NCBI GenBank assembly: GCA_031276035.1
Contig: JAISNV010000001.1
Location: 140,062 to 204,061, forward strand
Origin: Bacteroidales bacterium
GTDB lineage: Bacteria > Bacteroidota > Bacteroidia > Bacteroidales > BM520
DNA: 64,000 nucleotides
Direction of reading: 5' to 3'
Within the stretch, counting starts at the first letter, position 1; each line of letters starts with the position of its first letter. Positions 1-64,000 of this stretch are shown here, piece by piece. The position numbers and the translations under genes were made by a program. The notes under the pieces were generated by a model. The model saw nothing but the letters and a program-made list of their open reading frames with translations, had not been told where the DNA came from and ran no database searches.

Positions 1-2197
1 GCAAGTTTATTGAAGTACTTTGATTTGTACGTTGGAATTTAGTGAGATTATATGATTTAATAGGACTATTGAAAGAAATCAGATTTTCTGTTTCGTTACG
101 ATCATATTCAATAGTAATAGATTTAGCATCGACATAAGTAACTACACCGCTTCCTTCAGCACTAAACAGTACTCTTGAATCTGTTGCAACGGCTTTTTCT
201 ATACCTGTACCTACAATGGGCGATTCAGGATTCAATAAAGGAACCGCTTGACGCATCATGTTCGATCCCATCAAAGCACGGTTAGCATCATCATGTTCAA
301 GAAAAGGAATTAATGAAGCTGCTATAGAGGCAATTTGATTTGGAGCAACGTCAATCAAGTCTACCTGCTCTTTTGAAACAATAGGATAATCAGCTTGATG
401 ACGGGCTTTAATTCTATTTTCAAGAATATTACCTTTATTATCGATTTTGGTTTGTGCTTGCGCTATGATTTTTTCTTCTTCTTCTTCAACACTCATGTAT
501 TTAATATCTTGTTCAATACAAACTCTACCGTCAACAACAGGAAGGTAGGGTGTTTCAATAAATCCTAATCTATTAATACGAGCATAAACACAAAGAGAAG
601 AAATCAATCCGATATTCGGACCTTCGGGAGTTTCAATAGTACAAAGACGACCATAGTGAGTATAGTGAACGTCACGCACTTCGAAGCCCGCATGCTCGCG
701 GGTAAGACCGCCCGGACCTAAAGCCGAGATTCTTCTTTTGTGAGTAAGTTCAGATAACGGATTTGTTTGATCCATAAATTGAGACAATTGATTAGTCCCA
801 AAGAATGAGTTAATTACAGACGATAAAGTTTTCGCATTTATAAGTTCCGAAGGAGTGAACACTTCATTATCGCGAACATTCATACGTTCTTTAATAGTGC
901 GTGTCATTCTTAACAAACCTACAGCAAATTGGTTGAATAATTGTTCTCCAACAGTTCTGATACGACGATTACTCAAGTGATCAATATCATCAACATCAGC
1001 TTTAGAGTTAATAAGTTCAATTAAATATTTGATAATTGATATAATATCTTTTTTGGTAAGAATTCTAATATCCATTGGGATATCTAATTCTAATTTTTTA
1101 TTGATTTTATATCTACCTACTTCACCGAGGTCGTATCTTTTATCTGAAAAGAAAAGTTTTTCAATTACGCTACGGGCTGTTTCTTCGTCAGGAGGCTCAG
1201 CATTACGTAATTGTCTATATATAAACTCAATAGCTTCTTTTTCGGAATTAGCCGTATCTTTTTGCAAAGTATTAAAGATTATTGAGTAATCAATAGCATC
1301 AGGTTGGTCTTTATGCAGAAGTATTGTTTTTACTCCGGCATCAAGAATTAAGTCGATATGTTCATTTTGTAAAACCGTCTCACGCTCGATGATAACATCG
1401 GTACGTTCGATAGAAACGACTTCTCCGGAATCTTCGTCAACAAAGTCTTGCACCCAAGGTCTAACAACACGGGCTGCTAATTTTCTACCAAGAACACGTT
1501 TCAATCCGGCTCTTGAAACTTTTACTTCTTCAGCGAGGTCAAAGATTTCAAGAATATCTTTATCGGTTTCGTAACCAATTGCTCTAAGCAAAGTTGTTAC
1601 GGGTAATTTCTTTTTTCTATCAATATACGCATACATTACGTTATTGATATCGGTTGTGAATTCCATCCAAGAACCTTTGAACGGTATAATTCTCGCCGAA
1701 TAAAGTTGTGTGCCATTAACGTGGTTGTGTGTTCCGAAGAATACGCCGGGTGAACGGTAAAGCTGCGAAACAACAATACGCTCTGCTCCATTGATACAAA
1801 ACGTACCGCGTGGAGTCATATACGGAATCATTCCGAGATAAACATCTTGAACAATAGTTTCAAAATCTTCGTGTTCGGGGTCTGTGCAGTAAAGTTTCAA
1901 TTTTGCCTTTAAAGGAACACTATAAGTTAATCCTCTTTCAAAACATTCTTCAATAGAGTATCTTGGGGGATCAACGTAGTAGTCGATAAATTCCAAAACA
2001 AAATTGTTTCTGGCGTCATTAATTGGAAAATTTTCTGCAAAAACCTTATAAAGTCCTTCATTTTGTCGGTTTTCCGGATTGCAATTCAGTTGAAAGAAAT
2101 CCTGAAATGATTTTAGCTGAATATCAAGGAAGTCGGGATATTCAGCTTTAATTTTGGTTTTACCAAAATTAATTCTAGTTGATTTTTTGGTATCCAA
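1..2197 (-). CDS. rpoB: DNA-directed RNA polymerase beta subunit, N-terminal ~730 codons; the gene runs off the left edge and so is absent from the ORF track
   Basis: The minus-strand translation gives '[28 protein letters not shown]' near 2170. It also gives the invariant '[48 protein letters not shown]' at about 600-750. An in-frame stop lies at 2216-2218, and no ATG precedes the conserved N-terminus, so TTG (2195-2197) is the probable start. Confidence 0.93.
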
Positions 2198-2256
2198 TTT
2201 TTTAATAGAATTAAGTTATAATAAATAATATAAATGAAGTAAAGAACAGATAAAAC

Positions 2257-2306
2257 AAGAAATAGACGCATAGCAATCCCATACGGTTTTGCAACGTCTA
2301 TTTCTT
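2257..2306 (-). terminator. rplL-rpoB intergenic hairpin, a candidate attenuator or partial terminator
   Basis: A perfect 12-bp inverted repeat, aagaaatagacg (2257-2268) and cgtctatttctt (2295-2306). On the minus strand it is followed by a T-rich run (gttttatctgttcttt). It occupies the position of the classical rplL-rpoB attenuator. Confidence 0.55.
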
Positions 2307-2323
2307 ATGTAGATGTATAAAGT

Positions 2324-2698
2324 TTATTTAACTTCAATTTCAGCGCCGGCTTCAGTTAAAGATGCTCTCAAGTTTTCTGCTTCATCTTTAGGAATGCCTT
2401 CTTTTATTGCTGTAGGAGCGGAATCAACAAGAGCTTTAGCTTCTTTAAGTCCTAAACCTGTGAGTTCTTTTACTAATTTAACTACATCAAGTTTTTTATC
2501 TCCAGCGCTTTTAAGAATAACATCAAATTCTGTTTTTTCAACTACTGCTGCTGCGCCTTCACCGGCTGCTGGTGCTGCTACTGCTACTGCTGCTGCAGGT
2601 TCAATACCGTACTCATTTTTAAGAATCTCTGCAAGTTCATTAACCTCTTTTACGGTTAAATTTACTAACTGTTCTGCAAATGCTTTTAAGTCTGCCAT
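2324..2698 (-). CDS. rplL: 50S ribosomal protein L7/L12
   Basis: A 124-aa ORF with an Ala/Pro-rich hinge '[17 protein letters not shown]' and the C-terminal domain 'LKEAKALVD...EAGAEIEVK'. It sits between rplJ and rpoB. Confidence 0.97.
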
Positions 2699-2748
2699 TT
2701 TATTTATTTTTTAGTTTGATTTTTTGATAATTTAATTAAGATATTTTT

Positions 2749-3270
2749 TTATTCCGGTTTATTGGAAAGAGTTTCAAGGATACCGCTAATCTTATGTCCG
2801 CCGGATTGTAATGCTGAAATAACATTTCGAGCCGGAGATTGAAGTAAGAATATAATATCCCCAATAAGTTCGTTTTTAGATTTAATATCACTTAATACTT
2901 TAAGATTTTCATCTCCAATATAAATACTCTCCTGAACATAAGCACCCTTAAGAATAGGTTTATTTAAGTTTCTTCTTACTTCGCGGATAAGTTTTGCTGG
3001 AAGATTACTTGTACTAGCAAACATAAGAGCAGTATGACCTTTGAGTACTGTTGTCAATTCTCCGAAGTCAACTGTTGATTGTTCCATCGCTTTTCTCAAC
3101 AAGGCATTTTTTACAACCATAAGTTGTACTTCTTGTTGAAAACAAATACGACGTAAGTTACTAGTATCAGATGCATTAAGTTCACCGATATCTGCTAAAT
3201 AGATAACACTGTTAGTATTGAGCATTTCGGTGAGTTCAGCGATAAAAGCACTTTTATTTTCTTTTTTCAT
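2749..3270 (-). CDS. rplJ: 50S ribosomal protein L10
   Basis: A 173-aa ORF in the canonical rplA-rplJ-rplL position with L10-like sequence. Confidence 0.93.
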   Translation of the reverse strand: MKKENKSAFIAELTEMLNTNSVIYLADIGELNASDTSNLRRICFQQEVQLMVVKNALLRKAMEQSTVDFGELTTVLKGHTALMFASTSNLPAKLIREVRRNLNKPILKGAYVQESIYIGDENLKVLSDIKSKNELIGDIIFLLQSPARNVISALQSGGHKISGILETLSNKPE

Positions 3271-3290
3271 TTCTCACTAAATTTTTAATA

Positions 3291-3986
3291 CTACATTGTT
3301 ATACTTTTAATATCTATTTTTACACCGGGACTCATAGTGCTGGAAACATAAACGCTTTTCATATATGTTCCTTTAGCAGCTGTAGGTTTTAATTTTATTA
3401 TCGTGGTTAAAACCTCACGAGCATTGTCAATAAGTTTTTCTCTATCGAAAGATACCTTACCTATTGCCGTATGAATAATACCGTATTTGTCAACTTTAAA
3501 GTCGATTTTACCGGCTTTAACTTCATCTACAGCCTTGCCGACATCCATTGTTACCGTTCCTGTTTTAGGATTCGGCATCAATCCGCGAGGACCTAATATA
3601 CGGCCTAAAGGGCCAATTTTAGGCATCACGCTCGGCATGGTAATTACTACATCAACATCAGTCCAACCTTCTTTAATTTTTTGGATGTATTCATCAAGTC
3701 CAACATAGTCAGCACCTGCTGCTCTTGCTTCATCCTCTTTTTCGGGAGTACATAAAACCAATACTCTTTTAACTTTTCCTGTTCCGTGAGGTAATGTAAC
3801 AGTACCTCTAACCATTTGGTTAGCTTTACGAGGGTCAACACCCAATCTTACATCAACATCAACGGAAGCATCAAACTTAGTATAAGTAATATTTTTTACT
3901 ACGTCAAAAGCTTCACTTAAAGAATATGCCTTTTGTTGATCAAATTTCGAAAGAGCTTCTTGCTGTTTCTTTGATAATTTAGCCAT
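3291..3986 (-). CDS. rplA: 50S ribosomal protein L1
   Basis: 231 aa with '[12 protein letters not shown]' and '[12 protein letters not shown]', both typical of L1. Confidence 0.96.
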
Positions 3987-4014
3987 TCTTGTTGTTTTTT
4001 AAAATTCGACTTTA

Positions 4015-4458
4015 TTATTTGGCAAACGGGTTTTCCCCTTTTATTGTTACGCCCATACTACGAGCAGTACCAGCTACCATTCTCATGCTAGATTCAACTG
4101 TAAAAGAGTTCATATCTTGCATTTTGTCAGTTGCTATTTCTTTTACTTGATCCCAAGTTATACTACCAACTTTTTTTCTGTTGGGTTCAGCGGAACCTTT
4201 CTTAATCTTTGCAACTTCCAATACTTGAACGGCTACGGGAGAAGTCTTAACTATAAAAGAAAAGGATTTGTCTTTAAAAACGGTAATAACTACAGGTAAT
4301 ACCTTACCGGCTTTATCTTGTGTTCTACCGTTGAATTGCTTGCAAAACTCCATAATGTTAACACCTCGAGCACCTAAAGCAGGTCCAATTGGTGGTGAAG
4401 GATTTGCAGCACCTCCTTTGATCTGTAATTTAATATAGCCACTAATTTCTTTTGCCAT
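4015..4458 (-). CDS. rplK: 50S ribosomal protein L11
   Basis: 147 aa with the L11 N-terminal signature '[35 protein letters not shown]'. Confidence 0.97.
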
Positions 4459-4525
4459 TTTAAATAATTTTTATTTGATTTAATTTATATTGTCGGAATT
4501 TAATTTAACAATATCCAAAACTCAC

Positions 4526-5077
4526 TTATTCTTTAGATACTTGCATAAATCCTAATTCCAACGGTGTTTTTCTGCCAAAGATTTTTACCATAACTTTCAA
4601 CTTCTTCTTTTCTTCGTTGATTTCTTCGATTACTCCGCTGAAGCTGTTGAATGGCCCATCCGTAACAGTTACCGTCTCGCCTACAATAAAAGGAATATTG
4701 ATATCTTCTCCTTGCTCAGAGAGCTCGTCGACTTTACCTAATAGTCTATTTACTTCGGCAGGACGTAATGGTTGTGGTAGATCTTTTGTCCCCAGAAAAC
4801 CCATAACATCGGGAATATTCTGAATATAACCGATGATTCTAGAATCGAGATAAGCTTCAATTAAAACATATCCGGGAAAATAATTTCTCTCCTTAATAAT
4901 TTTTTTTCCGTTTCTTACCTGATATACTTTTTCCGTAGGAATAAGCACCTGAGTAATATGATCACGTAAATCTTCGCGGCGAGCAAGATCATTATCCAAA
5001 TATTGTTTTACTCTTTTCTCTTTTCCGCTGATAGCCCTAACAACATACCAATTTTTTACAGGGTCGTTCATTGTCAA
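4526..5077 (-). CDS. nusG: Transcription termination/antitermination factor NusG
   Basis: 183 aa with the NGN domain '[18 protein letters not shown]' and the KOW motif '[22 protein letters not shown]'. The secE-nusG-rplK synteny supports the call. Confidence 0.95.
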
Positions 5078-5082
5078 AAAGA

Positions 5083-5283
5083 TTAAACTAAGTTATAAAA
5101 CAGTTCTAATAATTTTTCAAAAGAAATATCCATCAAGAATACTGCAAGAGCAATAATCAGGGAAGCAATGGAAACAACTATTGCACTGTTTTGCAATTCT
5201 TGCCAAGTTGGCCATGATGTTTTATTTTTTAATTCATCATAACACTCGACAATATAACTAACCACTTTATTTTTCTTTGCCAT
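5083..5283 (-). CDS. secE: Preprotein translocase subunit SecE
   Basis: A 66-aa ORF with a single C-terminal TM helix ('[20 protein letters not shown]'). It lies in the conserved slot between tRNA-Trp and nusG. Confidence 0.85.
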
Positions 5284-5299
5284 TTTTCATTTGTTTTTG

Positions 5300-5372
5300 C
5301 ACGGGTGGTAAGACTCGAACTCACAACCAATGGTTTTGGAGACCACTACTCTACCAATTGAGCTACACCCGT
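5300..5372 (-). tRNA. tRNA-Trp (anticodon CCA)
   Basis: Hand-folded 73-nt cloverleaf. The acceptor ACGGGTG pairs with CACCCGT, the anticodon loop is CTCCAAA and the T-loop is TTCGAGT. No CCA is encoded. Confidence 0.9.
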
Positions 5373-5453
5373 TTACCAAAAATATTGCAGAAGAAAGATA
5401 TTCCGGATTATCCCGGAACATCTTTGACCACAATACTTAATTTATATAGATTA

Positions 5454-6641
5454 TTAATCTAAAATTTCAATTACCTGACCAGCACCAACTGTTCTACCAC
5501 CTTCACGGATAGCAAAACGTAAGTTCATGTTCAAAGCTATTTCACTGATTAACTCTACTTCTATTGTGAGGTTGTCACCTGGCATAACCATTTCAACTCC
5601 TTCAGGAAGTGTGATTTCTCCGGTTACGTCAGTAGTTCTGAAGTAGAATTGAGGACGATATTTATTATGGAATGGAGTATGACGTCCACCTTCTTCTTTC
5701 TTAAGAATATAAACTTGTCCTTTGAATTTTTTATGAGGTTTGATTGATCCCGGAGCTCCGATAACCATACCGCGACGGATTTCATCTTTATCTACACCTC
5801 TCAATAGTAAACCTGCATTATCACCTGCTTCACCACGGTCTAATATCTTACGGAACATTTCAACACCTGTAACAACAGATTTTAATTTTTCTGCTCCAAG
5901 ACCAATGATATCAACTGGCTCACCGGTTTTGATAACACCTGATTCAATTCTTCCAGTTGCAACTGTACCACGACCTGTAATTGAAAATACGTCTTCAACA
6001 GGCATTAAAAATGGTTTGTCAATTTCTCTCGGAGGTAATGGAATCCAAGTATCGCAAGCATCTAATAATTCATGAATTTTTTCAACCCATTTAGGTTCTT
6101 TGTTCAAGCCACCTAATGCAGAACCTTGAATAACAGGAGTATTATCACCATCGAAACTATAGAAACTTAATAAGTCTCTGATTTCCATTTCAACTAATTC
6201 TAATAACTCTTCATCGTCAACTAAGTCAACTTTATTCATGAAAACAACTATTTTTGGCACACCAACTTGGCGAGCCAAAAGGATATGTTCGCGAGTTTGT
6301 GGCATAGGACCGTCTGTAGCCGCCACAACTAAGATAGCTCCATCCATTTGAGCCGCACCAGTTACCATGTTTTTAACGTAATCGGCGTGACCAGGACAGT
6401 CAACGTGTGCATAGTGTCTATTTTGTGTTTGATATTCAACATGAGCAGTATTAATAGTAATACCTCTCTCCTTTTCTTCAGGAGCCGCATCAATTGTATC
6501 AAATGATTTAAATTCAGCTAAACCACTATCTTGTAGTGTTAAAGTGATTGCTGCTGTTAATGTCGTTTTACCGTGGTCAACGTGACCAATCGTACCAATA
6601 TTAACGTGTGGTTTAGTACGAACAAATGATTCTTTTGCCAT
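5454..6641 (-). CDS. tuf: Elongation factor Tu
   Basis: 395 aa with '[10 protein letters not shown]', 'DCPGHADY' and 'NKVDLV'. It follows a four-tRNA cluster, as in tufB-type operons. Confidence 0.99.
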
Positions 6642-6699
6642 TTTATTAATATTTAAGTTTTGTGGATTATTATTTTAATTTAATTTATTTTTTTTAACG

Positions 6700-6771
<72 letters not shown>

Positions 6772-6776
6772 TTTTG

Positions 6777-6849
6777 AGCGGGAGACGGGGATCGAACCCG
6801 CTACCTACAGCTTGGAAGGCTGTCGCTCTACCAGATGAGCTACTCCCGC
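6777..6849 (-). tRNA. tRNA-Gly (anticodon TCC)
   Basis: 73-nt cloverleaf. The acceptor GCGGGAG pairs with CTCCCGC, the anticodon loop is CTTCCAA and the T-loop is TTCGATC. Confidence 0.9.
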
Positions 6850-6884
6850 TATCAAAAAAAAAGAATGAACCCGTCATTCTTTTG

Positions 6885-6966
6885 TGGGAGGAGGTGGATT
6901 CGAACCACCGTAGGCTTCGCCAACAGATTTACAGTCTGCCCCATTTGACCGCTCTGGTATCCTCCC
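6885..6966 (-). tRNA. tRNA-Tyr (anticodon GTA), with a long variable arm
   Basis: 82 nt. The acceptor GGGAGGA pairs with TCCTCCC, the anticodon loop is CTGTAAA, and an extended variable arm precedes the T-loop TTCGAAT. Confidence 0.88.
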
Positions 6967-6978
6967 GTGTTTACTCAT

Positions 6979-7054
6979 TGGAGCCGATGGACGGACTCGA
7001 ACCGCCGACCGGCTGATTACAAATCAGCTGCTCTACCAACTGAGCTACATCGGC
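6979..7054 (-). tRNA. tRNA-Thr (anticodon TGT), with the 3' CCA encoded
   Basis: The acceptor GCCGATG pairs with CATCGGC, the anticodon loop is TTTGTAA and the T-loop is TTCGAGT. Discriminator T is followed by genomic CCA (6979-6981). Confidence 0.9.
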
Positions 7055-7108
7055 AACATGTCAAACACAGTATTTTCTACAGTGCCTTTTTTCACTCAAA
7101 AAGGACTG

Positions 7109-7116
7109 CAAAGATA
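7109..7116 (-). promoter_or_regulatory. Bacteroidota -7 box TATCTTTG for the tRNA-tuf operon
   Basis: Plus-strand CAAAGATA is TAnnTTTG on the minus strand. It lies about 55 nt upstream of the first tRNA. Confidence 0.55.
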
Positions 7117-7162
7117 TAGCATTTTTTTTAATTGTGCAATTTTTTTAGAAAAAATTTTATTT

Positions 7163-7465
7163 TTATTTTCCCGTTACTTTTTCTTTACGTTTAACTAATT
7201 GTCTCCTAATAGCTTCTATACAACCGTCTATCGCTTCTTCAAATGTATCACATTGCTTTTTAGCAAAAATATCCTCACCCGGAACTAAAAACTTGACTTC
7301 CGAGACCTTATTTTCTATCTTTTCTTTGGCATCTAATTTTAAAATTACTTCAGCTCCTAGTACTCGATCATACAAATTCGCCAACTTAGAAACTTTTTTC
7401 TCAATAAATTCTTCTAATTTTACGTCTGCTTTAAATCCAACAGCATTAATGTTAATCGTAATCAT
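7163..7465 (-). CDS. hpf: Ribosome hibernation-promoting factor / RaiA family (sigma-54 modulation protein family)
   Basis: 100 aa. 'MITININAVGFKADVKLEEFIEKKVSKL...' is a typical short HPF/YfiA. Its place between the xerC-like gene and the tRNA-tuf cluster is conserved in Bacteroidota. Confidence 0.85.
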   Translation of the reverse strand: MITININAVGFKADVKLEEFIEKKVSKLANLYDRVLGAEVILKLDAKEKIENKVSEVKFLVPGEDIFAKKQCDTFEEAIDGCIEAIRRQLVKRKEKVTGK

Positions 7466-7515
7466 AATTTTAATTTTTTGGTTATACCTTTTATATATTA
7501 TTAGAATTATAGATA

Positions 7516-8427
7516 TTAAGCCCTCGGGTGAGTATGCTTATATACCTCTTTCATCTGTTCAATATTATTATGAGTATAAATCTGTGTTGCCGCCAAAGAC
7601 GAATGTCCTAACAACTCTTTCACAGTATTTATATCGGCACCTTTGTTTATTAATAACGTTGCAAAAGTGTGTCGTAATATATGCGGGCTTCGTTTTATTT
7701 TAAAAGTAACCCGATTTAACTCTTTCTTAACAATTCTATAAATTAATTTGGAATATGGCTTATAACCCTTATTCGATAAAATAAAATAATCATTATTATT
7801 CATCATCCCGAAACGTTCTACTCTATATTGAAAATACTCTTCAATCTCAACCTTAATCATATCGGTTAAAGGTAAAATCCTTTCTTTACTTCTCTTTCCC
7901 ATTACTTTAATCAATTTCGAACTTAAGTCAATATCCCCGACTTTCAAAGAAACTAATTCCGAACATCTGACTCCGGTTCCCACTAATATCATTATGACCA
8001 TCCTGTCGCGTAAAGATTCAAAGTTTTTTTCATCACAATCAACGCTTCTGATCAAATCTTCCAGCTCTTTAAATGATATAAACTCAGGCAGATTCTTGTC
8101 TCTTTTTAAACTTAGAATGTCAACGGCAGGATTATTGGAAATTAATTTCTTTTTATAAGCAAATCGATAAAAAGATTTTACACATGATATTTTTCTGTTT
8201 ATACTGGTCTTAATCATACCTGATTCTACCAGGCTAACAACCCATGATCTGAGCATATTATATGAAACTTTATCAATATGATCTATCTCATAATATTCAT
8301 TAATATATATTCGAAAATCATTTATGTCTCTTTGATAAGCGATAATTGTATGCTCAGAGTACCTTTTTTCATATTTTAAGTATGAAACGAAATTTTCTAT
8401 AGTATTGATAAACGATAATTTATCCAT
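7516..8427 (-). CDS. Tyrosine recombinase, XerC/XerD-like
   Basis: 303 aa with an N-terminal SAM-like domain. The catalytic motifs are 'GVRCSEL' (Arg), 'HILRHTFAT' (H-x-x-R) and 'LGHSSLAATQIYTH' (His and Tyr). Confidence 0.88.
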   Translation of the reverse strand: MDKLSFINTIENFVSYLKYEKRYSEHTIIAYQRDINDFRIYINEYYEIDHIDKVSYNMLRSWVVSLVESGMIKTSINRKISCVKSFYRFAYKKKLISNNPAVDILSLKRDKNLPEFISFKELEDLIRSVDCDEKNFESLRDRMVIMILVGTGVRCSELVSLKVGDIDLSSKLIKVMGKRSKERILPLTDMIKVEIEEYFQYRVERFGMMNNNDYFILSNKGYKPYSKLIYRIVKKELNRVTFKIKRSPHILRHTFATLLINKGADINTVKELLGHSSLAATQIYTHNNIEQMKEVYKHTHPRA

Positions 8428-8538
8428 ATAAAAATTATTCCGGTAAATTTTCGATAAAGATAATCAAAAATCTACCGGAATCCAAATTTTTTACGCTTAG
8501 TCTTTAATAAAAATTATAAATAATATAATTTTTATTAA

Positions 8539-8736
8539 TTAAGCATTTTCTTGCATAGTTCTCAGATGCTGAACATAAGTTGCTTTGATTTTTTGCTCAC
8601 GTTTTACAACGGATGGTTTTGTGAATTTTTGACGACTTCTCAATTCTTTCACAACTCCCATTTTTTCAAACTTTCTTTTCAGCTTCTTTAAGGCTTTGTC
8701 AATGCTTTCGCCTTCTTTTACTGGAACTATAATCAT
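8539..8736 (-). CDS. rpsU: 30S ribosomal protein S21
   Basis: A 65-aa basic ORF. 'VKEGESIDKALKKLKRKFEKMGVVKELRSRQKFTKPS' is typical of S21. Confidence 0.93.
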   Translation of the reverse strand: MIIVPVKEGESIDKALKKLKRKFEKMGVVKELRSRQKFTKPSVVKREQKIKATYVQHLRTMQENA

Positions 8737-8784
8737 AATTAATACCTCTTTCGTTTTAAATTATTAATACTTAAAATTGGGATG

Positions 8785-8792
8785 CAAAGATA
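8785..8792 (-). promoter_or_regulatory. -7 box TATCTTTG upstream of rpsU
   Basis: Plus-strand CAAAGATA, 49 nt upstream of the rpsU ATG. Confidence 0.55.
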
Positions 8793-8942
8793 TAAATATT
8801 TTTTGAATCAGATGGTTTTTAGAAAAATATTTTTGTATTCAACGACTTTGTTTCAAAAGTTCAAAGACATTACATAGAACAAAATTTATTTTTCATAAAC
8901 TTATCGTTGAAATAATATCGCATCTAAAATTTTATTTACTTT

Positions 8943-11132
8943 TTACCTTCCGTTCTTCAACTTCTCATTCAAAAAATTCGTAACCATAGTATACAAATGC
9001 AATGAAGTATTTCCTCCTCTAATGCCGTGATTTCTGTTCGTGTAAAGCATATAATCGAAATGTTTATTCGCCTGGACTAACATTTCCGCAAATTCCACAG
9101 CATTTTGAACATGAACATTATCATCAGCGGTACCATGAATCAAGAGTAAGTTTCCTTGCAAATCTTTAGCATTGGTTATAGGAGAATTGTCATCATATCC
9201 GCTTGGATTTTCCTGTGGAGTACGCATATATCTTTCTGTATAAATATTATCGTAATATCTCCAATTTGTCACCGGTGCAATTGATACTCCTGCTTTGAAT
9301 ATTCCATCACCCTTTTCGAGACACAAAGCAACCATAAAGCCGCCGTAACTCCATCCCCAAATAGAAATATTATCTTCGTCAACATAAGATAAGGTGGTTA
9401 AATATTTTGCAGCTTCAATCTGGTCGTCAGATTCGTATTTGCCAAGTTGCAAATATGTACACTTTTTAAATTCTTCCCCTCTACCTCCTGTACCACGGGG
9501 GTCAACACAAACAATTAAATACCCTTGTTGACTCAAATAATTATACCAATCAAACGACCATTTATCAACTACCGAACGAGAATTGGGACCGCTATATTGA
9601 GTCATAACAACAGGATATTGTTTATATTCATTAAAATCAATAGGCTTTATCATATATCCATTTAACTCATCTCCGTTTGAAGTTGTAAATTTGAAAAACT
9701 CTTTAGTATTATATTCATATTCATTAACTTTAGCTAAATACTCTTTATTATCTTCAAGTACTCTAATCAATTTTCCCGTAGCTTCGTGCAACGTTATATA
9801 ATAAGGTGTAGATGAATTTGAGAAATAATTAATATAGTATTTAAATCCTGTAGAAAAAACCGGAATATTAGTTCCGTCGCCTTTGGTTAATCGTGTACGT
9901 TTCTTACCATCTATTCTTATTGAATACAAGTTATTTTTTATAGGTGAGCCTTCGAATGAAGTATAATAAATAGTTTTATTTGCCGAATCATAGCCCAAAT
10001 ATTCTTCCACATCCCATTCACCTGCAGTAATTTGTTGCAGAACCTTAGTTTTGATATTATATTTATAGATATGCATATAACCGCTACATTCACTGGTTAA
10101 AATAATGTTTTCATCATCAATATAATCAACATTATCATAAACAGATTCATCAATATAATATTCGTTCTCTTCTGTATAAACCACTTCTGATTTTCCGGTG
10201 GTAGCGTCTGTAAATAATATTTCAAATTTATTTTGCAGTCTGTTCACTCTGAAAATACTTAAAATATTTTTCTTTGCCCATTTTATCCTTGGAATATATT
10301 GATCGGCTTCTTCTCCGACATCAGCTTTTACAGTTTTTTTCGCATCAATATTATAAATATACACTTCAACTAAAGAGTTATCTTCACCGGCTTTTGGATA
10401 TTTAAATGTTGAATTATGCGGATAAAGAGCATATTCCTCGTAAGCCGGTTTTGCACCACGAAACATGGTCATATTAAACATTTTGACATCTGTTTCATCA
10501 AATCTCATGTAAGCTATATTTTTACTATCAGGAGACCAATCAAAAGCCTTATTAAACCCAAATTCTTCTTCATAAACCCAGTCGGGTGCTCCGTTAATAA
10601 TATAATTGAATTTTCCATCGCCAGTAATTTGTGTTTCAACAAGAGTCTCACTATCAACAACAAAAAGATTATTTTCTCTAACAAAAGCAATTTTTTTACC
10701 ATCGGGAGAAAAAGCTCCTAATTGCTGTCTTCCATTTTCAGAAAGTGGTTTTATCGTATTATTAGTTAAATCAACTACATAATAATCTGCAGTGTAAGAC
10801 CTTCTATAAATATATTCCACATTAGTTGTAATTAGTATTTTCTTTTCATCACCACTAAACTCATAAGATTGAATAGAAAGGGTATTTTTATCCGAATTAT
10901 TTATGTTGTATAAAGTATCCGTCACTTTTCCTGTAGCGTAAGAATATTTAACTATAAGTTTTTCTTGTTCCAAGGTAGTATAATATTTACCGTCATTCAT
11001 TGAGTTAATCCCATAAACAGATTTTTGTCTGAATGTATAATTCTTAAAGAAATCTTCAAGAGTAAGTTGCTTCTGTCCTATCAATAAAATTGGGAGGCAT
11101 AATAAAACGATTATAAGTGAATTTCTTTTCAT
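8943..11132 (-). CDS. Dipeptidyl-peptidase IV-type S9 serine peptidase, secreted
   Basis: 729 aa with a signal peptide and a long N-terminal propeller-like region. The C-terminal alpha/beta hydrolase carries the nucleophile motif 'GWSYGG', then 'HGTADDNV' and 'NRNHGI'. Confidence 0.88.
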   Translation of the reverse strand: MKRNSLIIVLLCLPILLIGQKQLTLEDFFKNYTFRQKSVYGINSMNDGKYYTTLEQEKLIVKYSYATGKVTDTLYNINNSDKNTLSIQSYEFSGDEKKILITTNVEYIYRRSYTADYYVVDLTNNTIKPLSENGRQQLGAFSPDGKKIAFVRENNLFVVDSETLVETQITGDGKFNYIINGAPDWVYEEEFGFNKAFDWSPDSKNIAYMRFDETDVKMFNMTMFRGAKPAYEEYALYPHNSTFKYPKAGEDNSLVEVYIYNIDAKKTVKADVGEEADQYIPRIKWAKKNILSIFRVNRLQNKFEILFTDATTGKSEVVYTEENEYYIDESVYDNVDYIDDENIILTSECSGYMHIYKYNIKTKVLQQITAGEWDVEEYLGYDSANKTIYYTSFEGSPIKNNLYSIRIDGKKRTRLTKGDGTNIPVFSTGFKYYINYFSNSSTPYYITLHEATGKLIRVLEDNKEYLAKVNEYEYNTKEFFKFTTSNGDELNGYMIKPIDFNEYKQYPVVMTQYSGPNSRSVVDKWSFDWYNYLSQQGYLIVCVDPRGTGGRGEEFKKCTYLQLGKYESDDQIEAAKYLTTLSYVDEDNISIWGWSYGGFMVALCLEKGDGIFKAGVSIAPVTNWRYYDNIYTERYMRTPQENPSGYDDNSPITNAKDLQGNLLLIHGTADDNVHVQNAVEFAEMLVQANKHFDYMLYTNRNHGIRGGNTSLHLYTMVTNFLNEKLKNGR

Positions 11133-11168
11133 ATAATATTTATTTAAAATTTATCTGATCTTTTTTAG

Positions 11169-11200
11169 AAAAAAAAAGCCGCAACAATAATGTTGCGGCT
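11169..11200 (-). terminator. Rho-independent terminator after the OmpA-family gene
   Basis: A perfect 10-bp stem, agccgcaaca (11177-11186) with tgttgcggct (11191-11200), and a 4-nt loop. The plus-strand A-run 11169-11177 reads as a T-tract on the minus-strand transcript. Confidence 0.8.
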
Positions 11201-11219
11201 TTAACTTTTTATTTATAAA

Positions 11220-13694
11220 TTATTGTTTGTCGATGAAAGATATTTCAATTTCAACTCTACGGTTTTTAGCACGACCGTCTTTTGTATTATTTGGTGCTAC
11301 GGGTTTACGAGAACCTTCATAATCAAGTGAAATAACTCTATCATTAACACCTTTTTCAACTAAATAATTCTTAACGCTTTTAGCTCTTTGTAATGACAAT
11401 GGATCATTAATTTTATCATTACCTGTAGCATCAGCATGACCAATTATATATATATTTCTTGGTTTATTATTTTTACTAAGTGCTATTACATACTCATCTA
11501 AGAATTTCTTAGCTTCGTCTTTAAGAGTAGCTTTATTAGTATCAAAGTGTACACCATCTAACATTTCGTATTTAAGTGCACCTTCTGGACAACCATTGAA
11601 CTCAATAGTACCTGGCAAATCAGGACATTCGTCTATATCATCAGGAATACCGTCACCATCTCTATCCATTATGAAATATGATTCCGGACAACCTTTGAAT
11701 TTTTCAAGACCTGCTTCTTCAGGACAAAGATCAAGATGATCAGGAATACCGTCGCCATCCGTATCTGGGCAACCGTTAAATTTAGCTAAACCTGCTACAT
11801 CCGGGCATTCATCTAATTTATCAATGATACCGTCACCATCTCTATCAGGACAACCGTTAAATTCAACTAAGCCGGCTTCACATGGGCATTCGTCTTCGCT
11901 ATCAACTATGCCGTCGCCATCTGTATCGGGACAGCCTCTGGTTTCCCATGTACCTTGTTGATACGGACATTCGTCACGTCTATCTGAAACTCCATCATTA
12001 TCTTTGTCTTTAGGAGCACGATACATTATTGGTATCTTAACAGCCGCACTTATGTCTATTCCTTCCCAATATTTCGTAAAACAATTTGTAATAATTGTAT
12101 TAGAACCTATCCAAACAGGACCTAAGCGTAATCCGAGACCAACATCAACTTGTGCTTTATTAGTTAATTGATATGTAACCGGAATTGCAAATCCAAACCA
12201 TTTTCTCTCATATCTCGGTGTTAAATTGAAAGAAGCATTAGAATGTAAATTGACAACGTTATAAGAACTATTTTCAAATTCAGTTACTTTATGACCTGTA
12301 AATGTTGAAAAAGGCACATAAGCTCCTAAGTTAACATAAAAATTAGCTCCCAAATAAAAATCAATTGACAAAGTAGCTGTCGGAGAAAGTTTCATTGCAT
12401 AAATAGTATCATTTCCTGTAGCGTTCAATGTGCTGTTTGCTTCATTTCCGAAAGTATTTTCCGCAACTGCATTCATTTCTTCAGTACCTGTAAGTACATT
12501 ATTAAATAATGAAGTGGAGAATAGACCGTTATTAGAAGTAGCCATATTATATGCAAGGTTGGAATCTCTAGTAAATTTTATTCCACCGTTAAGATTAATG
12601 TCTACAACAGCAACACTGATTTTCATTCTATATTTATTTTTGTCTTTTCTAACCAAACCGGTTTTTCCGTCCATATCATATAGATAATCATCAAAATCAG
12701 GTCTCCATTCATATACTAAACCAACATCTAATCCGAATCCCAAATTTTTCCAATATTTTGATTCGAATGGTTGTGTGAAGAATTTGTTTGTGGCAGCGTT
12801 CATATAATCAAGTGTTTTTTCAGACCAGCGAGTATTATTTTCACCTGCATCAGAGTAAAGACCATTAGCTTGATTTTCTTTAATAGCTTGCATTTCATCA
12901 TTAACATCAGCAGAAACACCCCACATAAAATTTCCGTCAATAGTTACATTGCCATCATTATCATATTGATAATTAAGATTATCTGAGACAAGATAGCCAG
13001 AAGATAATCCCTGCCAAATTTTGAATGAAGCACCAAATTTAATATAATGTTTACCACCATCCCAAATTTGTGACGCAAGAGAAATACCAATTTCGTTCCA
13101 TGTTGCTGCTGCAAATCTGAATTCACCATTCTCAATTCTTCCTAAGTCTGATTGCGGGCCTTGATAAAACATTGACTCCATCATTCCCCATGAAGCATTA
13201 TCGAAATTAGCAATTGTTCTTACTCTTTCGGTAATACCAAATGAAAATTTCGGACCACATGCAATCATGAAATTAAAAATTTGTATTTCACTCTGCAAAA
13301 CTGCTGAATAGCTTTTATCACTTTCCTCCGGGCGAATCAAATATTTTTGGTCGGCACCGTTATCAACTGGTAATAACCATGGGCTTTCGTGCCAAAGGCT
13401 TCTCCATGCATCACGTTTTCTACCGTTAAAATTCAATTGGTTAAACATGAATTTTCTTTGTGCGCCAAAATAATTTTGATTAAAAGATGAAGACATTCCT
13501 ACTAAGGTAATATCAACAACATAACGCGAATTCGCAATTGATGCTGGATTATTATATACCCCTGATATGCCTGCATAATTATCACCAAAATACTGAGAAA
13601 AATTTTGAGCCTTAACCCCAGGTGCAAAAATCAACATTAATATGCTGACAATTAATGCACATTTTGTAATTCGTAAAGTTTGTTTCATAATCAT
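11220..13694 (-). CDS. OmpA-family outer-membrane protein with a large N-terminal barrel-like domain, thrombospondin type-3 Ca-binding repeats and a C-terminal OmpA_C domain
   Basis: 824 aa with a signal peptide '...FAPGVKAQ'. It has repeated 'CPDxDGDGIxDxxDxCP' units. The C-terminus '...GHADATGNDKINDPLSLQRAKSV...NRRVEI' is the OmpA/MotB peptidoglycan-binding motif. Confidence 0.88.
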   Translation of the reverse strand: MIMKQTLRITKCALIVSILMLIFAPGVKAQNFSQYFGDNYAGISGVYNNPASIANSRYVVDITLVGMSSSFNQNYFGAQRKFMFNQLNFNGRKRDAWRSLWHESPWLLPVDNGADQKYLIRPEESDKSYSAVLQSEIQIFNFMIACGPKFSFGITERVRTIANFDNASWGMMESMFYQGPQSDLGRIENGEFRFAAATWNEIGISLASQIWDGGKHYIKFGASFKIWQGLSSGYLVSDNLNYQYDNDGNVTIDGNFMWGVSADVNDEMQAIKENQANGLYSDAGENNTRWSEKTLDYMNAATNKFFTQPFESKYWKNLGFGLDVGLVYEWRPDFDDYLYDMDGKTGLVRKDKNKYRMKISVAVVDINLNGGIKFTRDSNLAYNMATSNNGLFSTSLFNNVLTGTEEMNAVAENTFGNEANSTLNATGNDTIYAMKLSPTATLSIDFYLGANFYVNLGAYVPFSTFTGHKVTEFENSSYNVVNLHSNASFNLTPRYERKWFGFAIPVTYQLTNKAQVDVGLGLRLGPVWIGSNTIITNCFTKYWEGIDISAAVKIPIMYRAPKDKDNDGVSDRRDECPYQQGTWETRGCPDTDGDGIVDSEDECPCEAGLVEFNGCPDRDGDGIIDKLDECPDVAGLAKFNGCPDTDGDGIPDHLDLCPEEAGLEKFKGCPESYFIMDRDGDGIPDDIDECPDLPGTIEFNGCPEGALKYEMLDGVHFDTNKATLKDEAKKFLDEYVIALSKNNKPRNIYIIGHADATGNDKINDPLSLQRAKSVKNYLVEKGVNDRVISLDYEGSRKPVAPNNTKDGRAKNRRVEIEISFIDKQ
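11585..12012 (-). repeat. In-frame tandem repeats encoding about 5-6 thrombospondin type-3 / 'NGCPD-DGDGI-D' modules
   Basis: The nucleotide strings 'ccgtcaccatc' / 'ccgtcgccatc' and 'ggacaaccgttaaa' recur. The translated repeats are 'FNGCPDTDGDGIPD', 'FNGCPDRDGDGIID' and 'RGCPDTDGDGIVD'. Confidence 0.75.
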
Positions 13695-13764
13695 TTATTT
13701 ATTTTATACTTAATTAATTACATAAAAATATAATAATGCTATTATACGACCATAATAAACAATG

Positions 13765-13772
13765 CAAATTTA
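13765..13772 (-). promoter_or_regulatory. -7 box TAAATTTG upstream of the OmpA-family gene
   Basis: Plus-strand CAAATTTA, about 70 nt upstream of the ATG, inside a 370-bp AT-rich divergent region. Confidence 0.4.
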
Positions 13773-14044
13773 ATAAAATTTAAATAACAACTCATTTTTT
13801 TTACAAAAAAAAATAAAAAAATAACAATCACATATAATCACGGTTGATAATCTGCTAATTAAGCGATTATGAAACTTTTTAAATTTTATCCATATTTATT
13901 TTTTTCAAACAATTTAAGTAATTTTTACAAGATAAAAATACAATTTCATATTTAATATAAATAGATTTTTTTAATATTTTTCAAATATTTAAGTGCAATT
14001 CTAATAATCATATTCTATCTATTGCAGAATTACTAAAAATAACT

Positions 14045-14052
14045 TACCTTTG
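14045..14052 (+). promoter_or_regulatory. -7 box TACCTTTG for tRNA-Val
   Basis: An exact TAnnTTTG match, 13 nt upstream of the mature tRNA 5' end. Confidence 0.6.
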
Positions 14053-14064
14053 CACATTAAAATT

Positions 14065-14139
14065 GAGATATTAGCTCAGTTGGTTTAGAGCGCTTGCTTG
14101 ACAGGCAAGAGGTCACCGGTTCGAATCCTGTATGTCTCA
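14065..14139 (+). tRNA. tRNA-Val (anticodon GAC)
   Basis: 75-nt cloverleaf. The acceptor GAGATAT pairs with ATGTCTC, the D-arm is GCTC/GAGC, the anticodon stem is CTTGC/GCAAG with loop TTGACAG, and the T-loop is TTCGAAT. Confidence 0.9.
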
Positions 14140-14221
14140 CATTAGAATCTCAGACAATAGTATTAAAATCATCTGGATTTATTTGATAAATACTTGTGGA
14201 ACTATAATTTAACTTTAACTC

Positions 14222-15220
14222 CTAATTTATAATTTTTAACTCTATATACACCGGTAGGTGATCCCCAAAACCACCTAAATATTCGGCCCCTGAGAATGTT
14301 CTAAATACTTTTTTCCCTCCAAATTTTTTATCTTCAATAAAAAGAAAATCAAAATCTGCAATATAGGCTTTATTATTTACAACATATATCTGATTATAAT
14401 TATCATACAACAAGTTTTCAGTAATTATTATTTGATCAAAAAAGTTCCATAACGCAGCATGTTTTAACGTTCCTATTTCACTTGTTTTCAACAGATTTTC
14501 CATAAGATTTACTAGTCTGTTACCAGATAAAAATTGTTTGATACTCGCATCATCCGGATTATCATTCATATCTCCCATGATTATTATTTTTGCATTTGTT
14601 TCTAAATCTAAAATAGAATCTGCCTTGGAACGTAGAAATCCTGCCACATAATTCCTTTTTTCTACAGTAGCTCCTATTCCACCATAGCGTGAAGGAAAAT
14701 GACAAACAAAAACATGCAAAGTATCATTACTAATTCTCCCTACAACATGCAAAATATCTCTAGTTTTTGAGATAGTATCACCGAACATTATAACAGGAAT
14801 TGCTTCGTGATAAAATAATTCGAAAACATCAGGCATGTACAATAATGCAACATCAATTCCCCGTGGATCATTCGATTCATAATGAATAAATGAATAATTA
14901 AGTTTTTTCAATGGAGTTTCCTGAAGCAATTTACTCAGAACAAATTTATTTTCAACTTCACAAATACCAACTATTGCGGCCGGATAATCAGCATTTAACG
15001 CAGCAATCAGTTTATAAAGATTGTTTAATTTGTTTTGTAATTTCTTTGAAGTCCATCCTCGAATTCCCTGAGGAGTAAAATCGTCATCATTTTTATTCGG
15101 ATCATTATAAGTATCAAACAGATTTTCAAAATTATAGAAACACACTCTATAGATTGAATCATTAGAATAAGAAAATTGTGAAAAGAAAAATAAAAATAAC
15201 AAAACGTAAAATTGTTTCAT
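14222..15220 (-). CDS. Secreted endonuclease/exonuclease/phosphatase (EEP) family protein
   Basis: 332 aa with a signal peptide, 'FYNFENLFD' near the N-terminus, 'IIMGDMND', and the C-terminal EEP catalytic His motif 'FGDHLPVYIEL'. Confidence 0.75.
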   Translation of the reverse strand: MKQFYVLLFLFFFSQFSYSNDSIYRVCFYNFENLFDTYNDPNKNDDDFTPQGIRGWTSKKLQNKLNNLYKLIAALNADYPAAIVGICEVENKFVLSKLLQETPLKKLNYSFIHYESNDPRGIDVALLYMPDVFELFYHEAIPVIMFGDTISKTRDILHVVGRISNDTLHVFVCHFPSRYGGIGATVEKRNYVAGFLRSKADSILDLETNAKIIIMGDMNDNPDDASIKQFLSGNRLVNLMENLLKTSEIGTLKHAALWNFFDQIIITENLLYDNYNQIYVVNNKAYIADFDFLFIEDKKFGGKKVFRTFSGAEYLGGFGDHLPVYIELKIIN

Positions 15221-15466
15221 AACAAATCTTTACTTCAAATTGCAGTAATAGTTGTTTTGTTACCTAAGCTTAATAAATTTTAAGTAAGAATAGTTAAAAG
15301 ATAAAAAGTAAATATAAAATTATGCGAATTGAAATCATTCGTAATCAACAATTTGAATTGCAAAAATAGACCTGAAATTAGATAGCTGAAATTTCTATCT
15401 TAATATTTAATGTTAAGATAATATTTTAGAATTTCGAACAAAAAATCGTGACTTTCTTATCCCTGA

Positions 15467-16252
15467 TTATTCATTATCCTTAACATCCTTCCAAACTTCT
15501 TCCATTTCATTGAGAGTCATGTCGGAAATAGATTTACCACGTTCTTTTACAATTTCCTCGAGTTTAGTAAATCTGTCTATAAACTTTTTGTTACTTTTCT
15601 CTAAAGCTGTTTCGGGATTTACATCAATAAATCTAGCATAATTTACCAATGCAAAAAGTAAATCGCCAAATTCCATTTCAATATTTTCCTTACTTTCGCC
15701 GGTCCTTAATTCTTCTTGAAGTTCGCCAATTTCTTCTTCGACCTTTTTCCAAACTTGTTCGGTATTATCCCAATCGAAGCCGATACCATGTGCTTTATCC
15801 TGAATTCGATACGCTTTTATTAATGACGGCAAAGAAGACGGCACACCTGAAAATACAGATTTCCTATCTTTTTCTTTTAATTTGATTTTTTCCCAATTGA
15901 CTTTTACTTCCTCATCCGTTTCGGCATCAACATCACTAAAAATATGTGGATGTCGTCTTATCAATTTTTCATTAATATTTTCCAAAACATCAGAAATATC
16001 AAAATGTTCTGTTCCGGTACGTTCTGTTCCGATTTTAGCATAAAAAACAATATGAAGAAGCAAATCGCCCAACTCTTTTTTTATTTCCTGGTAATCATCG
16101 ACCAATATAGCGTCGGCTAATTCATAAGTTTCTTCAATGGTTAAATGTCTAAGACTATGAATATCTTGTTTTTTATCCCAAGGACATTCGGCTCTCAATT
16201 TATCCATTATATCGAGTAGTTCTCGAAATAATATTTCTGGTGACGGTTTCAT
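15467..16252 (-). CDS. mazG: Nucleoside triphosphate pyrophosphohydrolase MazG
   Basis: 261 aa with two tandem MazG domains: 'EETYELADAI...ELGDLLLHIVFYA' and 'EEIGELQEEL...EFGDLLFALVNYAR'. Confidence 0.9.
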   Translation of the reverse strand: MKPSPEILFRELLDIMDKLRAECPWDKKQDIHSLRHLTIEETYELADAILVDDYQEIKKELGDLLLHIVFYAKIGTERTGTEHFDISDVLENINEKLIRRHPHIFSDVDAETDEEVKVNWEKIKLKEKDRKSVFSGVPSSLPSLIKAYRIQDKAHGIGFDWDNTEQVWKKVEEEIGELQEELRTGESKENIEMEFGDLLFALVNYARFIDVNPETALEKSNKKFIDRFTKLEEIVKERGKSISDMTLNEMEEVWKDVKDNE

Positions 16253-16258
16253 TTAATT

Positions 16259-17734
16259 TTAATATGAACGTGCAAAAATAACTCTTCTCTTGCTCGGTTT
16301 TCCCGAATAAACACAAAAACCTTCTTCACAATTTTCATCCATAGGAATAACTCTTATTGTTGCTTTGGTCTTTTCTTTTATTTCAGTTTCAGTTTCGCTT
16401 GTACCATCCCAATGAGCGCAAACAAATCCGCCTTTATTTTCAATAATATCGCAAAACTCTTCCCAAGTATCCGCAACAAAAGTCATTTCTTCTCTATAAT
16501 TCAATGCTTTATCATACAAATTAGTTTGAATTGCATCCAAAAGGTTATATACTTTTTCCGAAATATCCGCTATTTGCATAATGTTCTTTTCAAGCGTATC
16601 TCTACGGGTAACTTCTATAGTACCTTGTTCAAGATCGCGAGGACCAATAGCAAGACGCACAGGAACGCCTTTGAATTCATATTCATTAAACTTCCAACCC
16701 GGACGATACTGATCTCTATCATCATATTTTACACTAACACCTTTTGCTTCCAACTCTTTTTTAATTTTTAAAACAGTTTCGGAAATCAGAGCAAGTTGTT
16801 CTTCATTTTTATATATAGGAATGATAACAACCTGAACAGGAGCGAGTTTTGGAGGAAGAACCAATCCATTGTCATCTGAATGAGACATGATTAAAGCACC
16901 TATCAATCGGGTAGAAACACCCCATGATGTTGCCCATACATATTGTTGTGTATTATCTTTATCCAAAAATTTAACATCGAATGCTTTTGCAAAATTTTGG
17001 CCAAGGAAATGAGATGTTCCTGCCTGCAAAGCTTTACCGTCTTGCATCAACGCTTCAATGCAATAAGTTTCTATTGCACCGGCAAAACGCTCATTAGGCG
17101 ATTTTGTTCCTTTCAGAACCGGTACAGCCATATAATTTTCCACGAAATCAGCATAAACATTCATCATTTGTTCAGCCTCTTTTATTGCTTCTTCGCTTGT
17201 TGCATGGGCGGTATGACCTTCTTGCCAAAGAAACTCGGCTGTACGAAGGAATAATCTTGTACGCATCTCCCATCTAACCACATTGGCCCACTGATTTATT
17301 AAAATCGGTAAATCTCTATATGATTGTATCCAGTTTTTATACGAATCCCAAATAATTGTTTCTGAAGTAGGTCTGACAATTAATTCTTCTTCAAGCTTAG
17401 CGGCCGGATCTACTATAACCGTATTGTTTTCAGGATCATTTTTAAGACGATAATGTGTAACAACAGCACATTCCTTTGCAAAACCCTCTACATGTTTAGC
17501 TTCACGACTGAAAAATGATTTAGGGATAAATAATGGAAAGTAAGCGTTTGTATGACCCGTATCTTTAAACATTTTATCGAGGACATCGCGCATTTTTTCC
17601 CAAAGCGCATAACCGTATGGTTTAATAACCATACACCCTCTTACAGATGAATTTTCTGCCAAATCAGCTCGTTGTACAATATCATTGTACCATTGCGAGT
17701 AATTCTCATCTCTTGTAGTAAAATCTTTTGCCAT
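16259..17734 (-). CDS. proS: Prolyl-tRNA synthetase, archaeal/eukaryote-like class II type common in Bacteroidota
   Basis: 491 aa. The N-terminus is '[23 protein letters not shown]...[10 protein letters not shown]', with class II motifs ('[16 protein letters not shown]') and the C-terminal ending '...RVIFARSY'. Confidence 0.93.
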
Positions 17735-17786
17735 TTTCTGAAATTTGGTATAATAATTGCATTGATAATGCTCAATTAATAAAGTG

Positions 17787-17794
17787 CAAAAGTA
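17787..17794 (-). promoter_or_regulatory. -7 box TACTTTTG upstream of proS-mazG
   Basis: Plus-strand CAAAAGTA, 53 nt upstream of the proS ATG. Confidence 0.45.
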
Positions 17795-17828
17795 ATAATT
17801 TTAAATTAATTTATGGAGGAAACAAGAA

Positions 17829-19274
17829 ATGAAAACAATTAAATTATCAATCGGAATGTTGTTGGTTTTGTTAATCTCTGCCTGTTCATCGGTTTCAAAT
17901 ATCAGTGCTTATGATGATATTTATTATGACGGTGAAAATGCTTCGAGAACCACAACACATATTGCAAAGCAGACACCTCCTGAAAGCACAAATGGTTCAT
18001 TGGAGGAAATAGACATAAGTTCTTACAATGATTTTGAATATTCATCAAGAATTAGAAGATTTAATTCCGACTATACTACTGATGATTATTATGATGATTT
18101 TTACACAAGTGAATATTATTACACCGGTGATGCTTCTAATTCAGGAACAACCATTTACATAAACAATTATGGCGGTTTCGGATACTCAACTCCTTATATC
18201 GGAATAGGTATAGGATTAGGTTGGTATTATGGTTGGAATCCTTATAATAGTTGGTATTACAGGTCTTATAGCCCTTGGTATTATGATCCTTGGTATTCGT
18301 GGGGTTGGGGTTATCCTTACTACGGTGGATATTACGGCGGTTATCATCACGGATATTGGAACGGTTATTGGGATGGCTACTGGCATGGTAACTGGGCAGG
18401 AAATAATCCTAATAAACCCGGACATCGCCCTACCGTTTATAACTCACCCCGTTCTCCAAGAAGCGGTCATGACGGAGTTTACGGTTCAACGGGATCTTCT
18501 ACGGTCGGCAGTAACAGACAAGGAAACAGCACGGGAAACGTTTCTAATAATAATGCTACTAATACAAATAATAACAGAACAAATGTTAACAATAACCGTG
18601 CAAATGCAAGCACAGGAAACAGAAGCGGATCTTCCACATCTAATGTGAGCACAAGTGAAAGAAATCCGCAAAATGTTACTTCAAATAACAATAATTCCAG
18701 CAGAGCAAACAGCTCAACCGGAAATACTTCAAACAATACTACCGGAAGCAGCAGATATGAAAAACCTTCTAACTATCAAACACCGAAAGTTACGGTACCG
18801 AAAAGTAGTGTAGATTATAACAATCCTCGTAGTAATAATTCTTCCGGTTCCAGTAACAGTAGCGTTAATCGCGGAAGCTCAAGCAACAGTTCTAATATTA
18901 CACCGTCTAATAGTGGTAACAGAAGTTCTTCATCAAACAGTAACAATGTTTCAACGCCGTCTAATAATAGCAACAGAAACAATACTACCGTAACACCAAA
19001 TAGAAGCAGCGGTAATTCCTCTTCAAGTTCAAACAGAGGGTCAACTACAATTACTCCTAACAGAAACAACAATAACAACTCATCTTCATACTCTACTCCG
19101 CAAAGGAATAATAGTTCCAGTAGCAGTTACTCTTCACCATCAAGAAGCAGCAGTTCTTCTTATTCGCCTTCTTCCGGTTCATCAAGTTCAGGATCAAGGA
19201 GCAGTAGCAGTTCTTCTTCGTCTTCCGGCTCAGGAAGTTCAAGAAGCAGCAGTAGCAGCGGTGGAAGAAGATAA
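17829..19274 (+). CDS. Low-complexity lipoprotein with a Tyr/Asp-rich N-region, a Trp/Tyr/Gly-rich block and a long Ser/Asn/Thr/Arg-rich tail
   Basis: 481 aa with a lipobox 'LLISACSS'. The aromatic block is 'GWYYGWNPYNSWYYRSYSPWYYDPWYSWGWGYPYYGGYYGGYHHGYWNGYWDGYWHGNWAG'. After it, nearly every residue to the C-terminus is S/N/T/G/R/P. A GGAGGA (17815-17820) lies 8 nt upstream of the ATG. Confidence 0.7.
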   Translation: MKTIKLSIGMLLVLLISACSSVSNISAYDDIYYDGENASRTTTHIAKQTPPESTNGSLEEIDISSYNDFEYSSRIRRFNSDYTTDDYYDDFYTSEYYYTGDASNSGTTIYINNYGGFGYSTPYIGIGIGLGWYYGWNPYNSWYYRSYSPWYYDPWYSWGWGYPYYGGYYGGYHHGYWNGYWDGYWHGNWAGNNPNKPGHRPTVYNSPRSPRSGHDGVYGSTGSSTVGSNRQGNSTGNVSNNNATNTNNNRTNVNNNRANASTGNRSGSSTSNVSTSERNPQNVTSNNNNSSRANSSTGNTSNNTTGSSRYEKPSNYQTPKVTVPKSSVDYNNPRSNNSSGSSNSSVNRGSSSNSSNITPSNSGNRSSSSNSNNVSTPSNNSNRNNTTVTPNRSSGNSSSSSNRGSTTITPNRNNNNNSSSYSTPQRNNSSSSSYSSPSRSSSSSYSPSSGSSSSGSRSSSSSSSSSGSGSSRSSSSSGGRR

Positions 19275-19288
19275 TAATTAATAATTTC

Positions 19289-19325
19289 GTGTGATATTAA
19301 TTAACAATTAGTATCACACTTTTTA
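19289..19325 (+). terminator. Hairpin plus T-tract after the low-complexity gene
   Basis: An 8-bp stem, gtgtgata (19289-19296) with tatcacac (19312-19319), followed by ttttta. Confidence 0.55.
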
Positions 19326-19360
19326 TATCAATATTAATTTAAATTAAAAATTACATTCAT

Positions 19361-20863
19361 ATGAAAAAGTTAAATATAGTAATCGTTTTACTGTGTATAA
19401 GTTTAGGCTTAATAGCTCAAACACATGAAGAAGCATTGAGGTACTCAAGATTAAATTACGCAACAGGTAATGCTAAATCAACTTCAATGGCAGGTTCATT
19501 AGGAGCGCTCGGCGCTAATTTTTCTTCTTTATCCATTAATCCTGCCGGTATAGGGGTTTATAGAAAATCCGAATTGACCTTTACACCTTCTATAATGTAT
19601 TCTACCTCCGCATCAGATTATTTGGGTAACAAACGCACTGATGAAGCTATTAACTTTAATATTGGTAATTTCGGACTGGTTTTTGCAATTCCAAGCTCAG
19701 GAGCAGCGGCTCAAAACGGATTCGAATATTTTCAATTCGGAGTTGGTGTCAATAGAACCAATAATTTTAAGAGAGATGTTTTGATGAAGGGATTTAATGA
19801 AACAAGTTCTATTACTACTCAATGGGCAATGGAAGCAACTGCAAACAATCCGAATATTCAATTTGATAGTAACGGAAACCCGATTTTAAATCTCGATCCT
19901 CTTACTACACAGCTGGCATTCAAAAATGATGTATTATTTCTTGGAGAAGATAGTAATGGTAATTTAATTATTATGTCTGATATGGAAGGCGGACAAGTTG
20001 AGCAAACAATTAGAATGATTACATCGGGTTCTATGAACGAATTTGTTATTTCGGGAGGATTTAATTATCTTGATAAATTATATGTTGGAGCAACTTTAGG
20101 AGTACCATACTTTTCTTATAGAGAAGATTTTCGAATAACCGAAGAAGATACTAAAGATAGAACTCAATTTTTTGAGTCTATGAGGTATACTACTTATTTA
20201 CATACATCCGGAGTAGGTGTTAATTTTAAGATAGGCGCAATATACAAACCTATTTCTTGGCTAAGAATAGGGCTTGCATTACATACGCCAACCAGATACA
20301 GTATGGATGACGATTATAATGCTGAAATTTTATCTTATATTGATTTAAGCGGAAATGGTAATTATGAAGGAGCATCTGACCATGCATCGGGCGATTATTC
20401 CTACGTTTTAAGAACACCTTTAAGATTAATCGGAAGCTTGGGCTTTGTTATAGGAAAACACGGTTCTGTTAATGTAGATTACACCTTCCAAGATTATTCA
20501 AGCGCTAAATTTAAAGACAAAGATTATACTTATGATTATACAAATCAGTTAATTAGTGAAAATTACGGAATCGGTCATAATATTGGTGTAGGTACAGAAT
20601 GGATTTTCGGAATGTTTAGAGCAAGGGCCGGTTTCGCTTATGAAACCTCACCTTATACTTCCGAAGAGGTAAATTCAGGTGGAGAACGCATGACTATTGG
20701 CGCGGGCGTAGGTTTAAGTTTCGGACAATTCTATACAGATTTTGGGTACGCTCTTATTACTGAAGATATTGATTTTTATCCCTATAGCAGAGATTATGTT
20801 GACGCATCGAAGAATAAATATAATACTAACCAGTTCCAATTAACATTCGGATTTAGATTTTAA
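19361..20863 (+). CDS. Outer-membrane beta-barrel, FadL/OmpP1/PorV superfamily-like
   Basis: 500 aa with a signal peptide '...LGLIAQ'. The N-terminal segment 'GNAKSTSMAGSLGALGANFSSLSINPAGIGVY' carries the FadL-type 'NPAG' motif. Amphipathic strands alternate, and the terminus '...QFQLTFGFRF' ends in an aromatic residue. Confidence 0.6.
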   Translation: MKKLNIVIVLLCISLGLIAQTHEEALRYSRLNYATGNAKSTSMAGSLGALGANFSSLSINPAGIGVYRKSELTFTPSIMYSTSASDYLGNKRTDEAINFNIGNFGLVFAIPSSGAAAQNGFEYFQFGVGVNRTNNFKRDVLMKGFNETSSITTQWAMEATANNPNIQFDSNGNPILNLDPLTTQLAFKNDVLFLGEDSNGNLIIMSDMEGGQVEQTIRMITSGSMNEFVISGGFNYLDKLYVGATLGVPYFSYREDFRITEEDTKDRTQFFESMRYTTYLHTSGVGVNFKIGAIYKPISWLRIGLALHTPTRYSMDDDYNAEILSYIDLSGNGNYEGASDHASGDYSYVLRTPLRLIGSLGFVIGKHGSVNVDYTFQDYSSAKFKDKDYTYDYTNQLISENYGIGHNIGVGTEWIFGMFRARAGFAYETSPYTSEEVNSGGERMTIGAGVGLSFGQFYTDFGYALITEDIDFYPYSRDYVDASKNKYNTNQFQLTFGFRF

Positions 20864-20897
20864 TTGGAAGTTGGAAGTTTTTATAAGGTGAATAAGG

Positions 20898-20933
20898 AAT
20901 CCCATGTTAAATATTGTATTTCATGGGATTTTT
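20898..20933 (+). terminator. Hairpin between the convergent OMP and rdgB genes
   Basis: A 9-bp stem, aatcccatg (20898-20906) with catgggatt (20922-20930), followed by ttt. Confidence 0.5.
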
Positions 20934-20974
20934 AATTTCACTTAGAAATAATAATACTTGTTCTTTTTAAACTT

Positions 20975-21559
20975 TCATCTTTTATCCGACAATAAAAAAA
21001 TTTTCAGTTCATCAAGAGCTTTACCTCTATGACTGATTTTATTTTTTGTTTCTAAAGAAAGTTCGGCAAATGTTTCACTAAAATTTTCAGGAACAAAAAC
21101 CGGATCATACCCAAACCCTCCTACTCCTTTCGGCGTTTCAATTATCGTACCGTTGACAATCCCTTTGAAAATATGTTTCTTCCCATCAAGGATTAAACAA
21201 ACAATAGTAAGAAATCGTGCTTTTCTATTTTCTTTACCTTGCATTTCGTGAAGAAGTTTATTCACATTATCTTCATAAGTAACGTGCTCGCCGGCATATC
21301 TAGAAGAATAAACACCCGGAGCACCATTTAATACTTCAACTTCCAAACCAGTGTCATCTGCAAAAACATTGACATTATATTTATCAAAAATACATTCGGC
21401 CTTAATTATTGCATTTCCCTCGATTGTATCGGCAGTTTCATCAATTTCTTCGTTGAAACCCAATTCTTCAAGAGAAATAATTTCAATACCCGTACCTATA
21501 AGTTTTGTTTTGGCTTCTTCAAGTTTGTGTTTATTGTTTGTGGCAAATACTAATTTCAT
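20975..21559 (-). CDS. rdgB: Non-canonical purine NTP pyrophosphatase (dITP/XTP), RdgB/HAM1 family
   Basis: 194 aa with 'KLVFATNNKHKLEE', 'DDTGLEVEVLNGAPGVYSSRYAG' and 'GGFGYDPVF'. Confidence 0.92.
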   Translation of the reverse strand: MKLVFATNNKHKLEEAKTKLIGTGIEIISLEELGFNEEIDETADTIEGNAIIKAECIFDKYNVNVFADDTGLEVEVLNGAPGVYSSRYAGEHVTYEDNVNKLLHEMQGKENRKARFLTIVCLILDGKKHIFKGIVNGTIIETPKGVGGFGYDPVFVPENFSETFAELSLETKNKISHRGKALDELKIFLLSDKR

Positions 21560-21620
21560 TTTAGTTCAAGGTTTTAAATTTAAGGGTTCAAAAGTTTTTC
21601 TGATTTAATTAAGCACTTAT

Positions 21621-21628
21621 CAAATATA
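21621..21628 (-). promoter_or_regulatory. -7 box TATATTTG upstream of rdgB
   Basis: Plus-strand CAAATATA, about 62 nt upstream of the rdgB ATG. Confidence 0.4.
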
Positions 21629-21723
21629 TCTTTCAATCAAAATATTTTTACATTATAATATAACTAATAAATATTTTTGTCAGATTCCGACTTCAATTAT
21701 TCATTAACTCTACAATTTAATCA

Positions 21724-23226
21724 TCATTTCATAAGTACATCAAAATCTGTCTTGATTTTTTCTTTCCTTACGAAATCATACAAAGTTAATCTTCTGATTT
21801 GAAAATAATTTATCCAATATTGCTGCAAAGCGGAAATATATCCTTTTTGATTACTGTCTTTATCGGCAAGGGAACTATTCAGTTCAGTAATATCAATTGT
21901 TCCGATTAAATATCTTTGTTTGGTAAATTCATAACGTTTTTGTGCTACTGTATCGCTTTTTGCTGCAATCATTAATTGACTGTATTGTATATTAAACTGT
22001 TTTGCTTTAATATAAATTTCCTGATTAAAGTCAATAATATCCTGTTCAACAGTTGTTTTAACTAACTCCATTTGGGATTCCGCCATTTTAATTTGACCTT
22101 TCGCACGTCCCCAATCAAGAATCGGAACGTTTATTCCAACCATAGCTACTTGTCTTTGTTCCGGGTTTCTATATGCTTGCGGAAAAGTCGGAGCAGTTTT
22201 GTCAAGCCCGTAAGTTAGCGACAAATCCATAGAGAACCTTCCTTCGCGTTTTGCTTTTACCAAAGCTTGTTCCGCTTCAATCAGTTGCCGCTCATAAGAA
22301 AGAATATCCGATCTATTTTCATTAGCTTGAAGGACAGCGTCTTCCGCATTAATTTCAAGTTGCGGAATGATTATCGGAGGAATTAATTCAATCTCAGCAT
22401 CTTCCTTAATTCTTAAGAAAGATTTCAAATCAAAGAGTTTCATCTCCAAATCTAATTTCGCCGTTTCAAGTTGCGATTTAGAATTAAGATAATTCAATTC
22501 CATATTAAGAACTTCATTCTCGGCAATCGTACCCATCAAATAACGTCCCTGAGCTATTTGATGCAAAGTATCATTATTGGCAAGATTAGTTTCTTGAATA
22601 GATTTATTCATCTGAGTCAGTAAACAACTGAAAAAATAATTTGCTGCCGTAATTGTCACATCTTCCATCGCTTCGAGATACGACTGTCTCGCTTCCTGAA
22701 ATTTTATCGGTTCAATTTTTCTTTCCCATTTATAAGAATTATATCCGAAAATAGGTTGAGTGTAACGAATATTTATCGGTGCGGAAGAGAAAAACATAGT
22801 ATCCTCTTTGAAATTCATAGTATAACCGAGGTTTGTAAAAATTGAAATATTACCGCCGGTAAATCCTATGGCCTGATCAATCCCGAGGCTGAGATCGGAA
22901 TATAATTGGTTATATCTTACAAATTCGGAACCATCGACCGCATCTATTAATTTATTTTGATTTTGAAATTGAAGCGGATTTCCGTAGAGCGATACTTGCG
23001 GCATATAATTAGCCTTGAAATATCTGTATTGCCAATAGCTGTTTCTGAAACGATGTCTCGCTGTCATTGCGCTTGGCGATTGCTGCTGGGCTATTTGAAT
23101 AACATCTTCGAGGGTTAATCGTGTTACTTGCGGATTATATTGATTTCCTTGAGGAAATGCGAAACAAGGTATTAAAAGAAGTAATAATATGATATTTTTT
23201 TTCATAATCTTGTTTGTTTTATTCAT
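21724..23226 (-). CDS. TolC-family outer-membrane efflux protein
   Basis: 500 aa. The signal peptide begins at the internal 'MKKNIILLLLLIPCFAFPQ', so the start may be 23205. The protein has two coiled-coil/barrel repeats. The longest ORF overlaps the upstream FtsX gene by 8 nt. Confidence 0.8.
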   Translation of the reverse strand: MNKTNKIMKKNIILLLLLIPCFAFPQGNQYNPQVTRLTLEDVIQIAQQQSPSAMTARHRFRNSYWQYRYFKANYMPQVSLYGNPLQFQNQNKLIDAVDGSEFVRYNQLYSDLSLGIDQAIGFTGGNISIFTNLGYTMNFKEDTMFFSSAPINIRYTQPIFGYNSYKWERKIEPIKFQEARQSYLEAMEDVTITAANYFFSCLLTQMNKSIQETNLANNDTLHQIAQGRYLMGTIAENEVLNMELNYLNSKSQLETAKLDLEMKLFDLKSFLRIKEDAEIELIPPIIIPQLEINAEDAVLQANENRSDILSYERQLIEAEQALVKAKREGRFSMDLSLTYGLDKTAPTFPQAYRNPEQRQVAMVGINVPILDWGRAKGQIKMAESQMELVKTTVEQDIIDFNQEIYIKAKQFNIQYSQLMIAAKSDTVAQKRYEFTKQRYLIGTIDITELNSSLADKDSNQKGYISALQQYWINYFQIRRLTLYDFVRKEKIKTDFDVLMK

Positions 23227-24589
23227 ATCGAAGTGATTCTACAGGATTTTGATTAGCTGCTTTTTTAGCCGGCATATAACCGAAACAAATTCCTATTGTT
23301 GCGGAAACTCCGAAAGAAATTAATATTGAACTGAATGACACGATAGTCAGAATATCCGTAATCGATGTTATCATTTTCGAAATGGCGTAGCCTAACAGAA
23401 TACCTACAATTCCGCCTATGAGGCTTATTATGGTTGCTTCCGAAAGAAACTGAAATACAATATCTTTTTTTGTAGCGCCGATAGCAAGCCGAGTTCCAAT
23501 TTCTTTAGTACGTTCCATTACTGAGGCCAGCATGATATTCATAATACCGATACCGCCGACTATAAGTGAAATGCTTGCAATTGCACCCAGTACGATATTG
23601 AAAATATCTTTTGTTCTTTGTTCTTGTTTGAGAAGAACTTCCGGTATTGTAATCGTAAAATCTTCAAGATCACTATGACGTCTTCTCAACATTTTAGTAA
23701 TTAACTCAGCCGTTTGCACAATATCATCAGTATTTTCAACATGCACAACCAACTTATCAATCTGATTATTACCCGAATCTTTCGAAGAACTTCTCACACT
23801 CGACATTGAAATAACGGAATTTCCATCCGTAACAACAGTTGTACTGCTCGCACTTTTAATATTAGCCGAAGTTACAACCGACCTATCCATATATCTCAAC
23901 AAAACAGTTTGTATAGGCGCATAGATTCCTTCATTATAATTTGAAATTCCAAAATCTTGCCCGGAAGAGGCGTTCATTGCCATTTTTTCTATTACACCTA
24001 TAACTTTAAGATTAATGTTTCCACATTTTATGTATTTTCCGATAGGATCAGAATCAGTAAAGAATTTAGATTTAATATTAGAACCGATTATACAAACAGG
24101 TGCTCCGGTAACTACTTGTTCCTGAGTAAAAATCTGTCCTTCCGAAATATTAACATTGAATATTGAGAAAAATTCCGGCATTACTCCTGAAAGTGTAACA
24201 TTAGCCGATTTTCCGGATGATACTGCCAGAACCTCGTAAATAACTTCAGGACTAACCATTGCAACTGTAGGAATATGTTCTATAATTGCTTCTCCATCTG
24301 TTATAGACAATCCTTTGGAAAACTTTTTCTGCATCGACTTATTACCTTCGGTTTGGCTGTCTCCCAGATCCGATTTAGGAGTAATAATAATATTATTAAC
24401 TCCAACATATTTCATTTGGTCGATAATTTCTTTACGGGCTCCCTTACCGATAGCGAGCATGGCAATTACTGCGCCAACTCCGAAGATAATTCCAAGTGCC
24501 GTAAGAAAGGATCGGAATTTATTTGCCATAACCGCATCTACGGCCATCGACAAATTGTATATGTATCTTTGATATTTGTTGGTTTTCAT
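23219..24589 (-). CDS. ABC-transporter permease, MacB/FtsX type, with one periplasmic core domain plus 4 TM and no fused ATPase
   Basis: 456 aa. The N-terminal TM 'FLTALGIIFGVGAVIAMLAI' is followed by a large extracytoplasmic domain. The C-terminal FtsX module is '...ASISLIVGGIGIMNIMLASVMERTKEIGTRLAIGA...'. Confidence 0.85.
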   Translation of the reverse strand: MKTNKYQRYIYNLSMAVDAVMANKFRSFLTALGIIFGVGAVIAMLAIGKGARKEIIDQMKYVGVNNIIITPKSDLGDSQTEGNKSMQKKFSKGLSITDGEAIIEHIPTVAMVSPEVIYEVLAVSSGKSANVTLSGVMPEFFSIFNVNISEGQIFTQEQVVTGAPVCIIGSNIKSKFFTDSDPIGKYIKCGNINLKVIGVIEKMAMNASSGQDFGISNYNEGIYAPIQTVLLRYMDRSVVTSANIKSASSTTVVTDGNSVISMSSVRSSSKDSGNNQIDKLVVHVENTDDIVQTAELITKMLRRRHSDLEDFTITIPEVLLKQEQRTKDIFNIVLGAIASISLIVGGIGIMNIMLASVMERTKEIGTRLAIGATKKDIVFQFLSEATIISLIGGIVGILLGYAISKMITSITDILTIVSFSSILISFGVSATIGICFGYMPAKKAANQNPVESLRYE

Positions 24590-24706
24590 CGTTCTAAAGT
24601 TCTATTAATTATATTGTAACTCGATAATGAATTACTTTATCACTAAGCTTTTCATATTGATGTAATTTCGAACCCATACTCCAAAACTCAAAACCCGGAA
24701 TATTTA

Positions 24707-25939
24707 TCATAATGTTTTCAATACTTTTTTATCTGAATTTTCCGGCGGAAGCAGATATATTTTATCACTTTCAGATAATCCGTTAAGAATTACTATCTCA
24801 TTTTCATTACTTTTTCCAAGTTTAACTTCCTGTTTATTTCCTGAAGTAGTATAAACAAACGGGATTCCGTTTTCAGTATAAACACATTCTATCGGAATAA
24901 ACAAAACATTCGGAACTTTATCTGTACTTATATAATTAACAGTTGTCATTGCCGGTCGAAGAACTGAATCATATTCATGAACGGAAATCAATACTTCAAA
25001 AACTTTAGCATTCGAACCCGAAACCTGTTCTCCGATATTTGCAACCGACTCTACAGTTCCCGTAAAGATTTTTTCAGGAAATGCTTCAACAGTAATATTA
25101 ACATCTTGACCTTTTTTCACCTTACTCACATCAACTTCATTAACATAGGTTTTACTAACCATATTAGTAAGATCCGGTAATTCGGCAACTATCGGCTCCC
25201 ATGTGCTTATTTGCGACCCAATGCCAATTTTTGAGCCATCCCAATCTTTCCGGTAAACAAGCATCCCAGATTTGGGAGCATAAATTGTAAATTGTTTGAT
25301 AAGAGTATTGATTTGTTCTAATCGTCTTTCTGTTTTATTCTTTGTAGCAGTTATTTCCTGCATATTGGCAAGCGCAGTCTGATATTTCAACTCATAGTTT
25401 TCTATCGATTGATTTAAAGACCTTTGCGCTTTATCAAGATTTATTTCATATTGTCTGATAGTTGCCGGCGGCTCAAATTTAGATTGTTCTAAAGTTATTT
25501 TTGCTTCTTCCACAGCATATTTAAGGTTGATAAGTTCATCTCTTGCCGTGCGCAAAGTCATTGAAGTATCAAGTGTTGTCTTAGTATAAGTTGTGAGGTT
25601 TTGTTCGTAAGTATCTTCAATATCTTTCAACGAATTAGTAATTTCGGATTTGCTGAGAGAAGCAACCCATTGCCCAGAGTCAACCACAGTACCATCAGTC
25701 ACCATATTTTCAATAGTAAGATTCCAAAGTCTGAAATTACGTGCATCTGCAGGACCCATGATCTTTTCCGAATTTTTAGATTCAAGCTCTCCTGTTGTTA
25801 CTACATCAATATTAAAGTCGCCGGACTTGACGGAAACAACGAAGTTTTCCATTGTTGAACTGCTGTCACGACTTATCAGCCAAATGACTACGCCGATTAT
25901 GACAACTGCTGCAATTAAGTAATAATATTTTTTTTTCAC
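24707..25939 (-). CDS. Periplasmic adaptor (HlyD/MacA family membrane-fusion protein)
   Basis: 410 aa with a single N-terminal TM, a long coiled-coil middle region and beta-barrel-type C-terminal domains. Confidence 0.8.
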   Translation of the reverse strand: MKKKYYYLIAAVVIIGVVIWLISRDSSSTMENFVVSVKSGDFNIDVVTTGELESKNSEKIMGPADARNFRLWNLTIENMVTDGTVVDSGQWVASLSKSEITNSLKDIEDTYEQNLTTYTKTTLDTSMTLRTARDELINLKYAVEEAKITLEQSKFEPPATIRQYEINLDKAQRSLNQSIENYELKYQTALANMQEITATKNKTERRLEQINTLIKQFTIYAPKSGMLVYRKDWDGSKIGIGSQISTWEPIVAELPDLTNMVSKTYVNEVDVSKVKKGQDVNITVEAFPEKIFTGTVESVANIGEQVSGSNAKVFEVLISVHEYDSVLRPAMTTVNYISTDKVPNVLFIPIECVYTENGIPFVYTTSGNKQEVKLGKSNENEIVILNGLSESDKIYLLPPENSDKKVLKTL

Positions 25940-25951
25940 AGTGTATAAATT

Positions 25952-26695
25952 TTATTTAGCAAAAATAATTGAAATAATTATGTAAATCAATAAGATCCAA
26001 ATTAATGAATCATTAAACCCTAAAAAGATTATCAGTAATAAGGAACATATTGCAAATATGTAAGTTAGATAATTATTCTTAAAACTAAATGATTTAAATT
26101 TAAAGGATAAAAATTTAATCTTTGATAACATCAATAAACTTAGAAGTACAGATATTAAAGCAAGAATTGCAAGAGCAACAATTAAATCCATAGATTGAAG
26201 TATGGGCAATGTATGCGAGTTAAGTATAATTGCAGCTACAAACATTGCTGCGGCCGGACTGGATAATCCATAGAAAACAGATAATGTTTGTTCTTCAGTA
26301 TTAAATTTAGCAAGTCGAAATGCTGCAGCAATAGGAATTATTATTGCTATAGCAGGAATAAAAAGCATATATTGATTGCTGCCGCCAAAAAGCAATAATG
26401 ACGACATTGTGGTGGCATCGACGGCAAACATTAGCTTAAACATCAAAACGCCGGGTAAAACGCCGAAAGATACTACATCACTCAAAGAATCTAATTCCTT
26501 TCCAATTTTGGAATATGCGTTTAGCAAGCGTGCCGCAAGTCCATCTAAAAGGTCGAAAAAAGCCGCGAGGAACATCAAGTAGCAAGCAATAAGAGGCATT
26601 GAAAAATGCAATGCAACGATAATTCCAATTACTCCGCAAGATAAATTCAGCGCAGTAAAGATATTAGGAATTGAGTTTTTAATTGATTTTGACAT
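25952..26695 (-). CDS. pssA: CDP-alcohol phosphatidyltransferase, probably CDP-diacylglycerol-serine O-phosphatidyltransferase
   Basis: A 247-aa polytopic protein. The motif 'DLLDGLAARLLNAYSKIGKELDSLSD' matches D-G-x2-A-R-x8-G-x3-D-x3-D. Confidence 0.8.
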   Translation of the reverse strand: MSKSIKNSIPNIFTALNLSCGVIGIIVALHFSMPLIACYLMFLAAFFDLLDGLAARLLNAYSKIGKELDSLSDVVSFGVLPGVLMFKLMFAVDATTMSSLLLFGGSNQYMLFIPAIAIIIPIAAAFRLAKFNTEEQTLSVFYGLSSPAAAMFVAAIILNSHTLPILQSMDLIVALAILALISVLLSLLMLSKIKFLSFKFKSFSFKNNYLTYIFAICSLLLIIFLGFNDSLIWILLIYIIISIIFAK

Positions 26696-26698
26696 AAT

Positions 26699-27673
26699 TT
26701 ATTTATTTAGTGCTTGGTCTATTAACATAGTTATAAAATCCTTCAATTCAACGCCGTACTCTTTTAACTGTTTAGGAATTATACTTATAGCCGACATTCC
26801 GGGGACAGCATTAACTTCAAGAAAATAAATATTTTTATCATTCACAATATAATCAACACGAATAACACCGGTGCAATTTAGCATATTGTATATCAAATTA
26901 GTATAAGCGGAAATGGCAATTGTAGTTTCTTCATCGACATTTGCGGGAGTAATTTCATCAGAAAACGAATCGGTATATTTAGCTTCATAATCAAAAAATT
27001 CCTTTTTAGAAACCACTTCCGTAATAGGAAGAATATTCATTATTTCGCCGTCTTTGTATGCCCCGCAGGTAAACTCACGGCCAGAAATAAACTCTTCAAT
27101 AAGCACCTCATCGTCTTCTTTAAAAGCATTTTCAATAGCAACGATTAATTCGTCAATATTATGAGCTTTGGAAATCCCGACACTCGAGCCGTTTTTATTC
27201 GGTTTGACGAAACATGGAATACCAAGTTTCTCAACAATTTCATCTTGCGGGTAATAATTCTTCTTATTAAGAATATAAGATTTAGCCACCGGCACGCCAA
27301 AAGAAGAAACTATCGATTTGCAATAAAATTTGTTGAAAGTTGTAGCGGCAACAAACATATTACAACCAGTATAAGGAATATTCAAAAGATCAAAATAAGC
27401 CAAGAGTTTTCCGTCTTCGCCGGGTGTTCCGTGAATCATGGGAAAAACAACATCAAAATTAATTTTCTTACCGGCAATAATCAAGGAAAAATCGGATTTA
27501 TCTACTTGAATACTCTTATCATCAGCATAATACCAAGATGATTTTTCAATAATTACCGGATAAACATCAAATTTTTTCTTATCGATATTTTCGACAATTG
27601 TTTTTCCGCTTTTAATAGAGATTTCATATTCTCCGGAAAAGCCACCCAAAAGCAGGGCAATATTTTTTTTCAT
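26699..27673 (-). CDS. ddl: D-alanine--D-alanine ligase
   Basis: A 324-aa ATP-grasp protein with 'IALLLGGFSGEYEISIKSG', 'FPMIHGTPGEDGKL' and 'YFLEVNAVPGMS'. Confidence 0.92.
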   Translation of the reverse strand: MKKNIALLLGGFSGEYEISIKSGKTIVENIDKKKFDVYPVIIEKSSWYYADDKSIQVDKSDFSLIIAGKKINFDVVFPMIHGTPGEDGKLLAYFDLLNIPYTGCNMFVAATTFNKFYCKSIVSSFGVPVAKSYILNKKNYYPQDEIVEKLGIPCFVKPNKNGSSVGISKAHNIDELIVAIENAFKEDDEVLIEEFISGREFTCGAYKDGEIMNILPITEVVSKKEFFDYEAKYTDSFSDEITPANVDEETTIAISAYTNLIYNMLNCTGVIRVDYIVNDKNIYFLEVNAVPGMSAISIIPKQLKEYGVELKDFITMLIDQALNK

Positions 27674-27776
27674 ATTAAAATATATTAATACATTGATTAG
27701 TAATCATCTATTTAACATATAACATCACGGATTATTAATTCGATTTGAATTTGTTTGCCACGATATTTTTCTTTCA

Positions 27777-29129
27777 TTAACCCGGATAGATAACTAATTT
27801 CTGTCCTATTTTTAAATTATCAGATTTTAATTTATTCCAATCTTTAATTTTTCCAACTGAAGTATGATATTTTTTTGCGATAACACTTAGACTTTCGCCT
27901 TGTCTTACAATATGAACATTTGCTTCGGAAGCCCTTTTAATTTCCGCCTGCATTTTTTCTTTGTATTTACCTGATTCTGTTTTATGTGCGAATACTATTT
28001 CTTCGTTTGAAAGAAAATCCAATAAATCTTTTATAGGTAATTTTAAAGAGTATGCCTGTTGCTGTGTTGCAGGAATAATATCCATTTTATATGTCGGATT
28101 TAGAAACCTGATAGTTTCAATAGGCGTTCCGACGATTTCGTTAATTTGTTCGAACGACAATACTTCGTTAATCATTACAGTATCTGTTTCATAAGCAAGA
28201 AGCGTAGGTTCCGTCGGATAAATATTATGTTCGATATTATAATTCATAATGTAAACAACCGCTGAAAAGGCGGGGACATAACCGCGGGTTTCTCTCGGAA
28301 GATAAGGCCAAATCAACCAATAATTCTTTTTGCCGCCGGCACGCCTGATGGCCTTATTAACATTTCCTACGCCGGAGTTATAAGCAGCGAGAGCCAAAAG
28401 CCAGTCATCATAAATATTATATAAATCTTTCAAATGTTGGCACGCGGCTTCCGTAGATTTATAAGGATCGAATCTATCGTCAACATAAGAAGTTTGTTTT
28501 AATCCGTACAATTTTCCCGTTCCATACATAAACTGCCAGAGACCTTTTGCACCGGCGCGTGAGCCTGCAATCGGATTTAAAGCTGATTCTACAACCGGCA
28601 AATATTTGAGTTCGAGAGGAAGGCCATGCCTGTCAAGCGCTTCTTCAAAAATAGGGAAATACACCTCAGCAAGTCCAAGCATTTTAGATGTTGTTGCTCT
28701 GCGTTTCACGGCATAAGCATTAATATAATTTTGAACCTCCTTATTATAAACAAGTTCAATAGGTGTTTGCAAATTAATACATTGCATTCTTTCAATATAA
28801 ACAGAATCGCTCCAAACAGGAATATAATTTTGTTCAAAATTGTAAATATTTAATTTCTCAACATCAGTTGAAAAGTTTATTCTGGCGTTGATAAGTTCAT
28901 TGAGCAGATTATCAAGCAGCTCGAAGACGTCATATTCGGTTAGAGTAGAATCGTTAACGATTGAATCTGCCGAAATTTGATAATAATTTAATTGATTTAG
29001 GATATTAGTACTTTCAGGGAAGTTATTGAACACATCATTCGGAACTTTTACGAAAATTGAGTCTGGATTTGAAAATAATTGAATACTAATAAATAACGAA
29101 ACAAAAAAGGAAATTAATTTATTTTTCAT
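27777..29129 (-). CDS. Membrane-bound lytic murein transglycosylase (MltD-like) with a C-terminal LysM domain
   Basis: The start is taken at the internal ATG 29129 ('MKNKLISFFVSLFISIQLFS' signal peptide). The SLT catalytic region is 'PVVESALNPIAGSRAGAKGLWQFMYGTG' and the LysM is 'HIVRQGESLSVIAKKYHTSVGKIKDWNKL'. The longer track ORF (to 29249) would run into a terminator hairpin. Confidence 0.85.
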   Translation of the reverse strand: MKNKLISFFVSLFISIQLFSNPDSIFVKVPNDVFNNFPESTNILNQLNYYQISADSIVNDSTLTEYDVFELLDNLLNELINARINFSTDVEKLNIYNFEQNYIPVWSDSVYIERMQCINLQTPIELVYNKEVQNYINAYAVKRRATTSKMLGLAEVYFPIFEEALDRHGLPLELKYLPVVESALNPIAGSRAGAKGLWQFMYGTGKLYGLKQTSYVDDRFDPYKSTEAACQHLKDLYNIYDDWLLALAAYNSGVGNVNKAIRRAGGKKNYWLIWPYLPRETRGYVPAFSAVVYIMNYNIEHNIYPTEPTLLAYETDTVMINEVLSFEQINEIVGTPIETIRFLNPTYKMDIIPATQQQAYSLKLPIKDLLDFLSNEEIVFAHKTESGKYKEKMQAEIKRASEANVHIVRQGESLSVIAKKYHTSVGKIKDWNKLKSDNLKIGQKLVIYPG

Positions 29130-29240
29130 AGTTGCGCACAAAATTAAAGTGCGAATATACAAAAGAATAAACAAATAACAAATAACAATTATAAGGTTTT
29201 TCAATGATAAAATCGATATAAGGGATAAAGTGGATAAAAT

Positions 29241-29307
29241 AAAAAACAAATCGCATAATCAAGAAAATTTACTATACCAAAAATATAATTTTCTTGATTA
29301 TGCGATT
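29241..29307 (-). terminator. Strong rho-independent terminator after the ABC ATPase-permease operon
   Basis: A 21-bp perfect inverted repeat, aatcgcataatcaagaaaatt (29249-29269) with aattttcttgattatgcgatt (29287-29307), and a 17-nt loop. On the minus strand it is followed by tgtttttt. Confidence 0.75.
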
Positions 29308-29327
29308 AGACTATAAATAATTAATTC

Positions 29328-31634
29328 TTATCTTCGAATACTTTCCACCGGATTAGCATTTGCAGCTTTAACGCTTTCATATAATACTGTTAACAATGCA
29401 ATTAACAATGCAGTCGTACCACCGGCAAGAAACATCCATACTCGTAAATTGATATGTAACGGATAATCGCTCAACCAATTTGTCATAAAATACCAAATTA
29501 TGGGTATAGAAATTACAAAAGCAATTATAACCAGTATCAAGAAACTTTTTAGTAATTTTAGAATGATTTGATTATTATTTGAACCGAATATTTTACGTGT
29601 TGCTATTTCTCCAGAACGTTGGCGAATAAAGTAAACGGCCATTGCATATAATCCGAGAGTTGAAATAACAATAGCCATTATTGTAAATACAGACAATATT
29701 GTAGAAGTTTTCTTTTCACTGTTATACATTTCTTGAATTTTTGCGTCAATAAATTCGCCGGGGAAAACATCTCCTTCGGATATTTTTTCATAAACTGCTT
29801 TTACATCATTCAAAGCTTTAACAGGATCGCCTGTAACTTTTACAAGAAATGACCAAACATAAGCATATTCCCCCTTAAAGTTTTCGTAATAAACCATTGT
29901 AGGACCTATTTTATCTGCTACACTTCCGTATTGAAAATCTTTCATAATTCCTGCAATATTCTGTGGATCGCCCCACATTCTAACACTCAAAGTATCATAA
30001 GGCAATTCCATCTCTTTCATCGCAGTTTCATTAAACCAAATACCCCAATTCGGAATATGATTATCCTGAATGATTTCGAAACCCATCATTTTAAAATAAG
30101 CGGAATCACCGGCAAAAGTTTGAAAGCTTATACTTTTATCGTTGTATTTCATGGTATTATTATTTCCACGGTTCAACGGATAACCTTGTGCAAATGCAAC
30201 TTCTTCAACATTTGCCAGGCTTAGTAATTCGTTTTTAAATGTTTCTGCTTTCGGCATATCAAAAACCCTGTTACTAATATCAATAATGTTCTCAGTACTA
30301 TATCCCAATTGCGCATTAAGCATAAATCGTACCTGTAAAATCATAATCAAACTGCAAGTAATAAGTGCAATTGTAATTACATTTTGAATTGTGATAAAAA
30401 CTTTGCTGAAAACCAGCTTTGTTTTATGTACAAATGTACCTTTTACCACTTCAATAGGCTTAAAATTCGAAATAATAAGCGCCGGTATTAATCCGGAAAT
30501 TACCCCGATAATAAGAACAGCTAAAATTTGGACAGCAAGATACCCGAAAGTCATATCTCCGAAAATAGATAATTTGGTATCAAGCAGATTTCCTGCAGGT
30601 TTATCTAATCCGGATGCAATAAATAATGCAATAAGATATGCTATAAAGGTCATTATCAACGATTCTACAATCAGTTTCGTAAAAACCGACAGTCGTGAAG
30701 CACCTAATAATCTTCGTGTTGCCATTTCTTTAGCTCTGAAGCTCGATTGAGCAACCGTAAGATTTATATAATTTATGATAGCAAAAATTAAAATCAGCGC
30801 GCTTACCGAAATGAGAATCAACACTAATGTTTTATTACCATGATTAAATCCGTTTGTATATATATCGGAAAAATAAACATCTCTCATCGGAGTTAGTAAA
30901 ACTTTTTTCCAATGTCCCATCTCATATGGCCAATATATTTCATGAAAAAGATTTAACATATCAGGAATCTGGGCTTGAATGTTTGTTCCTTCTTTAGTAA
31001 GAATGAACATAACGCTACTGCCCGCATTGCTCATATCCGGATCAACTATACTTGAATTATAATTAGCAATTTGCTCCATTCTAATTAAAATATCGAAATC
31101 AGGAAATAATGATCTTTTAATATCTTTTATTACTCCGGTAATTTGCACTTCAACCCCATTAAGATTCATCGGTTTTCCCATGGGATCATCATTTCCGAAA
31201 ACCATATTGGCGAAAGATTCGGAAATAATAGCGCTGTTCATAGCAGTAAGCGCAGTTTTTTTGTCGCCGAGAGAAAGTCCAAAATCAAATAATTCAAAAA
31301 AAGTAGTATCGGCAAAAGTAACATTGGTATTATATTTATTATCTCCGACTACTGTGGGCATTCCCCATTCCGAAGTGCAAACACAAATTTTTTCAATTTC
31401 CGGATATCTATCTATCAAATGGTCTGCAAGTTTATATGCGCAGCCATAAACACTTTCATTTCCGAGAACATAAATTCTATCCGCTTTCGTTTGAAAGTTA
31501 TCGGTTGATAGTTCATTTTTTGTATAATTTGAAATTATGATAACAAAGGCCAATGATACAATTAATCCGAAAAGACAGATAAAACTGTATGCTTTGTTTC
31601 TCTTCCAAAATATTAATGAAGATTTTATTGACAT
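29328..31634 (-). CDS. ABC-transporter permease with a double FtsX/MacB-type module
   Basis: 768 aa with two repeats of [TM + large extracytoplasmic domain + 3 TM FtsX module]. The C-terminus '...VKAANANPVESIRR' is typical of this family. It lies 9 nt downstream of the ATPase gene. Confidence 0.85.
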   Translation of the reverse strand: MSIKSSLIFWKRNKAYSFICLFGLIVSLAFVIIISNYTKNELSTDNFQTKADRIYVLGNESVYGCAYKLADHLIDRYPEIEKICVCTSEWGMPTVVGDNKYNTNVTFADTTFFELFDFGLSLGDKKTALTAMNSAIISESFANMVFGNDDPMGKPMNLNGVEVQITGVIKDIKRSLFPDFDILIRMEQIANYNSSIVDPDMSNAGSSVMFILTKEGTNIQAQIPDMLNLFHEIYWPYEMGHWKKVLLTPMRDVYFSDIYTNGFNHGNKTLVLILISVSALILIFAIINYINLTVAQSSFRAKEMATRRLLGASRLSVFTKLIVESLIMTFIAYLIALFIASGLDKPAGNLLDTKLSIFGDMTFGYLAVQILAVLIIGVISGLIPALIISNFKPIEVVKGTFVHKTKLVFSKVFITIQNVITIALITCSLIMILQVRFMLNAQLGYSTENIIDISNRVFDMPKAETFKNELLSLANVEEVAFAQGYPLNRGNNNTMKYNDKSISFQTFAGDSAYFKMMGFEIIQDNHIPNWGIWFNETAMKEMELPYDTLSVRMWGDPQNIAGIMKDFQYGSVADKIGPTMVYYENFKGEYAYVWSFLVKVTGDPVKALNDVKAVYEKISEGDVFPGEFIDAKIQEMYNSEKKTSTILSVFTIMAIVISTLGLYAMAVYFIRQRSGEIATRKIFGSNNNQIILKLLKSFLILVIIAFVISIPIIWYFMTNWLSDYPLHINLRVWMFLAGGTTALLIALLTVLYESVKAANANPVESIRR

Positions 31635-31643
31635 ATAAAGAAT

Positions 31644-32324
31644 TTATAATTCGCTTTTTACATCAGTTACCAGCGCACCGTCGAACATGTTAAGAATACG
31701 ACGGGCATACGAAGAATCTTTTTGTGAGTGGGTAACCATAACAATTGTTGTTCCTTCACGGTTTAATTCCGTAAGAAGATCCATTACTTCCTTGCCGTTT
31801 TTAGAGTCGAGGTTTCCGGTAGGTTCATCGGCAAGTATTAATTTTGGTCCGGCAACTACGGCTCTAGCAATAGCAACACGTTGCTGCTGCCCGCCCGAAA
31901 GTTGTTGAGGAAAATGGTTTGCTCTGTGGCTGATATTCATTCTTTTCAAGATATCATTTACCATTTTTTTTCTTTGTGATGATTTGATTTTCAAGTAGAT
32001 TAAAGGAAGTTCAACATTTTCGAAAACATTTAATTCGTCTATAAGATTAAAACTTTGAAAAATAAATCCGATATTTCCTTTACGATATAGAGTACGGTCT
32101 TTTTCTTTTAGTGCTCCGACTTCTTTTCCTAGCAAGTTATATTTTCCTGAAGTCGGATTATCAAGCAATCCCAGAATATTTAACAATGTTGTTTTTCCGC
32201 AACCCGAGGGACCCATTATAGCTACAAATTCACCTTGATTAATTTCAAAAGATACACCATTAAGGGCAACTGTTTCAATTTCTTCCGTACGGAATACTTT
32301 AGTTAGATTTTCTACATGTAACAT
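31644..32324 (-). CDS. ABC-transporter ATP-binding protein, MacB/LolD subfamily
   Basis: 226 aa with Walker A 'GPSGCGKTT', signature 'LSGGQQQRVAIARA' and Walker B 'LILADEPT'. Confidence 0.95.
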   Translation of the reverse strand: MLHVENLTKVFRTEEIETVALNGVSFEINQGEFVAIMGPSGCGKTTLLNILGLLDNPTSGKYNLLGKEVGALKEKDRTLYRKGNIGFIFQSFNLIDELNVFENVELPLIYLKIKSSQRKKMVNDILKRMNISHRANHFPQQLSGGQQQRVAIARAVVAGPKLILADEPTGNLDSKNGKEVMDLLTELNREGTTIVMVTHSQKDSSYARRILNMFDGALVTDVKSEL

Positions 32325-32373
32325 AATATTTTATTTAATTAATATTGATTAAACTTTTTTACATGTACAGCAA

Positions 32374-32390
32374 ATGCCAAAAATGTGCCT
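32374..32390 (-). promoter_or_regulatory. Candidate sigma-54 promoter (-24 GGCAC / -12 GGCA)
   Basis: The minus strand reads aGGCACatttttGGCAt. The GG and GC dinucleotides have the canonical GG-N10-GC spacing, to compare with the consensus TGGCAC-N5-TTGCW. The element lies about 50 nt upstream of the ATPase ATG. Confidence 0.55.
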
Positions 32391-32490
32391 AAAAGTTAAA
32401 TCAAATAAAATCAATAAAATACCAAAGCGGAACATTATATTTATGTCAAATTTTTATACAAAATTGTTTGATTTCTTTACTTTTGAAATG

Positions 32491-32508
32491 TAAGTCCTGA
32501 CGGACTTA
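32491..32508. promoter_or_regulatory. Perfect palindrome TAAGTCC-TGAC-GGACTTA, either an enhancer-binding site or a terminator hairpin
   Basis: A 7-4-7 inverted repeat. It lies about 100-120 nt upstream of the sigma-54 element and about 70-85 nt downstream of the stop codon of the LtaS-like gene. Confidence 0.35.
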
Positions 32509-32576
32509 TATGAATCGGTGTAAACGAGGTGATAATTTTGCGGGTAATAATATTATATTTTACGAAACAGAAAGGG

Positions 32577-35030
32577 TTAAGGTTTTTCTTTATACAAATC
32601 AACTTTTAAATAAAAATTACTCATATAGAAATCGTTTAAATATCTATTCCAAATATAAATATTAAGTATATCCCCATTTAAATAAGAATAATTCTTCTTT
32701 TTAAAATCATAAGTAAAATTAAAAGACTCCCAATCATCATACTTACTATACGTGTTTGTATTCAATACGTTATTTGATCCCCAATATTTACTAGAATTAC
32801 TTTCTTTATCTTTTATTTCAGAAACAATGTATAATTGCTTTTCCGTTTTTGGGGCAATTGTATCTTTAATAAATAGATCAAACCCAAATTCAACTTTAAT
32901 ATTGTAAATATCATCCGGTATTTCAAATTTTAAAATATTAAATGGATATTTGATATTTCCAAAATACAAAGTATGTTCTTTCCCGTGATAAGTTGAGTTT
33001 TTTATTTGCGTTTTCGATTTATAATATTTTAAAACATCCTTAGTCTCAGTAATATCATAAAGATTTATTATATAATAATTTGCAGATGTAAATTCATTTT
33101 CAATTAATACATCATTTTCTATAACATATTTATCAATATTTTTATAAAGATTGCAAAAATTAAACAAATCATCATCATAAGAAAACACATCTAAAGACAA
33201 AACATTATTTTTATAATCGAATATACCTATTTGGTTTTTATAAATAAATTTATCATGATATATGATATCCGAAAGCATACGAGTTGTATTAAACTGAGGT
33301 GTAAATGTTTTGCTTCTGAAATACGATACTGTATCTAAGCCAGTGTTTAGCCATGCCACATTTTCCGGGGTAATAAAATTAAAATTATTTTTCATTAAGG
33401 ATACTAGTGACGGAGCAATATCTCTATGAGATACCAAAGCACTTATTTTTTTTGATTCCTTAATCATTGGCGACCAAATTATAAGCGGCACATGGCAGGC
33501 ACGCCAATAATCTTTGGTAGCAGAGTGGTTATGGTCGCCTGTAATTATAAAAACCGTATTCTCATATTCAGGTTTTTCTTTATATAAATTTATTAATTGC
33601 CGTAAACAATCATCAAAGTACATAAAGGATGCCCTTATCTGGAGAGCATTTTTAGATATTGTCTGATTTTGTTTAAGAACAATATTCCGGTATTTCTCAG
33701 CATAATAATCACTATTAGGATATTCGTACGGTGAATGTGTTGTTAATGTAAGATATACATCTAATCGTGGTTTATTGTCTGAAAAGTCTAAAATCTTAAA
33801 TGCTTCATTAAACAATGCATGATCATATAAACCCCAGAAATTTCTTTCATTATGAGTTTTATACATCTCATCATCAATATAATTATCAAACCCATTTAGT
33901 TCAAGAAAATAACTCATATCATCAAAACCTATCCAGCCACCGTATAAGAAAGATAGTTCGTAGCCATTATCTTTGTAAATCAGCGGGAAAGAGTTAAATT
34001 CCGGAGCGCTATTTTTCAAATCCATAAAACCTCTTTCACCAAAAGGCAAAGCACCAAAAACTGTCGGAAGTACATTTAAGGTCCTGTGAGAGGACGAAAA
34101 ACAATTTTCCCAATACAAACCTTCGGCAGCAAGAGAATCTAAAAATTGAGTAGCTGACGGATATAGACTATTTTCTCCGCATATAGTTCTACCCAAACCT
34201 TCAACAATTATAACTACAAAATTTGGTGGCTTTTCTGTAAAATCAAAATAATCCGATAATACATCTGGAGATCTATCTACGTGTAGAAAAGGAAATTCGG
34301 TTCCAATAAAATCATCCTCAGGAAAATATGATTGCAATTTTAACACTGCTTGATCAATATCGTCAATATCAAATTGATTATCTTTACTTCCTGTAAATAT
34401 ACTTTTTATAAAATAGTTGAACTTATTTGAAATAGTATAATAACTTGTATAAGAATTATAAAGTTTTGCAGGAACATCTTTTATAATAAAACTTAAGACA
34501 AGAATAAGCAGAAAAATAGATATAAATACTTTAGGCACTCTTATTTCCTTGCCGGAAATATATAAAAACGCCAAAGGAAAACCAATGAGAATAAGATATT
34601 CCCACCAAACCATTGATTTAGATGAAATTGCTATATTGATAATATCATTTAATGAATACATAATGAATACTCTATCAAGAGGTATTCCGGCAGTTAAGTA
34701 ATAATAAATCAATGCAATTGATATCAATACGAATAAAGAAAACAAAATTCGCAGAAACCATTTGGCACCTTTTTCTGAGAAAGCATTTATAAGTAAGAAA
34801 ACAGGAAAGATTAATATCGAATATCGTACAAAAACCAAAATATCAATAAATATTCCGTAAAAATTATTTAAACAATTTAAGCAAAATTCACCTTTTGCTA
34901 CTGATAGGAGAATAGTCTCAAGAAGCCTTATGTCAATGGCAATAAGTAAGAACCAAAATGCTATGTTTAAATAAGAAAGCAGGCTTTCTTTTATTAGCGA
35001 CAAAAATTTATTACTACAAATATTAGGCAT
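32577..35030 (-). CDS. Membrane-anchored sulfatase-superfamily transferase (LtaS/MdoB/EptA-like) with an extra C-terminal domain
   Basis: The start is taken at ATG 35030 ('MPNICSNKF...'). About 5 N-terminal TM helices are followed by an alkaline-phosphatase-fold core: 'FVVIIVEGLGR', '...SSSHRTLNVLPTVFG...' and 'VFIITGDHNH'. An Asn/Tyr/Lys-rich domain of about 230 aa of unknown type follows. Confidence 0.65.
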   Translation of the reverse strand: MPNICSNKFLSLIKESLLSYLNIAFWFLLIAIDIRLLETILLSVAKGEFCLNCLNNFYGIFIDILVFVRYSILIFPVFLLINAFSEKGAKWFLRILFSLFVLISIALIYYYLTAGIPLDRVFIMYSLNDIINIAISSKSMVWWEYLILIGFPLAFLYISGKEIRVPKVFISIFLLILVLSFIIKDVPAKLYNSYTSYYTISNKFNYFIKSIFTGSKDNQFDIDDIDQAVLKLQSYFPEDDFIGTEFPFLHVDRSPDVLSDYFDFTEKPPNFVVIIVEGLGRTICGENSLYPSATQFLDSLAAEGLYWENCFSSSHRTLNVLPTVFGALPFGERGFMDLKNSAPEFNSFPLIYKDNGYELSFLYGGWIGFDDMSYFLELNGFDNYIDDEMYKTHNERNFWGLYDHALFNEAFKILDFSDNKPRLDVYLTLTTHSPYEYPNSDYYAEKYRNIVLKQNQTISKNALQIRASFMYFDDCLRQLINLYKEKPEYENTVFIITGDHNHSATKDYWRACHVPLIIWSPMIKESKKISALVSHRDIAPSLVSLMKNNFNFITPENVAWLNTGLDTVSYFRSKTFTPQFNTTRMLSDIIYHDKFIYKNQIGIFDYKNNVLSLDVFSYDDDLFNFCNLYKNIDKYVIENDVLIENEFTSANYYIINLYDITETKDVLKYYKSKTQIKNSTYHGKEHTLYFGNIKYPFNILKFEIPDDIYNIKVEFGFDLFIKDTIAPKTEKQLYIVSEIKDKESNSSKYWGSNNVLNTNTYSKYDDWESFNFTYDFKKKNYSYLNGDILNIYIWNRYLNDFYMSNFYLKVDLYKEKP

Positions 35031-35057
35031 TTCGTAATTATTTTTTTTAAATAATTG

Positions 35058-35065
35058 CAAAGATA
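35058..35065 (-). promoter_or_regulatory. -7 box TATCTTTG for the LtaS-like gene
   Basis: Plus-strand CAAAGATA, 28 nt upstream of ATG 35030. It overlaps the TTG that begins the longest track ORF, which argues for the shorter start. Confidence 0.5.
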
Positions 35066-35243
35066 ATATTTTGTCTTGATAATAAGTTATGCGGATTATT
35101 TTGTGTAAAGAAAGAGTGTAAGAAAAAGAAATATTATCCTTTCAATTAATTTGAGAAACTCCATAAAATATAAAATACGGATTTATTAATAAAATTTCTC
35201 AATTTATTCAAATGAAGTATTGAAAAAGGTATTTGAAATCAAT

Positions 35244-37613
35244 CTAATCCTTCGAAAGATTTTCCATAGGATTACGAATAGATGCTTTGTAACTATTTAA
35301 GCTTACAACTGCAAGAATAATAGACACTATACACACTGCACACAAGATGTACACAAGAATTGAAATGTGTACTTTATCTATGAAACTTTTTTGCAGAAAA
35401 TGAGCTGCAATTATTGCTGCTGCAATTCCTATGATTACTGCAGGTATTATTGTCATCAAAATATTTTTGATAAATAATCCTTGAATATTAATAATAGTTG
35501 CGCCGTTAATTTTACGAATTGCAATTTCCGAGCGACGGCGATTGGTTTCGTCGTTTAAATACCCTATTAATCCTATGAGTGCTATAAGTAATGTTACTAT
35601 GCTACAGATAAGAACACTGGTGCGAAAAGTTCGGATAACATAAAATCCGGCTTTAAATTCTTCCTCGTAGTTTTTAACAATATAATGTTCATGGGTGATA
35701 AATTTTTCAAACACCGATCTTACATTTGCCATAATCCCCGGAGTTATACGGTGCATTTTAATTACAAAAATATAGTTGGAATTTTCGTCCGGCTCATAAA
35801 ATAATACTGACGGGCGAGTCTCTTTACTGAATCCGTCGGAACCTATATTAAAATCGCCAAAAACCCCGATGATCGTTTGATTCCCATGTTCTGAAACCAT
35901 AACATCTTTACCTACAACTCCATCATTCCAGCTCGCTTTTTCAGCCATCTTTTCAACAAAAGACTCACTAACAATCATCTGACCTAAGCCGGATTCTCCT
36001 TCAACAAAACCTTTTCCATCAATAATAGGAATTTCAAACACAGACAAGAAATTTTCATCAATGAAATATAAATCGGCAATATTGAATAATTCTTTTTCAT
36101 CATTTATTTCAGAAATATTATTTCCAGAAGCTTCACCCATCGGCAAAATAGTACAAAAAGCAACCTCTTTTACATCCGGCAGTTTTCTTAATTCCTGTGC
36201 AATATTATTTCTAACTTGCTTGCCTTGAATATATTCTTCAACAAATAATACATTTTCAAAAGAATAACCCTGATCGTCGCTAATAAGTTTATTGTATTGT
36301 AATCCGATTATTATCAATATTGTTATTAAAAAAGAAGTAGCTGCAACTTCAATGAATATTAATACAACTTTCCATCTTCTATGTGACTCTTTTGCTTTGC
36401 GAAAAGCTGCAGCTACCGGGATTTTTGAAAATAAATAGGATGGGACAAAGCCCGAAATAATAAAAATAATAGCACAAACCAATATAAGTATAAAGATTAT
36501 TTGTGGGGCAAATAAAGCCTGTATAGAAGTATCTAATAATTTTTCTATTGTGTTTTTTAATAGGATTATAGTTGTTGATGAAAGTATCAATGCCAAAATA
36601 AGATGTATAAAGGTTTCCATAAACATCAAACGTGATATGTTCACTCCCGAAGCGCCGTAACATTTGTGTACGGCAATTTCTTTAGTTCTGTTGACCAAGG
36701 AAGAAATCACAATCAGCGTATAATTTAAAATTGATGTTACCAAAAGTACGATTGCCAATACTCCTAAAATTAATATCAGCAACTTAACAACTTTATTATT
36801 TTGTGTATGAAGATCTCTTATATTTATCAGTGTATATCCGATTTTTATTCCGGCTTTAGTTAACATTTCCATATCTTGATTTCGCTCTTGCATAGCTAAA
36901 ATCTGTCCGGCAATAGATTCCGGTTTAACCCCTTTCGCTAATTTCACATAGCTGCAATATCTATCATTACCTATCCAATTTTCAGAACCGTCATAATAGC
37001 CCAAAGCAGAAATTGATTTCAAAGAAACTACTATATCATAATTTATATTAGCATTTTCCGGAATATCTTCAAAAACGCCGGCAATTGTTATTTGTCTGCT
37101 GCTATTAATATTAAAGGTAAATGTTTGTCCGATAACATTATCAATCCCTATTTTCTCCGCAATACTTCTCGAAACCAAACACTGCATCGGTTGAGATAAA
37201 ATTTCTTTCGGATTACCGATAAGAATCGGTCGCGATAAAACATCAAATACATTTTCATCTGCAAGATATACTTCTGCGGAAATGTAATCTTTATTTTCTG
37301 TATAAATTCCGAATCCTGTGACTGTTATGCGGGTTGCGCTCTCAACTTCCGGGATTTCATTTTTCATTCCCCATGCAATTGCACCCGGGGTCGAATTATA
37401 ACTATCCATTTCGGAATCATCGTATTTATAGTTAGAATAAATGCGATAGATGCGGTCGCTATCTGGATAAAAACGATCGTAACTTAACTCGAAGATAATT
37501 TTTGCAATGAGAACAAGAGCAACGGTTAATCCGATAGCTAAGGATAGAATTTTGGTTATGTTGTTTCCTTTTCTACGAAATGTATTTCGTAATGCAATAT
37601 TCAGGTTAGTCAT
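35244..37613 (-). CDS. ABC-transporter permease with a double FtsX/MacB-type module
   Basis: 789 aa with the same two-module architecture as 29328-31634. The C-terminus is '...YKASIRNPMENLSKD'. Confidence 0.85.
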   Translation of the reverse strand: MTNLNIALRNTFRRKGNNITKILSLAIGLTVALVLIAKIIFELSYDRFYPDSDRIYRIYSNYKYDDSEMDSYNSTPGAIAWGMKNEIPEVESATRITVTGFGIYTENKDYISAEVYLADENVFDVLSRPILIGNPKEILSQPMQCLVSRSIAEKIGIDNVIGQTFTFNINSSRQITIAGVFEDIPENANINYDIVVSLKSISALGYYDGSENWIGNDRYCSYVKLAKGVKPESIAGQILAMQERNQDMEMLTKAGIKIGYTLINIRDLHTQNNKVVKLLILILGVLAIVLLVTSILNYTLIVISSLVNRTKEIAVHKCYGASGVNISRLMFMETFIHLILALILSSTTIILLKNTIEKLLDTSIQALFAPQIIFILILVCAIIFIISGFVPSYLFSKIPVAAAFRKAKESHRRWKVVLIFIEVAATSFLITILIIIGLQYNKLISDDQGYSFENVLFVEEYIQGKQVRNNIAQELRKLPDVKEVAFCTILPMGEASGNNISEINDEKELFNIADLYFIDENFLSVFEIPIIDGKGFVEGESGLGQMIVSESFVEKMAEKASWNDGVVGKDVMVSEHGNQTIIGVFGDFNIGSDGFSKETRPSVLFYEPDENSNYIFVIKMHRITPGIMANVRSVFEKFITHEHYIVKNYEEEFKAGFYVIRTFRTSVLICSIVTLLIALIGLIGYLNDETNRRRSEIAIRKINGATIINIQGLFIKNILMTIIPAVIIGIAAAIIAAHFLQKSFIDKVHISILVYILCAVCIVSIILAVVSLNSYKASIRNPMENLSKD

Positions 37614-37655
37614 AAGAGTTAAGATTTAAAATAAAAATTATAATTTAATCATTCA

Positions 37656-38906
37656 TTAATTCAGAATCAGCACATCATTATCTCCATAATTATCGTATCC
37701 CGAAATAATTACCTTTTCACCGGGTTCAAGCCCTTCCAAAACCTCATAATAATTCGGGTTTTGCCTTCCGATTCTGATATTGCGTTTTGTTGCCTTAGTG
37801 CCTTCGGAATTGATTACGTAAATCCATGCGCCGCCGGTTTTGTGATAGAAATTACCACGGGGTATAATTAAAGCTTCTGTAGGCAATCCTAATTCAAGAT
37901 TTATGTAATATGTTTGTCCCGTACGAATGTTTTCAGGACGTTCGCCCGTAAATTGAAAATCTGTTCTGAACTGTCCGCCGCGAACATCAGGATAAACTTT
38001 GCTGACAACAACGGGATATTTCACGGATTGTCTTTCAAAGCTTCCGTTTAATCCGAAACGCACTCTATCAATATAATGTTCATCTATCATTGCTTCTATC
38101 TTATAATCGGAAAGATCATTAATTTGACCGATATTTGCGCCGGAATGCAAAGACTGTCCGAGAACAACTTCAAGATTTCCAAGTTGTCCGTTGATAGGAG
38201 ATTTCACATTGAGATTATCTTCCCTCTGGCGAATTAAAATCATGCTGCGGCGCATGCTTTCCAAGCTCTCTTCCATATTTTCAATCTGGATTGTTCTGTA
38301 AATTGAATCTTGTTTTTGTCGAGCCAAAACCAAATCGCGACTACTCATAGAAAATTCATAATCTTCCTTAGCCTGTAAATAATCTTCCAGAGAAATCAGT
38401 TTTTCATCATACAGTTTTTCATACTGTTTATTTTTCCTCTCTTTTCTTTCAACATCAAGATTAAGTTGTAAACGATTTTGCTCAAGGTCTAATTTCTGTT
38501 TTTCCATTTCGACAATTGTATTCCGAAGAAAATTTTCTTTCTCAGCCAAAGATGCCTCACTTTCGAGAATCGACAGAGCAAGTTGCGGATTACTTAAATG
38601 AAGAATAACATCGCCTTTTTTTACCATCCCGCCTTCTTCAATAACAATTTCATCGACCATTCCGCCTTCGAGCGGACTAAGTTGTAAAGTTGTAATAGGT
38701 TGAACCTGCCCATTTACACGAACATAATCATTAAACAACCCTTTTTCCACAGTACCTGTTAAAATCATTCTTCCGTCAACTTTCAATTTCGATTGATGAT
38801 CGCCGAAAATCAGCCAAGAAACAAAAGCTATAACAAATACACCTCCTAAAATATAGGGAATATGTTTTCTCTTAATACCTTTTTTCTTTTCAATTACTCT
38901 ATCCAT
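37656..38906 (-). CDS. Periplasmic adaptor (HlyD/MacA family)
   Basis: 416 aa with an N-terminal TM, a lipoyl-like 'VKKGDVILHL', a long coiled coil and beta-barrel C-terminal domains. Confidence 0.82.
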   Translation of the reverse strand: MDRVIEKKKGIKRKHIPYILGGVFVIAFVSWLIFGDHQSKLKVDGRMILTGTVEKGLFNDYVRVNGQVQPITTLQLSPLEGGMVDEIVIEEGGMVKKGDVILHLSNPQLALSILESEASLAEKENFLRNTIVEMEKQKLDLEQNRLQLNLDVERKERKNKQYEKLYDEKLISLEDYLQAKEDYEFSMSSRDLVLARQKQDSIYRTIQIENMEESLESMRRSMILIRQREDNLNVKSPINGQLGNLEVVLGQSLHSGANIGQINDLSDYKIEAMIDEHYIDRVRFGLNGSFERQSVKYPVVVSKVYPDVRGGQFRTDFQFTGERPENIRTGQTYYINLELGLPTEALIIPRGNFYHKTGGAWIYVINSEGTKATKRNIRIGRQNPNYYEVLEGLEPGEKVIISGYDNYGDNDVLILN

Positions 38907-38921
38907 CGTATTATTTTTTAA

Positions 38922-40253
38922 TTATTCTTGATCAATATAATGTTCGCCTTTATAATATTTTACAATTCTACTTTTTATCATATACTGTAAATGAGAATTC
39001 AACATTTGTGCTTTTGCCGCAAGTAGTTGATTAGAGCTGCTATGCAATTCCAAAATACTTAACAAACCTTCTTCGTATTTTCTTGTATTTAATTTATGTG
39101 CGAGGTCTTGCGCTTCCACTTGTTTTTTGGATTGATAAAATTCCTTAACGGCGCCGTTGAGATCTTGAATCGCTTTCAATACTTCAGTTTCAACCTCATT
39201 AATTTGATCCATATATTCATATTGCGATATTGCAACAAGATTCTTATTTCGCGAAACATCTCCCTGTAGAGACAATGCGCTGAAAATAGGAATACTAACT
39301 CCAACGTAAACATATTGACCTTGACGATTGACCAATTGTTCCCAGAATTTTGTATTTCCCTCGGCACCAATATAATTAACGTAGCCTGTACTGTATCCGC
39401 CTTCTAAACTGATACGAGGAAGAAGTCGCCATTTTGCCGTATTCAATTGATATTGTGCAATTTTTACACTTTGTTCACCTTTTCTTAAACTCGGCAAAAA
39501 AGCTTTTGCCGACGAAATCAAAGATTCCGGAGAAGATGTACTGAAATAAACCTCATCATTATTCAATATTACAGTATCTGTAATTAAATTTTCATCCTTA
39601 GGAAAAAACATAATACCTTTTAAAACTAAAATTGCTTGTTCCAGATTATTTTCTTGATGGATAAGATTGAGATCGTTGGTTGCTACAATTGCTTCGGCTT
39701 GCAAAACGTCGGACTGTCCGCTGAGACCCAATTCCTCACGAAGTTTAATACTTTTAAGATTATTTTCGCTCTCCTGAAGTTGTTCTTTGGCAAGATTCAA
39801 CATTCCGGCATAATAGAGAACATTATAATAAGCTTGCATTGTTTGCAAGCATATATCATCTTGCAAAAGCTTTGCATCTTCGGTGCCCATCAATCGGGAA
39901 ATCTTAGCTATTTTATAATTGTTAACGGTTGAGAATCCGTTAAAAATAGTGTATGTTCCGTAAATTCCGTAAGAATTATTAAAAGAAGTCGTATTAGTAT
40001 AAGTATTAGTTTCAGGGTCAATGGAACGACCGAAATTTGAGGTGGCACTGGCCGAAGCGGAAATTGAAGGAATAAAATTAAGATAAGATTCCCTGAAATC
40101 TAAATCCGTATTTTTATTTTTTGCTTCTTGAATTTTATATTTCGGAGAGTTTTCTATTGCATATCTCATACAATCTTTCAAATTGTAGATCTTTTGTGCA
40201 AAAGAAAAATTTGTTACGATCAGTAGGGATAAAATCAATATTGTTTTTCGCAT
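38922..40253 (-). CDS. TolC-family outer-membrane efflux protein
   Basis: 443 aa with a signal peptide '...NFSFAQ' and two helical/barrel repeats. It is the first gene of a TolC-HlyD-FtsX operon with 15- and 42-nt gaps. Confidence 0.82.
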   Translation of the reverse strand: MRKTILILSLLIVTNFSFAQKIYNLKDCMRYAIENSPKYKIQEAKNKNTDLDFRESYLNFIPSISASASATSNFGRSIDPETNTYTNTTSFNNSYGIYGTYTIFNGFSTVNNYKIAKISRLMGTEDAKLLQDDICLQTMQAYYNVLYYAGMLNLAKEQLQESENNLKSIKLREELGLSGQSDVLQAEAIVATNDLNLIHQENNLEQAILVLKGIMFFPKDENLITDTVILNNDEVYFSTSSPESLISSAKAFLPSLRKGEQSVKIAQYQLNTAKWRLLPRISLEGGYSTGYVNYIGAEGNTKFWEQLVNRQGQYVYVGVSIPIFSALSLQGDVSRNKNLVAISQYEYMDQINEVETEVLKAIQDLNGAVKEFYQSKKQVEAQDLAHKLNTRKYEEGLLSILELHSSSNQLLAAKAQMLNSHLQYMIKSRIVKYYKGEHYIDQE

Positions 40254-40411
40254 AATATCAAAATTAGATTATCAAGTTTAATAAAAACCGATATATTAAT
40301 TTCGAAAACTATGCCAAAAATTTATAACACTAATATCCAACTGTTTAATTTATTTGTTTACAAGTAATATGTAAAAAAATTTTACAAAAATGATTAATAA
40401 ATTTACAAAGA

Positions 40412-42451
40412 TTAATTATAGATTAGCCATTCGGCATCACCTTGCAGGACTTTTTCAAAAGCTTTATTTCCTTTATCTGCTTTTTCTTCTAAATTTTCTG
40501 TCCACTTTTTATCTCTAAGTATCATTCTCATATTATATTTAGCATATGCATTATGTAGCTTTTGATCGTATTTACCGATTTTTATATAACTCGAATGCGG
40601 ATGAACAATATTGCTGATTGTTAATGAGGCAGGATACAAATCCTTGCCGTTTATGGAAAAGATAACCGTAGGCTGTTGCAAAAAGTAATAAATATTTGTA
40701 ATATACATTGATCCGAAAGCAGGCATATTTTTATTATTAATTTTTACGAGATTATTATCCTCCGAAGCAATTGATACCGAAAATTTCTTATAAGTAGAAC
40801 GGTAACCTATTATCATATTATCTGTTTTTATATTCCTAAAATCGGGAGTTAGTTCATTCCCTTTACATTTTATGAGGGCAATATAAGAGTCATAAGATTT
40901 TGAAGCTTGAGAATAATAGAAAATATTTACTGTATCTTCGGTTTCGTGAAATTTATTATAAAAATTTTTATAGTCATTATATTCATTTATTTTAATTCCA
41001 TAAATCTTTGTTAAAACGGCACGTATAGATGAATTTTTCTGCGCTGTTATACTCTTCCCGAAAATTGTCTTAATAAAATATAGATTCTGTGTACATACAA
41101 CATCATTCTCTTTCAAATTAGCGGCTTCTTTAAAGTCATTAAGAATTAACAACCGTTCTTGTGAAATGCTAACATCTTTAGCAATTACTTCATTTGTATA
41201 TTGTGTCAGCAAAGTAGAAATAAACAACAATATTGCAATAATGCAATTAATTACGACAAAAATAATTTTATTTTTACGTGACAGCAGAATTATAAGATAA
41301 AATAATGATGTAATAACAATTATTATAGCCAGAAAAGAGTAATACAAAGTAACATAATCCATACGAAGTGACAAATAAACTTTTTCGGAAAGAACCAATG
41401 GAATCTGTGGTAGTACAACTGCAATAGCACTTATCAGCAATAAAAACAACACTTTCTTTTTATTAGTGTTTTGAGGTAATAATTTTAAAATAAATAAATA
41501 AAGTAAAACAATAATAAAACTTTTTATATAAGCTAAGATACCTGCATTTTTCAGATAAAACATTAACGAATATTCTGTAGAAATACTATCTGAAAAAGGA
41601 ATAAAAATCAATTTATAATTGAAGAAAGAAGCTAAAGGGCTTGATTTTACAATAATATTCATTAACATTTGTAATGATTTTACGAATGAAATACCCTCGC
41701 TGAATCTATTTCCGACATATTTTGAAGGATATAAATTCAAATACCAAAAATACACTATAATGTAGGCAATACCAAAAAATACAAAAGGTCCTATTTCTTT
41801 CAAAAATTTTAATATATTTTCTTTTTTTAAAAAAGTTTTCGGCTTATATTTTGAAAGAATAATAATTAAAACCAGCACATAATACATCAATAAACTTTCT
41901 TGAAATAAACTCGCAATTGCCATTAAAACCGAAGAAATAATTATATAATAATATTTTCCTGTTTTATGATAGTTAAAAATAAGATGTATTGAACTTAATA
42001 CTAAGACAATAGCTACGGAAAAATAAAACGGATAACAAGTAACCGAAGATCCAGCTCCTCCAAATTGAAATAATGCACAAAATAATAATAATCCCAACAT
42101 AACCAAGAAATTATCATATCCGGCCCTTTTTATTAATGAAAAAAGTAAAATAATTCCAACAATTAAGGGAATCACTTTCATAGTATAATAGAACCAGGGG
42201 GCATTAATTAAATATGGAAGAAAATATATCCATCTGACTAATAAAAAGTAAAATCGTCCGGTAAATTTTGCATATCCTAAACCATCCGCAAACCACAAAT
42301 TTATGTCCGATTTTATAAAATTTTCTAAATCATCAGCAGCAATAAAACTCACTTTAAATAAAGGTAAGAAAGTTAGTACAACTACAATTAACAGCAAAAA
42401 ATCAAAAAGTATTTTTGTTGATTTTTTGTAAATATCTGTTTCTATTTTCAT
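40412..42451 (-). CDS. Polytopic membrane protein, putative GT-C-fold glycosyltransferase (ArnT/PMT-like), with a C-terminal soluble domain
   Basis: 679 aa with about 11-12 hydrophobic helices in the first ~415 aa. An acidic 'AADDLE' motif directly follows TM1, where GT-C enzymes carry their DD/DE motif. The non-membrane C-terminal domain is about 260 aa. Confidence 0.4.
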   Translation of the reverse strand: MKIETDIYKKSTKILFDFLLLIVVVLTFLPLFKVSFIAADDLENFIKSDINLWFADGLGYAKFTGRFYFLLVRWIYFLPYLINAPWFYYTMKVIPLIVGIILLFSLIKRAGYDNFLVMLGLLLFCALFQFGGAGSSVTCYPFYFSVAIVLVLSSIHLIFNYHKTGKYYYIIISSVLMAIASLFQESLLMYYVLVLIIILSKYKPKTFLKKENILKFLKEIGPFVFFGIAYIIVYFWYLNLYPSKYVGNRFSEGISFVKSLQMLMNIIVKSSPLASFFNYKLIFIPFSDSISTEYSLMFYLKNAGILAYIKSFIIVLLYLFILKLLPQNTNKKKVLFLLLISAIAVVLPQIPLVLSEKVYLSLRMDYVTLYYSFLAIIIVITSLFYLIILLSRKNKIIFVVINCIIAILLFISTLLTQYTNEVIAKDVSISQERLLILNDFKEAANLKENDVVCTQNLYFIKTIFGKSITAQKNSSIRAVLTKIYGIKINEYNDYKNFYNKFHETEDTVNIFYYSQASKSYDSYIALIKCKGNELTPDFRNIKTDNMIIGYRSTYKKFSVSIASEDNNLVKINNKNMPAFGSMYITNIYYFLQQPTVIFSINGKDLYPASLTISNIVHPHSSYIKIGKYDQKLHNAYAKYNMRMILRDKKWTENLEEKADKGNKAFEKVLQGDAEWLIYN

Positions 42452-42514
42452 TTAAAAAAAATTTTCCAAAAGTACAAAAATTATTCTGTTAGCTGATTGT
42501 AAAGTAAATTTTAT

Positions 42515-42522
42515 TACCTTTG
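42515..42522 (+). promoter_or_regulatory. -7 box TACCTTTG for the two-component operon
   Basis: An exact TAnnTTTG match, 24 nt upstream of ATG 42546. Confidence 0.55.
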
Positions 42523-42545
42523 TCAAATTATTAGACAATTTTATT

Positions 42546-43907
42546 ATGCAAAAAGGTTCTATACTGGTTGTTGATGACAACAAAGCAATTCTTTCGGCGC
42601 TCGATTTACTTTTGCCCGAATATTTTAAAGAGATTAAAATGCTTTCGAATCCCAATACAATTATCTCTACAATTAAATCGACTTTGTTTGATGTTGTACT
42701 TCTCGATATGAATTTCTCAGCAGGGGTGAATAGCGGCAACGAAGGTTTGTACTGGCTATCCGAAATAAAGAGACATTCTCCGCTCTCGGAAGTTGTTCTT
42801 TTTACTGCTTATGCCGATATTGACCTCGCGGTAAACGGTATCAAACGAGGTGCTTTCGATTTTGTTGTAAAACCTTGGGAAAATGCAAAACTGGTTTCTA
42901 CCCTATTTGCGGCTTACGAACTCTCAAAATCAAAAAAAGAAGTTAAACAACTCAAGGAAATCAAAAAAGAGTTCAGGGCAGATAGTGAAATGTATTGGGG
43001 AAATTCTTCCCAAATGCAAAAAATTCTTTCTCTTGTAGAAAGAATCGCAAAAACTGATGCCAATATTCTTATCACCGGCGAAAACGGCACCGGAAAAGAC
43101 GTGTTGGCAAATGAAATACATAAAAAATCATTCCGGAATAATGAAAGTATGGTTACTGTTGACATAGGAGCGCTGACAGATTCTCTTTTCGAAAGTGAAC
43201 TCTTCGGTCATGTAAAAGGTTCCTTTACTGATGCTAAAACCGATAGAGCCGGAAAATTCGAAGTGGCTTCCGGCGGAACCTTATTTCTCAATGAAATAGG
43301 AAATATTCCATTGCATCTGCAAGCTAAACTTCTAACCGTAATTCAAAATAAATCAATAAGTAGAGTCGGCGGCAACACAGTAATTCCTGTCAATATCCGA
43401 TTGATAAGCGCAACTAATAAAGATCTCGACGAAATGGTCAGAAATAACGAATTTCGAGAAGATTTACTTTACAGAATCAATACTATCCATATTGCTCTTC
43501 CTCCTTTGAGACAACGAAGAGATGAAATTATTCCGCTCGCAGAATTATTCTTGAAAAAATACGCTTTAAAATACGGGAAAAACATCAACGGAATTACTGC
43601 TGATGCTCAGGAAAAGTTAAAAAATTATTCTTGGAATGGAAATATCAGAGAGCTGCAACATGCTGTTGAAAAAGCGGTTATCCTTTCAGACGGGGCAAAA
43701 TTAACTTCAAACGATTTTCTTCTTATCGAAAAAAGTGAAATTCCGTTCAGCGGCAAACTAAATTCAACACTCACTCTCGAAGATATGGAAAGGGAAATGA
43801 TATCACAAGCTTTAATTGACTACAACGGTAATGTGTCTATGATAGCTCAACAATTGGGAATTACCAGACAAACATTATATAACAAACTAAAAAAGTATCA
43901 ATTATGA
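42546..43907 (+). CDS. Sigma-54-dependent response regulator (NtrC/AtoC/ZraR family bEBP)
   Basis: 453 aa. The receiver is '[11 protein letters not shown]...DVVLLDMNF', Walker A is '[13 protein letters not shown]', the sigma-54 contact loop 'GSFTDA' is a GAFTGA variant, and the C-terminal Fis-type HTH is '[23 protein letters not shown]'. Confidence 0.92.
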
Positions 43908-44024
43908 TGTTATTTAGTTTTTGTATTCTGTTTACTTTATTCATCAATTTTACCAAGATAAATATATTATTACTGAGAAATTAAAATATCCTCAAAATAT
44001 CTGTAAATATTTAAATAACCTCCA

Positions 44025-45332
44025 ATGCGAAATAAATTAGTCATACTCTTAATATTCCTGTTGGTTTTCACCATCGGCTCAGTGTTGCTCTTTGTCTATG
44101 AAAAATATCCTTTTGCAATTATTTCTACCATAATAAGTTTAATTCTTCTTTTTACTACAATCAGACAATTTAGAAATTCTGTCGAAAAACTTAATTATTT
44201 ACTGAGTTCTATTGAGAACGACGATTTTGCTTTCAGATTTTCCGACAATATAGAAAGAAGTTTTAAGGAAGAATATTATTTCAGCTATACTTTGAACAGA
44301 CTAAAAGATATAATGGCAAATGAAAAGAAGTTGGCAAGAGAGCAGGAAAAATATTTTGAATTGATGCTCGATAATGTAATTACGGGAATTATAACCGTTT
44401 CGGAACGCGGCGATGTTGTTTTTTGTAATAACAAAATTTACGAAATGTTCAACCTTTCCGTTCTTACTCATATAGATCAACTTAATCGCGTAAGCGAAGA
44501 ATTGGCGAAGAAAATTTCGGAAATCACTCCCGATGAAAATCCCACAGTATCTTTTTACACAGAGAGCGGTGAAGTTTTTCTTTCTTTGAAATGCAATTAT
44601 GTTACTATCAGAGATAAAAAACTAAAAATTATTGTAATAAATGATATCGGACAAGAATTGGAAGAAAAAGAACTGGAATCTTGGACTCGTTTGATCCGTG
44701 TTCTCACACATGAAATAATGAACACTGTTACTCCGATTTCTTCTCTCAGCGAAACACTATCAAAACATTACGGAAGTACAAACGAAGAAATAAAACAAGG
44801 ACTTGATGTTATAAGCTCTACAAGTAAAGGACTTATTTCCTTTGTTGATTCGTATAGAAAACTTACACGAATTCCGGAACCGATTAAAAAAGTTGTTTCT
44901 GTAAAATCACTTCTAAATAAATTAATTACATTAAATCATGATGATATTGAAAATTTCAACATTAATATTTCGATAAACATGGATAATGAAGATGTTATGA
45001 TTTATGTTGATGAGAATCTGATTCTTCAAGTTTTAATCAATCTAATGAAAAATGCTGTTTCAGCTTTAAAAGAAATCAGTTATGAAAGATTTATCAATTT
45101 TAATGTTTTTGTTGATAATAATGAAGATGTTGTTATCGATATGATTAACAACGGAATGTCTATTAGCAAGGAATTACAGGAGCAAATCTTTATTCCTTTC
45201 TTTACAACGAAAAACACCGGTACCGGAATAGGATTGAGTATTTCTCGACAAATTATGAAGTTGCATAACGGTACTCTTAAACTCAAAATTTCCAATGAAA
45301 AAGAAACTGTTTTTACTTTAATCTTTAGATAA
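44025..45332 (+). CDS. Sensor histidine kinase with two N-terminal TM helices, a PAS-like domain, HisKA and HATPase_c
   Basis: 435 aa. The H-box is 'VLTHEIMNTVTPISSL', the N-box 'LINLMKNAVSA' and the G-boxes 'INNGMSIS' and 'GTGIGLSISRQIM'. Confidence 0.9.
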   Translation: MRNKLVILLIFLLVFTIGSVLLFVYEKYPFAIISTIISLILLFTTIRQFRNSVEKLNYLLSSIENDDFAFRFSDNIERSFKEEYYFSYTLNRLKDIMANEKKLAREQEKYFELMLDNVITGIITVSERGDVVFCNNKIYEMFNLSVLTHIDQLNRVSEELAKKISEITPDENPTVSFYTESGEVFLSLKCNYVTIRDKKLKIIVINDIGQELEEKELESWTRLIRVLTHEIMNTVTPISSLSETLSKHYGSTNEEIKQGLDVISSTSKGLISFVDSYRKLTRIPEPIKKVVSVKSLLNKLITLNHDDIENFNINISINMDNEDVMIYVDENLILQVLINLMKNAVSALKEISYERFINFNVFVDNNEDVVIDMINNGMSISKELQEQIFIPFFTTKNTGTGIGLSISRQIMKLHNGTLKLKISNEKETVFTLIFR

Positions 45333-45333
45333 A

Positions 45334-48297
45334 ATGAATACTACAACACCAAAAGCCGACTTAATTTACGATATTCCCGATTCGGATTTCGATAACTTGA
45401 TGTTGCATCGAATTTACAATGTGCTTTTTATAGCCAGTGAATACGATGCCTTTGTACTTGAAAATGACGGGAGAATAGACGAACAGATTTTTAATGAATA
45501 TGTTAAGTTGAATCTGCGACATCCGCCACATTTTATTCATGCACCCAATGAGCTCAGTGCCAGAAAAATTCTGAAAAAAGTAAATATCGACTTGGTAATT
45601 ATTTTATATACGGCCGGAGAAAGTAATCCTGCCGCATTCGCTAAAGAAATCAAAGATAAATATAACGATTTACCGGTTGTTGCTCTAACTCCATTTCCGC
45701 AAGATATTATCAGCAAGCTGAAAAAGAAAGATATTTCTTATTTCGATTATGTTTTCAGCTGGCTCGGAAACGCCGATATAATGTTGGCAATAATTAAACT
45801 TATTGAAGATAAAATGAATTTAAAGCACGACGTGCTGAAAGTAGGTGTACAAGTTATTCTTCTTGTAGAAGATTCTATAAGATTTTATTCTTCATATCTG
45901 CCGAATATTTACAAAATCGTCTTTAAACAATCAACCGATTTTATGGCTGAAGGTTTGAATGATCATGAGAAAATGCTTCGTATGCGCGGACGACCGAAAA
46001 TTATTTTGGCGACTAATTATGAAGAAGCTGAACAGTACTTTGAAAAATACAAGGATAACATGCTCGGTGTAATAACTGATGTTAGATATGAAAAAGATGG
46101 TGTTGAAGACGATCAGGCCGGAGTGAAATTGATAAAAGCAATTAGAAATGAAGATAAATTCATGTCTATTCTCATGCAATCTTCCGAAGGAAAAAATGCG
46201 GAAAAAGCAAAAGAATTACATGTCGGATTTATCAACAAAAACTCTAAAACAATTTCGAGAGAGCTGAAAAATTTTATGCAAAAGTATTTCGCCTTCGGCG
46301 ATTTTATCTTTGTTAACCCTAAAACGGGTGAGGAAATCGGAAGTGCATCGAATATTAAAACCTTAATGGAAATGATGCAAACCATTCCCGATGACAGTTT
46401 GAGATATCATATCAACAATAATCACTTTACCAAATGGTTGATGGCCCGCGCTTGTTTTCCGGTTGCACGACTGTTTAAAGAGCTTTCCGAAAAAGATTTC
46501 AAAGATTTGGATCACGTTCGAGATTTTATGTTTGATGTACTTGCCAAATACAGGATAAATAAATCTCACGGAGTAATAGCCGAGTTTACAAGCGAACGCT
46601 TTGATGGTTATTTCAGCTTTGCAAGAATCGGCCACGGTTCAATCGGCGGAAAAGCAAGAGGTTTGGCTTTCCTCGACCAACTGTTGCAAAGGCATAAAGA
46701 ATTTTCCGAATTCGGCGAAATCAATATTGCCATTCCCAGAACTTTAGTCATTTGTACAGATATTTTTGACGAGTTTATGGAAAGTAATTCTCTATATCCG
46801 ATTGCTTTGTCGAATGTAGAAGATGAAGATATTTTAAATGCTTTCGTCAATGCCAAACTACCTTCCAGAATCAAAGACGACCTAAGGGCATTTTTAAAAA
46901 TCATCAAAAAGCCTTTGGCAATACGTTCTTCTTCAGTTCTTGAAGATTCATATTATCAACCTTTTGCGGGGATTTACTCTACTTACATGATTCCCTATAC
47001 GGACGATCATAACTTTATGTTAAAAATATTATCAATAGCTATCAAAAGCGTTTATGCATCGGCTTTTTATAAGGATTCCAAAGCATATACAACAGCTACA
47101 TCAAATATGATTGACGAGGAGAAAATGGCTATAGTTCTTCAGGAAGTCTGCGGCGAGCAACATGGAGACATTTATTTCCCGACAATCTCAGGTGTTGCAC
47201 GCTCAATTAACTATTATCCTATCGGAAATGAAAAATTTGAAGACGGAATTGCCTCTATAGCTTTCGGACTTGGAACGTATATTGTACAAGGTAGCAGGTC
47301 ATTAAGATTCTCGCCCAGACATCCGCATAATATTTTGCAACTTTCAACCAATGAAATGAGTTTACGCGACACTCAAAAAACTTTCTTCGCTCTTGACACC
47401 AATCCTAATAGTTTCAAAATCTCAACCGACGAAGGAATTAACATTAAACATTGTAATATTAACTACGCTGCCGAACTTAATGCCACAACAAATGTAATTT
47501 CTTATTACGATTATGATAATGCGAATATAATCAGCATGATGCCGGACGGCCATAATTTCAGAAGAGTAGTAACTTTCGCTAATGTCCTGAAATATGATGT
47601 TTTTCCTTTGGCACAGATTTTGGATCTGATTCTGACTACCGGACAACAAGAAATGAACAAGCCTGTTGAGATCGAATTTGCCGTTGATTTTTCTTCCGGA
47701 TTAACGAATACAACTTTCTATATTCTGCAAATTCGCCCGATTGTAGACAACAATACCTTTCTGGATGAAGATATAATGCAAATTCCGGAAAATAAAACAA
47801 TTCTTACAAGTAAACAAGCTTTGGGACAAGGTGTAATTCCGAAAATAAAGCATATTGTTTATGTAAAGCCGCAGAGTTTTAATCCGGCAAAATCACATGA
47901 GATTGCAAGAATGATAGACAAAATTAACTCCGAATTTATCAAAGAAGATACTTATTATGTTTTAATTGGTCCCGGCAGATGGGGCTCAAGCGACCCATGG
48001 CTCGGAATTCCAACCAAATGGACAAATATTTCCAATGCGAAACTGATTGTAGAATCAAGTTTAAGTAATTATAGGATAGAGCCAAGCCAAGGCACTCATT
48101 TCTTCCAGAATCTCACATCTTTAGGAGTCGGATATTTCACAATTAATCCGTATATAAATGACGGTTATTTTAATTTGGAATTTTTAGATAAGCAGCAGGC
48201 AATTTTCGAAAACGAATACATAAGAATAGTAAAATTCGATAAAGAATTAACAATAAAGATCGACGGTCGAAAAACATACGGCATTGTGATGATGTGA
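45334..48297 (+). CDS. Receiver-domain protein fused to a PPDK/PEP-synthase-type ATP-grasp (PEP/pyruvate-binding) domain; function unknown
   Basis: 987 aa. Residues ~25-130 form a degenerate receiver-like domain. Residues ~170-300 form a receiver with 'ILLVEDS', 'GVITDVRY' and 'ILMQSS'. The PPDK_N motifs are 'GGKARGLAFL', 'IRSSSVLEDSYYQPFAGIYSTY', 'MAIVLQEV', 'SGVARSINYYP' and 'FGLGTYIVQG'. I see no 'GGxTSHAA'-type swivel motif. The start lies 1 nt after the kinase stop codon. Confidence 0.7.
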   Translation: MNTTTPKADLIYDIPDSDFDNLMLHRIYNVLFIASEYDAFVLENDGRIDEQIFNEYVKLNLRHPPHFIHAPNELSARKILKKVNIDLVIILYTAGESNPAAFAKEIKDKYNDLPVVALTPFPQDIISKLKKKDISYFDYVFSWLGNADIMLAIIKLIEDKMNLKHDVLKVGVQVILLVEDSIRFYSSYLPNIYKIVFKQSTDFMAEGLNDHEKMLRMRGRPKIILATNYEEAEQYFEKYKDNMLGVITDVRYEKDGVEDDQAGVKLIKAIRNEDKFMSILMQSSEGKNAEKAKELHVGFINKNSKTISRELKNFMQKYFAFGDFIFVNPKTGEEIGSASNIKTLMEMMQTIPDDSLRYHINNNHFTKWLMARACFPVARLFKELSEKDFKDLDHVRDFMFDVLAKYRINKSHGVIAEFTSERFDGYFSFARIGHGSIGGKARGLAFLDQLLQRHKEFSEFGEINIAIPRTLVICTDIFDEFMESNSLYPIALSNVEDEDILNAFVNAKLPSRIKDDLRAFLKIIKKPLAIRSSSVLEDSYYQPFAGIYSTYMIPYTDDHNFMLKILSIAIKSVYASAFYKDSKAYTTATSNMIDEEKMAIVLQEVCGEQHGDIYFPTISGVARSINYYPIGNEKFEDGIASIAFGLGTYIVQGSRSLRFSPRHPHNILQLSTNEMSLRDTQKTFFALDTNPNSFKISTDEGINIKHCNINYAAELNATTNVISYYDYDNANIISMMPDGHNFRRVVTFANVLKYDVFPLAQILDLILTTGQQEMNKPVEIEFAVDFSSGLTNTTFYILQIRPIVDNNTFLDEDIMQIPENKTILTSKQALGQGVIPKIKHIVYVKPQSFNPAKSHEIARMIDKINSEFIKEDTYYVLIGPGRWGSSDPWLGIPTKWTNISNAKLIVESSLSNYRIEPSQGTHFFQNLTSLGVGYFTINPYINDGYFNLEFLDKQQAIFENEYIRIVKFDKELTIKIDGRKTYGIVMM

Positions 48298-48379
48298 TAA
48301 TCGTACTTTTTGAATGATTAAATATACTGAAATAGACAAAAAATCTAAACTTTAAACTTTAAACTCTCAACTATTATAT

Positions 48380-48387
48380 TATCTTTG
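48380..48387 (+). promoter_or_regulatory. -7 box TATCTTTG for the 5-alpha-reductase-like gene
   Basis: An exact TAnnTTTG match, 28 nt upstream of ATG 48416. Confidence 0.55.
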
Positions 48388-48415
48388 CAGTCGATTTTTA
48401 TTAAATTAACATATA

Positions 48416-49228
48416 ATGACATCATTGAATCTCCTTAATTATTTTCTTGACAATTACAATCTTTTTTTAATTATTATGGCAGCCTTAGCGGTTGTTGTTT
48501 TTATTGTTCTTAACTTTATTGAAGTTGGTTACGGTATTACTATAAATAAAAAGTGGGGTGCCGCAATAAATAATAAAATCGGATGGCTGTGCATGGAAGT
48601 TCCGGTTTTTGTTTTAATGACAGTATTGTGTTTATTATCACCTAGAATAATTCCATTTAAAATATCCACATCATTAGTTCCGCTGATTTTTTTCTTATTC
48701 TTTCAGATACATTACATTAGAAGATCATTAATATTTCCGTTTTTGTTAAAAGGTAAAAGTAAAATGCCAGTAACTGTAATGTTGATGGGATTTTTATTTA
48801 ACATTTGCAATGCTTTGATGCAAGGCGGATGGTTTTTTTATAAATCGCCGGTAGATATGTACACTCTAAGTTGGTTGCTTACTCCACAATTTATTATCGG
48901 AACTATTATTTATTTCGGAGGAATGATTATTAACATCCAATCCGATAAAATTATCCAAGATTTACGTACGCCCGGAGATACAAAACATTACTTACCCACA
49001 AAAGGTTTATTTAAACATGTAACCGGAGCGCATTATTTCGGTGAAGTCATTGAATGGGTGGGTTTCGCAATATTAACTTGGTCGCCTGCAGGCGCTGTAT
49101 TTGCATTATGGACATTTGCAAATCTTGTTCCGCGCGCAAATGCTGTTTATCACAGCTATCAAAAAATGTTCGGTTACGACACCATCAAAGATAAAAAATT
49201 AAAAAGAATATTTCCTTATATATATTAG
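48416..49228 (+). CDS. 3-oxo-5-alpha-steroid 4-dehydrogenase (SRD5A) family membrane reductase
   Basis: 270 aa with about 6-7 TM helices. The C-terminal 'PTKGLFKHVTGAHYFGEVIEWVGFAILTWSPAGAVFALWTFANLVPRANAVYHSYQKMF...LKRIFPYIY' aligns by eye with the mammalian SRD5A1/2 C-terminal pattern 'GGLF.YV..AN(Y/F).GEI.EW.G.A..(S/T)WS...FA......RA...H..Y...F..YP..RK..IPF(I/L)F'. Confidence 0.75.
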   Translation: MTSLNLLNYFLDNYNLFLIIMAALAVVVFIVLNFIEVGYGITINKKWGAAINNKIGWLCMEVPVFVLMTVLCLLSPRIIPFKISTSLVPLIFFLFFQIHYIRRSLIFPFLLKGKSKMPVTVMLMGFLFNICNALMQGGWFFYKSPVDMYTLSWLLTPQFIIGTIIYFGGMIINIQSDKIIQDLRTPGDTKHYLPTKGLFKHVTGAHYFGEVIEWVGFAILTWSPAGAVFALWTFANLVPRANAVYHSYQKMFGYDTIKDKKLKRIFPYIY

Positions 49229-49463
49229 TATATTAGTTTGAAAATTATAAAGGTATAAAGATTATCTAATCTTTAAAATTTAAATTGATTTTCTTGTAAA
49301 ACATCATTATACTACAATTAAATATAAATCGTTTCGGATATTTTTATATTCTATCTATTTGATTTACCGGTTACATTTCATGGAGAAAGGGCAATTTCTA
49401 TTTGCATGATTATAAATCAATTCTATCAATCTAATTGATTTTATACATTTCTAATGCTTTTTG

Positions 49464-49471
49464 TATATTTG
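49464..49471 (+). promoter_or_regulatory. -7 box TATATTTG for the OYE-SDR pair
   Basis: An exact TAnnTTTG match, 18 nt upstream of ATG 49489. Confidence 0.55.
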
Positions 49472-49488
49472 CAGATAAATTTTTTATT

Positions 49489-50718
49489 ATGTCCGAATCT
49501 TTATTATTTACACCGGCAAAACTTGGCCCCTTAACTCTTAGAAATCGTACTATCAGAGCTGCTGCTTTCGAAGGCATGTGCCCTAATAACAATCCGAGCC
49601 AACAATTACACGATTATCATGTTTCTGTTGCGGCAGGAGGTATCGGAATGACTAACCTTGCATATTCATCGGTAACAAAAAACGGATTATCTTTTCCGCA
49701 TCAATTATGGTTAAGAAAAGAAATCATTTCGGATCTTAAGAAAATAACCGACGATATTCATAAAGAAGGTGCGGCGGCATCGGTACAAATTGGACACTGC
49801 GGAAATATGTCGAAAAGAAGTGTTGCCGGACAATTGCCGATATCCGCCTCATACGGATTTAATGTCTATTCTCCAACCTTTGTAAGGAAGATGAGAAAAG
49901 ATGAAATAACGGAAGTTGCAAAAGCTTTCGGAACAGCCGTAAATTTTGCACGCGATGCCGGATTTGACGCCGTGGAAGTTCATGCCGGTCATGGTTATTT
50001 ACTGAGTCAGTTTTTATCAAAATATACAAATCATCGTCATGATGAATATGGCGGAAGTTTAGAAAATCGAATGCGGTTTATGAGTATGGCAATAAATTAC
50101 GCTATGGAAGCCGCTAAAAATGATATGGCCGTTACTGTGAAAATGAATATGAACGACGGATTCAAATTTCTTGGCGGTATGCAAACCGACGATTGTATTT
50201 TGGTTGCCAAGAGGCTTGAGTCTTTGGGTGTTCACGGATTAGTTCTGAGCGGCGGATTCGTAAGTCATGCGCCTATGCACGTCATGTACGGAAGTATGCC
50301 TACAAAGACAATGTCGTATTACATGAGTCCTTCAATAATTAAACCACTTGCAAAATATTTTGGAAAGATTTTAGTTCCTACTGTTCCCTTTAAAGAAGCT
50401 TATTTCTATGAAGACGCTTTAAAATTCAGAGAAGCTGTTAAGTTGCCTTTAATTTATGTAGGAGGATTAGTTGCAAGGGATAAGATTGATATGGTTTTAA
50501 ATTCAGGATTTGAATTTATTGCCATGGCAAGAGCCCTTGTAAACGAACCCGGATTTGTTAACCGGATGAAAGAAGAAGGTAATATCAGATGTAATTGCGA
50601 ACATGTAAATTATTGCATCGGAAGAATGTATTCTAAAGATATGGTTTGTCATCAACACGTTAAAGAAGAATTACCTAAATGTATAAAAAAGGAAATAGAA
50701 AAGGCAAAACGGCATTAG
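49489..50718 (+). CDS. Old Yellow Enzyme family NADH:flavin oxidoreductase (FadH/BaiH-type TIM barrel) with a C-terminal Cys cluster and no FAD/NAD(P) domain
   Basis: The start is taken at ATG 49489 ('MSESLLFTPAKLGPLTLRNRTIRAA'). The core motif is 'EVHAGHGYLLSQFLSKYTNHRHDEYGGSLENRMRF'. The Cys cluster 'CNCEHVNYCIGRMYSKDMVC' lies about 20 aa from the C-terminus. Confidence 0.85.
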   Translation: MSESLLFTPAKLGPLTLRNRTIRAAAFEGMCPNNNPSQQLHDYHVSVAAGGIGMTNLAYSSVTKNGLSFPHQLWLRKEIISDLKKITDDIHKEGAAASVQIGHCGNMSKRSVAGQLPISASYGFNVYSPTFVRKMRKDEITEVAKAFGTAVNFARDAGFDAVEVHAGHGYLLSQFLSKYTNHRHDEYGGSLENRMRFMSMAINYAMEAAKNDMAVTVKMNMNDGFKFLGGMQTDDCILVAKRLESLGVHGLVLSGGFVSHAPMHVMYGSMPTKTMSYYMSPSIIKPLAKYFGKILVPTVPFKEAYFYEDALKFREAVKLPLIYVGGLVARDKIDMVLNSGFEFIAMARALVNEPGFVNRMKEEGNIRCNCEHVNYCIGRMYSKDMVCHQHVKEELPKCIKKEIEKAKRH

Positions 50719-51485
50719 TAACTGGAGCGGCTTCCGGAATCGGTTATGCTTTTGCTGAGAAGCTGGCGCAAGACGGATATGACTTACTGATTTCTGATCT
50801 TCAAGAAGAAAAAACAATTGAAGTTGCTGATAATCTACATAATAATTATGCAATTGATGTAAAATATCTTATATTAGATTTATCCAGAATTGATGCGGCT
50901 GAAATCATATATGAATTTTGTTGTAATAAGAACATTGAAATCTATATTTTAATTAGTAATGCCGGAAGATTTGCTTTTGATTCGATAACGGATATCGAAA
51001 CAGATAAATATGATTCGATCTTGCAATTACACATGAATACACCTGCAAAGTTATGCAGATTATTCGGCAAAGACATGAAAAAAAGAAGAAATGGTTATAT
51101 TCTAACCGTATCCTCATTATCCGCATGGATGCCCTATCCATATTTATCACTTTATTCTTCAACAAAAAGATTTCTCAGAACATTCTCAAGGTCAATACAC
51201 TTCGAGTTCTCAAATTATAATGTAGGAGTTACAACAATTTGTCCAGGGGCAATAGATACGGACCTTTACAATTTAAAACCACATTTGCGGAAAATCGCAC
51301 GAAATCTCGGTATAATGATGAAGCCGGAAATTTTAGCAGAAAGATCATTAAAAAAAATGCAAAGAAAACGTGTAACTTATATTCCTGGTCTGATAAACAA
51401 AATTGCCATACCTATTTTATTAATAATTCCTGTTAGGATTATTACTTTCTTTACACGAAAAATAGCAGGAGATAAGTTTAATTAA
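50679..51485 (+). CDS. Short-chain dehydrogenase/reductase (classical SDR) with a C-terminal hydrophobic anchor
   Basis: 268 aa with 'TALVTGAASGIGYA' (TGxxxGxG), 'ISNAG', the catalytic 'S...YSSTK', and the C-terminal 'IAIPILLIIPVRIITFF'. Its start overlaps the OYE gene by 40 nt in another frame. Confidence 0.85.
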   Translation: MYKKGNRKGKTALVTGAASGIGYAFAEKLAQDGYDLLISDLQEEKTIEVADNLHNNYAIDVKYLILDLSRIDAAEIIYEFCCNKNIEIYILISNAGRFAFDSITDIETDKYDSILQLHMNTPAKLCRLFGKDMKKRRNGYILTVSSLSAWMPYPYLSLYSSTKRFLRTFSRSIHFEFSNYNVGVTTICPGAIDTDLYNLKPHLRKIARNLGIMMKPEILAERSLKKMQRKRVTYIPGLINKIAIPILLIIPVRIITFFTRKIAGDKFN

Positions 51486-51700
51486 CTAATAAGTAAAACT
51501 TAAAGAATAAATTGCACTTAAGTTTTGAATACATTAATTATTAAACCTGCATGTTTTGAAAAATATATAATTATGTACGAAGGTAAACATCTAAGAATAA
51601 AATACTTTTCCTCAAATCAATAAACTTTTTCGATTAAAAATCGTATTATTTGAAAAAAAATTACGACTTTTGCAAAATCATTAATTAAAAAATTAATATT

Positions 51701-51934
51701 ATGTCAGAAATTGCAAACAAAGTAAAAGAAATTATCGTTGACAAATTAGGAGTATCTCCGGATCAAGTAACTCCTGAAGCAAGTTTTACAGGTGATTTAG
51801 GTGCCGATTCATTAGATACAGTGGATCTCATCATGGAATTTGAAAAAGAATTTAAAATTTCTATCCCTGAAGATTCAGCAAGTACAATCAGCACAGTTGG
51901 CGACGCTATCTCTTACATTGAATCATTAAATTAA
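51701..51934 (+). CDS. acpP: Acyl carrier protein
   Basis: 77 aa with the phosphopantetheine attachment site '[16 protein letters not shown]'. Confidence 0.97.
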
Positions 51935-51944
51935 TAATCCCATT

Positions 51945-53192
51945 ATGGCACTTAACCGAGTAGTAATTACAGGTTATGGGGCACTTACTCCATTAGGTAA
52001 TAATGCTAACGATTTTTGGCAAGGATTAATTAATGGAGTAAGTGGTGCTAATGAAATAACCCGTTTTGACGCATCAAAGTTTAAGACACAGTTTGCATGT
52101 GAATTAAAAAATTTTGATCCCTCGGATTATTATGATAAAAAAGAACTTAGAAAGCTGGATCCTTTTACACTTTATGCTTTAATTGCTAGTGATGAGGCAT
52201 TTAAGCATGCGAAATTTCAAACAGACAGATTACGCAAAGACCGTTGCGGTGTTATTTGGGGCTCGGGAATTGGTGGACTTGAAACTCTTACAACAGAAAT
52301 AAATGATTTTGTTACTGGAGACGGAACGCCGAGATTTAGCCCATACTTAATAACCAAGATGATTATTGATATAGTTGCAGGTCAAATTGCTATCAAATAT
52401 GGTTTTGAAGGTGTTAATTACGCAACTGTTGCGGCTTGTGCAAGCAGCGCCGTAGCAATAATTGACGCTTATTACAATATTCAATTAGGGAAAGCAGATG
52501 TTATTATTGCCGGTGGTTCAGAAGCTCCAATTAACCCTGTCGGAGTTGGCGGGTTTAATTCTATAACTGCTCTTTCAACAAGAAATGAAGATTATAAAAC
52601 AGCATCCCGACCTTTTGATAAAGATAGAGACGGATTTGTTATAGGTGAAGGAGCCGGCGCTTTGATAATTGAGAACTATGATCATGCTGTTAAAAGAAAA
52701 GCAACTATTTACGCTGAAATAGTCGGCACAGGCATATCCTGCGATGCGTCTCATATTACAGCTCCTCAACCAGAGGGCAAAGGCGCTTATAAAGCTATGC
52801 AAATCGCAATAAATGATGCGAATATTAAACCTGAAGATATTGATTATATAAATGCTCACGGCACTTCTACCCCACTTGGTGATATTGCCGAATTATATGC
52901 TATAAGAAAACTTTTTAATGATAGCTCAAGATTGGCAATTAGTTCTACTAAATCGATGACTGGGCATTTATTAGGAGCAGCAGGCGCCGTTGAAGCTATT
53001 GCTTCCATCATGAGCATTCAACACGGAATAATGCCTCCTACGATTAATCATTTTACTGACGATCCGGATATTGAAAACCTTAAACTCAATATCATTTATA
53101 ATAAAACAAAAAAACGTAAAACCAATTATGCAATGAGCAACGCTTTTGGTTTTGGCGGTCACAATACTTCGATTATATTCAAAAAAGTATAA
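51945..53192 (+). CDS. fabF: 3-oxoacyl-ACP synthase II
   Basis: 415 aa with the active-site Cys in 'AACASSAVAI', 'NAHGTSTPLGD' and 'GHLLGAAGAVEA', ending '...NAFGFGGHNTSIIFKK'. Confidence 0.96.
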   Translation: MALNRVVITGYGALTPLGNNANDFWQGLINGVSGANEITRFDASKFKTQFACELKNFDPSDYYDKKELRKLDPFTLYALIASDEAFKHAKFQTDRLRKDRCGVIWGSGIGGLETLTTEINDFVTGDGTPRFSPYLITKMIIDIVAGQIAIKYGFEGVNYATVAACASSAVAIIDAYYNIQLGKADVIIAGGSEAPINPVGVGGFNSITALSTRNEDYKTASRPFDKDRDGFVIGEGAGALIIENYDHAVKRKATIYAEIVGTGISCDASHITAPQPEGKGAYKAMQIAINDANIKPEDIDYINAHGTSTPLGDIAELYAIRKLFNDSSRLAISSTKSMTGHLLGAAGAVEAIASIMSIQHGIMPPTINHFTDDPDIENLKLNIIYNKTKKRKTNYAMSNAFGFGGHNTSIIFKKV

Positions 53193-53197
53193 TTGTT

Positions 53198-53932
53198 TTG
53201 CAAGGAAAAAGAAAAACACGGAGACCTATAAAATCTTTTTTTTCTTCGGATAAAAATTTATTCATAATTATCAATAATGTTATGGGTTTTTTTCCGAATA
53301 ATATTCATTTGTATAAATTAGCTTTTCAATATAAGGGTGGTGTTTCTCAAGAAAACAACAAATCAAATCTCAATAACGAACGACTTGAATATCTTGGTGA
53401 TGCCATTCTCGGAGCTATAATTGCCGAATATTTGTACAAAATGTATCCTTTCAAAAGTGAAGGTTTTTTATCCGAGATGCGTTCTAAAATTGTAAGTAGA
53501 TCACAATTGAATCTTGTTACTAAAAAGATTGGGCTTGATAAATTGATTTCTACTAAAAATAACGCACAATCTAAATCGCTCTATGGTGATGTTTTCGAGG
53601 CATTTGTAGGAGCAATGTTTCTTGATAAAGGTTTTGAATTTACAAAGAAAATAATAATAAATAACATTGTTACAAAACTATTCGATCTAAAAGAGTTGGA
53701 GAAACAAAATTTTAATTTCAAAAGTCAACTTTTAGAGTGGGCCCAAAAAAACAAACAATATACCGAGTTTAAGGTAATAGATGAAATTCCCGCTAATGGT
53801 CATGCCAAACAATACATTGTCAGAGTATTTATTGATGGTAAACCAATGGAAACAGGTTGTGATTTCAATATAAAAGGGGCCGAACAAGTTGCCGCTCAAA
53901 AAACTCTGGAAATTATCCATCCCTCTTGTTAA
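53198..53932 (+). CDS. rnc: Ribonuclease III
   Basis: The signature is 'NERLEYLGDAILGAIIAEYLY', and a C-terminal dsRBD follows. The longest ORF starts at TTG 53198 and the first ATG is 53282. The N-terminal extension 'RRPIKSFF...NVMGFFPNN' resembles the one seen in Bacteroides RNase III, so the start is uncertain. Confidence 0.88.
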   Translation: MQGKRKTRRPIKSFFSSDKNLFIIINNVMGFFPNNIHLYKLAFQYKGGVSQENNKSNLNNERLEYLGDAILGAIIAEYLYKMYPFKSEGFLSEMRSKIVSRSQLNLVTKKIGLDKLISTKNNAQSKSLYGDVFEAFVGAMFLDKGFEFTKKIIINNIVTKLFDLKELEKQNFNFKSQLLEWAQKNKQYTEFKVIDEIPANGHAKQYIVRVFIDGKPMETGCDFNIKGAEQVAAQKTLEIIHPSC

Positions 53933-53939
53933 TTTTTAA

Positions 53940-53947
53940 TAACTTTG
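53940..53947 (+). promoter_or_regulatory. -7 box TAACTTTG upstream of tRNA-Arg / asd
   Basis: An exact TAnnTTTG match, 50 nt upstream of the tRNA. Confidence 0.45.
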
Positions 53948-53996
53948 CACTTCGTTTATACCGGGTATTTATAATTTTGGTTTAAAGATTAATTAC

Positions 53997-54069
53997 GGCC
54001 CCGTAGTTAAATTGGATAGAATGCGAGATTCCGGTTCTTGTGGTGGGGGTTCAAGTCCCTCCGGGGTCA
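53997..54069 (+). tRNA. tRNA-Arg (anticodon CCG)
   Basis: 73 nt. The acceptor GGCCCCG pairs with CGGGGTC (one G-U pair). The anticodon stem is CGAGA/TCTTG with loop TTCCGGT, and the T-arm is GGGGG-TTCAAGT-CCCTC. The D-stem has only 3 bp. Confidence 0.82.
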
Positions 54070-54084
54070 CTAACATATTTTTGC

Positions 54085-55068
54085 ATGAAAGTATCAGTAA
54101 TAGGTTGTACCGGTTTAGTCGGAAGTATTATTATCAAAGTATTGGAAGAGCAACAGATAAAAATAGCTGAGCTCTTACCTGTTGCTTCCGCAAAATCTGT
54201 CGGTAAAACCATCACTTTCAACGGACAGAAAATTAAAATAATTTCTGTTGAAGAAGCAATTGAGAGAAAACCGGATTTTGTAATTTTTTCTGCGGGAAAA
54301 GACGTATCATTAAAGTATGCCCCGATATTTACAGCCGGAGGTGCTACAGTTATTGATAATTCCTCGGCATGGCGAATGAATAAAGACATCCCTTTGGTTG
54401 TTCCGGAAATAAATATTCATACGGCTTTCAACAAAAAATTAATTGCTAATCCTAATTGTTCCACAATACAAATGGTATTGGCTATTCATAATTTACATAA
54501 AGAATTAAAGATAAAACGATTAATTGTATCCACATATCAATCCGTTTCAGGTTCGGGAGCTAAAGGCACAAATCAACTTTTTTCCGAAAGGTCAGGAAAT
54601 GAATGTACCAGCCCAGCATACCCGCACCAAATCGATCTTAATATTATTCCTCATGGCGGAGCTTTTCTTGATAATGGATACACTGAAGAAGAAATTAAAC
54701 TTGTTAATGAAACACACAAAATATTAGATGATCCGTCAATTCAAGTAACGGCAACAGTTGTTAGAGTTCCGGTTACCGGCGGACATTCCATTTCCTTAAA
54801 TGCTGAATTTGAAAAAGAATTTACTTTAGATCAAATCTATCATATTCTTGATAATACCAACGGAGTAATTGTAATGGATGATGTTTCAAAGAACATTTAT
54901 CCCACTCCGATACATGCTGAAGGTAAGGACGATGTTTTTGTGGGAAGAATCAGAAGAGATTTTTCGGCTCCAAATTCGGTGAATATGTGGATAACTGCAG
55001 ATAATCTAAGAAAAGGTGCCGCCACTAATGCAGTTCAAATTTTAAAAGAACTGATCAAAATAACGTAA
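54085..55068 (+). CDS. asd: Aspartate-semialdehyde dehydrogenase
   Basis: The start is taken at ATG 54085 ('MKVSVIGCTGLVGS', Rossmann fold), because the longer track ORF begins inside the tRNA. The active-site region is 'IANPNCSTIQMV'. Confidence 0.92.
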   Translation: MKVSVIGCTGLVGSIIIKVLEEQQIKIAELLPVASAKSVGKTITFNGQKIKIISVEEAIERKPDFVIFSAGKDVSLKYAPIFTAGGATVIDNSSAWRMNKDIPLVVPEINIHTAFNKKLIANPNCSTIQMVLAIHNLHKELKIKRLIVSTYQSVSGSGAKGTNQLFSERSGNECTSPAYPHQIDLNIIPHGGAFLDNGYTEEEIKLVNETHKILDDPSIQVTATVVRVPVTGGHSISLNAEFEKEFTLDQIYHILDNTNGVIVMDDVSKNIYPTPIHAEGKDDVFVGRIRRDFSAPNSVNMWITADNLRKGAATNAVQILKELIKIT

Positions 55069-55180
55069 TTTTAATAGAATTAAATTCATATAAACAAGTT
55101 TTGTTAACGTAAATAAAATCATATTAATACAATTACAGACAATGAGTAAAACAACAATAAACGAGTAAAATTATTTTCGT

Positions 55181-56098
55181 ATGAAGTATTATTCCGATAT
55201 AACTACCCTTCCTGAAATAAATAATGCGATTGTTGCCGTAGGCAATTTTGATGGCGTTCATCTCGGGCATAAAGCTATTATCGACAAAATGAAGGAAATT
55301 AAAGAGAAAAACGGTGGAAGCATAGTTATAGTTACTTTCTCTCCTCATCCAAAAAGCGTACTCTCCAACGAAGGAATAAAATATATCCATTCAAACGGCA
55401 GAAAAGCAAATCTTTTAGCAAAACTTGGTGTGGATTATCTTATAGATATCAGATTTACTTCAGAATTTTCAAAACTTACTCCATCGGAATTCATCAATAA
55501 TTATCTTGTAAGATATATTCACATGAAACATATTGTTGTAGGTTACGACTGTCATTTCGGTCCCGATCACAACAAAACTATAGCTGCACTTCAAGAATTA
55601 AGTAAAAAATATAATTACGATATTATCAGCATTCCGCCTGTGTATTACAATGATAAAATAATTAGTTCTACAGCAATCAGGAAAGCTTTGCAAGATGGAA
55701 ATATCAAAGAAGCTAATATGATGCTCGGCTATGAATATTCCATTTACGGAAAAGTTGTTTACGGACAGCAAATTGGCAGAACAATAGGGTTTCCGACCAC
55801 TAATGTTCTTATTGATGATGATTTAAAGCTTATTGCAGCAAATGGAGTATATGCATGTAAGATAAAAATAGATAATGAAAACTACTTCGGAATGTGCAAT
55901 ATAGGATATAGACCTACAGTCAACGGAAAAGATTTAACTATTGAAGCAAATATTTTTGATTTCGACAGAGATATTTACGATGAATACATCGGTGTATATT
56001 TTGTTGACAGGATAAGAAATGAAATTATCTTCAAAGATTTAGAAGCCTTAAAAGAACAGTTAAAGAAAGATGTATTATCTGCTATTAAAATGTTTTGA
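55181..56098 (+). CDS. ribF: Bifunctional riboflavin kinase / FMN adenylyltransferase
   Basis: 305 aa with 'AVGNFDGVHLGHKAII', 'ISSTAIRKAL', and the riboflavin-kinase half 'GRTIGFPTTN...GMCNIGYRPT'. Confidence 0.93.
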   Translation: MKYYSDITTLPEINNAIVAVGNFDGVHLGHKAIIDKMKEIKEKNGGSIVIVTFSPHPKSVLSNEGIKYIHSNGRKANLLAKLGVDYLIDIRFTSEFSKLTPSEFINNYLVRYIHMKHIVVGYDCHFGPDHNKTIAALQELSKKYNYDIISIPPVYYNDKIISSTAIRKALQDGNIKEANMMLGYEYSIYGKVVYGQQIGRTIGFPTTNVLIDDDLKLIAANGVYACKIKIDNENYFGMCNIGYRPTVNGKDLTIEANIFDFDRDIYDEYIGVYFVDRIRNEIIFKDLEALKEQLKKDVLSAIKMF

Positions 56099-56210
56099 AT
56101 ATAACCTCTTAAATTTAAACAATTCCTGAGAGTTTATTTCTTTTGATTAGGATTTTAATCCTTAAATCAATTCTTAATCGCCAAGGCATACAAAATTAAA
56201 GCAATCAATA

Positions 56211-57086
56211 CTATAACGAGTAAGTTTCCGCATCCGCTTTAACCTTCTTAACCAATCCTTGCAGAACAGTACCAGGGCCTACTTCATAGAATTGAGTTGC
56301 ACCGTTAGCAATCATATTCTGAACTATTTGCATCCATTTGACAGGAGAAGTGAGCTGATTTATCAAGTTTGTTTTAATGACATCCGGATTCTTAACCGGC
56401 AATGCATTCACATTTTGATAGATAGGACATTCGGGTTGTTTTATATTAACCTTATTAATAGCTTCAGCTAACCCTTCTCTTGCAGGCTCCATTAGAGGAG
56501 AGTGGAAAGCGCCGCCGACTTTGAGAGGAATAACTTTTCCACCGGCTTCATTAATAATTACTGTAGCTTTCTCAACACCGGAAATTGTACCTGAAATCAC
56601 TAATTGCGCGGGTGAATTATAATTAGCAGGAACTACTATATCATCAACAATAGTTTTCAATAATGATTCTATTTTTTCGGTTTCAAGTTTCATAACTGCA
56701 GCCATTGTTGAGGGTTGTTTTTCACAAGCCTCTTGCATAAGCATTGCCCTGCGAGTTACTAATTTAAGTCCGTCTTCAAAAGATAAAGCACCTATAGCTG
56801 TTAAAGCTGAAAACTCACCTAATGAATGGCCTGCAACCATATCGGGCTTAAACATATCTTTCTTTACAATAGAAAGGATAACAGAATGAAGAAAAATTGC
56901 AGGTTGAGTTACTTTGGTTTGTTTTAACTCTTCCTCCGTACCTTCAAACATAATATCCGAAATCTTAAAGTCTAGGATATGATTTGCCTTATTAAATAAA
57001 TCACGGGCTTGGGATGAAGAATCATAAAGATCTTTTCCCATTCCAGAAAACTGTGCCCCTTGTCCGGGGAAAATAAATGCTTTCAT
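56211..57086 (-). CDS. fabD: Malonyl-CoA-ACP transacylase
   Basis: The start is taken at ATG 57086 ('MKAFIFPGQGAQ'), since the longer ORF would overlap folE. The nucleophile elbow is 'AGHSLGEFSAL', and 'GGAFHSPLM' is also present. Confidence 0.94.
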   Translation of the reverse strand: MKAFIFPGQGAQFSGMGKDLYDSSSQARDLFNKANHILDFKISDIMFEGTEEELKQTKVTQPAIFLHSVILSIVKKDMFKPDMVAGHSLGEFSALTAIGALSFEDGLKLVTRRAMLMQEACEKQPSTMAAVMKLETEKIESLLKTIVDDIVVPANYNSPAQLVISGTISGVEKATVIINEAGGKVIPLKVGGAFHSPLMEPAREGLAEAINKVNIKQPECPIYQNVNALPVKNPDVIKTNLINQLTSPVKWMQIVQNMIANGATQFYEVGPGTVLQGLVKKVKADAETYSL

Positions 57087-57105
57087 GTTAATATTAATAT
57101 ATTTA

Positions 57106-57765
57106 TTAATGTAATTTTGTACCAATCAAGTGCATAAACTCTTCACGAGTTTCTTTTCTAAGAAAAGCACCGATAAAATCGGAAGTTGTAGTTACTGAAT
57201 TTTGTTTTTGAATACCACGCATAGACATACAAGTATGTTGAGCTTCAATAACAACACCTACACCTAAAGGATTTAAAGTGTCATATATTGCCTCTTTTAT
57301 TTCTGTTGTCATTCTTTCTTGCACTTGTAAACGTCTGGCAAAGGCATCAACAACACGAGCTATTTTGCTTAAGCCCACTATATGGTTTCGGGGGATATAT
57401 CCTACATGTGCCTTTCCTATAAAAGGTAGTAAATGATGTTCACACATAGAATATATTTCAATATCTTTAACCACAACCATCTGTTTATAATCTTCCCTAA
57501 ACATTGCCGAACGGAGCATTTCCTTAGGGTCAACCAAATTGCCGTGAGTAAAAAACTTCATTGCTTTTGAAATTCTTACCGGTGTTTTTAATAATCCTTC
57601 TCTTTCCGGATTTTCACCAAGTAAATGTAGTATTTCTTTATAATGATAACTCAATTTAGATATTTTCTCGGGATCATAAAGATTTTTCAAACCTGAATAA
57701 CCCTTCAGATCATCACAATCCATACCATCCTCCGAAAACAATGAGATATTGTCAATATCCGTCAT
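57106..57765 (-). CDS. folE: GTP cyclohydrolase I
   Basis: 219 aa with '[16 protein letters not shown]', '[10 protein letters not shown]' and '[14 protein letters not shown]'. Confidence 0.95.
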
Positions 57766-57776
57766 TAAGAAATTAT

Positions 57777-58142
57777 TTATTCTATATTATTATTTTCTTC
57801 CAATTTCATTTTACAAGTCCCGACAAATACGGCACCTGATTCTATATATAATTTTGAAGTAGTTATTTCTCCTTCAAAAATTGCAGTAGATTTCAACTCC
57901 AATAATTCGGCAACAAAAATATTCGCCTTACATCTTCCTTCAATAGAAGCGTTGGCACATTCAAGTTCTCCTTCAATTATTCCTTGTTCGCCAATAATTA
58001 CTTTACCTTGAGCTTTTATTGTACCCTTAACATTCCCGTCGATACGAATATTTCCGTTTGTTTCAATATTACCGTTAATTACAGCGCCACATTGGATAAT
58101 ATTTGCGCTAATATTTTTTTCAATTTCAATTTCTTTTCCCAT
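57777..58142 (-). CDS. Bactofilin (polymer-forming cytoskeletal protein, CcmA/DUF583 family)
   Basis: 121 aa with repetitive beta-helix rungs 'G.I.G.I...G.V.I.G.V.G.I'. It lies 9 nt downstream of the TPR lipoprotein gene. Confidence 0.8.
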
Positions 58143-58151
58143 AGCTTAATT

Positions 58152-60809
58152 CTAATCTCTCATTGATAATAACTTAGTATTAAAGAAGTAAATATAAGCA
58201 TCCAGATTCTTACTTCTATAAAATACCGGATAATTTTCTTGAGATATAACAAAATGATAATAGGCATCGGAAGGCAATCCCGCATATATATATTGATTTA
58301 CAATGGCATTCTCATAGAAGTCCAAAGCTTTATTACAATCAGTAAAAGATACAACAGTAACCAATTCATACTTATCGGTAAGCATTACCGAGTTGGATTT
58401 CAAATTATCTAATTTGTGATAACGCATCAGATAATCTGAAACTCTTGTTGTTGTGGCTTTGATATTACTTTTTGTATTATCCAGAACTAAAACATAAAAA
58501 TAGGTTGTATTGCATTTATATTTATACTGAGATACTTCTTGTTCGAATTTCTCTTGTTCCTGTTTTTCTTTTTCAATAGTAGCCATTGTAGCCGAATCCA
58601 TGACTACTTCTTCTCCTTTACCGAAATAATCTATCATATTCTGAGCTAAAGGTGACACTTCGCTATTCGAATATTTTTCGGTAATTTCCTTAAACTTAAT
58701 AAATGCCGATTCGGAATCTTCGTTTTTCGCAAGATCCGCCATAGCAGACATATAGAGGAATTTAGGAACAAAATCGGAATCATTCAGCTCAATCCCTTCC
58801 TGAGCATATAACTGTACAACATCAAACATTTTGTCTTCATAAGTAAGATATACGTCAGTATAAAGGTTTCTCGAAGCATCAAGTCTTTCACGCATCGTTA
58901 TTGCGTATGTAGGATCCTGTAGCAACTTTGCATAATCACTATCAGGGAATTTGGAAATAATATTAGACTTAGTTTCATTAACACAGGCAATATCTGTCAT
59001 CTCCTGGCAATTCATATATTTCATATAATATGAAAGCAATAAATATTTTGACTCGGGAAATCTTCTGATAAGATTATTAAAGCATTCATTTGAAAGTTCT
59101 AAGTCACCGAGCCGTTCCGAAGAAATAAAGCCCGCATCATATAGTGCCTTTTCAATCTTTTCATTCGATAATGCCATTTTCTCTTCTGTTAATGGAAGAT
59201 ATTGCAAATAGTATCTTTCATCCATAACATCGGTAATATACTCTGTTGTATCTGTAACTGAATCATCTATAACAATATCATCCAATTCATCCCATGAAAA
59301 TGATTGTTTATTTTTCAAGAACCAAAGGTCTTCTTGTTTTCTATTTCCCCAACGACGTTTAAACTCGCTAATCCCGCTACTAACCATTTGGTTATTATAA
59401 AAATACCAGTTATTAGTACTACCGAGCCGACCGGTAAGACGTTGATCTTCATATTGGCTAACTGTAGATGCACTAAAATCTCTCTGTTGCTGCATCTCTA
59501 TCTCTCTCTGAATTCTCTCCTGTTCTTTTAAGTCGGCAATAATTCCTCCAATAATAGCCATTCGTTTAGACTCATCCATAGTTGCAAGATTTTGAAGGCT
59601 GTCTTCCGTTTGAACTATCATTAAATTAGAAACCAAATCCGTAAGAATATTTGTTTTTTCTTTTATCTGAACATAATCAACATAATCCGTAGGTAAAAAC
59701 TGTACAGTTGTATCATAGTAAGGTTGAGATTCTATATATTTTTTTTGTTCAAAATAAATGTCAGCTAATTTGTAAGCTCCTAAAGCTTTCTGGTAATTAT
59801 TATTAACACTCGTAGCAACGGAGAGTGCAAGATATTTCATTTCAGATTGTTGATCACCGTTACGTCTTGCAACTTCGGCGAGAGCGTAATATATCTGATC
59901 ACGAAAATCCTTGTTTTTATCCTCTTTAAGCATTTTGTTTAATATTTTCACAACGTAAGCACCTTCTTTAGGATCAGCACATTGAGCCATACGTATCTTA
60001 GAGTTGAAAGTAATCATAAAATCATTACCCTTAGTCGATTTTTTAAAATACTTTGAAGCATCAGAATAACTCTCTTGCTGTTGATTAATTTGTCCCAGAA
60101 TAAAGTTAACACGTTGTTTTAATTTTTTATTTCCTTTATTTTGCTCAAGAGATTTTTCCAGATACTTCACTGCATCATCATATTTTTTCTGACTTAAATA
60201 GTAATCCGCATAAACAATAGGAAATTCTTTCTGAATACTTCTTACAACCTCAAAATTATTAATCAAAGGTTGCATATCTTCGAGGATTACTTGTGCTTTC
60301 TCAAATTCCCTATTTTGTATATAAGTTTTGGCAAGCCATAACTGTGCCTCATGCTGTGTTGTTTTATTAGGATAAGTTTTGATAATATACTGGAATGTAC
60401 GTCTGGCATTACTGAAGTCTTTTTGAAAGAAATAACTTTTTCCTATTACCATGTAACAATCATCAATCCACTTTATTTTTTCCTCACTATTAAACACCAT
60501 AGAATGGCGTCTAATCATAAGAAAACTTTTCTCAATAGAATTATCCAGATTCGGTTTCATAGACTGGGCTTCCTGTTTATTCCCATAATAGACTACAGGA
60601 ATTACAGACATAAAGTTATCAACTCCGTTATCCCGCATTTGCTTAACAGTAGTTTTTAGATTATCATTAGCATTCCAATAACCGTTATAATGTGTGGTAA
60701 GATTATGATAAGAGCGGCGTGTAAAAGTATTTTTCTTCGTAGAACATGAGGAAAACACAACCACAAGCATGATAACCAGCAGTGTTATTATAATATTTTT
60801 CGATTTCAC
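58152..60809 (-). CDS. Large TPR-repeat lipoprotein, possibly T9SS component PorW/SprE
   Basis: 885 aa with a lipobox 'VVFSSCS', followed by 'TKKNTFTRRSYHNLTTHYNGYWNAN', which I recall as typical of the PorW/SprE N-terminus. It has several TPR-like helices ('AQLWLAKTYIQNREFEKAQ', 'YDDAVKYLEKSLEQ'). The assignment rests on memory and was not searched. Confidence 0.5.
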   Translation of the reverse strand: MKSKNIIITLLVIMLVVVFSSCSTKKNTFTRRSYHNLTTHYNGYWNANDNLKTTVKQMRDNGVDNFMSVIPVVYYGNKQEAQSMKPNLDNSIEKSFLMIRRHSMVFNSEEKIKWIDDCYMVIGKSYFFQKDFSNARRTFQYIIKTYPNKTTQHEAQLWLAKTYIQNREFEKAQVILEDMQPLINNFEVVRSIQKEFPIVYADYYLSQKKYDDAVKYLEKSLEQNKGNKKLKQRVNFILGQINQQQESYSDASKYFKKSTKGNDFMITFNSKIRMAQCADPKEGAYVVKILNKMLKEDKNKDFRDQIYYALAEVARRNGDQQSEMKYLALSVATSVNNNYQKALGAYKLADIYFEQKKYIESQPYYDTTVQFLPTDYVDYVQIKEKTNILTDLVSNLMIVQTEDSLQNLATMDESKRMAIIGGIIADLKEQERIQREIEMQQQRDFSASTVSQYEDQRLTGRLGSTNNWYFYNNQMVSSGISEFKRRWGNRKQEDLWFLKNKQSFSWDELDDIVIDDSVTDTTEYITDVMDERYYLQYLPLTEEKMALSNEKIEKALYDAGFISSERLGDLELSNECFNNLIRRFPESKYLLLSYYMKYMNCQEMTDIACVNETKSNIISKFPDSDYAKLLQDPTYAITMRERLDASRNLYTDVYLTYEDKMFDVVQLYAQEGIELNDSDFVPKFLYMSAMADLAKNEDSESAFIKFKEITEKYSNSEVSPLAQNMIDYFGKGEEVVMDSATMATIEKEKQEQEKFEQEVSQYKYKCNTTYFYVLVLDNTKSNIKATTTRVSDYLMRYHKLDNLKSNSVMLTDKYELVTVVSFTDCNKALDFYENAIVNQYIYAGLPSDAYYHFVISQENYPVFYRSKNLDAYIYFFNTKLLSMRD

Positions 60810-60944
60810 TATAAAAATTCTAATTAGTTTATTATATTAACTAATAAACGGCAAATTTATTTTATTTTTTTTAATTAACAGCAAGTTTTTAATTAATTAA
60901 AAAAAAAATTTAGATATTTGCATTCTATTTTATCAAAAATAATA

Positions 60945-61832
60945 ATGAGCAAGAAGTTTCCTGAATATAAAAATAATTGGACGAATAAATTAAGGCAACG
61001 TTTAAGAATTGTTGTCCAATCGGAACATGACTTTCAAGAAAAGAGGCAATTTAATATTACTCCCATAAAACTAATTTCTTTATCCTTTGCCATTGTGTTA
61101 TTTTTCGTAATTATTACGGCTGCAGTAATTTCATTTACAAGATTAAGAGTTTTGATTCCCGGATATGCCGATCCCAGACTACGTGAAGATTTATATAATC
61201 TGGAGCAGAAAACGGATAGTTTAGACTTAATACTTAATCAGATATTACTTTATGATAATAATATCCGAAGAATTTTATTAGGGGAAGATAGTGCATTGAT
61301 TGAACGTACGGAAGATAATATTTCAATTAACAACACCAATTTTGAATATAGGATTTCCTCTGTTGATTCTGTTTTTAGAAGTAATTTCGAACATGAGTCT
61401 ATGTATAATTTACATGACAGATATGTTGATAAAGAGAAGAGTTTAAAAAGTTTCTCGTTTTATCCTCCCATTAAAGGTATGATTACATCTCAATTTAATG
61501 AATCGCTTGGCCATATAGGTACTGATATTATTCCTGTAGGCAGTGAGCTTGTAAAATCAATTATGAATGGAGTTGTAATATTTTCGGGTTGGACAGTTGA
61601 AACCGGTAATGTAATTATTATCAGTCACCAATATAATGTAATAAGTGTTTATAAACATAATTCCGTATTATTAAATAAATCCGGCGATTATGTCCGGGCG
61701 GGAGAAGCAATTGCCATTTGCGGTAATTCTGGCGAGTTAACAACCGGTCCGCATTTGCATTTTGAACTATGGTTTGAAAACAGACCTGTAGATGCCGAAG
61801 AATTTATTAATTTCGGAGGAGAAGGAAATTAA
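60945..61832 (+). CDS. M23-family metallopeptidase (murein DD-endopeptidase-like) with an N-terminal TM anchor
   Basis: The start is taken at ATG 60945, because the track ORF begins at TTG 60918. The TM is 'LISLSFAIVLFFVIITAAVISF' and the catalytic motifs are 'GHIGTD' (HxxxD) and 'GPHLHFELW' (HxH). Confidence 0.88.
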   Translation: MSKKFPEYKNNWTNKLRQRLRIVVQSEHDFQEKRQFNITPIKLISLSFAIVLFFVIITAAVISFTRLRVLIPGYADPRLREDLYNLEQKTDSLDLILNQILLYDNNIRRILLGEDSALIERTEDNISINNTNFEYRISSVDSVFRSNFEHESMYNLHDRYVDKEKSLKSFSFYPPIKGMITSQFNESLGHIGTDIIPVGSELVKSIMNGVVIFSGWTVETGNVIIISHQYNVISVYKHNSVLLNKSGDYVRAGEAIAICGNSGELTTGPHLHFELWFENRPVDAEEFINFGGEGN

Positions 61833-61878
61833 AGTTTGCCATTATCTGATTAGTTTCTAAATATTCAATTTATCAAAT

Positions 61879-61913
61879 AAAAAGGCTCTATCCAAATTGG
61901 ATAAAGCCTTTTT
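61879..61913. terminator. Bidirectional terminator between convergent genes
   Basis: The sequence is aaaaaGGCTcTATCCAaatTGGATAaAGCCttttt. It forms an 11-bp stem with one mismatch, with an A-run on one side and a T-run on the other. Confidence 0.65.
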
Positions 61914-61932
61914 ACATTAAATTAAAAAATCT

Positions 61933-64000
61933 TTATTGAACAACAACTCTAACTCTTTCTATATTACCATCAACTGTGGTTATATTGAAAAAATAGATAC
62001 CTGTTTTGTATGATGCAACATTAATAGCATTTACAGCTCCGTATTTTGCTACTAGTTGACCAACACTATTGTAAACTGTTACATTTGCAATATTTATACC
62101 TTCTATGTTAATAACATCATCTGCCGGGTTAGGATAAAGTTTAAATGTTGAATGGGTTTCAATACCAAGGTCTATAGTCACATCAACACAAACTTCTTCC
62201 GATTCGCAATTAGGATGAACCGCTACAACACAATATTCATAAATTCCATTTGGAAGGGTTACAACATCATCAATATATTGTTCGCCACTAACGTTATTTG
62301 CAATAAGGGTACCTTCTCTATAAATATCATAGAATATCTCATATACCGGTGTTTCTACAAAAGCTTCTACATTCCAGTTTGCGCTAACGCTACCTGTTAA
62401 TGCATATAAATTTGACCATAAACCATTATAGTACATTAAATCTCCTTTATCTGCTACTCTTGGACCTGCATCACAACCTGCGGGGTGATTACTTGTTGTA
62501 ACTACACGATATCCTACCCATAATTCTTTAGTTACGTCAATTTCATAAGGTTCAGTTAAAATAACTTCATTATAAGCCTCTTCAACTAATGATTGGGTCA
62601 CTGCCTGTTCGTATACTAATGTACCAGGATTGGTTACTGATGTTGCTCCCTGATAAATATGAAGTGTAAAATTAGCTACTGATGGATAATATGGTACAAA
62701 ATTTATTTTTGTAATCCAGTCGCCACCTGATATATTAAGTGCTGCTAAATCTGCAACTGTCCATCTTGCTGCAACAATAAACTCTGCTGCGCCTCCCGTA
62801 CCTATAGCATCATAGTTTGCGCCGGCATAAGTAATCCATCCGTCTTTAGAACCGTTATCGCCTTTTGACGTATTTTCCGGTCTCTCAATATTAGAATATA
62901 AAGATGAGAATGGAGCATTACCTTTATCATAAACAGTAACTGCTTCTTCGTTGATAGACGATGTTTCTATAATGTTATGAGATAATTTTTTACCTTTCGA
63001 TGGTGCTGTCCAATCAAGTGTTACCTTATTTGCACTTGAATTAAATGAACCTGTAAGGTCTGTAACTGGCTCGCAGTCATTTTGACAAGCAGGTTTATTT
63101 ATTGATATAGGGTTAGATTCATTACTACCGCAATTTACTGTAACACTCCAAGTATGACCTATCGTAGAATCAAAACCTGTATCAGTATATGAGGTTGTTG
63201 TGATATTTTCTGCAATCTTAGTTGTACCTCTATAAACATTATAAGTATATCCGCTTCCGAGACCTGTCCATGAAATTACCGCTTCATTACAATCTGTATT
63301 ATACTCAACTGCTAAATTTGTTGGAGGATTGCAGGGCAAGATTTCAGCACATCCTTCATTAGTAGCTAATGAAATACAACCATTTTCATACTCTGCTCTT
63401 ACTTTATAGCAATATGTTCCAGCAGTAGCTATATTTGTGTCAGTATAATTTGTTACAGTAGGGCCAACTGTAGCAAATGGAGTCGTATTATCACCATAAT
63501 AAATGTTATACCTTAATAAACCCGTAGATGGGTTCGGTGCCGTCCATGTTAAATGTATATTATTAAAATTCTGAACTGTTGCAACTAAGTTAGTTGGGGA
63601 ATTACAATCCGGAGGAGCAATTGTGAAAGTAACATCTACAACAGCTTCCCCAACATTAGGATTAGCACTAGTAAATTCAAGATTAGCATGCCATTCACCT
63701 TCTTCAGCATACAAGCCGTCCATAGTTAAATTAATAGTTTGAGTACCACCAGCAGCTATAGTTCCTGAGCTCGGTTCAATACCAATCAACCAACCTGCTA
63801 ATCCTAATTCGAATATACCTACTAAATTAGGCTCAGATTGGATTGATGCGAAATAGCACACTTTACCACCGAATTCACCGGTAAATGCACCGCCTGAACT
63901 TCCATATGCTGCACCCGGGCTCATAAGCGTTCTCGGATCAAATCCGAAACTTGTATACGAATTTGCCGCAATATCATATTGTTGCACTAATGCACTCGCT
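61933..64000 (-). CDS. T9SS-secreted multidomain surface protein (adhesin-like), C-terminal ~690 codons; the gene continues past the right edge
   Basis: The C-terminal ~80 aa 'FKLYPNPADDVINIEG...VTVYNSVGQLVAKY...TGIYFFNITTVDGNIERVRVVVQ' match the Por/T9SS C-terminal sorting domain. Upstream are Cys-bounded Fn3-like repeats ('C..PTNL....N....L.WT.P'). The track start at 63987 is a GTG, and the frame stays open to position 64000. Confidence 0.8.
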   Translation of the reverse strand, partial: ASALVQQYDIAANSYTSFGFDPRTLMSPGAAYGSSGGAFTGEFGGKVCYFASIQSEPNLVGIFELGLAGWLIGIEPSSGTIAAGGTQTINLTMDGLYAEEGEWHANLEFTSANPNVGEAVVDVTFTIAPPDCNSPTNLVATVQNFNNIHLTWTAPNPSTGLLRYNIYYGDNTTPFATVGPTVTNYTDTNIATAGTYCYKVRAEYENGCISLATNEGCAEILPCNPPTNLAVEYNTDCNEAVISWTGLGSGYTYNVYRGTTKIAENITTTSYTDTGFDSTIGHTWSVTVNCGSNESNPISINKPACQNDCEPVTDLTGSFNSSANKVTLDWTAPSKGKKLSHNIIETSSINEEAVTVYDKGNAPFSSLYSNIERPENTSKGDNGSKDGWITYAGANYDAIGTGGAAEFIVAARWTVADLAALNISGGDWITKINFVPYYPSVANFTLHIYQGATSVTNPGTLVYEQAVTQSLVEEAYNEVILTEPYEIDVTKELWVGYRVVTTSNHPAGCDAGPRVADKGDLMYYNGLWSNLYALTGSVSANWNVEAFVETPVYEIFYDIYREGTLIANNVSGEQYIDDVVTLPNGIYEYCVVAVHPNCESEEVCVDVTIDLGIETHSTFKLYPNPADDVINIEGINIANVTVYNSVGQLVAKYGAVNAINVASYKTGIYFFNITTVDGNIERVRVVVQ

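What the first reader, a model, noticed from the sequence alone, without database searches (positions are those of the whole stretch)
45334..48297. Response-regulator receiver fused to a stand-alone PPDK-type ATP-grasp domain with no phosphohistidine swivel or PEP-utiliser barrel
Seen in sequence: the 987-aa protein has four parts. (i) A receiver-like domain whose phospho-acceptor position is not Asp ('DLVIILYT'). (ii) A second receiver with the acidic pocket and acceptor intact ('LLVEDS', 'VITDVRY', 'LMQSS', 'INK'). (iii) All hallmark strands of the PPDK/PEP-synthase nucleotide-binding ATP-grasp ('GGKARGLAFL', 'IRSSSVLEDS..FAG', 'VLQEV', 'GLGTYIVQG'). (iv) A ~250-aa C-terminal domain ('LIGPGRWGSSDPWLGIP', 'SQGTHFFQN') that does not carry the 'GGxTSHAA' swivel signature. 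Inference: this looks like a phosphorylation-controlled ATP-dependent enzyme whose substrate is unknown. To my knowledge no member of this architecture has an assigned function. It is translationally coupled to a histidine kinase, since its ATG lies 1 nt after the kinase stop codon.
Basis: partly seen in the sequence, partly recalled or inferred. Interest (0 to 1): 0.7.

Follow-up and report, generated by a model that had tools for sequence, protein, structure and literature searches.

The report
Response regulator with orphan ATP-grasp enzyme
This gene encodes a two-component signalling protein whose output is a PEP-synthase-type ATP-binding enzyme module of unknown reaction; it belongs to a very large uncharacterised Bacteroidales family that often sits next to the glutamate dehydrogenase gene, which gives a testable lead to how these bacteria control nitrogen assimilation.

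Summary
ORF 45334-48297 (+) encodes 987 aa with four parts:
- an aspartate-less receiver;
- an intact receiver (E179, D180, D249, S284, K302);
- a complete PPDK_N ATP-grasp (436-816, E 6.5e-40) whose catalytic residues are invariant;
- a roughly 170-aa C-terminal domain.

Pfam, PDB sequence searches, profile-profile comparison with true swivel domains and Foldseek all failed to find a swivel His domain, a PEP/pyruvate barrel, or any known fold for the C-terminal domain. The gene starts 1 nt after a histidine kinase stop codon, and this pairing is kept in the 84% relative.

It is not new as an architecture. More than 8000 homologues exist. They are named "PEP/pyruvate-binding domain protein" or, wrongly, "PEP synthase". 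Two response-regulator censuses mention REC-PPDK fusions. I found no functional study.

New here:
- The C-terminal domain always follows PPDK_N and carries an active-site-like signature (GRWG[ST]xD and SxG[TS]HFFxN). R882, S918 and H922 are invariant in 132 diverse sequences.
- In 24 of 71 related loci, glutamate dehydrogenase directly flanks the gene, in at least two orientations. A KorAB-type 2-oxoacid oxidoreductase also recurs.

Best reading: a phosphorylation-switched ATP-dependent phosphotransferase acting at the 2-oxoglutarate/glutamate node. The reaction and the target are inferred, not shown.

The parts
45334..48297 (+). Whole gene: 987-aa response regulator with a PPDK-type ATP-grasp output (NCBI MDR2083516.1)
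45409..45843 (+). Residues ~26-170: aspartate-less (pseudo) receiver. The end of beta3 reads LVIIL-YT, so there is no Asp; T119 is kept and the conserved Lys is absent.
   Evidence: AF2 secondary structure; alignment A1; Foldseek PleD-like tandem REC
45850..46248 (+). Residues ~173-305: intact receiver with E179-D180 acidic pocket, D249 acceptor at the end of beta3, S284 at the end of beta4, F299 and K302 after beta5
   Evidence: Pfam Response_reg is sub-threshold
46285..46638 (+). Residues ~318-435: linker domain with faint similarity to the N-terminal half of DUF5752 (E 0.003 here; 27.6 bits, above cutoff, in a paralogue)
46639..47781 (+). Residues 436-816: PPDK_N ATP-grasp nucleotide-binding domain with K440, R531, E537/D538, Q603/E604, E779, E781, Q799 and R801 invariant
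   Evidence: Pfam E 6.5e-40; invariant columns; R531 aligns with PpsA R127; Foldseek top hit is rifampin phosphotransferase 5hv3, E 5.9e-12
47782..48294 (+). Residues 817-987: family-specific alpha/beta C-terminal domain with no Pfam, PDB or fold match. Signature G879-x-G-R882-W-G-[ST]-x-D887...L-G-I-P893, E907, S918-x-G-[TS]-H922-F-F-x-N926.
44025..45332 (+). Co-transcribed histidine kinase (two N-terminal TM helices, PAS, HisKA, HATPase_c). Its stop codon lies 1 nt before the regulator's ATG, so it is the probable cognate kinase.
   Evidence: the same pairing occurs in the 84% relative L086
42546..43907 (+). Sigma-54-dependent response regulator (REC-AAA+-HTH_8), first gene of the same-strand cluster. 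It is probably a second output of the same kinase (inferred).

Best explanation
This is a two-component response regulator with an enzymatic output. The membrane-anchored PAS histidine kinase encoded 1 nt upstream phosphorylates D249 of the second receiver. The first, aspartate-less receiver acts as an adaptor or dimerisation partner, as in PleD-type tandem receivers. This switch controls a 550-aa catalytic core made of a PPDK/PEP-synthase-type ATP-grasp plus a family-specific C-terminal domain. The core binds Mg-ATP and transfers phosphoryl groups. Because it lacks both the canonical swivel His domain and the PEP/pyruvate barrel, it is neither a PEP synthase nor a PPDK. Its invariant R882, S/T885, D887, E907, S918, H922 and N926 cluster is the likely second half of the active site, with H922 a candidate phosphoryl carrier or catalytic base. 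Across the family the gene is tied to glutamate dehydrogenase and to a KorAB-type 2-oxoacid:ferredoxin oxidoreductase. The target is therefore most likely at the 2-oxoglutarate/glutamate (nitrogen assimilation) node, for example ATP-dependent covalent control of GDH. Shown: the domain anatomy, residue conservation, absence of the swivel and barrel, kinase coupling and gdh linkage. Inferred: catalysis, the role of H922, the identity of the target and the direction of regulation.
For: - Domain anatomy and motifs.
- Receiver residues and ATP-grasp ligands are invariant in 65 homologues. R531 aligns with PpsA R127.
- The best structural match of the core is rifampin phosphotransferase, and the N-terminus matches PleD.
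- The C-terminal domain occurs in 2052 clusters (50% identity) and lies C-terminal to PPDK_N in all eight varied-length representatives scanned. These include REC-less 580-aa proteins and a tandem duplicate, so ATP-grasp plus C-terminal domain is the functional unit.
- R882, G884, S918, G920 and H922 are 100% conserved in 132 sequences that are only 32-55% identical to this one.
- The stop and start codons are separated by 1 nt, and the kinase is kept upstream in the 84% relative.
- GDH directly flanks the gene or its tandem pair in 24 of 71 loci that have genes on both sides. It occurs in two orientations (17 divergent, 9 co-directional downstream) while other neighbours vary, and the link is spread over several clades.
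- GDH and 2-oxoacid oxidoreductase identities score above the NCBIfam cutoffs.
Against: - There is no biochemical evidence of any kind.
- In this window there is no gdh or kor gene near the gene, and the window protein is a long separate branch. The gdh link may therefore not apply to this copy.
- Part of the kor adjacency may be inherited synteny after the bamA-skp-skp-murI block.
- Every characterised PPDK_N enzyme uses a swivel His domain, and the C-terminal domain shows no detectable homology or fold similarity to it. The proposed carrier role of H922 rests only on its invariance.
- Pfam Response_reg is below its gathering threshold.
Confidence: 0.55

Rival explanations
1. It is an ATP-grasp ligase. 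Like most ATP-grasp enzymes it would form an acyl-phosphate from a carboxylate (for example glutamate or 2-oxoglutarate) and couple it to an amine or thiol, rather than act as a phosphotransferase. The C-terminal domain would bind the second substrate.
For: This is the general chemistry of the ATP-grasp superfamily (established knowledge). There is no swivel domain to accept phosphate. The genomic context is rich in glutamate and 2-oxoglutarate enzymes: GDH, KorAB-type oxidoreductase and glutamate racemase.
Against: The domain is specifically of the PPDK_N clade (E 6.5e-40). Its nearest relatives by NCBIfam and Foldseek are PEP-synthase-like enzymes, PigC/RedH and rifampin phosphotransferase. 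All of these are phosphotransferases that act through His~P. To my knowledge no ligase is known in this clade.
Confidence: 0.15
2. It is a non-catalytic nucleotide sensor or scaffold. The ATP-grasp only binds ATP/AMP, and the protein regulates partners (for example GDH) through phosphorylation-dependent protein-protein contacts.
For: Canonical downstream domains are absent. In most genomes the gene is an orphan regulator with no kinase nearby.
Against: Not only the binding residues but also the Mg and phosphate ligands of catalysis (K440, R531, E779/E781, Q799, R801) are invariant. The C-terminal domain has an active-site-like invariant polar cluster. Conservation of this kind is unusual for a pseudo-enzyme.
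Confidence: 0.1
3. It is a self-contained His-to-Asp relay. The ATP-grasp phosphorylates H922, which then passes the phosphate to the protein's own D249. This would be a non-GHKL histidine kinase fused to its receiver.
For: H922 is invariant next to a PPDK-type ATP-grasp, which normally phosphorylates a His. Most family members have no adjacent histidine kinase.
Against: This copy, and its 84% relative, are translationally coupled to a conventional histidine kinase. REC-less 580-aa versions of the core exist, so the core has a function independent of a receiver. No output domain would remain.
Confidence: 0.05
4. It is a genuine PEP synthase or pyruvate phosphate dikinase, as many homologues are annotated.
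For: Source names of homologues include 'phosphoenolpyruvate synthase'. There is a PPDK_N hit.
Against: Two of the three defining domains are absent. NCBIfam PEP-synthase models score 30-55 bits against cutoffs of 598-883.
Confidence: 0.02

Closest known systems
Rifampin phosphotransferase (RPH; PDB 5hv3/5fbs) and the PRK06241 / PigC / RedH 'PEP-synthase-like' phosphotransferases
   Same: PPDK_N-type ATP-grasp without the PEP/pyruvate TIM barrel. RPH is the best structural match (Foldseek E 5.9e-12) and these families give the best NCBIfam partial hits. A further domain follows the ATP-grasp.
   Different: Those enzymes end in a canonical swivel phosphohistidine domain (GG-x-T/M-T/S-H), which was tested here and not found. 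They have no receiver domains. Their substrates are small-molecule hydroxyls.
PEP synthase (PpsA) and pyruvate phosphate dikinase (PPDK)
   Same: Homologous ATP-grasp with the same motifs: GGK, RSS..ED..FAG, E-x-E and Q-x-R.
   Different: The swivel domain (PF00391) and the PEP/pyruvate barrel (PF02896) are absent, and two receiver domains are added. The NCBI name 'phosphoenolpyruvate synthase' on homologues is an over-annotation.
PleD-type tandem-receiver response regulators with enzymatic output
   Same: It has two consecutive receiver folds, only one of them phosphorylatable, in front of an enzyme domain. Foldseek E is 1e-5 to PleD.
   Different: The order is reversed, with the pseudo-receiver first. 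The output is an ATP-grasp and not a GGDEF cyclase.
REC-PPDK architecture listed in response-regulator censuses (Galperin et al. 2018, PMC5847659; ALR survey, PMC4395418)
   Same: [quoted passage not shown] Aspartate-less receivers are reported as enriched with PPDK effector domains.
   Different: The censuses only list the architecture. They do not note the missing swivel and barrel, the conserved C-terminal domain or the gdh linkage, and they give no function.
Desulfovibrio 'nitrate cluster' (Dde_0602-0605 / DVU0248-0245; PMC4001038)
   Same: A histidine kinase, a receiver protein and a PPDK_N-containing protein are encoded together, and mutants show nitrogen-related phenotypes (nitrate resistance). 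It is a split-gene analogue of kinase + receiver + ATP-grasp.
   Different: There the ATP-grasp protein keeps the PEP-utiliser mobile domain, the receiver is a separate protein, and a protein phosphatase is adjacent. Its biochemistry is also unknown.

Membership tests
CheY-like response regulator (receiver domain) | (beta-alpha)5 fold | tested here: met
   AF2 secondary-structure order for residues 173-305. Foldseek hits to PleD and to single REC domains with TMt 0.57-0.78.
CheY-like response regulator (receiver domain) | Acidic pocket, acceptor Asp at the end of beta3, Ser/Thr at the end of beta4, Lys after beta5 | tested here: met
   E179, D249, S284 and K302 are invariant and D180 is at least 90% conserved in 65 homologues. 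Their positions fit the model's strands.
CheY-like response regulator (receiver domain) | Pfam PF00072 above the gathering score | tested here: not met
   22.5 bits against a cutoff of 30.2. This is a divergent receiver with insertions. Many homologues do carry a precomputed PF00072 hit.
CheY-like response regulator (receiver domain) | Phosphotransfer from a cognate histidine kinase | not testable with these tools
   Only genetic coupling is available: a 1-nt gap to the kinase, conserved in L086.
Aspartate-less / pseudo-receiver | Receiver fold lacking the phospho-acceptor Asp | tested here: met
   Residues 26-170 have the beta-alpha order. The position at the end of beta3 is L/M, not D.
PEP synthase / PPDK (PEP-utilising dikinases) | PPDK_N ATP-grasp nucleotide-binding domain | tested here: met
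   PF01326 E 6.5e-40, covering profile positions 3-322 of 328.
PEP synthase / PPDK (PEP-utilising dikinases) | Swivel phosphohistidine domain (PF00391, GG-x-T-S-H) | tested here: not met
   No Pfam hit even at E 10 on 27 members. hhalign against 7 true swivels gives probability below 1%. Foldseek PDB gives no swivel hit.
PEP synthase / PPDK (PEP-utilising dikinases) | PEP/pyruvate-binding TIM barrel (PF02896) | tested here: not met
   No hit. Only 170 residues remain after the ATP-grasp.
PEP synthase / PPDK (PEP-utilising dikinases) | NCBIfam equivalog score | tested here: not met
   29-55 bits against cutoffs of 598-883.
Rifampin-phosphotransferase-like (ATP-grasp + substrate domain + swivel) | ATP-grasp of RPH type | tested here: met
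   It is the top Foldseek hit: 5hv3, E 5.9e-12, 422 aligned columns.
Rifampin-phosphotransferase-like (ATP-grasp + substrate domain + swivel) | C-terminal swivel His domain | tested here: not met
   NF041857 scores 15.6 bits against a cutoff of 999.
ATP-grasp superfamily (catalytically competent) | Conserved Lys/Arg phosphate ligands and the acidic/amide Mg2+ ligands | tested here: met
   K440, R531, E779, E781, Q799 and R801 are invariant. Motif equivalence to PpsA (GGK, VRSS, DIEW, VQARP) can be read, and R531 aligns.
ATP-grasp superfamily (catalytically competent) | ATP binding and turnover | not testable with these tools
   Needs purified protein.

The most novel reading that the evidence does not exclude
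The family is the missing post-translational controller of Bacteroidales ammonia assimilation. It would be a receiver-gated 'protein/metabolite dikinase' that uses a PPDK-type ATP-grasp together with a previously unrecognised phosphoryl-carrier domain (invariant SxG[TS]H922FF, a different fold from the classical swivel) to modify glutamate dehydrogenase or the 2-oxoglutarate supply in response to nitrogen status. This would explain old reports, recalled from memory and not verified here, of reversible in-vivo inactivation of Bacteroides GDH. It might also bear on the 'trans-acting gene(s)' affecting GDH activity that appear in the title of Baggio & Morrison 1996, as cited in PMC4539542, although those are said to lie downstream of gdhA whereas this gene lies on the 5' side in both arrangements seen.
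Probability: 0.15. Interest if true: 0.85.

Novelty: new variant of a known kind. Interest (0 to 1): 0.6.

Why it matters
Bacteroidales dominate the human gut, and how they sense nitrogen and regulate ammonia assimilation is poorly understood. As far as I know they lack the enterobacterial GlnE/GlnD machinery.

This is a very abundant response-regulator family: more than 8000 sequences, at least 569 species-level genomes, and members in cultured Bacteroides, Phocaeicola and Parabacteroides. It has an intact but unexplained ATP-grasp enzyme module and is repeatedly encoded next to gdhA. That makes it a concrete, genetically tractable candidate for this control.

Mechanistically it would be the first PPDK-type ATP-grasp shown to work without the canonical swivel His domain. 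Either it defines a new carrier domain or it extends the chemistry of this clade.

The analysis also flags a systematic mis-annotation in public databases, where homologues are named 'phosphoenolpyruvate synthase'.

Tried and rejected
1. Divergent swivel domain. By eye the C-terminal domain looked like a divergent swivel phosphohistidine domain:
- G-x-G...VYV hairpin;
- VLIGP..SDPW resembling VLVTDMTDPDW;
- AKLIVES...SQGTHFF..LGVGYFTI resembling [28 protein letters not shown];
- IKIDGRKxxGIV resembling V-x-V-DG-x-x-G-x-V;
- the same beta-beta-(helix insert)-beta-beta-helix-beta order in the AF2 model.
I tested this with hhalign against a profile of seven genuine swivels (E. coli and Neisseria PpsA, two archaeal-type PEP synthases, Geobacillus pyruvate kinase C-domain, Listeria RPH, E. 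coli EI). I used three increasingly diverse query profiles, and the probability was 0.3-0.9%. Foldseek against PDB gave a best E of 0.011, TM below 0.32 and no PPDK, EI or PK hit in the top 50. The idea is rejected as unsupported and survives only as speculation.

2. PDB sequence searches with C-terminal profiles gave only marginal hits, to DNMT1 (E 1.3) and to a longin domain (E 0.014). I judge these spurious.

3. Foldseek against the viral library found nothing.

4. A sigma-54 promoter scan of the window gave 4 one-mismatch hits against 1.8 expected, none in a relevant intergenic region. The sigma-70 and terminator scan was uninformative.

5. Literature. They found no functional study, nothing on DUF5752, and nothing retrievable on reversible GDH inactivation in Bacteroides. 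Baggio & Morrison 1996 is not held. My guess that B. thetaiotaomicron BT1971/BT1972 was the orthologue was wrong, because BT1971 is a catalase.

6. Kinase or sigma-54 regulator as a family-wide neighbour. Only weak, non-orthologous kinase hits were found, next to some Bacteroides copies. The idea is rejected.
Full report
OBSERVATION

The ORF at 45334-48297 (+) is real and encodes 987 aa. The upstream histidine kinase (44025-45332) ends in TAA at 45330-45332. One A follows, and then the ATG at 45334. The protein is identical to NCBI MDR2083516.1, named 'PEP/pyruvate-binding domain-containing protein' from a Bacteroidales MAG on a 492-kb contig. The window is 33% G+C.

DOMAIN ANATOMY

Pfam finds PPDK_N across almost the whole profile (residues 436-816, positions 3-322 of 328, E 6.5e-40). 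It also finds a sub-threshold Response_reg hit (213-305) and a faint DUF5752-like stretch (318-405). It finds no PEP-utilizers (swivel) or PEP-utilizers_C (barrel) domain. NCBIfam gives only partial, far-sub-threshold hits to PEP synthase, PigC, RedH and rifampin phosphotransferase models, and all of them fall within the ATP-grasp.

An AlphaFold2 model built on 65 homologues (mean pLDDT 78) shows two consecutive (beta-alpha)5 units, a mixed linker domain, the ATP-grasp and a C-terminal alpha/beta domain. Foldseek against PDB puts rifampin phosphotransferase first (5hv3, E 5.9e-12, 422 columns). PleD-type tandem-receiver regulators come next (E ~1e-5), followed by many single receiver domains.

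In the 65-sequence alignment the second receiver keeps E179, D249 (end of beta3), S284 (end of beta4), F299 and K302 invariant, with D180 at least 90% conserved. The first unit has L/M where the acceptor Asp should be, so it is an aspartate-less receiver.

The ATP-grasp ligands are K440 (GGK), R531 (IRSSS), E537/D538, Q603/E604, E779 and E781 (VEIEFAV), and Q799 and R801 (ILQIRP). Nearly all are invariant; E604 is at least 90% conserved. These motifs correspond to GGK, VRSS..AED..FAG, DIEW and VQARP of E. coli PpsA. R531 aligns with PpsA R127 in a direct profile alignment. The enzyme module therefore does not look degenerate.

IS THERE A HIDDEN SWIVEL DOMAIN?

By eye the last 170 residues can be laid over a swivel domain, and the secondary-structure order is compatible. 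No objective test supports this:
- Pfam found nothing, even at E = 10, on 27 members scanned one by one.
- PDB phmmer and hmmsearch with three profiles gave only marginal, unrelated hits.
- hhalign against a profile of seven genuine swivel domains, whose sequences came, gave 0.3-0.9% probability. This held even with a query profile of 132 sequences from 50%-identity clusters.
- A separate high-confidence model of residues 812-987 (pLDDT 87, pTM 0.87) has no significant Foldseek match in PDB (best E 0.011, TM below 0.32) or in BFVD.

I conclude that there is no canonical swivel domain and that the C-terminal domain is an orphan domain.

THE C-TERMINAL DOMAIN

A profile search of 1.84 billion representative proteins finds the domain in 2052 clusters at E below 1e-3. 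In all eight varied-length representatives that I scanned it lies directly C-terminal to a PPDK_N domain. The architectures seen are:
- the ~990-aa REC-REC form;
- REC-less proteins of about 580 aa;
- a 1639-aa protein with two PPDK_N + C-terminal modules;
- 1150-1290-aa paralogues with an extra N-terminal, sensor-like extension, which includes a PAS domain in one case.

ATP-grasp plus C-terminal domain is therefore one conserved functional unit to which various regulatory heads are attached.

In 132 sequences that are only 32-55% identical to this one, R882, G884, G891, P893, S918, G920 and H922 are 100% conserved. G831, G879, G881, W883, E907, F923, F924 and N926 exceed 98%. This gives the signature G-x-G-R-W-G-[ST]-x-D ... 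L-G-[IV]-P-V-x-W ... E ... S-x-G-[TS]-H-F-F-x-N. Both conserved loops are the low-confidence, presumably mobile, segments of the full-length model (884-890 and 917-920). This pattern is what an active site looks like, and not a mere scaffold.

FAMILY SIZE AND PRIOR KNOWLEDGE

The word-indexed search hit its 8000-candidate ceiling, with every candidate significant. The best 120 are 56-84% identical Bacteroidales proteins named 'PEP/pyruvate-binding domain-containing protein', 'phosphoenolpyruvate synthase' or 'CheY-like chemotaxis protein'. A scan of one genome per species returned at least 569 confirmed loci before reaching its limit. These include cultured Bacteroides timonensis, B. muris, B. 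bouchesdurhonensis, Phocaeicola coprophilus and Parabacteroides, as well as Paludibacter, Lentimicrobium, Rikenellaceae and others.

Two census papers already mention the fusion. [quoted passage not shown] The ALR survey reports that aspartate-less receivers are enriched with PPDK effector domains (PMC4395418). I found no paper that assigns a function. A split-gene analogue exists in Desulfovibrio: a kinase, a receiver protein, a PPDK_N + mobile-domain protein and a phosphatase form a cluster whose mutants gain nitrate resistance (PMC4001038).

GENOMIC CONTEXT

In the window the gene is the last of a same-strand trio:
- a sigma-54-dependent response regulator (42546-43907);
- a histidine kinase with two N-terminal TM helices and a PAS domain (44025-45332);
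- this gene.

This looks like a branched system with one transcriptional and one enzymatic output. The kinase-regulator pairing is retained in the only close relative (84% identity, L086). It is not a family trait. None of the 80 species loci has an orthologous kinase next to the gene.

I called ORFs in 83 loci and clustered the 1120 products. The most frequent neighbour is a 445-aa family-I glutamate dehydrogenase (NF010633, 831 bits, above its cutoff):
- It is the immediately adjacent gene in 26 of 83 loci. In 17 it is divergent upstream and in 9 it is directly downstream on the same strand, with gaps of 40-640 nt.
- It lies within three genes in 30 of 83 loci.
- It directly flanks the gene or its tandem pair in 24 of the 71 loci that have genes on both sides.
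- The remaining neighbours of those loci are mostly unrelated to one another.
- In a neighbour-joining tree the gdh-linked copies are spread over several clades of the ~990-aa form and over the long paralogue.

The second recurrent neighbour is a two-subunit 2-oxoacid:acceptor oxidoreductase of the KorAB type (TIGR03710, 649 bits, above its cutoff). It sits directly upstream on the same strand, for example as oxidoreductase alpha, beta, this gene, then gdh in L073. Part of that block follows the conserved bamA-skp-skp-murI cluster and may be inherited synteny.

Adjacency retained in two orientations across family-level divergence argues for a functional link with glutamate and 2-oxoglutarate metabolism. 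The caveat for this particular copy is that no gdh or kor gene lies within the 64-kb window, and the window protein sits on a long branch of its own.

MECHANISM

Shown:
- an intact receiver coupled to a kinase;
- a complete PPDK-type ATP-grasp with conserved ligands;
- an obligatorily associated orphan domain with an invariant Arg/Ser/His/Asn cluster;
- absence of the swivel and the barrel;
- family-level linkage to gdhA.

Inferred:
- Phosphorylation of D249 switches the enzyme, probably through receiver/pseudo-receiver-mediated dimerisation as in PleD.
- The ATP-grasp transfers phosphate.
- H922 in the C-terminal domain is the acceptor, carrier or catalytic base.
- The physiological target lies at the GDH/2-oxoglutarate node.

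All characterised PPDK_N enzymes that I know of (PPDK, PpsA, glucan water dikinase, rifampin phosphotransferase, PigC) pass the beta-phosphate of ATP to a histidine. An invariant His in the domain that always follows the ATP-grasp is therefore the obvious candidate, but the fold evidence says that this domain is not the classical carrier.

The rivals are an acyl-phosphate-forming ligase, a non-catalytic nucleotide sensor, a self-contained His-Asp relay and a true PEP synthase. They are listed with their tests. The PEP synthase reading is excluded by the domain tests.

From memory only: reversible in-vivo inactivation of Bacteroides fragilis GDH was described in the 1980s. [quoted passage not shown] That title is confirmed through a reference list, but the paper itself was not available. 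It places the gene(s) downstream of gdhA, whereas in both arrangements seen here this gene lies on the 5' side of gdh. I treat it only as a lead.

VERDICT

The finding is accurate, and its interpretation holds. It is not a rarity. It is one member of a huge, catalogued and mis-annotated family with no known function.

Relative to known systems it is a new variant: a response regulator whose output is a PPDK-clade ATP-grasp that has swapped the swivel and barrel for an orphan catalytic-looking domain. The gdh linkage turns 'substrate unknown' into a specific experiment that can be done in cultivable gut Bacteroidales.

Interest is 0.6. It is held down by the lack of any biochemical evidence and by the absence of gdh next to this particular copy.

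Noticed in passing
L002, L011, L020, L022, L025, L035, L038, L039, L043, L046, L054, L056, L063-L065, L067, L069-L071, L073, L076, L077, L081-L084 (gene next to the match at ~10001-12920): A family-I NADP-type glutamate dehydrogenase gene lies immediately next to the orthologue. It is either divergent upstream or directly downstream on the same strand. This holds in 26 of 83 loci, while most other neighbours differ.
   Followed up: yes
L021, L028, L029, L032, L034, L037, L061, L073, L078 (genes upstream of the match): A KorAB-type two-subunit 2-oxoacid:acceptor oxidoreductase (614 + 340 aa) sits directly upstream on the same strand, often preceded by glutamate racemase and skp genes. Part of this may be inherited synteny.
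   Followed up: partly
L002:4103-7966 and the upstream member of tandem pairs in L011, L021, L022, L025, L034, L036, L037, L051, L055, L057, L060, L061, L078, L079: Sixteen loci carry a second, longer paralogue (1150-1290 aa) immediately upstream in tandem. It has the same REC-REC-ATP-grasp-C-terminal layout plus a conserved N-terminal extension (motif RLKELAAINQTT...EGPFLKEER, duplicated in L025) that Pfam does not recognise. One copy also has a PAS domain.
   Followed up: partly
window 40412-42451 (-): A 679-aa ORF with no Pfam or NCBIfam hit is transcribed divergently from the sigma-54 regulator. It heads a same-strand run of TolC-like (38922-40253), HlyD-like (37656-38906) and MacB/FtsX-like (35244-37613) efflux genes, and is a possible target of the sigma-54 regulator.
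   Followed up: no
window 44025-45332 (+): The histidine kinase has two hydrophobic helices at residues ~5-24 and ~29-44 with almost no external loop, followed by a cytoplasmic PAS domain. It therefore probably senses a membrane or intracellular cue, not a periplasmic ligand.
   Followed up: partly
homologues P0016, P0017, P0024, P0030 and others: Many database entries of this family are named 'phosphoenolpyruvate synthase' although they lack the swivel and PEP/pyruvate domains. This is a propagating mis-annotation.
   Followed up: yes
L049, L066: Two contigs labelled Acutalibacteraceae (Firmicutes) carry copies 52-53% identical to the window protein that group with Bacteroides/Phocaeicola copies in the tree. 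These are probably mis-binned Bacteroidales contigs and not lateral transfer.
   Followed up: no
L033, L041, L044, L052 (gene at ~5900-9840, minus strand): In several Bacteroides species a ~1300-aa protein with weak histidine-kinase similarity, possibly a hybrid two-component system, lies divergently next to the orthologue instead of gdh.
   Followed up: no
window 48416-51485 (+): Directly downstream are a steroid 5-alpha-reductase-like membrane protein, an Old-Yellow-Enzyme-type flavin oxidoreductase and a short-chain dehydrogenase. Together they form a small reductase cluster unrelated to the finding.
   Followed up: no
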